Of a stretch of DNA of 42,313 nt, positions 1 to 42,313 are shown piece after piece (position 1 is the stretch's first letter; each line of letters opens with the position of its first letter). A program made the position numbers and the translations under genes. Under the pieces are notes generated by a model. That model searched no databases. It was not told the DNA's origin and worked only from the letters and a program-made list of their open reading frames with translations. Source of the stretch: an uncultured Lentisphaerales bacterium (lineage in GTDB: Bacteria; Verrucomicrobiota; Lentisphaeria; JABSQK01; UBA12247); NCBI GenBank assembly GCA_943788985.1, contig CALSSJ010000006.1:1-42313 (forward strand), given 5' to 3'.

Positions 1-2
1 GC

Positions 3-245
3 TGGACGGTCTTTGACACCGAGATCATGATCCAGCGGGCCTATCTATTTACCCACACACCGCACGATGAACAGTCTGGTTTCGGCCGTGACCTCGGGTT
101 CAATCTATACGATGGCTATCTCACCGAAACGCGAGAATAGGCACAGATCGAAAAATGGAATTTCATGATCGACCAACTTGGCCTGAAACCCGGTTATCGA
201 TTGATCGATACGGGCTGTGGCTACGGAGACTGGCTCATCAGAAAT
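3..245 (+). pseudogene. Remnant of a cyclopropane-fatty-acid-synthase-like SAM-dependent methyltransferase (5' part outside window)
   Basis: Frame 3 reads ...[39 protein letters not shown], matching the CFA synthase pattern LEEAQ..K......LGLKPG.RLLDIGCGWG. There is an in-frame TAG at 138-140 and similarity is lost after ~245. Confidence 0.65.
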
Positions 246-401
246 CGTCCTAGCGCCGGCGAGCAAAATACTCAACAAAAAAAATGCACTTCTAAAACCT
301 TAGTCCATTCCGGTGTTCGCTCTAGCATTCCCCGGAAAGACAATCAATTTAGTGGGCCGCTCCGCAGTCCAGTTCCCCTCCGCTTCTCTAGGGAAGTTCC
401 C

Positions 402-1175
402 ATGATCCCTGCAAAATCAAGACGCTTTACCCTGATTGAGCTTCTGGTGGTGATCAGCATCATCGCCATCTTGGCCAGCTTACTCCTCCCGTCCCTCTCT
501 AAGGCCCGGGAGACTACTCGGCGCGCGGCCTGCACCAACAACCTCAGGCAAATCGCGATCGCCTACATTGGCTACAGTATCGATCACGACGATTACGTGC
601 GCAACAACGAATGGATTGGTGCCGCCCGCACCAAGCCGGTCTATGCGAATTCCAGCCCGGTTGACTTTCGAGACGTCGTTTACCTTGGACGCGATCCAGA
701 TAACTACCTGGAGCCATATCTGGTCGAAGACGATAATGGGGTCTATAACTGTCCGGGCTCGACCTTCCCGCAGGGGCTGGATGCCTTTGGCACGAACGTC
801 TGGTGGACCAACGGCGTCTCCACCTATCAGGGCTTTACCCCTTACAACTTTATGACCCGCAAGATCAATTCCAACTACGTCTGCACCCCCGCTCGCGACG
901 CCGCTTTCGGCTGGGACGATTTCTCTCTCAAGCCCATCTTCTCAGATCCCATCATTGATATGACCGCCTGGGATATTCCCGGCGGCAGGTGGGATTTACA
1001 TGCGGCCACCATTCACGGCGACATTGGCATCCTGCCCGTTCTGATGTCCGATGGCCACGTCAAGCAATTCGACCGCACGCCCTTTTCCCACCAGTGCCCA
1101 CAGAATGACGGCTGCTCCGCGTGGGGATCTGCTTACGGTGGTGGGCCCGTATACGACGCGCTGATCATGGAGTAG
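402..1175 (+). CDS. Prepilin-type N-terminal cleavage/methylation protein with DUF1559 / H-X9-DG-like C-terminus
   Basis: [37 protein letters not shown]...CTNNLRQI; C-terminal [16 protein letters not shown]. True start is probably ATG 402; the ORF-track start at 165 fuses the upstream pseudogene. Confidence 0.9.
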
Positions 1176-1179
1176 AGAG

Positions 1180-1674
1180 ATGAACATATTCCGCAAACTG
1201 CGTGTGATCGCTATGGGCTTCTTGCTCACGACACTGCCAGTCATGTTGGGCTGCGCCAAATCGGCCCAACTCGAGGACTGGTTGACCATCTAAGCGGACC
1301 AAGTCGTCCGCCTCACACAGGAGAAGGGCGCGGTCATACAAGACAATGGCGAGGTCGTGGTGATTGCCTGCACACATAGGCCTGGAGGCAACCAAATAAT
1401 CGTAGTTGGCGGTAGTTTCACGTGCTACAGAGCAAGACTGCTGACCTGCAGTGGCTTCGCGTCAATCTGGCTCCACAATCCAGCAGGAGAAGCAGTCTAC
1501 CAAGCCCGCGGTCAGAGAGCCTGCTCCGGTCTTGACTACGAACCTGATTATTGCGTAATCGGGACGAGAGCGTGTCGGGGCTCTAGCTGTTTTCGCAGGT
1601 GCCGTCATTGCCCGCACTCAGGCCGTGTGCGCAGCGCTTGCGAACTCCGAACTCCTGAACTGGATTCTAGATGA
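1180..1674 (+). pseudogene. Probable decayed lipoprotein gene (or 37-aa small lipoprotein at 1180-1293)
   Basis: MNIFRKLRVIAMGFLLTTLPVMLGC is a signal peptide with lipobox, starting 4 nt after the upstream stop. TAA at 1291-1293, then the same frame stays open to 1674. Confidence 0.5.
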
Positions 1675-1811
1675 GTTCGAACAAGGACAACGGTTTGGCC
1701 CATTGGCAGCGAAACGGAAAAAACCACCGATGAGGAGTCAGCTGAGTGAACTTCCGCTTGCCCCGCGAAGCCACACCCGCCGGGAGAATAGATCAGTCGG
1801 ATAAATTTCCT

Positions 1812-1844
1812 AATCCCAATCCTGTAAATCCTGTGATTCTGTCC
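1812..1844. repeat. Short imperfect AATCC(TGT) tandem repeat
   Basis: aatccc-aatcctgta-aatcctgtg-attctgtcc, just downstream of the sulfatase remnant. Confidence 0.5.
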
Positions 1845-1857
1845 AAAAACTCCTCAT

Positions 1858-3330
1858 TCACCGGAGGCCGCCAGCCGGCCAAGTGACAGGGCCTGCTCGG
1901 TAGGCGCGTCGAACGGATCGGTCTACGAAGCGTGTTCGAACCCGGCAGGGAGACTCGCATAGGCGTGGATCGCGCTGACGCTCCAGCTCAGCCAACAACT
2001 GGTTGCGGAGTTCGCAACTGGTGTCGGTGTACTCCGGGTCCTCCGCCAGATTTGTCAGCTGATGTAGATCGCTGGCGCTCTCGTATAGCTCCACCCGCGG
2101 CGTTTATCGAAACCACGCAGAAAGTTCGGGGTATGATCGGGGTCGGCCCGGTGATGGATCATCCAGGCCTTGGGATTGCGGATCGGCCAACGATCCAGGG
2201 CAAAGTTGTGGATGTAAAGGAATCAGCCGGTGCGCCGCGCCCGTTGCGGGTACGGCAGCTTCCATTCGCGGGCCAGAGCCACATCGCGCTCGCGACCAAT
2301 GATAGCCTAATCGTCTTTGACAGCGGCTTCCCCCGTCACGCGCGGCCACAGGCTGGTGGCGGTCATCCCGGGCGCGGGTGCGCAGCTCGCGGCCTCGAGG
2401 AAGGTCGTGCCCAGATCCATCAGATTGGTCATTTCGTCAACCACCGTTCCAGCGGGGATCTGACCGGGCAGCCTGGCCCTGAGCGCGAATTCCGTGCCGA
2501 TGTCATCGAGGTCGCACCTGGCCCGGGGAAAGCCTGGAATTCCGTGGTTGCCACTGACCACGATGAGAGTGTTGTCGAACTCCCCTAGGATCTCAAGCTC
2601 TTTCAGCAATAAGCCCACTCCGGCATCTACAGCATGGCACTCCCTCAGGTAGTCGGCCACATCCTCGCGCACGTTGTCCACGTCCGAAGAGCTCGCCGGC
2701 ATGCCCCGTTCCAAGTCATCAGGCTCTAGTCCCCAGAGCCTGTGGCCCGAGCCCTTCTTCCAGTGCGATGGGTATTGGTCGGCTCCCACTAATAGCAGAA
2801 TGACTGGTCGGCGTGGCGCTTGCCCAGAAGGCCGCGAACCTTTTCTCGCACTTCTGCGTACAGCGGTGCCTTGGCTGCCACCACAGATAGACCCGCGTCC
2901 ATGGCAGCACAGGCGTCCTCGGAAAACTAACTAAAGCGCCTCCCGGCCTAGTTTAAGTAGTGGGATTCACCCCCAAGGAGCCTCTTGGCCAGGCACGCCT
3001 GGCCCAAGGCTTTGTAGGTAGTTCGGGTGCGATAGCCGGCGGCGAGCACACGCGGAAAGGTTGGGATCTCGTCAACCCAGACCGCCCCTGCAGGATGGCC
3101 GCAAGGCGAGTCTGCCAAAAGTACCGCCCCGAGAGAATCGAGCTGCGACAAGGCGTACGGTGGGCGCTGGAACGACCGCATTGCTGAAGGGCGCTCGCTC
3201 GTGCGCGATTCGGGCGTTGGCAGGCGTGCGGCCGATTTGGTGCAGCGCAGACACGTGTGCCACGTCCTGTTAGGCGCGCGCATACCGACCCAGTCGTCGG
3301 CGAATGCGAAAAGAATGTTCGCCGGCAAGA
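1858..3330 (-). pseudogene. Degraded S1-family sulfatase (sulfamidase-like)
   Basis: Collinear fragments in different frames: NILFAFADDW; (C)TPCRSSILSGRYFWQT; DYLRECHAVDAGVG...DNTLIVVSGNHGIPGFPRAR; ELYESASDLHQLTNLAEDPEY...RDPR. Many indels and stops. Confidence 0.9.
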
Positions 3331-3468
3331 TTTCTTTCTTCTCTTGGTTCGACTCGGCAGTTCTGCGCAACGGGACATGGTGCAGGGCGTCCACCGAGAA
3401 CAACCATAGAAGCTTGCGAGCCATTCATCAATGAGCCTCTCTCACCAGGCACAATCGGCAACTGCCCC

Positions 3469-5673
3469 ATGACCCGAAAGGCGATCGCTATTCTGATTGC
3501 GCTCGTCGGTGTCGTGGCCGCGTCTGTGGCGCTGTGGCTGGATTCTGCAGAGCACCCTCCCCCACCGCCTGCGACTTACGTGGGCGCCAGCACCTGCCAG
3601 GCTTGTCATGAAGACGCCTTTCAAGCCTGGCAAGGCTCGGACCACGACAAGGCCATGGATCTCGCGACTGACGAGACGGTACTGGGCGACTTCAACGACA
3701 ACACTTTCGTGGATCATACGGGACGCACCAGTCGCTTCTTTCGCGACGGCAGCGCCTTCAAAGTGGAAACCACGGGTGCAGATGACAGCTTGCAGACGTT
3801 TACCGTGGAATACGTGTTTGGGCACGACCCGCTACAACAGTATTTGATTCCGTTCCCCAACGGCCGCTACCAGTGCCTGACCATCGCCTGGGATACCAAA
3901 AAGAAACAGTGGTTTGACCTCTACGTCGGCCAAGATGTCCCGCCGGGCGACTGGTTGCACTGGACTGGACGAGCGCAAACCTGGAACACGATGTGCGCCG
4001 AGTGCCACTCGACCAACCTCCAAAAAGGCTACGACATGGAGACCGACTCCTACAAGACCACCTGGAGCGAGATCGACGTGAGCTGCGAAGCCTGCCACGG
4101 GCCCGCATCTAACCATCTCACCTGGGCGGCCCAGTCCAAGCGCAAGCGAGCCCGCGACACCACCTGCGGCCTTGAGACCCAGCCCAAGCTCTATGACTCC
4201 AAGGAGCATGTGGCCGCCTGCAGTAATTGCCACGCCAGACGCCAGATGTTTCAGGACATCAGCCACGCCTCGCGCCCGGACGAAAACTTCGCCACTGAGT
4301 TGCTCCGTGAGAATACCTACCACGCAGACGGCCAGATCAGGGATGAGGTCTATGTCTACGGGTCCTTTATCCAAAGTAAGATGTACCACAATGGCGTGAG
4401 CTGCAAAGACTGCCACGATCCCCACAGCCTCAAGCTCAAACACGAAGGAAATGCCCTCTGTGCACAGTGCCACGACCCAGCAGTTTTCGACACCAAGACG
4501 CACCATTTCCACGATGACAACGCGGGTGCCCAGTGCACCAACTGCCACATGCCGGAGCGCGTGTACATGGGAGTGGATTGGCGCGCCGACCATAGCATCC
4601 GGATCCCTCGCCCGGATCTCACGGCGTCGACCGGCTCGCCGGATGCCTGTAGCCGTTGTCACGATGACAAGCCGCTGGCCTTTAGTGTCGATGCCTTTCG
4701 CAACTGGTTCGGCGAGGACAAGCCAGACCATTTCGGGACCACCCTGGCCGACGTAAGGAAGAACGTCCCGGATGCCTTGACGCGCCTCGTGGCAGCCTGC
4801 CAAAACCGCGAACTCCCGGACCTGGCCCGGGCGACGATGGTGGCCGAGCTGATTCGCTACGATTCCCCGAAGGCCCGGCAGGCAATTGAATTCGCGCTGC
4901 GGGACGAGAGCCCGCTGGTGAGGCGTGCTGCGGTCAATGCTCTGGCAGAGGCCGCTCCCCCGGCGCTGCTCGTGCCCCTCCTGCGTGATCCAGTGGCAGG
5001 GGTCCGCACCGCAGCAGCGGCCGTTCTGGCCCCGCAGTCCGCACAACTCGTGGGTGCCCACCAAGAGGCCTTCATCGAGGCCAAGCGCGAGCTGATCCTC
5101 GCAACGGCCTACACCGGGGACATGCCAGGCAGCCGGCACAACTTAGCGAATCTCTACGCTGCAGTCGGAGACCATGAGGCCGCTGAGGCGCAATACCGAG
5201 CAGCCTTGAAGCTGGACGCCCGCTTTGTCCCCGCGGGTATGAATCTCTCGGTAATGCTCAGCCAGCAGGGGCGCAATGAGGAAGCCCGCAAGCTCCTCGA
5301 GGGCATCGTTGCCAACGACCAGAATTTTGGCGAAGCTGCATTCTCACTGGGGTTATTGCAAGCAGAGATGCGCGACTATCCAGCGGCCGTCGAATCCCTC
5401 CGTAAGGCCACAGTTCTGATGCCTCAGCACGCCAGAGCATTCTATAATCTCGGAAACCTAGAGTCCTTCTTAAAGCACAACGACGCTGCAGAAAGCGCGC
5501 TGAATACTGCCTTCTCCCTGCAGCCGGGAAACCCGCAGATCGTCCACGCCCTCGCTCAGTTCTATGTCCAGTCTGGGGACATCCAGGGTGCGAAGCTGCT
5601 GCTGGGCAGACTCGGGCACCATCCGCAAATCGCGCAGCAACTGGCTGCCGCCATCCAGGCGATGGAACACTAG
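3469..5673 (+). CDS. Multiheme (8 x CxxCH) c-type cytochrome with HEAT and TPR repeats
   Basis: N-terminal hydrophobic anchor/signal; CQACH, CAECH, CEACH, CSNCH, CKDCH, CAQCH, CTNCH, CSRCH; HEAT-like ALRDESPLVRRAAV / LLRDPVAGVRTAAA; C-terminal TPRs. Start ATG 3469. Confidence 0.9.
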   Translation: MTRKAIAILIALVGVVAASVALWLDSAEHPPPPPATYVGASTCQACHEDAFQAWQGSDHDKAMDLATDETVLGDFNDNTFVDHTGRTSRFFRDGSAFKVETTGADDSLQTFTVEYVFGHDPLQQYLIPFPNGRYQCLTIAWDTKKKQWFDLYVGQDVPPGDWLHWTGRAQTWNTMCAECHSTNLQKGYDMETDSYKTTWSEIDVSCEACHGPASNHLTWAAQSKRKRARDTTCGLETQPKLYDSKEHVAACSNCHARRQMFQDISHASRPDENFATELLRENTYHADGQIRDEVYVYGSFIQSKMYHNGVSCKDCHDPHSLKLKHEGNALCAQCHDPAVFDTKTHHFHDDNAGAQCTNCHMPERVYMGVDWRADHSIRIPRPDLTASTGSPDACSRCHDDKPLAFSVDAFRNWFGEDKPDHFGTTLADVRKNVPDALTRLVAACQNRELPDLARATMVAELIRYDSPKARQAIEFALRDESPLVRRAAVNALAEAAPPALLVPLLRDPVAGVRTAAAAVLAPQSAQLVGAHQEAFIEAKRELILATAYTGDMPGSRHNLANLYAAVGDHEAAEAQYRAALKLDARFVPAGMNLSVMLSQQGRNEEARKLLEGIVANDQNFGEAAFSLGLLQAEMRDYPAAVESLRKATVLMPQHARAFYNLGNLESFLKHNDAAESALNTAFSLQPGNPQIVHALAQFYVQSGDIQGAKLLLGRLGHHPQIAQQLAAAIQAMEH

Positions 5674-5775
5674 AATGTCGAACAGCCAACCCGGAATCCC
5701 CAATTGCCAAATGAACACAGTGGAGCACTTCCGCTAACCTTGGTGATTGGACAATCCCTGCTGGCTATTGGGTAT

Positions 5776-6855
5776 TCATGTCCTTTTTTCACTGGCGCAG
5801 TGCTGGCAGTTGGGCAGCAGTGAGTGCCGAACCCCGTTGCAGTCCGCACAGCTTTCGAACAGCGCGGTGCCACAAGCCGGGCAGGCATACGGCTCATTTT
5901 CCTGCTCACTTTGCGGCAAGATGATTTTATGGACAGTCCGCCTGGTCCAGAATAGAAACTTGCGCGGGCCAATCCGAATTGGGTACTCGCAGATTGGGCA
6001 CAGAAACCGCTCGTAGGCCTCGCGGTATTGCTTGGTCAACCACTCCGTTTTCGGGAATGCGACCACCCGGATGAAATAGACCAGCAGCTTTGCTACTGCC
6101 ACAAGCAGCACCAGAATTAGGATATACTTGAAGTACCTGGACGGAAAATACTCATGGATCACGCGAGAGACTTTTAGCAGCGTTGCCACGCCGTAGCCCA
6201 GGAACAATGGAAAGTAAATGCTGCTGCGCTTGCGGAGCAACAGAAATGCCCCAGCGGCTAATAACGGAATCAGAATCAGCAGTTGAAAGCAAGCCAGGCG
6301 CATCTGGTGTTTCGCCCGTAGCTGACGGTACTCCTCCTGTGCAGGCTTTCGCTGTTTTTCCAGCAGTCCTTCGGTGGCCAGCTGGTCGGCGGCCAGGGCA
6401 CGCTTCTGCTCAGTCAACGTTGAAAGCTCGATATTGTGAGCCTGATACTGCTTTTGGCTTTCCAGGAAGTGCGACAGACTGCTGGACAACGTCTCCTGCT
6501 CCGTGGCGGAAAGTGCCACCGACTTTTGGATCGAAAGCTTCTGCAGCTCGATCAGTTGATTGATGGTCTTCTGCAGATTCCGGGAGCTGTCGCTCACCAG
6601 CTTCAATTCGGCCTGCTTGTTCGCGATGTTGCGCGCAACCCTGCCTAAGTCGCCATTCAGCCGCTGCTGCTTTGTGACCAGCTTCTGGTCGACATGGGCC
6701 TTCTCGATCACATCATACTGAGGCCCGGCGATGGACTGGATGTCTTTTACCAAAAAGCCGAGGACCCAGTAGACTAAAACCGCGAAAATCGCGGTGAACA
6801 GTCGAATCAAAAATCGGTGAACCCAGGGCCCTTTTGGCTGTGCCTTCGAACTCAT
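5776..6855 (-). CDS. Membrane protein with coiled-coil and C-terminal Cys-rich zinc-ribbon domain
   Basis: Start MSSKAQ at 6855 with a purine-rich RBS; N-terminal TM, long coiled coil, three further TMs, then CPIC, CPAC, CADC, CQHC. Confidence 0.8.
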   Translation of the reverse strand: MSSKAQPKGPWVHRFLIRLFTAIFAVLVYWVLGFLVKDIQSIAGPQYDVIEKAHVDQKLVTKQQRLNGDLGRVARNIANKQAELKLVSDSSRNLQKTINQLIELQKLSIQKSVALSATEQETLSSSLSHFLESQKQYQAHNIELSTLTEQKRALAADQLATEGLLEKQRKPAQEEYRQLRAKHQMRLACFQLLILIPLLAAGAFLLLRKRSSIYFPLFLGYGVATLLKVSRVIHEYFPSRYFKYILILVLLVAVAKLLVYFIRVVAFPKTEWLTKQYREAYERFLCPICEYPIRIGPRKFLFWTRRTVHKIILPQSEQENEPYACPACGTALFESCADCNGVRHSLLPNCQHCASEKRT

Positions 6856-7085
6856 CTCCGCCCTCCCCTTCCCGTGCTTGTTCGCCTGCTGATCAACGTA
6901 TCGGCTTGGGGCGGATTTGCAAAGAATTGCGGCCGGCAAGCTAGTAAAAAAGGATCGACTCGAGTCGATCTTTTCGGTCCTTCCGCCAAACGGCTTTAAC
7001 CGATTCCCAAGTCTGTGTCGCAAGGGAGTAGAGCGGCGCCGTATATGGTCAAAGAGGCCGCAACTGAGAGGCATAGACCGAAGAC

Positions 7086-7334
7086 TCAATCTGGCGAAAG
7101 TGTGGTACATGTGGGCGCAGGTGCAGACGGCATGGCGACGCCCCCACGCCCACCGCCATGTAAATACACCAGCAGCGGCCATTCCTGTGCAGGATCGTAG
7201 TTCTTCGGCACATAGAGTGCAGCGGTCCGCTCCTGGCCGGCGACCATGGACGGCAGATTCACGATGTCGGCACTGCCTGAATAGCCGGAAAAAGCGAAGA
7301 GCCCCAAGAGAAGTGAGGCACAAAAGCATTTCAT
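7086..7334 (-). pseudogene. Truncated secreted esterase/peptidase (PHB-depolymerase/phospholipase-like alpha/beta hydrolase N-terminus)
   Basis: Signal peptide, then RTAALYVPKNYDPAQEWPLLVYLHGGG; ends at 82 aa with no GxSxG nucleophile. Confidence 0.7.
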
Positions 7335-7454
7335 GAGTGAGTCATCCTATCGACGCGGCGGCAAAACAGTCGCCAAGCCGAAGAGAGCGAAGGGCTATCA
7401 GTCTGAGGACTGATAGCCCTGAAGGTAGGGGGGCAGCACCCGTCTGTAGTCTGG

Positions 7455-8561
7455 TTAGTCCAAGACCCCTGGCAACATGCCAAGCGGGAAGGCAGCCGGT
7501 TGGACGCAGGTGCTGTCCAATTCTACCATCTTGCCTTCGTTGGACGACTTCTCGTAGGCATGCATGATCTCCAACACGTGATAGGCAAGTGTGCCGTCGC
7601 AGCGATGCGGCCGATCAGCCTGAATGGCCTGCGCCATATCGGCGACGCCAATGCCGCGCGAGTTGTCGCTGTAGCCATGGCTAAAAGCGGTGTCCTGCCA
7701 GTCCGGATTGCCCGGCCGGAAGACGCGTACCGGACCACCGAAGGTGTTGGGATCGGGAGCCTGCAAGCTCCCGTCGGCGCCATAGATCTCGATGGGGCTG
7801 TGCGTATGGCGATGTACGTCAAAGCTGACGCCTACCGTCACCACGCTGCCATTGGCGAAGACAAGCGTCCCGCTGTTATGCGTAGGGACATCCACCGGCA
7901 AGGCTTCCCCAAAGTGTTCCTTGCAGGTGGCTATGCGCGATTTGTAGCCTTTGGAGGTCACCGCAAAGACCTGCTTCACGGGACCAAGCAGATGGACCAG
8001 CGCGGTCATGTAGTACGGGCCCATGTCGAACATAGGACCGCCGCCAGCCTGGTAGAAAAAGGCTGGATTCGGATGCCATGACTCTGGGCCGCGGCCCATC
8101 ATGAAGACCGTCCCCGATAGCGGGCGTCCGATCCAGCCATCGTCGATGAGTTTGCGGCAGGTCTGGTAGCCAGCACCGAGAAAGGTGTCCGGCGCACAAC
8201 CCACGCGCAGCCCCTTGGCTGCAGCTGCGTCGATGACCCGCTTACCGTCTGCCAAGGAAACCGCCAAGGGTTTCTCGCAGTGGACGTGTTTGCCTGCCGC
8301 CAACGCTTGGAGGCTCACTTCCGCGTGCACGGCAGGAATCGTCAGGTTGATGACGATGTCAACTTCCGGCATTGCCAGCAGTTCGTCCACAGTGACGGCG
8401 CGCACACCATATTCTTCCGTAGCCTTGGTCGCCGCCTCCAGGTTAATGTCTGCGCAGGCGACGATCTCCACCGCCCGAAACATGGCGCAGCCCTTGAAGT
8501 AGGCGCCGGATATATTGCCGCAGCCAATGATGCCAATGCCCATCTTATCGTTTGTCGACAT
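7455..8561 (-). CDS. Gfo/Idh/MocA family NAD(P)-dependent oxidoreductase
   Basis: GIGIIGCGNIS Rossmann motif, AGKHVHCEKP, GGGPMFDMGPYY. Confidence 0.95.
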   Translation of the reverse strand: MSTNDKMGIGIIGCGNISGAYFKGCAMFRAVEIVACADINLEAATKATEEYGVRAVTVDELLAMPEVDIVINLTIPAVHAEVSLQALAAGKHVHCEKPLAVSLADGKRVIDAAAAKGLRVGCAPDTFLGAGYQTCRKLIDDGWIGRPLSGTVFMMGRGPESWHPNPAFFYQAGGGPMFDMGPYYMTALVHLLGPVKQVFAVTSKGYKSRIATCKEHFGEALPVDVPTHNSGTLVFANGSVVTVGVSFDVHRHTHSPIEIYGADGSLQAPDPNTFGGPVRVFRPGNPDWQDTAFSHGYSDNSRGIGVADMAQAIQADRPHRCDGTLAYHVLEIMHAYEKSSNEGKMVELDSTCVQPAAFPLGMLPGVLD

Positions 8562-8571
8562 TGTGAATCTC

Positions 8572-9387
8572 CTACTTGCGCCCTTGGGCGATGCCAGTGG
8601 TCGTCAAGTATGTGTAGCTCTCCTGCACGGCTTTCATCATGTCGCCGTCGTAGCTGTCGAGTTCCACGACGACGTATTCCGCGTGGGCAGCAACTGCGGC
8701 AGCTGCTTTAAGATCGACCTGGCCAGCACCAGCAGGAAGAAAAGGCGTGGAACTGCTTACCATAATTTTGCCGTCTTCGGTCTCTGCTTCGGTGAACTCG
8801 CCGTCCGCCGTGACGATGCCATCCTTGAAATGTAGCAGCTTGCCACGCACCCCGATCTCCTGGACAAAGTCGACGGGTACTCGCCCCGCCCGCGCCACCC
8901 AGAAGAGATCGGCTTCCCACAATACCGTGTCAGGAGTGTGGGCCAGAAAGGTGCGGTAGCCGGGCTGGCCATCGATATCGGCGAGATCCCAATCATGGTT
9001 GTGATAGCCAACCTGCAGCCCGTGCTGCGCTGCGAACTCTGCAGCTTCGCTGTACAGCTCCGCCAGCGCCTTGATCGAGTCAACGCTTTTGAAATCCTCG
9101 CAAAAGTTCGGCGGGCACCCGGTCACCAGATACTTGTGCCCCATGGTCAGCGCATCATCGATGACCTGGTTCTTCTTGTCGCCGACCGGCAGCGCTGTGT
9201 GGCAGGACGGCGCTTTCAGCCCGAGTTCCTCGAAGAGCTTGGCCGCTTCGGCCACTGATGATCCAGGATAGCCCGCAGGCTCGACGTTCTCGAAGCCCAT
9301 CTCGGCGATGGCGCGAATCGTTCCCTCGTAGTCGGCGGAAGCCTGCTGGCGGACACTATAAAGCTGGACAGAAATTTGCGGGATCAT
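8572..9387 (-). CDS. Sugar phosphate isomerase/epimerase (xylose-isomerase-like TIM barrel)
   Basis: QLYSVR, GYHNHDWD, EADLFW, LLHFKD, VVELD; AAGGAG RBS before ATG 9387. Confidence 0.92.
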   Translation of the reverse strand: MIPQISVQLYSVRQQASADYEGTIRAIAEMGFENVEPAGYPGSSVAEAAKLFEELGLKAPSCHTALPVGDKKNQVIDDALTMGHKYLVTGCPPNFCEDFKSVDSIKALAELYSEAAEFAAQHGLQVGYHNHDWDLADIDGQPGYRTFLAHTPDTVLWEADLFWVARAGRVPVDFVQEIGVRGKLLHFKDGIVTADGEFTEAETEDGKIMVSSSTPFLPAGAGQVDLKAAAAVAAHAEYVVVELDSYDGDMMKAVQESYTYLTTTGIAQGRK

Positions 9388-9434
9388 TGTATCTCCTTTT
9401 GACGAAAACCACACATATCGCGGTGATATTCCCA

Positions 9435-9468
9435 AGAGTATCGCCTATGACATGTACGTCAATTGACA
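9435..9468. promoter_or_regulatory. Divergent promoter region with perfect palindrome GTCAATTGAC
   Basis: Palindrome at 9458-9467 forms back-to-back TTGAC boxes; the minus strand reads TTGACG-16 nt-TACTCT toward the isomerase gene. Confidence 0.45.
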
Positions 9469-9474
9469 ATTTCT

Positions 9475-10260
9475 ATGATTTTGAGACAAACAATGCGAGC
9501 AGCCCTTGAGAGCATGGCATACTACACGAGCCCCCGCGGCGGGGCGCCGGCGCCGTACCTCGTCACACAGCGCAGTCTGCTTCTCGAGTTGATCACCGCG
9601 GGTGCAGTCTACGCGCCCGACAGCGGTCGACTCTGCTCGCCTGGTTGGGTGTTTGTCCATCGCGCTGGCGAGAAAACGGTCTGGCGGACAGCCCCCACGG
9701 CGCACTATGAATGCCTGACCGCAGCCTGGGAGTCTGCCCATGTCGTGCGACACGAATCATGGCCACGCGCCTTTCGCTGGCTCAATCCAGAAACCGCCGT
9801 CACTTTCGCGCATGAAATGCTCCACGCATTCCATCACACCGAAGTCGATCGCGAGATCCTCGGGGATTTGCTGTGGAGCCGCCTGCGATTTGAGCTCGAC
9901 CGCTTCAGGCGCCAGGAAAGTCGAGCGGATATTCCGTCGCGCGTGTCTGAAGTCATGGCCTACATCGACAAGCACTTCGCGCAGACGCTCAACATGGACA
10001 TACTGGCGAACCATGTCGGCCTGAGCGCATCGCATCTGCACGCCCGCTTCCGCGAGTTCGTCGAGATGACGCCACATCAATACGTAATCCGTCGCCGAAT
10101 GCAGGCGGCGCGCCATCGACTCGCCACGTCCATGGCGCCGATCAAGCGAATTTCTGCCGACGTCGGCTACGCCAACACCGAGAGCTTCTGCCGCGCTTTC
10201 AAGCAGCACTTTGGCATGACGGCTGCTGCCTACCGACGTAAATACATGATCTACAGGTAG
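9475..10260 (+). CDS. AraC family transcriptional regulator
   Basis: C-terminal double HTH: LANHVGLSASHLHARFREFVEMTPHQYV...ISADVGYANTESFCRAFKQHFGMTAAAYR. Start uncertain (9463/9475/9493/9514). Confidence 0.93.
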   Translation: MILRQTMRAALESMAYYTSPRGGAPAPYLVTQRSLLLELITAGAVYAPDSGRLCSPGWVFVHRAGEKTVWRTAPTAHYECLTAAWESAHVVRHESWPRAFRWLNPETAVTFAHEMLHAFHHTEVDREILGDLLWSRLRFELDRFRRQESRADIPSRVSEVMAYIDKHFAQTLNMDILANHVGLSASHLHARFREFVEMTPHQYVIRRRMQAARHRLATSMAPIKRISADVGYANTESFCRAFKQHFGMTAAAYRRKYMIYR

Positions 10261-11275
10261 AGCTACAGCGCAAGCCCCCCCGTAGCGAGCTCCAGAACTC
10301 AGACGGTTGTCCCAAGTAATGGCCGACAGCCAACAGCCGGAGTCAGGAGAGCACCAAAAACTGCTCGTAATTCAGAGCATATCACTTTGGAGGGAACAGG
10401 CCGGGTTCAACCTGGGACGTCTGAGACCTGGAGCTCCTCTCCAGCCTTCCCCTACTTCTGAGCTTCCTGTCAAAAAGCGGGGTCGTCGCGTGCCGCGTTA
10501 TACAGGGAGGCCGGAGAGGTCCAATCTTCAGCTTTGGGAACTCAGAGCAGGTCGCGGGCTTTCACGCGCTGATATTGGCTCACCAGCTGGACCATTACAT
10601 CTTACGAGCGAGATCAAGGACCAACATGCCGCGACGGCGCAAATCACGAGCCGTTTAAGCCGCAGAGAAGTCCGATAGGAGGCCCAGCGCTCTTACCAAG
10701 TGCGTGTCTGCCGCTGACCGTGCCGTTGGCGCTGTAATCGGATTATCATTTTGCTCACCCGGCCCGGCGCTGAGCCCCTCGCTTCCATGAGGCGCTTCAA
10801 TACGAGCTTTCTCTCGGTAGCAGAAGATCGATGCCGCAACACCAATGATTGTCGCAGACTTGATAAGGGCCAAGACATTAGCAATTTATAGCAACTCGCA
10901 AATACTGGATTCGAGGGACACACGCTCGTACTCAGGCCCAAGCAGACTGTCTTGCGTCACTGCCGTAGTATGCCAAAGGCTACGGTGTAATCTCCGAACT
11001 CCTCAGAAACATTTTCGGAAGCCTGATTGGTGAGCGACAACAACGATGGAACACGTAAAAGACAATCGAATGCCCCCGTCAGGACGCATTGCGGGGCAGC
11101 ATTGTCGCGCAGCTTTTACCAGAAACGTGGGAAGGTCAGGAAGAAAGAAGCACGGGAGCCTAAAGGCAAACTCGCATCTACTGCGAACACGCCTTTCGGA
11201 CGTCTTGAGATCTAGGCCTCCCGCGCGGTCGCTGTCCGGCCGCAACGAATGGAGTGCTCTGGGTTGCGCTATTTC

Positions 11276-12985
11276 TCAAGTAGCGTCGCGAATCCCAGGC
11301 GGGATCAACGACCGCCGTGAACAATGAGCCAGCGCTTGGGCCGTCTGCTCATGCCGCTGACGAGCCAGATGGCCGCCACTGTGCTCCGCGAGAATCGCGA
11401 GAATGTCCTGTGGTGCCAGATCGCCTCCGCCTAAGCGACTGCGCGCGCGAAGCTCTACCGAAAGTTCCCGAAAATCCGCCGGACTGAAGGCTGCCGTTTG
11501 TTCCTGAAACCTCTCTCGTTCCGGTTTTGCGAACTCCGCAAGCTGGATATCGCTCCGCTCCAGCACATGCCGCACGAAGTCTTCCCGATCTTCCCCTTCC
11601 GGGTCAAAAATCGGCAAGTGCAGTCCACAGCGACCGCTGCGTTTTAGGTCCGGCGCCAAGTTGTCTGGCCGAGCCGTCATCAGCACCCAGACGATTCGCC
11701 CCCGATTGCGCGGATCGCCCATCATCTTGATCACATTCCCGAATAAGCGCTGCTCGGTATCATGGCTGTCACCACCAGGCCGAGCAAAAACCGTGTCTGC
11801 CTCATCGACCAGGATGATCACATTTCCCAGCACCTCTAGGACATTGCGGATCTTCTCGAAGATCTGATCCGTCTCACCAAAAAGAGAGCCGCGCAAGTTT
11901 TTCAGCACGAGCACGACGCGGTCACAGGCGTTGGCCCAGGCCAGCATGACGTAGGTCTTGCCCACGCCATTCGGGCCACTGACCAGAATTCCAACCGGTG
12001 CAATCTCCGGATCGCCGCTCCGCAACGCATCGGTCACGCGCGCCAACTCCTGCTTCAACGCGCGATTCCCCACTACGTCATCCATGCTATGCGCTGGGCG
12101 CACCAACTCGATGTGATCCCCCAGGCGGCTTTCCAGCAGGCGGTTCAGATGCTGTGCAAAATCCCGTCGCTGCACACGGCTGTTCTGGTAGCTGCCGCCC
12201 CGCACGATCTGCTGCATCCCCAGGAGCGTCATTCCTGCGCCTAGCTCGGCGAATTCCTGCTGCGATCCGGCCAGCTTCAGCGAGGAATCGTGACGCAGGC
12301 AATGACGGAGAAAGCGCTTCCGCTCGGCCACATCCGGCAGTGGGAGGTGAAGGGGGAGCATGTGCGGGAGTCGACGCAGCTCAGCATGCACCGCGCTGCT
12401 CGTTTCCGCAATACACAGCACCAAGTGCGGAGAATCCAGAAATTCCTGATCCGTCAGCCACTCTTTGAAGAAGATGAGGCGTTGCCGCTCAACATCCGTC
12501 ATCTGCGACGACGCACGATCCGGCAACAAGCTCTCGCAATGTTCTAGCACGACGCTTACCGTCACGCCAAGCCGTGAAGCTCCTCGACAGATCTTGCGCA
12601 ACAGCACGAGGGACGGCAGAATCATCGCTGAGCTTTTCGACAGTGCTTCGCCAAAGCTGCTCGTGGCCAGCTCCTCCTCTCCCTTCTCGAACAAGGCACG
12701 ATAGCAACGCAGGGCCAATGCAAGCCGCGGCTCCGACGTATCCGGATCCACGGGCGCTTGAAATTCGATGCCGGTAGCAATGTTATAGACGATCACCAGT
12801 CTCGCGTCACCGCCGAGCCTTTGGGCCAGATACTCCTGTAATGGCAGATAGTGCGTGCCCTCTCGGTCTGACAACCACGGGCAACGGAACACGTCAAAGA
12901 CGTTCCCGGTAAGGATAAACTGATTGGTCTGGCGCGAGTTGTACGCTGCGCGCAGCGAGGCCATGAATGGCAGGTCATCGCTCAT
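11276..12985 (-). CDS. Classical-clade AAA+ ATPase with degenerate N-terminal AAA-like domain
   Basis: Walker A GPNGVGKT, pore-loop region GSLFGETD, Walker B IILVDEAD, SRH MTARPDNLAPDLKRSGR. The N-terminal ~300 aa have a P-loop-like layout without GKT. Confidence 0.9.
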   Translation of the reverse strand: MSDDLPFMASLRAAYNSRQTNQFILTGNVFDVFRCPWLSDREGTHYLPLQEYLAQRLGGDARLVIVYNIATGIEFQAPVDPDTSEPRLALALRCYRALFEKGEEELATSSFGEALSKSSAMILPSLVLLRKICRGASRLGVTVSVVLEHCESLLPDRASSQMTDVERQRLIFFKEWLTDQEFLDSPHLVLCIAETSSAVHAELRRLPHMLPLHLPLPDVAERKRFLRHCLRHDSSLKLAGSQQEFAELGAGMTLLGMQQIVRGGSYQNSRVQRRDFAQHLNRLLESRLGDHIELVRPAHSMDDVVGNRALKQELARVTDALRSGDPEIAPVGILVSGPNGVGKTYVMLAWANACDRVVLVLKNLRGSLFGETDQIFEKIRNVLEVLGNVIILVDEADTVFARPGGDSHDTEQRLFGNVIKMMGDPRNRGRIVWVLMTARPDNLAPDLKRSGRCGLHLPIFDPEGEDREDFVRHVLERSDIQLAEFAKPERERFQEQTAAFSPADFRELSVELRARSRLGGGDLAPQDILAILAEHSGGHLARQRHEQTAQALAHCSRRSLIPPGIRDAT

Positions 12986-13027
12986 TCGCTACCGCCAGCT
13001 CGCTGCAGGTCAGGCATGAAAGTCAGG

Positions 13028-13816
13028 CTAAAGATTTCGGGCGGCAGCACCGCTCTCGGCTTCGCTCTGTTCCGCCGCCGACGGGGCTTTGGCCTGGGCT
13101 TCCGCAAGCATCGCTGCGAAGACGTCGTTTGCCTCAGTCTGGGCGCCAGCCTGTAGCAGCTCTTCGTCCAAGCCTTGCTCCTCGACGGCAGGCGCAGCGA
13201 GCTCACCGGACAGCTTGGCTTGGGCGAGCAGTGTTGCCCGCCGCGTTTCGATCGCCTGCAAGTTGCGATCATCTAAATTTGAACTCAGCGCATTCAGGCG
13301 GTCATTCAGCGAGATGATCTGCTGGCTGCTGACGATATCAGCGATCGCCGCCGCCTCGCGGTTGCCTAGGTCCTTGATCCGGCTGTCCATCTCCTGCAAC
13401 TTCGTGCGGTAGTTCCCCACCTTGCCGCGCATCCCTTCGATCTCCTCCTGCAACGCATCCATTTGCGCATCAAGGCCCTGATCTTGGGCGTACAACGCAT
13501 TGAAAGCCTCCTGATACTTCGGCTCATTCGTCTGCTGGTACTTCAGCACCGCGCCCTGCATCTTGGTCTTTACCTCCTGCTGCTTGGTCGCGAGCTCCTC
13601 GCTCGAATTTCGTTTCTGCTCGAGCACCATCATCAGCTGGGCGACGGCCTCGCGGACCTCGCTGTATTGCTTGGTCCACTTCTCCCTAGTCTTCGAGAAT
13701 GTCGTTCGAACTCCACCTGGCGTGGTTAGCATTTTGTCGGTGGCGCCATCGACGTCCCCTCCGATTAACCCACCAAGGGTGACTATATAACGATATATCG
13801 ACCCGAACATACCCAT
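13028..13816 (-). CDS. PspA/IM30(Vipp1)-like coiled-coil protein (ESCRT-III superfamily)
   Basis: ~262 aa, all-helical; amphipathic N-terminus MGMFGSIYRYIVTLGG; long heptad hairpin; C-terminal AQAKLSGELA...LDEEL...FAAMLAE as in PspA; AAGGAG RBS before ATG 13816. Confidence 0.72.
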   Translation of the reverse strand: MGMFGSIYRYIVTLGGLIGGDVDGATDKMLTTPGGVRTTFSKTREKWTKQYSEVREAVAQLMMVLEQKRNSSEELATKQQEVKTKMQGAVLKYQQTNEPKYQEAFNALYAQDQGLDAQMDALQEEIEGMRGKVGNYRTKLQEMDSRIKDLGNREAAAIADIVSSQQIISLNDRLNALSSNLDDRNLQAIETRRATLLAQAKLSGELAAPAVEEQGLDEELLQAGAQTEANDVFAAMLAEAQAKAPSAAEQSEAESGAAARNL

Positions 13817-14087
13817 GGTATCAGGCTCCTTCACAAGGTTTTGGCGTAGCCGTCAAGATAACGGAAAAGAGAACGAAAGCAAAGGCAACTAGCACGGGTT
13901 AGGAGGATCGCTCCCCGCGCCACGGCCGCCGCCGAAACAGACTACCATGGAGCGAAGACGGCACCAATTCTTTCGAACATGCAGCTTTGCCGCATCGGTC
14001 CCTGCAATTTTGTGATCCTCTCTCGCTTCAGCCCCAAGTCTCGGTATAGTACGGCATTGCTGAACACAGACAAAGGGTGACCCCAAT

Positions 14088-15278
14088 ATGAGGCATGTGA
14101 TTGTAGCGCTGACAACAATTCTGTTGCTGGCGACTACCGCAACAGCGGTGGAAATGGACTGGAAACCAGAGTCCAAGTGGCGTCGCGGCAAGGGGACGAC
14201 TGTAGCGTCCCTGATTCGCAAAGCCGAGACCGCTGAGAAGCGCGGCCAATTTAAACGTGCGATCAAGATCTACGCGGACATCGAGACGCGGTCTGTGAAC
14301 CTGCGGAATCGCGCCAAGGCCGTTGTCATGCAGGGCATCTGCTACGACCGTCTGGGTAAGCCACACCCGGCCGCGGACAAATTCGCGCGGGCCGTAGATG
14401 AGTTCGGGACCTTCATCCCGTTCGCAGTCGTTCAGCAACACCAGATCGACATCGCGAACCGCTTTTATTTTGGAGAGAAAGAGCGGATGATGGGCTTGGC
14501 ATTCTCCAACGTGGACAAGGCGTTGGAGATTTACGACAGCGTCGCCGAGCACGCCCCCTACGGTGCCCTGACTCCCACCGCCCTCTACCGCGGGGGCTTG
14601 ATCGCCCAGCAGCTCAAAAACTATGGCGGCGCGATCGAGCGATTCGAAAAGCTACTCAAGCGGTTCCCGCCTAACCATTCGCTTGCCGTTGACACCCGGG
14701 TAGATCTGGCAAACACGCTCCTGCTCTGGGCCGCACAGGGTGATGGCGACGGTACGCTGGTCGCCCGCGCGAAGCGTGAGCTCGAGACCCTACGCAAGAC
14801 CGCTGGTGAGCATGCGCGCATCGCTGAAATCGACTCCTTGCTGGGGTCATCGAGAGAGATGGAGGCAGCACGTCTGCTCTACTTGGGCGAATTCTACCAA
14901 AGAGACGCACATCCCCGATTCGATGCCGCGCGGCGCTATCTGCAGCAAGTCGTCACCAATTTTTCTGACACTGCCAGTGCTGGTGCCGCCAGCGCCCTGC
15001 TCTCCGCCCTAAATATGCATAGCGCAGCCCTCGGTGAGAGCGAGGAACTCACACAGGAGCTTGAAAAGATGCCTGAGCTGCCGCCAGCGCCCGCCCCGCA
15101 GACGCAGGCAGACGCCCCGCGGACCGTATCACCGCCGCAGGCAACCACTCGTACACTTCCGCCCCACCCGGTGGAAAGTGCTGAAGAACCAGCACCGAAA
15201 CACCAGTCACCGCGTTCCAGCGGTCGCTGGCTTCGTCCGCTGGATGACCTTAACCTTGGCGGAGAGGCCAACGAATGA
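14088..15278 (+). CDS. bamD: Outer membrane protein assembly factor BamD-like TPR protein
   Basis: Signal peptide, TPRs (ALEIYDSVAEHAPYG, AIERFEKLLKRFP, LGEFYQR...AARRYLQQVVTNFSDT); overlaps lptE (ATGA). Confidence 0.78.
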   Translation: MRHVIVALTTILLLATTATAVEMDWKPESKWRRGKGTTVASLIRKAETAEKRGQFKRAIKIYADIETRSVNLRNRAKAVVMQGICYDRLGKPHPAADKFARAVDEFGTFIPFAVVQQHQIDIANRFYFGEKERMMGLAFSNVDKALEIYDSVAEHAPYGALTPTALYRGGLIAQQLKNYGGAIERFEKLLKRFPPNHSLAVDTRVDLANTLLLWAAQGDGDGTLVARAKRELETLRKTAGEHARIAEIDSLLGSSREMEAARLLYLGEFYQRDAHPRFDAARRYLQQVVTNFSDTASAGAASALLSALNMHSAALGESEELTQELEKMPELPPAPAPQTQADAPRTVSPPQATTRTLPPHPVESAEEPAPKHQSPRSSGRWLRPLDDLNLGGEANE

Positions 15279-15790
15279 ATCGCATCTTCCTTCTACTCGC
15301 AACCGCGGCTCTTTTCTGTGGCTGCAGCCATTATCAACTCGGTTCCCTGACACATCCGGATCTTGAAGCCATCAGTTTAGGCACACTCAAGAACGACACG
15401 ACCAATCCGCGTTTGGGGCATTTTTTGAAGCAGTCCTTGCCGACAGCCTTCGTGAGAGACGGCGGCGTCAGCATCCAACGCGACGCGACGGCGTCCCTGG
15501 ACACCACCATCACCCGCTTTCTGCTGAATGGTGTAGGCGAGGTCCCGACCCAACTCGATGACAGCGATCAGGATTCGTACCGCACATCCGTCTACGATGT
15601 TTCGGTAGACGTCACCTACACGCTCCGGCGTGTGAGCGACAATTCAGTAGTGCTCGAGTCGCGCACCGTGACCGGCCGCGCGCGCTTCTCAGAACTAGGT
15701 GACCTCAACGCAACCTTGGAAGAAGGTGCCCAGCGCGCAGTGACTGATGCAGCAAACCAGATCGTCACCGGCGTTACGGAGGCTTGGTAG
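15275..15790 (+). CDS. lptE: LPS assembly lipoprotein LptE
   Basis: Lipobox FCGC followed by HYQLG, 171 aa, C-terminal helix ending VTEAW. Confidence 0.8.
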   Translation: MNRIFLLLATAALFCGCSHYQLGSLTHPDLEAISLGTLKNDTTNPRLGHFLKQSLPTAFVRDGGVSIQRDATASLDTTITRFLLNGVGEVPTQLDDSDQDSYRTSVYDVSVDVTYTLRRVSDNSVVLESRTVTGRARFSELGDLNATLEEGAQRAVTDAANQIVTGVTEAW

Positions 15791-15815
15791 CCCTTTCGGG
15801 CCCCACAGCGCGCAC

Positions 15816-16673
15816 ATGGTTGACTCACTGGACGCTTTCCGCGCCCTGTTCACACCACGCTACCTAAATCTTGACGGGCACAGGTACCATTACGTTGATG
15901 TCGGTAGCGGCCCCACCGTGGTCATGCTCCATGGCAACCCCAGCTGGTCGTTTTACTACCGCAACCTCATTCGGGCGCTATCCACCACGCATCGCGTGAT
16001 TGTCCCCGATCACATGGGCTGCGGACTATCAGACAAGCCAGCGGCCTATCCCTATCAACTCGAGACTCACGTGCAGAACCTAACCGCACTTCTCGAGCAT
16101 CTTGAGGTCCAGTCGTTTGGCCTAGTCGTCCATGACTGGGGCGGTCCGATCGGCCTGAGCTACGCCGTCCAACACCCGGAGCAGATCGAGCGCATACTCG
16201 TGCTGAACACCACCTGCCGGGCGGCCTCACACTACCCCTTTCGCATTCGCGTCTGCCATGTGCCAATCCTTGGTTCGCTGCTCGTACGCGGGCTCAACTA
16301 CTTCGCCTTGGGTGCCACCTATATGGGCGTTGCTCAGCCCATGTCGGCAGCCGTCCGTCACGGCCTGGTCTCTCCCTACGATTCCTACGCCAACCGAATC
16401 GCCAACCTCAGATTTATTGAGGACATCCCGCGTGGCAGCAACCATCCAACACTCGCCCCGGCCCAAGAAGTCGAAGCCAAGCTTTGCGAACTCCGCAATA
16501 TTCCGGTAGAGCTGTGCTGGGGGATGAAGGATCCGTGCTTCACGCCCCAATTCCTCAAGGAATGGCAAGAAAGCTTTCCCGACGCACGCACGCACACTTT
16601 TGACGACGCGGGACACTACGTTCTCGAAGACGCCACCGATAAAATTATTTCCATCGCAAGCGAGTTCTTTTGA
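15816..16673 (+). CDS. Haloalkane-dehalogenase-family alpha/beta hydrolase (OleB-like)
   Basis: LHGNPSWSFYYR, PDHMGCGLSDKP, nucleophile HDWGG, WGMKD, AGHYVLED. Confidence 0.85.
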   Translation: MVDSLDAFRALFTPRYLNLDGHRYHYVDVGSGPTVVMLHGNPSWSFYYRNLIRALSTTHRVIVPDHMGCGLSDKPAAYPYQLETHVQNLTALLEHLEVQSFGLVVHDWGGPIGLSYAVQHPEQIERILVLNTTCRAASHYPFRIRVCHVPILGSLLVRGLNYFALGATYMGVAQPMSAAVRHGLVSPYDSYANRIANLRFIEDIPRGSNHPTLAPAQEVEAKLCELRNIPVELCWGMKDPCFTPQFLKEWQESFPDARTHTFDDAGHYVLEDATDKIISIASEFF

Positions 16674-16675
16674 TC

Positions 16676-17386
16676 ATGATTATCTACGGAGTAAATCCTG
16701 TCGCCGAAGCCTTGCGCAGTCCGCAAGAACTTGATTGGGTGGCCGTTGCCAAAGGCAAAGATCGCCCTGCCCTGTCCAAGATTCGCCGGAGCGCGGAACA
16801 GCGGGCCATTCCCATACGGGAAGTGGATGACATCGACCGCGAAAGCATGGCGCGAGAGAACCAGGGCGTGTGCGCATCTTGCGCGTCCTCACTCGCCAAG
16901 CCACTGCCTAAGAAGCTGGATGCGAGCCGCTACGTGCTGCTTGACGGGCTCCAAGACCCCCATAACTTTGGCGCTGCCATCCGGGTCTGCGAGTGCCTCG
17001 GCTTCCGCAACATCATCTATCATACCGGCGACTCCTGTGGTCTGACGCCCGCGGCAATCAAGTCCTCGTCCGGAGCCATCTTCCATGTCCGGCTGTTCTT
17101 TTCAAATCTCAACCGTGCTGTCCAGCGCCTTCAGGAAGACGAGATCGCGATCTGCGCCATGGAGAACACCGCTGACGCTGTGGACCTACGTGAGGCAGCA
17201 ATTCCAGAGAAATACTGCCTGGTCTTGGGCTCAGAAGGACGCGGCGTCCGCCACAACATCCTGCGGAACGCAAATCACGTCTGGCGCCTTCCGCTCGCCG
17301 GAAAAATTAATTCCCTCAACGTTTCCTGCGCACTAACCGCGGCACTCTGGGAACTGAACGGCCGGCCAAGCGCGCAACCGTCATGA
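16676..17386 (+). CDS. rlmB: TrmH/SpoU family RNA 2'-O-methyltransferase (RlmB-like)
   Basis: IYGVNPVAEAL, LDGLQDPHNFGAAIR, LVLGSEGRGV, SLNVS. Confidence 0.82.
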   Translation: MIIYGVNPVAEALRSPQELDWVAVAKGKDRPALSKIRRSAEQRAIPIREVDDIDRESMARENQGVCASCASSLAKPLPKKLDASRYVLLDGLQDPHNFGAAIRVCECLGFRNIIYHTGDSCGLTPAAIKSSSGAIFHVRLFFSNLNRAVQRLQEDEIAICAMENTADAVDLREAAIPEKYCLVLGSEGRGVRHNILRNANHVWRLPLAGKINSLNVSCALTAALWELNGRPSAQPS

Positions 17387-17474
17387 CATTTAGGACATTT
17401 GCCGGTGTGGTTGCTGCGCTGGTACTTTTGAGTTACCTTGACAGGACACGGCCGCAACCCCGAAAGCGTAGTCC

Positions 17475-18203
17475 ATGCTGAAAAATCCCGTCAAGCGTCA
17501 CTATTTCACCTTAGTAGAACTCTTAGTCGCAATGGGACTACTGAGCGTCATGATGTTGCTCATGGTAGAGCTTTCCAACCAGTCGCAGCAGTTGTGGCGG
17601 TCCACGGAGCATTCCACACGCGCCTACGAGAACTCACGGACAGCCTTCGACCAGTTGGAGCGCGACATTAAGTCCATGATTGCCAGCAGCGCGCCTAACA
17701 GGCAGGTCAAATTTGAGGTATTGACCTCTCGTCCTGACGGTCCTTCTCTCGATCCGAGCGACTGCCTGCTCTTCGCGGTCGTCTCGAGTCAGGCCCCTTA
17801 TGCCAATTCAGTTACCCGCTACAACGAGATTATCTACCGGCACCATGTCTCCCCTTCTGAGCCAGACACTCAGTATTCACTCCAACGGCAAATGGTTAGT
17901 GACAACGACGCCACCAACTGGAATTGCCTGAATCCGGATCCAGACTGGCATGAAAACGAAATTTTCGCTGGAGAAGGCAAATTTGAGACCATGATCTCAG
18001 GTGTCAGCGAATTTGAGATCAAGTTTTACGACATAAACAACAACCGAATCCCGGCAGGGACCTATGCCACACTTCCCAATCGCGTGGTGGTTAATATGGT
18101 CGTATTTGACGAAGCGCTGAGCGACGAAGTAGCCACCTTGCGGTCCCAGACAGAGCGTACGTTTTCGAAAGTGTTTTTCTTGGCGAATCTGGACGAGCAA
18201 TGA
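17475..18203 (+). CDS. Minor pilin/pseudopilin (PulJ/PilW-type; Verru_Chthon cassette protein C-like)
   Basis: YFTLVELLVAMGLLSVMM...AFDQLERDIKSM. Confidence 0.8.
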   Translation: MLKNPVKRHYFTLVELLVAMGLLSVMMLLMVELSNQSQQLWRSTEHSTRAYENSRTAFDQLERDIKSMIASSAPNRQVKFEVLTSRPDGPSLDPSDCLLFAVVSSQAPYANSVTRYNEIIYRHHVSPSEPDTQYSLQRQMVSDNDATNWNCLNPDPDWHENEIFAGEGKFETMISGVSEFEIKFYDINNNRIPAGTYATLPNRVVVNMVVFDEALSDEVATLRSQTERTFSKVFFLANLDEQ

Positions 18204-20587
18204 GAAAGATTCGAGAATATAAGCCCGGACAGCAGGATCGCGGCGTTGCGGTAGTCTTGACGATCGGCGTTCTTGGGATGATGCTGATGCTTACCATGGC
18301 CTTTGCCGCCTCTGCCCTGATGTCGCACCGCATAGCGACACTCAATCGCGATACCGTGCTATCGCGGCTCGCGGCCGAAATGGGCGTGCAGCGTGCCTAT
18401 GTACACCTGAATACAGAGCTTTCCAATCTCAACGACATGCGCAATCTATTTCCTGCAACCAAGCCGGGGGTCGATGGCCATATCGGGCCTGACACCGCAA
18501 GTACTGCTTGGGATGGCAGGACCTATTGGTTCAGCGAAAACGATGTCGATAGCTTGGGCATCCGTGAGGCATTTGCCCATCAGTTGGCGGGCGTAGATAT
18601 CACCCCGGACGACACCCATGCCGCGCCCCACGAAGACGCTGGCTGGATTCATGTCTACCACCCGGACAATGCCACCGAGATCATAGCACGTATGTCCTAT
18701 GTCTTGATCGACGAGTCTGGGAAGATCGACCCGAATTACGCCATCAGTCAAGGCGTCGCTGAGGGCAGCGAGACAACCGCTCGCTATGGGCTCTCCCCGG
18801 CTGATCTCAATCTCGCTGGTGCCCTCCCTTCCGCACTGTCTGGTGATCTGCAATACGACAGCCACAGCGGGGGCGATCTGGCGACGACCATGCAATGGCT
18901 TTCTCACTATCATATCTTTCGCGCAGCAGACTCGGCTGAGGACAATTCCGACGCCGTGCTGGAATCACTTTTTCCGCATTCCTACGACATCGAAGCCTTC
19001 AATGACAGCCTCGTGGATCGGCACCGCTTCGATCTAACGAACGCAGATTGGGACGCATTTGGGAACGACGTCGCCGCATCCAGCCTCACCTCCGCCGCCA
19101 GTGAATTCTGGAACGGCACTGCCCCCGCAGCAAATATCGGTGGCATCCCATGGCTTGCGGAATGCTCGAGCACATTTCTCCAGAATCAGATCGCGGCCAA
19201 CCTGATAGACTATTGCGACAGCGACAGCATTCCAACCACAGATAGCCAGACTGAGCCAAGCTACCTTGGCCTCGAACTCGTGCCGTACATTAACGAGCTC
19301 ATGTTTCAGCTGCGGGTTTACGACGCCGGGACCGAGCATCGCCTCTTGGTTCGCGTCTGGGCCGAACTGGCAAACATCTACGACACAGCCTGTGGCAGTG
19401 GGGCCACACTGACCGTTGAGTTGACCTTGGCGAGTCCCAACCTGCCGTCTTCCCCCACAAGCCTGACCCTTATCTGGAACTCGTTAACATCCGATGTCCC
19501 GGCCCAGTCCTACACCTCATTGCGTGGCGTGTCCCAGGCGGGCGAAACCTCTATCGGAGCAGACACCTCGATCGAGAACATCACCGTGCAGGTCATCGCC
19601 GCTCGGCTCGAAGACAGCGCGGGAAACTTACTAGACTTTGCCACCTCACCGCCATCCCCAACTGCCGATGTCGCCGTGATCCTCCCCCTGTTTCGCAGCG
19701 TAGAGGTCAGTGATCCGCGCCAGAACCACACAGCGGCAGACTGGGAATGGGACCCACAAGGCTGGCAGTTTGGCTTCTCCACCACCACGACCTTGCTCGC
19801 GACAAACTCGAACTGCACCCCAGATCCTGGCGGCTCGCATGACCAGGAGGACGGCGCAACCGACCCGTGGGACGTCTCCACGGCCCACATTGCGAACTCC
19901 GCCATCACCACCCTATGGGAACTGGGTGCGATTCATCGTGGCCAAGCCTGGCGTACCATTCGCCTAACGCAATTTAATGAAACCCTCAGCGCTGCCCTTG
20001 GGCTGAGCGCCTACTCGCTGGGGGACGCCAACATTCTTGACCAAGTCAAGCTCGGCGGAGACAACTACTGCTACGGCAATCTAAATGCCAACTCAGATCG
20101 TCCCAACGCCCTTGCTGCCACCCTAGTAGGCCTCAGTGTCGGCGCCGGCTACTCCGCATCGACATCCGGAACTGCCACGATCAACTCCTCCTTGGCATTG
20201 GCCGCCATTGGCACCTCCCCGACCACCGCCGCTAGTGGCCAGTGGTTGTTTGAGAATGGGACCGCGGGCGTCACTAAGCCCATGTTTTCCCGTGGTGGGC
20301 TGGCACGAATCACCACTCTCTCCGATGGCACCATCTTCACCCAAGGTGTGGATGCGGCGCGCGAAGAAATCATCGGCAAGATCGCAAACATCATGACCAC
20401 ACGCCCCAACTACTTCACCATGATCATCACCGCCCAGAGCGTGCGAGATAACAAAGTCATGGGGGCACTTGGCACCTTCGACGCGGACACGGATGTGATT
20501 CGAGCCGAGGCGCGAATCATGGCCTATCTGTATCGGGACGCGTTGACCCACTCTTTCCGATTGATCCACTACGAGTACATCGAATGA
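18200..20587 (+). CDS. Large PilX/GspK-type pilin-like protein (Verru_Chthon cassette protein A-like)
   Basis: RGVAVVLTIGVL (no Glu+5), SRLAAEMGVQRA, LIDESGKIDPN, IAANLIDYCDSD, TTRPNYFTMIITAQ; ATGA-coupled to the upstream pilin. Confidence 0.78.
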   Translation: MRKIREYKPGQQDRGVAVVLTIGVLGMMLMLTMAFAASALMSHRIATLNRDTVLSRLAAEMGVQRAYVHLNTELSNLNDMRNLFPATKPGVDGHIGPDTASTAWDGRTYWFSENDVDSLGIREAFAHQLAGVDITPDDTHAAPHEDAGWIHVYHPDNATEIIARMSYVLIDESGKIDPNYAISQGVAEGSETTARYGLSPADLNLAGALPSALSGDLQYDSHSGGDLATTMQWLSHYHIFRAADSAEDNSDAVLESLFPHSYDIEAFNDSLVDRHRFDLTNADWDAFGNDVAASSLTSAASEFWNGTAPAANIGGIPWLAECSSTFLQNQIAANLIDYCDSDSIPTTDSQTEPSYLGLELVPYINELMFQLRVYDAGTEHRLLVRVWAELANIYDTACGSGATLTVELTLASPNLPSSPTSLTLIWNSLTSDVPAQSYTSLRGVSQAGETSIGADTSIENITVQVIAARLEDSAGNLLDFATSPPSPTADVAVILPLFRSVEVSDPRQNHTAADWEWDPQGWQFGFSTTTTLLATNSNCTPDPGGSHDQEDGATDPWDVSTAHIANSAITTLWELGAIHRGQAWRTIRLTQFNETLSAALGLSAYSLGDANILDQVKLGGDNYCYGNLNANSDRPNALAATLVGLSVGAGYSASTSGTATINSSLALAAIGTSPTTAASGQWLFENGTAGVTKPMFSRGGLARITTLSDGTIFTQGVDAAREEIIGKIANIMTTRPNYFTMIITAQSVRDNKVMGALGTFDADTDVIRAEARIMAYLYRDALTHSFRLIHYEYIE

Positions 20588-21117
20588 AACGCTGTCTCCT
20601 GGCCTGCTTCGTTGCGGCAGCCGCCGTGGCCGCTGAGCCCAGCATTCTGGATGAGCATCCCACGCCACAGCAGGTTATGGCTGACCTGTACAAGTATCTC
20701 ATCGAAGGCAACCATGCGGACCTCAAGGAGAATCAAAAGCGTGCCGCGCACTTCCACCGCGTTGCCGAGAAGGCCACCACCAGCGAGCGCAAGAAGGAGC
20801 TGAGTCGCTACTTCTCTGCTGGCTTTGCGGAGCTCGCAAAATCTAATCAGAAGATCGTGCAATGTCTTGCTGGCAACGACCTAGGCGATCTCGAATCACT
20901 ACTGGATCGCTACGACGAGCTTGAGGCCAAGATTCGCAAACACGACGGTCCACTGGTCAAGCGCGAATGGATGACGATGAGCGAAGTCCGAAGGCTGATG
21001 GCCACAGACGCTCCTTATTGGACGGAGTCTCCCCGGATTTTACCCTTTGCCCGCAAGCACTGGGATCCCAGCCAGCATCCCAGCAGAGCTAGCCGCTCCC
21101 GGAATCCCAAGAACTGA
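20584..21117 (+). CDS. Hypothetical secreted helical protein
   Basis: Signal peptide MKRCLLACFVAAAAVAA; ATGA-coupled to the upstream gene. Confidence 0.75.
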   Translation: MKRCLLACFVAAAAVAAEPSILDEHPTPQQVMADLYKYLIEGNHADLKENQKRAAHFHRVAEKATTSERKKELSRYFSAGFAELAKSNQKIVQCLAGNDLGDLESLLDRYDELEAKIRKHDGPLVKREWMTMSEVRRLMATDAPYWTESPRILPFARKHWDPSQHPSRASRSRNPKN

Positions 21118-21124
21118 GCGGCGC

Positions 21125-22123
21125 TCAGTGTTCTGGGGCCGGGAGTAACACCCGCTCTCCCAGACGCTCTTGATACGCTGCCACGATCCTTTCAACCTCG
21201 GCAACAGAATTCGAATGCAGCAGTTGGGCACGAAGTTCACGCGCCTCAGGCATCCCGGAGACGTAGGATTTGAAATACTTGCGCAGCACAGCGAACTGCT
21301 TGATCCCGTAGTAGACTTCATTGAATACCCGGCAGTGCTCCAAGAGCACCTGAAGGCGCTGACCGATAGGCACATCGTCGCGCCGCACATCCGGGTTGAA
21401 CAGCCATGGGTTGCCAAAAATCGCCCGTCCCAGCATCATTCCCTCAATCCCATGCAAGGTGCACAGCTCATCTGCCTGTCGAATACTGGTCACGTCTCCG
21501 TTGCCGAAGATCAGCGCATCTGAGCCTGCGCTGTTCCGCACCTCTGCTGCCACTGCGAGTTCCTCCCAGCGCGCTGGCACCTTGGACATTTCATCGCGAG
21601 TTCGTGCGTGCAGTGTGATCGCCACAGGATCTGTCTCAAGCAACGCTCCCACCCACTCCCGCGTCTCGACCCGCTCATACCCCAAGCGCGTCTTCACCGT
21701 GACCGGTAGCTCACCTGCGCCCTGCTGCGTAGCGCGAATAATCGCCTGCGCTCGCGCTGGCTCCCTGATCACGTTCGCACCGGCCCGTTGCTTATCCACG
21801 TTCTTATCCGGACAACCAAAGTTAATGTCGATGCCATCGAAGCCCAGCTCTACGCACAGTTCTGCGGTCTCCGCAAATTCTTCCGGCTGCGCCCCAAAAA
21901 TCTGGGCCACGACCGGCCGCTCACAATCCTCATACCAAAGATCGGGTAGCAGCTTTTTCCGGCCGCGGGAGCAAAGCCCCGCGCACGAGACAAACTCCGT
22001 AAAGCACACGTCCGGTTTGCCATATCGCGCGACAATCCGGCGAAATGCGGTATCGGTCACGCCGGCCATCGGCGCAAGCAACATAATTGGTTTCTCCAAC
22101 TTGGCCCAGAAACCCGTTCCCAT
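21125..22123 (-). CDS. dusB: tRNA-dihydrouridine synthase (DusB/C-like)
   Basis: LAPMAGVTD, DINFGCP, VTVKTRLG, LHART, GNGD, GRAIFGNPW. Confidence 0.88.
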   Translation of the reverse strand: MGTGFWAKLEKPIMLLAPMAGVTDTAFRRIVARYGKPDVCFTEFVSCAGLCSRGRKKLLPDLWYEDCERPVVAQIFGAQPEEFAETAELCVELGFDGIDINFGCPDKNVDKQRAGANVIREPARAQAIIRATQQGAGELPVTVKTRLGYERVETREWVGALLETDPVAITLHARTRDEMSKVPARWEELAVAAEVRNSAGSDALIFGNGDVTSIRQADELCTLHGIEGMMLGRAIFGNPWLFNPDVRRDDVPIGQRLQVLLEHCRVFNEVYYGIKQFAVLRKYFKSYVSGMPEARELRAQLLHSNSVAEVERIVAAYQERLGERVLLPAPEH

Positions 22124-22195
22124 CCGTTATCGTCCCCTTTATCCAATGTTACCCAACAGTTCGATCGCAAACACCCAAAACTGTACAGCTTCCGC

Positions 22196-23065
22196 ATGAC
22201 GCGGCATACCGACATATCCATAGTCATGCTGGCGCACAACGGTCTTCACTACAGCCGTCTGTGCCTCAACAGCATCCTGCTGTCCGATCCCCTTCCCGCC
22301 GCGATGTTTCTGGTCGACAACGGATCCTCGGATACTACCAGCCAGCTGTTTGCGGGGTTCGCAAAACGGGCTAGCCAGCGTGGCATACACGTGGACTGGT
22401 GGCGCAACGAAGAAAACCGCGGCTGCTCTGCCGCGCGCAACGATGCTTGGGCAAAGGCCGAGACCGAGTATGTCATGTTCTTAGACAACGACACCGTCGT
22501 GCGACGCACGGACTGGCTGCAGATTCTGGCCGGTGAACTAGAGGCAGACAGCAGCGTGGGCCTAGTGGGGCCCAAGCTACTCTATCCACACGTACCTCAT
22601 CCGATTCAGTGTGCTGGCATACGCTTTAATCCGCAAGGACGTGTGAGATTTCGCGGCAGAGGCGCGGCGCAGCACGTTGCGGAGTTCGCTAAACCCGCCA
22701 TGGTCGATGCCCTGATCAGCGCCTGCTGGCTGATGCGCAACTGTCTCCGCGAGAAAATCGGCTATCTGGATGAGCTATTCCATCCAGTTCAGTACGAGGA
22801 TTTGGACCTCTGCTTTCGCGCGATCCAGGCCGGGTACAGCTGCCGCTATACGCCGGCGACAGAGCTGTATCATTTCGAGGGTAAGTCCACGGCTGCCCCG
22901 GGCCCAGCGACCTATCATCGTGTGATCGCTGCCAACTCGACCAAGTTTCGCCAGAAATGGCGCGATACGATCCGGGCCTTGCCACCGGACCCGGCCGACT
23001 ACCGCTGGCTCTCGGATGAGGAACTTGGGCTCAGTGATGACATCGATCTGAGCCTAGACGAATGA
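22196..23065 (+). CDS. Glycosyltransferase family 2
   Basis: SIVMLAHN, VDNGSSD, ENRGCSAARN, FLDND, YEDLDLCFR, HFEGKS. Confidence 0.92.
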   Translation: MTRHTDISIVMLAHNGLHYSRLCLNSILLSDPLPAAMFLVDNGSSDTTSQLFAGFAKRASQRGIHVDWWRNEENRGCSAARNDAWAKAETEYVMFLDNDTVVRRTDWLQILAGELEADSSVGLVGPKLLYPHVPHPIQCAGIRFNPQGRVRFRGRGAAQHVAEFAKPAMVDALISACWLMRNCLREKIGYLDELFHPVQYEDLDLCFRAIQAGYSCRYTPATELYHFEGKSTAAPGPATYHRVIAANSTKFRQKWRDTIRALPPDPADYRWLSDEELGLSDDIDLSLDE

Positions 23066-23736
23066 CGGTCTGGCTGCACGGATGGGGAACGACTCCCGCG
23101 GTCTGGCGACATTTAGACTGCGTTGCGCCGGGCGATGTGGTTGCGGACTTCGCAGCAGCAGCCTCGGTCGACGCGCTCCGCGACGTCGTCACGCAGTTGT
23201 TACTCCCGCGGCCACGAGCAAGCATCGTTGCCTGGTCACTGGGTGCCACGCTGGCGATGGAGCACCTTAGCCAACGCGCCCACGTCCAGCCCCTGACTGT
23301 AATCGGAGCCACGCCATGCTTCTGCAACCTGGATGGCAACCCAGGCTGGCCCATACGCACCGTGGACCGGATGATTCGGCGGCTCGAACGGGATTACACG
23401 CCGGTGCTCACAGACTTTCTTGACCAGCTTCCCAGTGCTCCGCAGGGCGCGCTGTGGCAGGAAATTCGCGGCTCCCTGCTGGAGAATCGGGGTTTCTCCA
23501 AAGCCGGGGCCGCAGCTGGGCTACACTATCTTCGCGACACGGATCTACGCCAAGCCATTAGGACCTACGAGGGCGACATTTCCTGGATCTGCGGGCAGCG
23601 GGATACGATCGCACCTCCCGAAGCCGCGCAACTTGCTGTGCGAGCACAGGACAGCATCCAACTTCTAGATTGCGGGCATCTTCCGCAGCTCGACTGCCCT
23701 GCCTTGCTCAGCCGCCTGTTGGAGCACGGCGCATGA
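23062..23736 (+). CDS. bioH: Pimeloyl-ACP methyl ester carboxylesterase-like hydrolase
   Basis: LHGWG, AWSLG nucleophile, IGATPCF...GWP, D and GH catalytic residues; coupled to bioC. Confidence 0.75.
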   Translation: MTVWLHGWGTTPAVWRHLDCVAPGDVVADFAAAASVDALRDVVTQLLLPRPRASIVAWSLGATLAMEHLSQRAHVQPLTVIGATPCFCNLDGNPGWPIRTVDRMIRRLERDYTPVLTDFLDQLPSAPQGALWQEIRGSLLENRGFSKAGAAAGLHYLRDTDLRQAIRTYEGDISWICGQRDTIAPPEAAQLAVRAQDSIQLLDCGHLPQLDCPALLSRLLEHGA

Positions 23737-24521
23737 TTGCGAACTCCGCAACCGTACAAGCTCGGTTTAACCGTCATGCCCAGAGCTACGACGATGTCAC
23801 GCCGGTGCAGGCTGCGCTGGGAACCAACCTGCTACGGCTCGCCGTCGAAAGGCTTTCCTCGCCTCCAGCCCGGGTTTTGGATCTTGGCTGCGGCACGGGC
23901 CGCTTGACTGCTGAAGCCGCAGCGCGATGGCCTAATTCCGTTATTGAAGCAGTCGACTGCGCACCTCAGATGACCGTGCGTGCTGCGGAGCGCTGCCCAC
24001 GCGCACACATCAGCACAGAAGATGCTCTTCACTATCTATCACGCAACCGAGACGGGAGTGCGGATTTGCTTCTGGCCAACGCTGTATTCCAATGGCTTCC
24101 CGATCGTCCGCGTCTTTTCGGACAACTGCGCCGAGTGCTCTCAGAGAGGGGCCTCTTAGCGTTCTCGACCTTCGGCCCGGAAACGTTTTGCGAACTCCGC
24201 AATGTTCTCTCAACCATCGTTCCGGACCGAGAGCTACTACACCTTCCGTCCGTCGAGGTGTGGCAGCAGCATCTCGCAGACGCGGGCTTCCACGCGACCT
24301 TTTGGGCCTTGAAGGAAGCTCAGACCTACCCGAGCGCCGGAGCATTCTTGCGCACCTTGCAGCGTAGCGGCGCCAGCTACGCTGAAGGCCACAAACCTTT
24401 CACACGCAGAAACTTAGAAGATATTGTAGCCGCTTATAACAGCAGTTATGCTAGCGCCTGCGGTGGGGTTTACGCGACCTATTCAACGATTTCCTGCCTT
24501 GCGGAGCCTGCTGTGCAGTAG
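23733..24521 (+). CDS. bioC: Malonyl-ACP O-methyltransferase
   Basis: RFNRHAQSYD..VQ, LDLGCGTG, NAVFQW, FSTFGPETFCEL, ATY; ATGA overlap at 23733. Confidence 0.82.
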   Translation: MIANSATVQARFNRHAQSYDDVTPVQAALGTNLLRLAVERLSSPPARVLDLGCGTGRLTAEAAARWPNSVIEAVDCAPQMTVRAAERCPRAHISTEDALHYLSRNRDGSADLLLANAVFQWLPDRPRLFGQLRRVLSERGLLAFSTFGPETFCELRNVLSTIVPDRELLHLPSVEVWQQHLADAGFHATFWALKEAQTYPSAGAFLRTLQRSGASYAEGHKPFTRRNLEDIVAAYNSSYASACGGVYATYSTISCLAEPAVQ

Positions 24522-24647
24522 AGCGCCTGACTTCGGAAAAACGAGGCACAGCAAAGATGCGAAAGAATCGGTGTTGTGGCTGCTACGGTTCTCCGTTATT
24601 CCTGCTACGTCTAGTCTTCAACGAATGCGGCGAGACTTGGAAAATAT

Positions 24648-25427
24648 ATGAGCACATCGGCACTGATTGTAAGTAGCGATACACCGCGACCCGATCAGAT
24701 TTTCGCACAATTGCCAAAGCTAAATCTCTGGAGAGATTCAAGTCTAGCCATAGAGGGTGTACTGGACTCTTGGCTCGAAGGCACTTTAGCGTATCACAAG
24801 GCTCTGCGAGAAATCCTTGAGGGGTACGGCGTTCGTCTTGCGTCCCTTGCCCTAGGAGATGTCCTTCCGGATCAGGCAGATTAGCCCGGGTTTTGCGCGA
24901 GGCTGGAGAAGGCGACGGTTCTGGCCACGCGACTCGGTTGCCCAGCTGTTTCAGTTGTCTGCGGATCACAGAAAGGCTGGATCACCCGTGCATATTTCAT
25001 CGAGTGGATGGCAGATAATCTTACCAAATTTCGGCGCAAAGATGCCACAGGCGTGAAAGTATTATTGAGGAATCATCTAGACCATGGCAACGCGTTTGAT
25101 TGTCTGGAGATCTGCCAGTATGTCGCGCACGCAAGAATCGGCATCTCGCTATCCACACATGCCTGCGCCAAGTCACGGGACGGATTCATCGATGGCGTTC
25201 TCCGCGCTGCGCTTCCGTGGCTTCACCTCGTGACTCTCGCTGATAGGTCAGCGAGCGGCGAGCCAGTTCCGCTTGGCGATGGAATTATTCAGCACGAGCG
25301 GATCATTGCGTTCTTAGATAGATCTGGATACGGTGCGTATGTAGGCGTGTGGGCAGACGACCTATGGCGTCTGTACCCTGAAAATTAGGAGTTTGCTCGG
25401 ACATTGGACGCCTGCGCAGAATTGTGA
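24648..25427 (+). pseudogene. Interrupted, divergent sugar-phosphate-isomerase-like TIM barrel gene
   Basis: ORFs 24648-24884 and 25008-25388 share a frame, separated only by TAG 24882-24884. The product has VPLGDGII...LDRSGYGAYV. A second TAG at 25386 precedes a helix-like tail ending TGA 25427. Confidence 0.6.
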
Positions 25428-25520
25428 CGGAGTGAGGAAGAGCCCAAGAAGAAGGCTAGATCGGGCTTGATTGCACAGCGGCCTGAGGCTATGTAATGAA
25501 CGAACCTTGGACTCTTTGGC

Positions 25521-26237
25521 ATGCCCCGTCGCGGATTTACACTGATCGAACTTCTCGTGGTGATCGTGATCATAATGATCCTGATGTCGCTGTTGCTACC
25601 GGCACTAGCCACTGGCCGCGAGCGTGGGCGCAGTACCGCGTGCACCAATAATCTAAAGCAACTGGCGTTGGCGACACACTCCTACGCGGATATCCACGAC
25701 GGCTGGGCCATTCCAGCGGACTTAGACAGGAGCTCGGCCTATCACCCGTGGCAGGACTATCTGCATGAAGAAGAGGGTATGGCTGCGGGGTCCTTTCGCT
25801 GCCCAACCATGACTTTAGGTATTAATCCGTTTGGCGCGTACGGCTCGGACCCTTTATCCGAAGTAGGCTATATCATGAACTGTCACCTACCCGGCGGCTC
25901 GAACTGGTCAATTTTAGGTAGCAGTATCACTGCCTCGCAAACCAGAGCCCAAGGCTGGACCAACACCTATGACGATCCAGTGCGGCTGGCGGCAATCGTA
26001 AACAGCTCTGAGAAGCTCCATCTCATGGATGTGGTCGAGGAACTGGCATTCTCCAGCAGTAATCTTGGCGTAATTCGCGATGAACAGACCGACTATGGCA
26101 CCTTGGGCACACCGCCTGGTGGATCGGATCGGCAGGTCGGCTACCATCATAATTATGCGTTTAATGCTCTGTTCGGCGATGGCCACGCAGAGCGTCTGAC
26201 GCAGGCAGCCCCGGATTCGTGGTGGGTAATTGAGTGA
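25521..26237 (+). CDS. Prepilin-type N-terminal methylation / DUF1559 / H-X9-DG protein
   Basis: [34 protein letters not shown]. Confidence 0.92.
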
Positions 26238-27010
26238 TTCATGAGCGGGACAGTTTCGGGAGTATCTTTGGTTCTATCCCGCTTGCCCCGAGCTCTGACT
26301 GCTCGTATTTCCCCGGGCGCCCCAGTACCGCCAGAGCCTTTCGCGTACGCGACGATGTCACGCCTGAATTTCTCGAGTCTGCGTTGAACCGCGGCTATCG
26401 TCGGTGCGGTGATATCTACTACCAGCAGTTCTGCAGGGCATGTAATCTCTGCATCAACTATCGCGTGCTTGTGGAGCCGTTTACGCCCACGAAGTCGCAG
26501 AAGCGCGTGGCTCGCCGCGGCCAGTGCATCGAGTCGCGTGTGGGACCGCCTGTTCCGAGCAACGAAAAGGCAGCGATCTACCTGGCGTATCAGTATCAGC
26601 AGCACCATATGAAGCCGATTGCAGGGACGGAAAGCAAGGAGTTTGACAGAGAAGATGCGCTCACTACGATGCAGTTTCAAATGTACCAGAATCCATCATC
26701 GACCAGTGAGCTAGAGCTTTTTTTGGATGGCAGATTGGTAGGATTTGGCATCTTCGACGTGGCGATGACGAGCGCATCTGCGGTATATTTTGTGTATGAT
26801 CCGGAGTTTTCCCGGTACAGCCTTGGCACGCTCGCGATTTTGCGCGAGTTGGCCTGGTGCAAGCAACAGGGTATCGCAGCGCTGCAACTGGGGTATTTTA
26901 TACCTGGACACGCCAAGATGTTGTACAAACAAAATTTCCAACCGGGAGAGTATTTGCACCGTGACACCTGTGAATGGCGCACCACGCCCCCAGACCTTCT
27001 TGGCTTTTAA
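26234..27010 (+). CDS. bpt: Arginyl-tRNA-protein transferase family (Ate/Bpt; Asp/Glu leucyltransferase)
   Basis: CSYFPGR, GYRRCG..YY..C..C..C...[17 protein letters not shown]...[22 protein letters not shown]. Confidence 0.88.
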
Positions 27011-28292
27011 GCTGAAATCATCTCAGCTTTTGCTGCCCATTGCCATGCTGGTACTCCTTGGCCTCATGGCCTCAGCAGTAGATCGACCGCCCTCCCCACT
27101 CCTGCACCGACTGAAAATAGCGAGAGATGATGCCCAGTCCTTGAAGCAGGCCTGGACAACTGTGTTGGACGAGATTGGCATCGATCAGGCCTCCCGAGAC
27201 CAGCCACCGCCCAATCAGCAGGCGCTTGCGGAGTTCGCAAAGGACAGCGATGGCATTTTGACGGTCACGCCGATTCCGGGCGGCATTCAGCTGGATATCG
27301 ACCGCGTCATTGCTCGCCGCCGAAGCCGTGAGTCGCGAAAGCAACTGCGCGATAAATTGGGCGCGTGGTTCCCCTCCCTATCAGAGCGCTCCGATGAACG
27401 CTATGGCCTGCGATTCTACACGGCGGGTCCAGAGGGCAAGGCTCAGCCTTGGGATAAATCGCAACTACCGTACGAGTTGGTGGTTTGTATCCACGGGCTA
27501 GACGACACGGGGCGAATCTGGCGACAGACGATCGGGGAAATGGTCAAGAGCGGTCACACGGTCTGTCGGTTTGATTATCGCAATGACCAAGCGATCGCCA
27601 CCTCTGCCGCCGACTTTGCCGATGCGCTCTTTAGCCTTGGCGCACGCGGCGTGACCCAAGTGCGAATTGTCGCACACAGCATGGGCGGACTTGTCTCGCG
27701 GGAGATGCTGACCCGGCCGGGCCTCTACGCGGGCGATGGAACCGGACGCGATGGACGCCCGGCGGTGACGCAGCTGATCACAGTCGGCACGCCGCACAAA
27801 GGCTCCGGCCTGGCTCGGGTCAGCTGGGCAACAGAGGTGAAGGACCAACTGGTTCGCACCTGCAGCGGTGAGGGGGTGCTATTTGGATCGTTCTTTGACG
27901 GCCTGGGTGAAGCTCGAAACGATTTACTGCCTAGCAGTGTTTTTCTAACGACTCTAAATGCACGCGCACACCCGAAAAATGTTAGGCTCACCTGTATTGC
28001 GGGAGTAGCCAGTCCGATTCGCTCGGGCAAGATCAAGTCCACCACAGAACGCCTGCGCGCGTCTCTGCCCCGAAGCCTACACAGCGTCTGCACCGATGTG
28101 GAGCAGCAACTTACTGAGGTGGTAGAAGGCGCCGGTGATGGCTGCGTATCCCTCGAATCAGCCCACCCCGGCGTAGCTGACCAACCGGTGGTAAAGGCAA
28201 ATCATGTAACCATGCTGTTAAATCTAAATCCGCTGTCGAAAAAACTAGCAGCGGCTATCCCGGTGATTCTAGACCGACTCAGCCAGGATTGA
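27000..28292 (+). CDS. Secreted lipase/esterase (PGAP1-like alpha/beta hydrolase)
   Basis: Signal peptide from TTG 27000; IHGLDD, AHSMGG, GTPHKGS, GDGCV, NH. Confidence 0.85.
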   Translation: MAFKLKSSQLLLPIAMLVLLGLMASAVDRPPSPLLHRLKIARDDAQSLKQAWTTVLDEIGIDQASRDQPPPNQQALAEFAKDSDGILTVTPIPGGIQLDIDRVIARRRSRESRKQLRDKLGAWFPSLSERSDERYGLRFYTAGPEGKAQPWDKSQLPYELVVCIHGLDDTGRIWRQTIGEMVKSGHTVCRFDYRNDQAIATSAADFADALFSLGARGVTQVRIVAHSMGGLVSREMLTRPGLYAGDGTGRDGRPAVTQLITVGTPHKGSGLARVSWATEVKDQLVRTCSGEGVLFGSFFDGLGEARNDLLPSSVFLTTLNARAHPKNVRLTCIAGVASPIRSGKIKSTTERLRASLPRSLHSVCTDVEQQLTEVVEGAGDGCVSLESAHPGVADQPVVKANHVTMLLNLNPLSKKLAAAIPVILDRLSQD

Positions 28293-28312
28293 ACGACGCG
28301 GCCGATGCTCAC

Positions 28313-28341
28313 TTGCATCGGCTTTGCCCCACCACTAAAGT
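28313..28341 (+). promoter_or_regulatory. Putative sigma70 promoter
   Basis: TTGCAT-17 nt-TAAAGT in the intergenic gap upstream of ATG 28387. Confidence 0.45.
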
Positions 28342-28386
28342 TCCGGCCTGCGCTTGTCACCTTTTCCAAACTCCATTGCGTGCCAA

Positions 28387-29187
28387 ATGGCTTATCGATT
28401 TTTCCTTCTTCTTGTGCTAGCTAGCTGGGCCTGCGCACAGAGCAGTGACAAGAAGTACCGTGAGGTCACGCTTCAGGCCTTGCAAGGTGTTTGGGCGCTG
28501 GATGAGCAAAAGCCTAGCGAAGGGGAAATCATGGTGGCGATGTGGCGCAAGCACGGCGCACCAGAGACCCAGGTCAAGGAACTGGAGGCGAGAATCGCAA
28601 ATGGTGACATGCCAAAGCGAACGGTCACGCTGACATTCCGCGGCAACATTATGACGGTCGCAGGCATGTCGAGTGCGCACAGCGGCAGTCAGGCCTCCTC
28701 TAGCCGCTTTAACTTGGCAGAGGACCGCATGGAGTTCGACGCGCCGAACCAGCCAGGTGCCAAACTGAAGCTGGGCCGGACGACCTTGCTCTATGTGGCA
28801 GACGCCGTGCCGAAGATGGGGCTCCCAGCTGTACGATATTTATACAGGCGAGTCGAGAAGGGGCGGGATGCGGCCTCACTTGGCGATCGCGAGGCATTCG
28901 TCACAGGAAGAATTAAACAACTAGCCCAGCTGGCTTTTCCAGAGCACCAAAACGTGACCTGGCAGGTGATGGATATGCGCCACCGTGGCCCAATCTCCGA
29001 CATTGTCGTAGTGCCGCAGCCAAATACGCCCGGCTTCCCACAGATGCTTTTTCTGCTGTCATTCGAGTCTGGCTGGCCGGAGCAGATTGATGCAATCTAT
29101 GGCTATCAAGGCAATAAGTTCGTGCTGATCAGTTCGGGCGCGGGAATCCAGGATGGCCAGTACCCGGCAATCCTTTCACCAGAATGA
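28387..29187 (+). CDS. Hypothetical secreted protein
   Basis: Signal peptide MAYRFFLLLVLASWACA; LQGVW beta-rich N-domain. Confidence 0.75.
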   Translation: MAYRFFLLLVLASWACAQSSDKKYREVTLQALQGVWALDEQKPSEGEIMVAMWRKHGAPETQVKELEARIANGDMPKRTVTLTFRGNIMTVAGMSSAHSGSQASSSRFNLAEDRMEFDAPNQPGAKLKLGRTTLLYVADAVPKMGLPAVRYLYRRVEKGRDAASLGDREAFVTGRIKQLAQLAFPEHQNVTWQVMDMRHRGPISDIVVVPQPNTPGFPQMLFLLSFESGWPEQIDAIYGYQGNKFVLISSGAGIQDGQYPAILSPE

Positions 29188-29296
29188 GCTTCCGGGGGAC
29201 CTTGACCACCGGGGACCTCGCGATATCGTTTCCTACATAACGGGCAAACCAAGAAGCGCGTCCGTTTTTCAATTTTAAATCTTCAGTGGAATCGCC

Positions 29297-29986
29297 ATGT
29301 GTAAAGCTGCCGGCCTCTTTTGTTTCATCCTGCTTACCGTTGGGTGCACGTCTACCAAAGTGAACACCGCCTCCAGACTGGATGCCAGCGAAGGTATGTC
29401 ACAGGAGGACCTGGAATACCAACTGTACAAAGCGCGCGACCGCGAGTTAGAATTGCAACTGCAGTATCAGTCGGCGCTGGCTGTGGCCCAGAACTCAGTG
29501 GATGCCTTGACCGAGGCTAAGAACGATGACGAACACCGCCTGGCCCTTGCCAACATGCGGGCGCTCGAGAACGAAGTCGCAGAAGCAAGCATTGCCCTCG
29601 GTCAGACACGCGATCAGATCAGCCTGCTCGGCGGCAAGATTTCGCAGGTGAAGCATCGCCAAGGTGGTCCGCGCGCTGTCAATGGCGTCTTTGTGGTGGA
29701 TATGCGCGGGGCAGAAGACGCATCAGTGAGTGGGGAGATAGCTGAGGCAGGTGCACCTGCCATGCCCGCTGCCGAGAAACCAAAACGTGCGGAGACCGTT
29801 AACCCGCCAGTATTAGATCCAGCTTCCGCCCCAGTATTGGCTGACAGTCAGCGTGCCGCGCAAGAAGCACCTGCACTAAAGCAGGAAGGCTTTTCGGCTT
29901 CGGAGAGCAAGGAGCAAACAGCGCCGGCCAAGCAGAAGCCAGCGAGGCAGGAAAACCGCATGTGGTGGCAGCGCCGCGGGTTCTGA
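29297..29986 (+). CDS. Hypothetical lipoprotein with coiled coil and Ala/Pro-rich tail
   Basis: Lipobox LTVGC; upstream TTGACC-16-TATCGT at 29202-29229. Confidence 0.78.
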   Translation: MCKAAGLFCFILLTVGCTSTKVNTASRLDASEGMSQEDLEYQLYKARDRELELQLQYQSALAVAQNSVDALTEAKNDDEHRLALANMRALENEVAEASIALGQTRDQISLLGGKISQVKHRQGGPRAVNGVFVVDMRGAEDASVSGEIAEAGAPAMPAAEKPKRAETVNPPVLDPASAPVLADSQRAAQEAPALKQEGFSASESKEQTAPAKQKPARQENRMWWQRRGF

Positions 29987-30010
29987 CCCACGAACACGAT
30001 CGGCCAAAAG

Positions 30011-31510
30011 TCAGCGGGAAACCCAGCCAAGTTCTGACAGCCAGCTACCCTTCTCAAGTTCGGTCTCTTCGACCCGGCCGTCCAGAAACAGGACGGTAAA
30101 GCGCTTGTTTTTCTCACTTGGTGGCTCATAGGCAATCACGCGCACTTGGGCATCCTCGTCATGTAGCACGATCCCGCTGCCGACAAAGGCATAGGGGCGA
30201 TCGGTTTGCGGACTCCGCACCATGGTTTCGTCGTCGATATATCCCTCATTCTGCAGGGATTCGAAGCTGAGCGGCAGGCGATCGTCGTGCTCGATTGCAT
30301 AGAGAAAAAGCTGAGCTCCGAGTTTTCGCAGGCTGCGAATCACGGAGTCATCCGCCGCCGCCTGCTGCGCGGCTCGCTCGCGGGCTTCTGCCGCGCGGCC
30401 TATCTGTTGGGCGATCAGCCCAATCACGGTCTGCTTGGTGCCACGAGAGAAGCGGGTCTTCATCACCCCATTCCCACTCGTGTAACGACAGGTGACAAGT
30501 AACTGCTCATCCCCTCGCCAGCTCTCCCAGTCGGTCGGCTCCGGACTCTCCACAAACTGTGCGTACGCGTCACGCAGCTTCACAATCTGAGCGCTCAGTT
30601 GCTGTGCTAGATATGCGAAGAGGAGCCCGTCATCAGTGATGGCCTTGGCCAACTCCGGCGGGCCACCCGGCTCAGAGATAGCCTCGGTGACGATGGCCTG
30701 GGTGGTGCCAATCAACAGGACCCCGTGCTTATAGGCGATTGTCGGGCGAAACGGAATGGGAAGGGGGAGCGGTATGGTGATTGATTGGACCGAGAAGTCC
30801 TCAATCTGGCCGGACTGCGCACCAAACTTTAGCGCCCGCTCTTCTAAGGCTTGAAACAACCGATCATCGGTGCAGGCGACGACTAGGAGAAATTCGGTGG
30901 ATGGCACGCTCACGAAGCGCTCTGGCTTTCCCCACTTCTTGGCTGCATCCGGATCGACAGTTGCGAACATCGCAACGCCCTCGACGGATTTCAACAGGGC
31001 TTCCACGTCAAACTCGTGCACGGCAGCGGTCGCTTGCCATTTTTTGATGGCGTCCGCGTTGAGGAACGGCAATGGATGCTCATTCAGCCGCTGCAATCGG
31101 CCCCATAGCTGCTCGCCGTCCAAGGTTTCGCCCACCGCGCACAAGGCGTTTTCTGGGGCGTAGCGAACCAAATCCTGGATTCGGCCAGTGGTATCAAGGC
31201 GACATCCAGTCAGGACTGCCCGGACATGCTGCAGCCCATCGTCTGCTTCCTTGATGCTTACGCCCATTCCCGAGACCTCGAGGTCCCGGGCTATCTTGGT
31301 CCAGATCTCTAGCTGCTCAGAGGAATCTGTGCCCAGAAAAATGCGCAGCACCTTGACCAGATCAGTGCTGAACATAACCAGATCTGCCTCAGCATCGAGG
31401 AATTGCAGCGGTGAGGCGGGGGCTGCTTGGTTCTGCGCGTGAAGCGGAAACAAAAACAGCACCGAGACCACGACGGCTGCGTGAAGAGACTTGAACGGTA
31501 TTGCGGTCAT
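30011..31510 (-). CDS. Secreted protein with C-terminal DUF1559/pilin-globular-like domain
   Basis: Sec signal (…PLHA); C-terminus SLRKLGAQLFLYAIEHDDRLP...VLFLDGRVE. Confidence 0.75.
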   Translation of the reverse strand: MTAIPFKSLHAAVVVSVLFLFPLHAQNQAAPASPLQFLDAEADLVMFSTDLVKVLRIFLGTDSSEQLEIWTKIARDLEVSGMGVSIKEADDGLQHVRAVLTGCRLDTTGRIQDLVRYAPENALCAVGETLDGEQLWGRLQRLNEHPLPFLNADAIKKWQATAAVHEFDVEALLKSVEGVAMFATVDPDAAKKWGKPERFVSVPSTEFLLVVACTDDRLFQALEERALKFGAQSGQIEDFSVQSITIPLPLPIPFRPTIAYKHGVLLIGTTQAIVTEAISEPGGPPELAKAITDDGLLFAYLAQQLSAQIVKLRDAYAQFVESPEPTDWESWRGDEQLLVTCRYTSGNGVMKTRFSRGTKQTVIGLIAQQIGRAAEARERAAQQAAADDSVIRSLRKLGAQLFLYAIEHDDRLPLSFESLQNEGYIDDETMVRSPQTDRPYAFVGSGIVLHDEDAQVRVIAYEPPSEKNKRFTVLFLDGRVEETELEKGSWLSELGWVSR

Positions 31511-31558
31511 GCACGGACAGTATCCCGTTCCGTGATCTCAGAAAATCAATCGACCGAC

Positions 31559-31603
31559 TTGATAAACATTTAAAGAAACCTTATGATAGTATTTGAAACC
31601 TTA
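31559..31603 (+). promoter_or_regulatory. Sigma70 promoter of lnt overlapped by GAAACCTTA direct repeats
   Basis: TTGATA(31559)-17 nt-TATGAT(31582); GAAACCTTA at 31575 and 31595; AT-rich island. Confidence 0.7.
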
Positions 31604-31610
31604 GGAAACC

Positions 31611-32978
31611 ATGAGGGCAGTTATGAACAACGATTCACTCTCACTCAAAGCCGTGACTTTGATCGTTTTGGTCGGGGCAGTAGCCTTCATGATCTCGCAT
31701 CTCAGTCCGTGGCTTGCGCCGTTGTCTCTGATCTACCTCTGGTCCGCGGGAAAGCTTAGCTTGTGCAGCCGACCGCGCGTGGCGCTGCGCGCTGGCTTTG
31801 TCCTCGGGATGTTGGTGTATGCCGTCCACCTTAGGTTCTTTTGGGGAATCTTTGGCGCTGGTGCAATCGCGCTTTGGGGGATCATCAGCGCTTGGCTGGG
31901 GCTGTTTGCCGCGGCGGCCTGCCTCGCGCGGGTCTCGCTGCCACGCACTGCCTTTCACCTCTCACTGCCGATCCTGTGGCTGGCCTGCGAGTACACGCGT
32001 TCAGAGCTGTATTATCTGCGTTTCTCTTGGGGGGCACCATCCTACAGCTGGCATGCCTACCCAGGCGTAGCTGGCTGGATCGGGATGTATGGACTTTCCG
32101 CATTAGTTCTGGTGCTGCTCGCCCTGCCCCGCACATGCGGTGCAAAAGGGAGATGGGCGTTGCTCTTTCTGATCTGTGGGACGATCAACGTGGCCGCATC
32201 AAACCCGTATGTCGCTGGCGTACAAATAGAGTTTGAAGAAGAGCCCACGATTCTCGCAGCCTTGGATCGGCTGTATGAGGAGCATCCGGCGGTGGATATC
32301 GCGGTTCTGCCGGAGTACACCCTGCAAGGCGAGGTTCCAGACAGCATCCTGGATTGGTGTCGGGAGCACGGCGTCTACTTGGTGGTCGGCGGAATGGTCA
32401 AGCTAGAAGACGGCTACAACAACACGGCCTTTGTGGTTTCACCAGAGGGAGCGGTGGTCCACAGCCAGGGAAAATCCGTGCCTATTCAGTTCTTCAATGA
32501 CGGTTTCCCGGCCAAGACGCAGCAAGTTTGGAACTCGCCCTGGGGCGCGATCGGCATCTGCATCTGCTACGACATGAGCTACACGCGGGTGACGGATGAA
32601 TTGATCCGCCAAGGCGCACAAGCCTTGATCGTGCCGACCATGGATGTAAAGGAGTGGGGGGAATACGAGCATCGCCTGCATGGCAAGGTCGCGCCGATTC
32701 GCGCAGCCGAGTATCGCGTTCCTATCATGCGCGTCTGTAGTTCGGGAATCTCACAACTGATCACGGCTGACGGAAAGGTGGTCGCCACGGCCAGCTTTCC
32801 GGGCCGCCTAGAGACACTCGGTGGGCAGCTAGAGATGTCTGACAACCCGCGGCTCCCTCTGGACCGTTACCTCGCCATCCCCTGCCTGGTATTCGGGGTA
32901 CTCATCATCCTGGCTTGCTACCTGCGTCGTGTGCGACCCCAGCTACTGGCAGAATCGAATGATTCGCAGCAAAGCTGA
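31611..32978 (+). CDS. lnt: Apolipoprotein N-acyltransferase-like (TM helices + CN-hydrolase domain)
   Basis: Multiple TMs, WLACEYTRS...FSWG, catalytic triad LPE / K(SVP) / ICYD, RAAEYRVPIMR..SSGIS. Confidence 0.82.
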   Translation: MRAVMNNDSLSLKAVTLIVLVGAVAFMISHLSPWLAPLSLIYLWSAGKLSLCSRPRVALRAGFVLGMLVYAVHLRFFWGIFGAGAIALWGIISAWLGLFAAAACLARVSLPRTAFHLSLPILWLACEYTRSELYYLRFSWGAPSYSWHAYPGVAGWIGMYGLSALVLVLLALPRTCGAKGRWALLFLICGTINVAASNPYVAGVQIEFEEEPTILAALDRLYEEHPAVDIAVLPEYTLQGEVPDSILDWCREHGVYLVVGGMVKLEDGYNNTAFVVSPEGAVVHSQGKSVPIQFFNDGFPAKTQQVWNSPWGAIGICICYDMSYTRVTDELIRQGAQALIVPTMDVKEWGEYEHRLHGKVAPIRAAEYRVPIMRVCSSGISQLITADGKVVATASFPGRLETLGGQLEMSDNPRLPLDRYLAIPCLVFGVLIILACYLRRVRPQLLAESNDSQQS

Positions 32979-33092
32979 AGTCAGTCCAAGATTCGTTGCA
33001 GGGGAATCAGCTGACGCGGCGGGGCGAAGAGCTTTTGCTGGCTTGACGAGTAAAGAAAACCGAGTAGCCTAGTCTTCTTGGCCGCTGAACAA

Positions 33093-33118
33093 AGGCACGC
33101 CATAGGCACGCCATAGGC
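33093..33118 (+). repeat. 11-bp tandem direct repeat AGGCACGCCAT (~2.4 copies)
   Basis: AGGCACGCCAT-AGGCACGCCAT-AGGC upstream of the protease operon. Confidence 0.65.
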
Positions 33119-33140
33119 GCGGCTTGAAAGGATAAAGAGT

Positions 33141-33923
33141 GTGCATGATTCGGGGAAGGACATGGTCTGGATGATTGCTCTATTCATGATGACTCTGACG
33201 GCCCGCGCCAATGTTGGTGGACAGGCTACCGGGGTTTACCTGTCTCCAGAGCAGGTCGCATCCCTGTCACAGGGGATTGCTACCGTGAAGATCGAGCGCG
33301 TGATTCCGGTGCTACTGAATGGCCATGTCTGGACGGAAGCACACTGCGCAGTCAATGAGACCTGGAAAGGTGAGCCAGCGGCGAATGTGATCGTGCGTCA
33401 GGCAGGCGGAACTCTGGGGGAGCTTCGCACACAATCGGGGCCGCGACCAGATTTTATGCCAGGAGAAGAGTGGCTGTTGGCAATGGTGCCATCCCCAGCC
33501 GGTGACTGGACATTGCTTGGTTTGGTGCACGGGGCTTGGAGACTCTCGGGAAACGAGGCAACCCGCGACTACGCAGGTGTGATCTTTGCGGCCCCGCCCC
33601 CGGCTGATATTGCGGAGGGCCGCTATGAGCACACCCCACTGACAGAGTTGCGCACGCGAATGAGCCCGCCCGATTTCGCTGCGATGGACACTCACGGGCA
33701 GCCTCGTGCTCCCAGCCAAGGAGACGAGGCCCCGAGGGAGGGGCTGCTCATGCACATAGCGCCCCCAACAGGCTCTGGGACGGAGGCGGTAGGAGGCGAG
33801 CAAGCCGCCTTGCTTCCACAGCGATCGACAACGCAGCCGGTTGCCGTTCGGCTCTTGCTGCTGGGACTCTTTTTAGTCCTGCTCTTTCTTATTGTCATCG
33901 GCTGTCGGCGGTCCTGTCGATGA
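33141..33923 (+). CDS. Secreted beta-rich protein with C-terminal TM anchor, coupled to the metalloprotease gene
   Basis: Signal peptide; VNETWKG...VRQAGGTLG...P.F.PGEEWLL; low-complexity linker; C-terminal hydrophobic helix + RRSCR; ATGA overlap. Start may be 33162. Confidence 0.78.
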   Translation: MHDSGKDMVWMIALFMMTLTARANVGGQATGVYLSPEQVASLSQGIATVKIERVIPVLLNGHVWTEAHCAVNETWKGEPAANVIVRQAGGTLGELRTQSGPRPDFMPGEEWLLAMVPSPAGDWTLLGLVHGAWRLSGNEATRDYAGVIFAAPPPADIAEGRYEHTPLTELRTRMSPPDFAAMDTHGQPRAPSQGDEAPREGLLMHIAPPTGSGTEAVGGEQAALLPQRSTTQPVAVRLLLLGLFLVLLFLIVIGCRRSCR

Positions 33924-36900
33924 AACGCGCGCTGCCGCTTTTGGCGATGCTTCTCTTGTGCGGCCAGACCTTTGCCTATCTGCTGACGGGATGGACCCCA
34001 CAGAATCCAGGAGCCCCGATCTGGAATTATGACGCGCAGTCACCAGCGGGATTCTTCCACAACGGAAAGCTCATCTACCACATCATCACTTCCGGCACAC
34101 ACACAGTCAACAGCACAGATCGCATCCACAACATCCTGAATGCATTCCAAACCTGGGAGGATGTCCCCACCGCCATGGCTGCATTTACTCGCGGAAGCGA
34201 CGCGGTAGACGACAGCGACTTCTCAGTCGGCTACGCCACCGCCAGTCATACGACGCAGTGGGGAGGCAATCTGACGGGCTTCTCCGGACTCGCCACGGTG
34301 ACGTGGGACGGGAACAACCACATCACCAATGCGGACGTAGCCTTCGCTCTCCTTAATCCAGTGACGAACGCAGCTTGGGGCGAGGAACTCGAGGCCACAG
34401 CGATTCATGAGATCGGCCACGCCATCGGCATTTCACATAGCCCGGATGCCCAAGCTGCCATGGGCTACATCGGCCCAATTCCTGGCGAGAATGATCAATT
34501 GGTCAACCGTCGTCTCGCCAGCGATGATGTCATTGGGCTATCGTTCGCCTATCCGTATTCAGGCTACCTGAGCACCGTCGGCACAATCACGGGCACCATA
34601 AAGGATGATGGCGGGACCGATATTCACAAGGGCCAGATTGGCGTCTTTGACGGTGCCGGCATTCTGGTTGCGACCACCCTTTCACGCCTCGGCGTGTACA
34701 AGATTGAAGGACTGCCGGAGAACACGTATACCCTCCGGGCATACCCTTCACAGACATCATCCTCACTGATCCAACAAGCTGGCACATTGCCGTGGACCAC
34801 TGACGGCGCGGCCACCCAGTTTCTGCCCGGAGAGCCTCTGACTGTACAGGTCGATGCGAACACGGTGGTGCAGAACCTCACTGTCGTTTCGGGAACACCG
34901 ACTCTGGTCTCGAGCTTTGCCTATCGCGACATCGGAGGCGCCCTCACCGCCGGGCGCTTCGTGTTTACAATCGAGCAGGGTGCGACCGCGACCATCGGCA
35001 TCAGCGGGATGAATTTCCCGACGCAGCTCTCTGAGTTGGGCGATTTCATTTTGAGCGGCCCCGCGGATATCAGCTTGGTCGGGCCAAGCTTCCCACCCGC
35101 GTTCTCCAATACCACTGTCGCCTATGACGTGACGGTCGATCCTACCGCTGCGCTCGGCTCACGCGCGCTGCAGCTTATCACCGACGCTGGAGAAGAGACC
35201 ATGGTCTTTGGCTTTGTTGAGGTGACCAGCACCGGTTCTATCGCGGCGGCAGATGGGTTCGCACCACCACCGGGAGGAAACATCAATCCAAGCACCCGCA
35301 TGCCCATGCAGCAGTTTATGCTGACCGCCGCAGATGAACTGGTGCGGCTTCGTAAATTCACCATAACCAATAGTGGCACAGGAAGTCCAGCCAAAATCAC
35401 AGACGTGGAGATCTACTTGGACTTCAGTGGCGACGGCAACTTGGACGGAGATGATACGCTGGTCGGGGCTGGCAACTTCGAGGGAGGCTCTACCGCAGAA
35501 ATATTGGCCCATCACACGGTGCTGGCTGGAGCGTCCGATAGCCTACTGGTGGTCTATCATTTCGACGCCGCGGTGTCGACGGCCGAGACCTATCAGAGCC
35601 AAATAACCGCAGTCGCGGCAAACGGCGTGATCTCCGGCCGCGACATCACCCCGTCGGGCTTGCCAGTAAGCGGAAACGTCCATCAAGTGGACCTGAATAC
35701 GGATCACACGCTTTCCGTCTTCACGGTCGGCAATGGAAGCCTGTACGGCCCTGTCATCCAACTGGTTCCAGACGGAAACGGGATTTTTCCTCTCGCCGCG
35801 ATCCCCGATCAGAACCACTACTTCAGCGGCTGGACCGGTGACTACACTGGCTTCGAAGACTTTCTGGACATCCAGAATGTCACCAGCGATATCACTGTGA
35901 CTGCGAACTTCAGCTTTGGCATCGGTTCTTTTCCATACTACGAAGGCTTCGAAGACGGACTTGGGGTCTGGAGCAACGACGGTGGTGATGACTTCGACTG
36001 GACGCTTCATTCTGGCGCGACGCTTTCCGATCCGACCGGGCCCGATGGAGCGCAGGATGGCACCAACTACATCTACGTAGAGGCCAGTGATCCGAACAAC
36101 CCTGCAAAGACCGCCCTGCTCCTGGCTCCGTGCAGCTTTCGCACCGCCGTCGCTCCCAGCATGGCCTTCCAATACCACATGCATGGCATGCACACCGGCT
36201 CCCTATTCCTGGAAGTTTCGACCAACTTGGGCGAGACCTGGAACACGGTTTGGAGTTTGAGTGGCGATCAAGGGAACTCCTGGTTCAGCGGCTCAGCCTC
36301 GCTTACCGCCTATGCCGGGCTCGACAATGTTCTGCTACGGTTCCGCGGCGTGACAGGCAGCGATTTTCTCAGCGACATAGCCGTGGACAACATCAGCATC
36401 GAGGATTCCACCCAGCCCGCATTGCAGCTGACGGTCGCTACCCCCACGTTCTCAGAGAATGGCGGAAGCTCGTTGGCGACAGTCAGCCGCAATGGCGATA
36501 CCACAGCGGCTCTCGGAGTCAGCCTAAATTCCGGAGATACGTCTGAGGCGACCGTTCCGGCCAACGTTAGCATCCCCGCCGGACAGGCCAGCACCACGTT
36601 TATGGTCAGTGCCGTTGATGACACGATTCTGGATGGCCCCCAGACTGTCACAATCGCGGCTACAGCGGTGGCATATCTGGATGGACAACAGACCGTAGAG
36701 ATCACTGACTTTGAGACACTGAGCCTCACCATTAACGAAGACACTATTTCCGAAGAATGCGGTGTCGCTACGGCTACCGTGGAACGACATAACGCGGACA
36801 TCACGGCAGCGCTCACGGTCACGATTGAGACCAACGATGAGACAGAGGTTTCCATTCCAATCTCCGTAGATATTCCGGCAACCCAGGCAAGCACCACCTT

Positions 36901-39900
36901 CCCAGTGAGCGGAATCCCGGACGCGATCAGCGACGGAACACAGACCGTCACCATTACTGCGTCGCATTTCGACTACGCCGTCGCAGGTGTCGATACGGTA
37001 GACGTCATCGACACCGAGCCACCGTCCATCACCTGCCCAGCAAGCGTAACCATCAGCAACGACGCCGGAATCTGCGGTGCCATCTTCACTTACACGCCGC
37101 CGGTCGGCACCGACAACTGCCCCGGTGCCATCACCACCCAAATCGCCGGGCTTGGCTCAGGCGCGACCTTCGCACTCGGCACCACCACCGAGACCTATCG
37201 GGTCACCGACGCAGCCGGAACCATCACCAGCTGTAGCTTCACCATCACCGTCGTCGACACCGAAGCCCCGTCCATCACCTGTCCCGCCAGCGTAACCATC
37301 AACAACGACGCAGGCATCTGCGGCGCCATCTTCACCTACACGCCGCCAGTCGGCACCGACAACTGTCCAGGTGCCATCACCACCCAAATCGCCGGACTCG
37401 GCTCTGGCGCGACCTTCGCACTCGGCACCACCACCGAGACCTATCGGGTCACCGACGCAGCCGGGACCATCACCAGCTGCAGCTTCACCATCACCGTCGT
37501 CGACACCGAAGCCCCGTCCATCACCTGCCCAGCCAGCGTAACCATCAGCAACGACGCGGGCATCTGCGGTGCCATCTTCACCTACACGCCGCCAGTCGGC
37601 ACCGACAACTGCCCCGGTGCCACCACCACCCAAATCGCCGGGCTCGGCTCTGGCGCGACCTTCGCACTCGGCACCACCACCGAGACCTATCGGGTCACCG
37701 ACGCAGCCGGGACCATCGCCAGCTGCAGCTTCACCATCACCGTCGTCGACACCGAAGCCCCCGTCCATCACCTGCCCAGCCAGGCGTAACCATCAGCAAC
37801 GACGCGGGCATCTGCGGCGCCATCTTCACCTACACGCCGCCGGTCGGCACCGACAACTGCCCCGGTGCCATCACCACCCAAATCGCGGGACTTGGCTCAG
37901 GCGCGACCTTCCCCACCGGCGTCACTACCAATACCTACCGCGTCACCGATGGAGCCGGCAACACCGAAAGCTGCAGCTTTACCGTAACCGTGCTTGGCTG
38001 TCCTTCCGACATTCGCATCCTCATCGCCGAAGATGCCATCTCTGAATCGGGCGGCGTCGCCAGCGCGACCGTCAGCCGCGACAATGCGAGTGGCCCCGAT
38101 CTAGTCATCACCCTAACCAGCAGCAATCCCGCCGCGGCCACAGTCCCCGGCTCCATCACAATCCCCGCAGGCCAAGCAGCCATCGGCTTCTCCGTCACCG
38201 CCGTAAACGATGCCGTGGTTGATGGTACGCAGACTGTCGCGATCACCCCCATCACAGCGGTGTTTCCGGCATTCTGGACAGCCTTGACATCCTCGATGAC
38301 GCCGTGACCATCAGTGTACTTGCGGCGCCACCTGCAGGCGGGCTAGTCTCTGGAACCGGCACTATCGACCCCGATGCTGGCCCATTTGCGATCTCCGCAA
38401 ATCCGCACGCCAGCCACGTCTTCACGCACTGGACGACCACCCACGGCACCCTCGCTGGCAACACCATCGACACCCTCAGCGCCAACGCCATTATCACCGG
38501 CCATTTCAACGCCCGTCCCCTCGTCGCCGATGACAGCTTCACCACCCTCGAAGACACTCCGCTCATCGGCGACGTCACAGGAAACGACAGCGATCCCGAA
38601 GGCGACCCCACCACCTACCAGCTCGTCACTCGCAGCGGCGCGCTCACCCTCGCTCCAACCGGCACATTCACCTACATCCCAGCCCCAGACTTCAACGGTC
38701 CCGCCACCTTTACCTATCGCGCGAACGATGGTGCGGACTCCGCAACCAACGCCACCATCACCATCGACGTGCTCCCCGTAAACGACTGTCCAGACGCCGC
38801 CCCCCTCACGCTTGCCACCGCTGAAAACAGCGACCTTAGCGGCACCGTCATCGCAACCGATATCGACGGACCATTGCCGGCCACCCCCTTCTCCATCCAT
38901 ACTCACCCCACCCACGGCAGCCTCGCACTTACCCCCGACGGCTCCTTCTCCTACTCGCCCGGCGGGGCCTTCGACCACCTTCCAGTAGACGCCACAGCCA
39001 GCGACTCCTTCCTCTTCTCCGTCTCAGACGGTACCTGTGTCGACTCCGCCCTCGTCACCATCACCATCCACGGCCGCAACGACGCTCCGTCTGCCCCAGA
39101 CCAGACCATTCAGATTGTCACCGGACAACAGGCCAGCATCACGCTCACCGGCACAGATCCCGACAACGATGCGCTCTCCTTCACCATCGACAGCGTCACC
39201 GACGGCATCATCCGCAACTTCAGCCCCACCACCGGCGCAGTCCTCCTCGAGCCCACTGCCCCTACTGCCAGCCTCACCTTCCGTGCCCTTGATCCCTACG
39301 GCGGCGAAGCCACCGGAACCGTCACCATCACCCAAGACGGCTGGAGCCTCCCCATCGGTATCAGCAACGGTCCCATCTCCGAGCTTCAGATCGGCCAACA
39401 TCCCGACGCCGCCCTCAGCGTCCCGGCCAGTCTCACCGATCCGATCCACCTCCAAGTCAGCGGCCAGCCCTACCTCGCAGCCTTCCCTGCCGTTGCGGAC
39501 TCCGCAACCTGGGACCTGCACATCGATGCCACCGCCAACATCTTGGACATTATCCTGTTCTGGGACAGCGCCCGGGTCCCCACCGGCCTGATCATTGATG
39601 GCATCGGCGATATGCGCAGCCTGAACACCATCATCGCGCCAGCTGGCCAGGTCAGTACCTACACCATTCGCTACGGCGCGCTCGACTTCCCCATTCACCT
39701 AGTCCGCGGCTGGAACCTGATCGCCCTGCCCTTCATCCCTGACGATCCCGATCCCGGGCAACTCGGTGCCGAAGTCTTTCGCTGGGAAGACGGCTACCTG
39801 CCAGTCATCACCTTGGAGCCCGGCATCGGCTACTTCGTCCATGCCGCGAACCCGCGCAGCGTCATGTTTACGGGTTCTGCGCCGATCGACCTCCAGACCC

Positions 39901-40151
39901 CAATCGGCCCGGGCTGGAACGTTTTTGGCATCCGCGCCAGCGCCCCCTTCGCACCGCGCAACTGGCTCGAAGCACTCACCCCATCTGAAAGCCTTGAAGG
40001 CGTGATCTGGCACCTCGATTCCGGCACCTACAAGGCCACTGATCTCTGGTTACAACCCGGAATCGGCTACTGGGCCTACGGCAAAGAAATCCCGGCCCGT
40101 GAGCGTCTCCCCACACAATCCCCAACACCACACACAGCACCTCAGGAGTAA
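33920..40151 (+). CDS. Giant secreted metzincin (matrixin/M10-like) adhesin with MAM, Calx-beta, 4 HYR and cadherin-like repeats; frameshifted
   Basis: HEIGHAIGISH + Met-turn AAM; MAM (DDFDWT..GAT.S..TGP...GTNYIYVEAS...DIAVDNI); Calx-beta; HYR; NARP.V.DD...EDT repeats. ORFs 33920-37789, 37990-38307 and 38304-40151 join after correcting +1, +1 (~37760, ~37783) and -1 (~38248), giving ~2,076 aa. Confidence 0.85.
37010..37995 (+). repeat. Four tandem 246-bp coding repeats (82-aa HYR domains)
   Basis: Units start GACACC at 37010, 37256, 37502, 37748; DTEAPSITCPASVTI...ATFALGTTTETYRVTDAAGT...CSFTITVV. Confidence 0.95.
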
Positions 40152-40159
40152 GCACCCCC

Positions 40160-42313
40160 ATGCGCTACCTGCTTCCCATCATCATACTCGCAAGCCTGCC
40201 TCTGTACGCAGGTACGCTCAACCAGTCCCACCACACACCCCAGAAGGACTGGCATGTGCGCTGGCACAATCGCAATGCCAGCGACAAGGACTTTTGCTCA
40301 GATGCGCAGGCCATGAAGATTGCCAACGCCACGGACAGTCCACGCGGCTTCTTCACCGATCCGGATGATCCCGATGGCGTGGTAAATGCGTTCGAGGCGA
40401 TGGGGTTCCCAGAACCGCACATTGGCGGCCGGGATGTCAAGATCGACTGGTGGAATAACGAACGGGAAGATGGGGAGAAACTCTTGCCAGCTCCAGTGTT
40501 CTTCGCATTCGATACCATTCCACGTGGCTTGAATCATCACTATTCCCCGATATACGAGCAACGGTTGCCCATGAAGTCTTCCACAATGTGCAATATGCTT
40601 ATGTTCGGAACCTACTTCGGTTTCAGAAGCTCAGCGGGCTATTGGTCGAAGGAACAGCGGAGGCAATGGCCGATCGCGTGTTTGTCCGGGACGATTTCTC
40701 GAATCCGGTGCTAGCTCGCTATATCAACTATCTGGGTGAGCACAAGCGGTCGTTGTGGGACTTGGATTACGACGGTGCCCTCTGGTGGTCCTACCTCATG
40801 GAGCAGTATGGACGCGAACGTGACGACCCGCAGGTGGGGGTGGACTTCTTGCAGACGGTGTGGCGCATCACGGATGACTCTGACCCATCCGTATATGACA
40901 CCATTCAGCTCGCAATCAACGAACACGATCGAGTCACCGGTCCCGACAATGTAAGCGTTGCAGACCTATTTCACGATTTTTCGATCGCAGGAGCTGTTCA
41001 GGCAAATCCGGCAACCTTTCGTCCAAGTGCTGGAGTCACCTCACCTGAGCGGTATGGCTTTGCTGATTTGTATGTGTACCACGACTTCCTTGACACTTAT
41101 GAATGGACACACTATGGCGGCAACTACCGAGTAACCTTGGGGAAAGACAATGTGGGGGTGACTGGAGCCTGGAGCGGGCGTGAAGAGACCGGCATATGGG
41201 ACACCCAGTACCTCAAGTTTTGGGTTTCGGACATGCTGGGGATTGAGTCGGATACTGATCGGAACGCGGAATCTCGCAGAGCGCTGCTGGCCGGCGATCC
41301 TCCCTACATGATCAATTTCCACGGTGAGACGGATCCTTACAACCACGCCTCCTATACCGTGCTGGCTTACAAGGGGGAACACGTGGAACGGATGTGGACC
41401 ACTGGCACGGCTGGGCTCACCATAGACAACAGCTTCAGCGTGTCTCTGATGCAGGACTCGGACGACCCGTACGACCTAATTGTCGCCGTGGTTACGGGCT
41501 GGGTCGGTGCGGGCTGGCCTGCTCGCGTGGGTTTTGAGTACACCTTCGACCACGGGAGGCCAACGGTCACTATTCTCGACCCGACCTCGACCTATCCGGC
41601 TTACATTGGGCTGCCAGAAGCCCCCGAGCGTTTTCTGGTGCGCCTTCAAGTGTCAGGGCCACCGGAACTAGGTGGGGACGACGGTGGAAGGCCTGACTGC
41701 CAGGGACTTTAGGGCCTATGTTGGCAGCCCCGGCACCGATAAACCAGGCGGAGGTCCACCTTGCGGCTTACGTGCTTGGCGAGTACTGGCTCACCATTGA
41801 GCCGCCCGTAAAAGGCCTTCCGGGGTGCCGGTCCCTACAACCTCACCGTGGACTTGGGCGGTGTCATGGCGACCTCCGTGTCCTCCGTGTTCTACGAAGA
41901 GAAGAAATTGGACCAAGTCCTGACCATAGATCGTTCCGTGTCGATGACGGGGCAGCGCATCAAGGCTGCGAAGTCCGCCGCGCAGCTCTATGTCGATGTG
42001 TCCGCCACGGGCGAGCAACTCGGCGTTGTCAGCTTCAACGGCGACGAGGTCGAGCCCAATGATGACGCTGAACTCGTTTACCCACTCACGCCAATGGACA
42101 GCGATTGGGAGCGTGGGCTGGTTCGTCTGGCCATCGACGGCCTGGTGTTGGATGGGTTCACGTCGATCGGCGACGGGCTGCGGGCGGCGCTAAGTGAGTT
42201 TTCTGGCGCGGGCACAGACGCCGAGAACTGGATCATCCTGCTCTCAGACGGTCGCGAGAATGAAGCCTTGAACAATGCCGATGTGAAGGAGTCGCTGTTG
42301 GCGGAAGGAATCC
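40160..42313 (+). CDS. Secreted HEXXH zincin + von Willebrand A domain protein; multiply frameshifted, runs off the window end
   Basis: Signal peptide at 40160; ATVAHEVFHNVQYAY (HEVFH at 40570-40584) and downstream VEGTA; vWA LTIDRSVSM (MIDAS, 41929), TSIGDGL, IILLSDG; at least 4 frame switches. Confidence 0.8.

Follow-up and report, generated by a model that had tools for sequence, protein, structure and literature searches.

A PspA-like protein encoded upstream of a tandem AAA ATPase in an uncultured Lentisphaerales bacterium: a candidate polymer-remodelling pair

Introduction

Which machine takes apart the ESCRT-III-type polymers of bacteria, such as those of PspA and Vipp1/IM30, is the question addressed by the gene pair described here. 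A 2025 review states that a Vps4-like ATPase "appears absent in bacteria" and that the control of PspA polymerisation must rest on other mechanisms. The most direct genomic candidates for such a motor are operons that combine PspA with a tandem-AAA protein. One of these lies in the genome of an uncultured Lentisphaerales bacterium (assembly GCA_943788985.1, contig CALSSJ010000006.1), of which a stretch of 42,313 nucleotides was analysed as a whole and is called the window below. The original prediction, made from the nucleotide sequence alone, regarded the two genes as a PspA/ESCRT-III-like protein and an ATPase which disassembles its polymer.

Results

Organization of the gene pair and its surroundings

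The two genes are located on the minus strand, and ORF calling places them exactly 42 nt apart. The first gene (13028..13816) encodes a protein of 262 aa, here named PspL (PspA-like protein), and the second gene (11276..12985) encodes a tandem AAA ATPase of 569 aa; all parts of both genes named below lie on the same strand. The ORF coordinates confirm the compact two-gene unit of a helical protein of about 262 aa and a 569-aa ATPase which had been described before. The two genes form an operon. The intergenic spacer (12986..13027, minus strand) is bridged by metatranscriptome contigs of at least 99% identity in 3 of 4 runs from 2 studies, a bridging RNA-library contig not being equal to a single transcript. 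DNA carry-over is possible in these libraries, since their contigs also span the divergent intergenic region (X1, 13745-14300). Some RNA runs are without a contig over parts of both genes, an observation which carries no evidential weight.

For PspL, the ATG at 13816 is favoured as start codon because a Shine-Dalgarno-like AAGGAG (13826..13831, minus strand) sits 9 nt ahead of it. The alternative GTG at 13834 would lead to a protein of 268 aa instead of 262 aa. The divergent intergenic region of 271 nt (13817..14087), delimited by the ORF coordinates, is presumed to hold the operon's promoter, and a promoter scan which included it revealed no sigma-70 consensus site. Terminator-like sites occur at chance level (3 observed, 3.7 expected) and none is located inside the 42-nt spacer. 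Rfam gave zero matches across the whole window.

The neighbouring genes were analyzed with family searches of the 39 ORFs called in the window. No PspB, PspC, PspF, LiaRS-type or LiaI/F family was found among them, in agreement with the earlier statement that neither pspF, pspB and pspC nor liaRS is nearby. An envelope link had also been proposed on the basis of a divergent bamD-lptE pair. The LptE-like call is a reasonable lead, and the TPR protein scores below the BamD cut-off. We rejected the envelope link because these neighbours are not conserved: 80 related loci contain no LptE-like gene and two weak TPR matches. A role in anti-phage defence was rejected as well, as PADLOC gave only weak generic coiled-coil and AAA matches (IetA is the best with an E value of 2.2e-5, DruC reaches 5e-4).

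PspL is a divergent member of the PspA/Vipp1 group

The single PspL sequence reaches 33.0 bits (E 5.9e-8) against PF04012 (PspA_IM30), just under the cut-off of 33.9 bits, and the match spans only profile positions 101-217. This cut-off is exceeded by none of 80 PspL family representatives, 11 of which reach E<=1e-3, and PspA_IM30 is the commonest family match for 22 of 25 close relatives. A Snf7 Pfam match to PspL was not found. Searches of the PDB sequences with the single sequence and with a narrow profile of the 25 close relatives (A2) yielded generic coiled coils only and no PspA or Vipp1, so a wider profile of 81 family rows (A5) was needed. Aligned by hhalign to canonical PspA (A4), A5 gives a probability of 96.9% (E 1.7e-10) over 214 columns, and the narrower A2 only 54.6% (E 1.2e-4). 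In an hmmsearch of the PDB with A5, Vipp1/PspA comes first (6zvr_B, E 1.5e-10; 8qbv, 8qbr and 8qbw near 2e-9), and 7 more Vipp1/PspA sequences follow at E<=8e-7; coiled-coil spike S2 chains match too, at 1e-8 to 1e-7. Among the upstream neighbour ORFs of ATPase relatives, a canonical-PspA HMM matches 13 of 47. The PspL family comprises 342 clusters at E<=1e-3 in a representative library.

The structural comparisons are less distinct. Foldseek with the PspL model places Vipp1/PspA at 8 of the top 10 positions with E values of 2e-3 to 5e-2, no match being found at E<=1e-3. VIA-align against 48,161 chains ranks PspA (4whe) 6th with a Z of 11.7 and Vipp1 14th, and this method is non-discriminating for PspL because PspA ties with many unrelated helical hairpins (Z 10-12 for IpaB, Smc, the dynein stalk and EmrA). 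A fold check against PspA, Vipp1 and Snf7 had been suggested for the helical protein; its profile part came out clearly through the hhalign result, but the top Foldseek matches, mostly Vipp1/PspA, stay at E values of 2e-3 or above. Profile homology thus supports the PspA/ESCRT-III-like reading of the protein, and PspL is a remote PspA/Vipp1 homologue of the ESCRT-III superfamily, which belongs to a distinct family just under the Pfam cut-off.

Three regions of PspL can be distinguished. The conserved hydrophobic N-terminal segment (residues 1-22, 13751..13816; MGxF...YRYIVTLGGLIGG) is a candidate membrane-binding helix similar to alpha0. Its residues R9, L14, G15, G16 and L17 are invariant across the 25 close relatives, and hhalign aligns it to the N-terminus of canonical PspA. 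This N-terminus had been called amphipathic. It is indeed hydrophobic (<H> 0.53 for residues 1-18), but the helical moment is moderate (muH 0.39) and the model confidence is low (pLDDT <50). In the AF2 model, residues 33-206 (13199..13720) form a long helical hairpin with arms 33-96 and 99-206 (pLDDT 82-95), which may correspond to alpha1 and alpha2/3(+4) of PspA/ESCRT-III. A conserved C-terminal helix, modelled with low confidence, covers residues 217-242 (13091..13168; ELLxAGxxSEAxDVFAAMLAE). F233 and M236 are invariant in the alignment A2, and F233 is found in 56 of 81 family rows. The helix is followed by an acidic tail, which in the close clade ends with R-x-L/I (23 of 25 close relatives).

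The ATPase combines an inactive and an active AAA module

The ATPase consists of a degenerate first AAA domain (D1), an active second one (D2) and a C-terminal extension. We found 245 homologues at E<=1e-5 among 8000 candidates scored, and genome contigs contain at least 430 relatives; conservation is full-length, and residue conservation was judged on 22 family members. D1 (residues 1-295, 12101..12985) is modelled as an AAA fold with a pLDDT of 92.6 and a pTM of 0.88. Foldseek gave at least 500 matches at E<=1e-3 for it (top 4e-8), and those listed are all classical AAA proteins (p97, AFG2, Cdc48, Pex1/6, NSF, proteasome ATPases and Msp1). D1 shows neither a Walker A GK[ST] nor a Walker B DE (LTGNVFDV, VVLEHCES), and the whole ATPase carries a single Walker A match, at residue 337. 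Judged by its model, D1 is an inactive AAA domain and not an MIT domain.

D2 (residues 296-510, 11456..12100) was assigned as an active classical AAA module through PF00004, PDB matches and a tree. PF00004 matches residues 333-457 with 66.6 bits (cut-off 21.2), and the best PDB sequence matches are p97/VAT (E 2e-21), which bears out the assignment to the classical AAA proteins made in the original prediction. The catalytic motifs expected there are present. Walker A reads GPNGVGKT (337-344, 11954..11977; G337, N339, G340, G342, K343 and T344 invariant) and Walker B reads IILVDE (390-395, 11801..11818; D394 and E395 invariant). Pore loop 1 is SLFG (367-370, 11876..11887) with G370 invariant, and relatives show Y/W/L-F/L/Y-G at this position. 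The arginines of the second region of homology lie in RSGR (R449 and R452, 11630..11641); R452 is invariant and R449 is absent in the most distant clade. The C-terminal extension (residues 511-569, 11279..11455; QRRxQTLxAxxHCSRxSLxP) was recognized by its conservation, with Q547, A551 and L560 invariant and C555 and S556 nearly invariant. In a midpoint-rooted tree of 25 rows, which represents a limited sampling of AAA domains from genomes of the same phylum only, the D2 family forms a clade of its own with a long branch and a support of 100/100. On these sequences, the ATPase family represents a distinct lineage of AAA proteins with a long branch.

Conservation of the pairing in many phyla

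In 47 of 80 ATPase loci, distributed over many phyla, a PspL-like gene is located upstream on the same strand, and PspL matches downstream or on the opposite strand were not found in these loci. An upstream flank of at least 900 nt is available for 73 of the 80 loci, which corresponds to 47 of 73 with PspL. The linked loci belong to Lentisphaerae, Verrucomicrobia, Poribacteria, Planctomycetota, Acidobacteriota, Spirochaetota, Hydrogenedentota, Desulfobacterota and others. In at least 14 pairs of PspL and ATPase matches the longest contigs are of identical size, which was counted as linkage. The pairing lies far beyond chance, given the hundreds of homologues of each protein and their conserved synteny.

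PspL adjoins the ATPase gene in 25 of the 47 linked loci. In the other 22, it is found 1.9-3.3 kb upstream of the ATPase gene, usually beyond an ABC importer. The order PspL, SBP-like gene, BPD_transp_1, ABC_tran and AAA occurs in 18 loci, and 4 more show equal spacing. Acanthopleuribacter pedis KCTC 12899, a cultivable bacterium, is among the carriers of the long operon (L063). Since the importer separates both genes in many relatives, other substrates of the ATPase are allowed. The ATPase is also not always found beside PspL: among the 73 flanked loci, 12 contain neither PspL nor ABC genes and 14 contain ABC genes and no PspL within the available upstream flank.

In 151 genomes of the phylum, a search with the A2 profile found PspL in the genome of the window only. 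This count is an undercount and was left out of co-occurrence statistics, because in genome G080 a PspL gene beside the ATPase was missed, although a plain hmmsearch finds it with an E value of 8e-20. In four loci (L011, L012, L015 and L016), the gene for the ABC ATPase is separated from the AAA gene by that of a protein family of 278 aa (F13). This family was rejected as a second PspA-like partner due to an hhalign probability of 0.2% and no Pfam PspA/Snf7 match. F13 possibly corresponds to the protein which Ravi et al. call "TM+Snf7".

Discussion

Proposed function of the gene pair

On balance, and by a narrow margin of confidence, we favour that PspL is a membrane-binding polymer protein and the ATPase its dedicated AAA+ remodelling motor; a remodelling of the polymer by the ATPase is plausible. 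By analogy to other classical AAA proteins, the ATPase would be a hexameric double ring. Its D1 ring, incapable of ATP hydrolysis, would help in assembly or dock the substrate, and its D2 ring would bear the ATPase site and the aromatic pore loop. The hydrophobic N-terminal helix of PspL is predicted to bind the stressed inner membrane, and the hairpin to drive polymerisation. The ATPase would then bind PspL directly and engage one of its termini, most likely the conserved C-terminal helix with the acidic tail, which would be threaded through the D2 pore, presumably in this direction. In this way subunits might be extracted and the PspL polymer disassembled, that is, remodelled or recycled. 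The outcome would equal the function of Vps4 on ESCRT-III, with an unrelated substrate-recognition module.

It is conceivable, and here we lean slightly towards the opposite, that a bacterial ESCRT-III recycling motor arose independently of Vps4, with the dead first ring replacing the MIT domain and the second ring extracting the subunits. If true, this would overturn, at least functionally, the absence of a Vps4-like ATPase in bacteria stated in the 2025 review, and in the long operons the remodelling would be linked with an ABC importer tethered to the cell wall.

PspL could also be a regulator or membrane adaptor, which inhibits or recruits the tandem AAA protein without being its substrate. 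The real clients would be other proteins, e.g., membrane proteins that have been damaged or the ABC importer encoded in the long operons. A precedent described in the 2025 review is that of E. coli, where PspF, an AAA+ protein, is kept inactive by PspA until the membrane is stressed. The genes for SBP, permease and ABC ATPase between PspL and AAA in 18-22 loci would fit such clients, as would the 12 ATPase loci with neither PspL nor ABC genes in the available upstream flank, and D1, as an inactive ring of the docking type, could bind an adaptor. However, the ATPase belongs to the classical clade and not to the NtrC type, and it shows no DNA-binding or sigma-54-interaction features. Moreover, the adjacent arrangement, which is minimal and commonest and is also that of the window, holds just PspL and the ATPase, so no other client is co-encoded. 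We consider a regulatory or adaptor role of PspL unlikely.

With still less probability, the ATPase acts as an assembly chaperone, which unfolds or primes an autoinhibited PspL, loads it onto the membrane and promotes polymerisation. The order of PspL followed by AAA and the tight spacing fit a co-production of this kind. However, most classical AAA proteins with an aromatic pore loop take assemblies apart or unfold their substrates, which speaks against an assembly role; the present data fit both directions of action. Support for a chaperone comes from Ravi et al. (2024; PMC11237479), in whose work PspA partners are discussed as chaperone-like assembly factors. That both genes are mere neighbours with unrelated functions would agree with the part of the ATPase loci without PspL, but it is disfavoured and very improbable, given that 47 of 80 loci, spread over many phyla, have PspL upstream in the same orientation, and given the co-location, in the window, of two families which are rare in the phylum sample.

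Comparison with known systems

With the canonical Psp and Lia systems (PspFABC, LiaIHGFSR), the preferred remodelling pair shares an effector of the PspA family and a likely role in membrane stress. The AAA+ protein differs, being a motor of the classical clade and not a transcription activator of the NtrC type like PspF. The ATPase resembles Cdc48/p97/VAT in its tandem AAA architecture, and the best sequence and structure matches of both its domains are found there. However, a double-psi-barrel N domain before D1 is missing, D1 is without nucleotide-hydrolysis motifs, the identity is about 30% or less, and the score against the Cdc48/p97 model TIGR01243 is 57.9 bits, far from the cut-off of 802.65.

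The likeness to ESCRT-III/Vps4 (CdvB/CdvC) consists of a superfamily polymer protein encoded directly upstream of a classical AAA protein with a pore loop, and the probable logic is the same, a polymer with an ATP-driven extractor. In contrast to Vps4/CdvC, the ATPase has two AAA modules instead of one cassette, and Pfam gave no match to MIT, the domain which binds ESCRT-III tails. It scores 27.1 bits against the CdvC model NF041006 (cut-off 650), and in the 25-row tree its D2 family, a clade with 100/100 support, does not group with the sampled CdvC-like proteins. PspL, for its part, is located on the PspA/Vipp1 side and not on the Snf7 side of the superfamily. Of the analogy to Vps4 drawn in the original prediction, the classical AAA part holds, but the tandem architecture, the clade of its own and the missing MIT domain do not fit. 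Because of the inactive D1, the active D2 and the missing MIT domain, the ATPase is at best an analogue of Vps4 and not a relative.

The closest counterpart was predicted by Ravi et al. (2024; mSystems 9:e00847-23, PMC11237479), who describe the layout "PspA + inactive-classical-AAA+classical-AAA" and a long form with ABC genes, and suggest an ATP-dependent membrane remodelling. Examples given there are AEY64321.1/AEY64320.1 of Clostridium sp. BNL1100 and the operon of OGG56892.1 of Ca. Handelsmanbacteria. As far as this description goes, the pair of the window is a further case of the predicted layout: a PspA homologue adjoins a protein in which an inactive N-terminal AAA domain is followed by a second AAA domain, and in relatives the operon is longer and includes a solute-binding protein, an ABC permease and an ABC ATPase. 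The published solute-binding protein has an OmpA part and the match here rests on an SBP-like gene; likewise, the ATPase is likened to the published examples by the description of the architecture and not by sequence. The pair differs in being a minimal form of two genes in the order PspA, AAA, whereas the Clostridium example has the order AAA, PspA, and in a partner from a subfamily that never reaches the PspA_IM30 cut-off (0 of 80). The pairing had thus been noted bioinformatically, as the original prediction had remarked, and our literature search found no experimental test of a PspA/tandem-AAA pair. As the idea has already been printed as a comparative-genomics prediction, the value of the present pair is incremental. 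It documents a minimal variant of the PVC type, a partner family outside the PspA model of Pfam and an ATPase family which appears as a distinct long-branched AAA clade. As the simplest form of this layout, with two genes and no accessory proteins, the pair is suited to in vitro reconstitution.

Gene organization and expression of the PspL-ATPase pair

The PspA-like helical protein PspL (262 aa) is encoded by an ORF at 13028..13816 and the ATPase (569 aa) by an ORF at 11276..12985, both on the minus strand. The feature described in the original prediction is real and was read correctly in outline, as two ORFs 42 nt apart for a PspA-like protein and a classical AAA ATPase. An AAGGAG sequence is located 9 nt before the ATG of PspL and is overlapped by an alternative GTG start at 13834. 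The 271-nt region upstream of the PspL gene is common to a divergent TPR gene. No sigma-70 consensus promoter was found by the promoter scan, and terminator-like sites occurred at chance level only. Downstream of the ATPase gene, approximately 1 kb (10261-11275) contains no convincing gene: none of its ORFs matches a family, and Rfam gave no match.

Parts of the stretch are present in eight metatranscriptome runs from two studies. In the four runs compared, contigs with at least 99% identity cover much of both genes, and the 42-nt spacer is bridged in three of them (X1, 12861-13172; X2, 12822-13107; X4, 12679-13087). This hints at co-transcription of the two genes; DNA carry-over may also account for it, since the contigs are assembled and one of them crosses the divergent intergenic region as well. 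RNA-library contigs from all four examined runs cover 11000-11158 or beyond, downstream of the ATPase gene.

A link to the envelope had been proposed via a divergent bamD-lptE pair (14088-15790). The first gene encodes a TPR protein whose BamD score, 43 bits, is below the cut-off of 81.4; YbgF scores as much. Its signal-peptide-like N-terminus lacks a lipobox cysteine. The second (15275..15790) encodes an LptE-like lipoprotein of 171 aa, recognized by Atlas features (0.96) and structure (TM 0.83), with no match to Pfam LptE. The proposed link is not supported: neither neighbour recurs near the ATPase in the 80 loci surveyed, and the adjacency therefore carries no weight.

PspL belongs to a separate family related to PspA

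The single PspL sequence matches Pfam PspA_IM30 with an E-value of 5.9e-8 and 33.0 bits, 0.9 bits under the cut-off, and the match is confined to the second half of the model. Only 44 relatives with at least 40% identity were found by a word-index search; 22 of 25 aligned relatives match PspA_IM30, weakly every time. An hmmsearch with this 25-row alignment against 1.84 billion cluster representatives retrieved 342 clusters with E ≤ 1e-3, 163 of them with E ≤ 1e-10; most of those listed are 240-290 aa long and match over their full length. Among 80 representatives scanned, 11 match PspA_IM30 at E ≤ 1e-3, none reaches the cut-off and no other family recurs; PspL is thus, judged by sequence, a distinct family outside Pfam's PspA model. 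Its hallmarks are a conserved hydrophobic N-terminus (MGxF...R9...LGGL), an 'EAIAD' motif near residue 159 and a conserved C-terminal helix carrying F233, and the close clade ends in R-x-L/I.

Compared with canonical PspA (five proteins of the same phylum with PF04012 scores of 68-140 bits), an 81-row PspL alignment reached an hhalign probability of 96.9% (E 1.7e-10, 214 columns). The same profile placed Vipp1/PspA on top of the PDB sequences (E 1.5e-10), followed by seven further Vipp1/PspA sequences at E ≤ 8e-7; coronavirus S2 coiled coils also score 1e-8 to 1e-7 in this search. With the narrower profile of 25 rows, the probability against canonical PspA was only 54.6%, and PspA was not found in the PDB. 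The AlphaFold model (mean pLDDT 74.9; 82-95 for residues 31-200) has helices 33-96 and 99-206 paired in a hairpin, followed by helix 217-242. With this model, Foldseek placed Vipp1/PspA in eight of the ten top places, weakly (E 2e-3 to 5e-2), and an independent fold search ranked PspA level with many unrelated hairpins. The predicted fold is consistent with PspA; the argument for homology depends on sequence profiles, at which level homology is clear.

A second PspA locus is located in the same genome (contig C15:17164-20382). It carries two tandem canonical-type pspA genes, apparently fragmented: matches to PF04012 positions 2-74 and 81-197 are in separate frames, with an internal TGA, and of the upstream copy positions 19-108 alone are retained. 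Next comes a multi-pass membrane protein of 258 aa. The layout is intact in two other genomes (G035 and G080), and the broken genes are either pseudogenes or assembly errors.

The ATPase is a tandem AAA protein

Residues 333-457 form a classical AAA module (PF00004, 66.6 bits) with conserved Walker A, Walker B, aromatic pore loop (SLFG; Y/W-F-G in relatives), sensor-1 T437 and R449/R452. The best NCBIfam model, CDC48 (57.9 bits), and the CdvC model (27.1 bits) remain far under their cut-offs, and the best PDB sequences are p97/VAT (E 2e-21). No Pfam family was found in residues 1-295 (D1), which are modelled as an AAA domain with a pLDDT of 92.6; all Foldseek matches listed for D1 are classical AAA proteins (best 4e-8, at least 500 matches at E ≤ 1e-3). 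D1 is inactive, since LTGNVFDV stands at the position of the P-loop lysine and VVLEHCES replaces the Walker B acidic pair. The original prediction has to be revised for the architecture of the ATPase: with no MIT domain and an AAA-fold D1, it is a tandem AAA in which D1 is dead and D2 live, rather than a Vps4 relative. Among 25 AAA domains placed in a maximum-likelihood tree (11 from the family, the others from FtsH, a Cdc48-like tandem protein and CdvC-like proteins of same-phylum genomes), those of the family group in a 100/100 clade of their own with a very long branch; sampling is limited and the root arbitrary.

Conservation of the pairing

A word-index search revealed 245 ATPase homologues at E ≤ 1e-5 among 8000 scored candidates, and genome contigs contain at least 430 relatives. 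The best 80 loci of these were surveyed; they span Lentisphaerae, Verrucomicrobia, Sumerlaeota, Planctomycetota, Poribacteria, Acidobacteriota, Hydrogenedentota, Spirochaetota, Desulfobacterota and others. In 25 of the 80, a PspL gene is located immediately upstream on the same strand. In 18 it lies 1.9-3.3 kb upstream with ABC genes in between (long form), namely a solute-binding-like protein of 350 aa (weak NMT1 match), a BPD_transp_1 permease and an ABC_tran ATPase; in four it lies ~2.8-2.9 kb upstream, the genes between being uncalled by the crude gene caller. Upstream ABC genes with no PspL within the available flank occur at 14 loci, 12 have neither upstream, and the upstream flank is shorter than 900 nt at seven. 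A broader PspL HMM recovered the same 47 loci and had no match downstream of the ATPase or on the opposite strand in the 80 loci. The closest relatives of the pair also co-occur, with at least 14 PspL/ATPase match pairs whose longest contigs are of identical size. Both families are rare in the phylum of the window: D1 was found in 8 of 151 genomes sampled and PF04012 in 8 of 81.

Four loci (L011, L012, L015 and L016, about 2800-3900 in each) carry a 278-aa family, F13, between the ABC ATPase and the tandem AAA gene, and no PspL was seen within their flanks. F13 has no Pfam match and an hhalign probability of 0.2% against the PspL profile; it may be the 'SIG+TM+Snf7' partner given by Ravi et al. 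At eight Poribacteria loci (L030, L050, L051, L054, L059, L062, L069, L072), a ~670-aa WD40 beta-propeller protein precedes the adjacent pair, and a conserved 382-aa and 147-aa pair follows on the opposite strand; these genes are a lineage-specific extension of the module. One locus on a contig labelled Candidatus Bathyarchaeia archaeon (L032, DATKVG010000055.1) encodes an ATPase of the bacterial type (32% identity), and a PspL gene lies 2.9 kb upstream of it; this reflects either mis-binning or transfer into an archaeon.

Further genes of the window

A 364-aa protein of no confident family (5776-6870, minus strand), 4.4 kb from the ATPase gene with sugar-metabolism genes and an AraC regulator in between, combines a membrane segment at the N-terminus with a long coiled coil, more membrane segments and, at the C-terminus, Cys-rich zinc-ribbon-like motifs. 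A gene run without Pfam family (17475-21114, plus strand) resembles a pseudopilin or secretion cluster of PVC type; it opens with a prepilin-type N-terminus (FTLVELLVAM), and one of the encoded proteins has 795 aa. DUF1559/N-methyl proteins are encoded at 165-1172 and 25521-26234. On the plus strand, the product of 3304-5670 is a multihaem cytochrome c of 789 aa with fused HEAT and TPR repeats; 33920-40148 encodes a 1289-aa secreted protein with matrixin/MAM/HYR domains and, after it, a cadherin/Big_9 repeat protein of 615 aa.

Proposed mechanism and comparison with known systems

The architecture, motifs, homology and synteny of the pair are documented here. The likeliest reading, which we hold with slightly better than even confidence, is a polymer-plus-extractor pair. 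PspL would bind the inner membrane and polymerise there, the tandem AAA would dock via its inactive ring or C-terminal extension, and a PspL terminus would be threaded through the D2 pore, by which the polymer would be remodelled or recycled. Hexamer formation, binding, the direction of threading and disassembly are what we infer in this scheme. A somewhat unlikely alternative is that PspL inhibits the ATPase or is its adaptor, in the manner of PspA towards PspF, and that the ATPase serves other clients; a role of the ATPase as assembly chaperone is improbable. That the two genes are neighbours by coincidence is highly improbable.

According to a 2025 review (PMC7619361), a Vps4-like ATPase appears absent in bacteria, and Makarova et al. 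(2024; PMC11188069) place Vps4-containing ESCRT systems only in archaea and eukaryotes. A full-text literature search (bioRxiv preprint supplements lay outside its scope) gave no experimental test of a PspA/tandem-AAA dyad in titles or abstract openings. Ravi et al. (2024; PMC11237479) proposed an ATP-dependent remodelling of membranes that is comparable to Snf7/Vps4. Their row for Handelsmanbacteria (PspA, SBP, TM protein, ABC-ATPase, TM+Snf7, inactive-AAA+AAA) corresponds to the long form recovered independently here, and the PspL-ATPase pair adds a member to a kind that has already been predicted in the literature.
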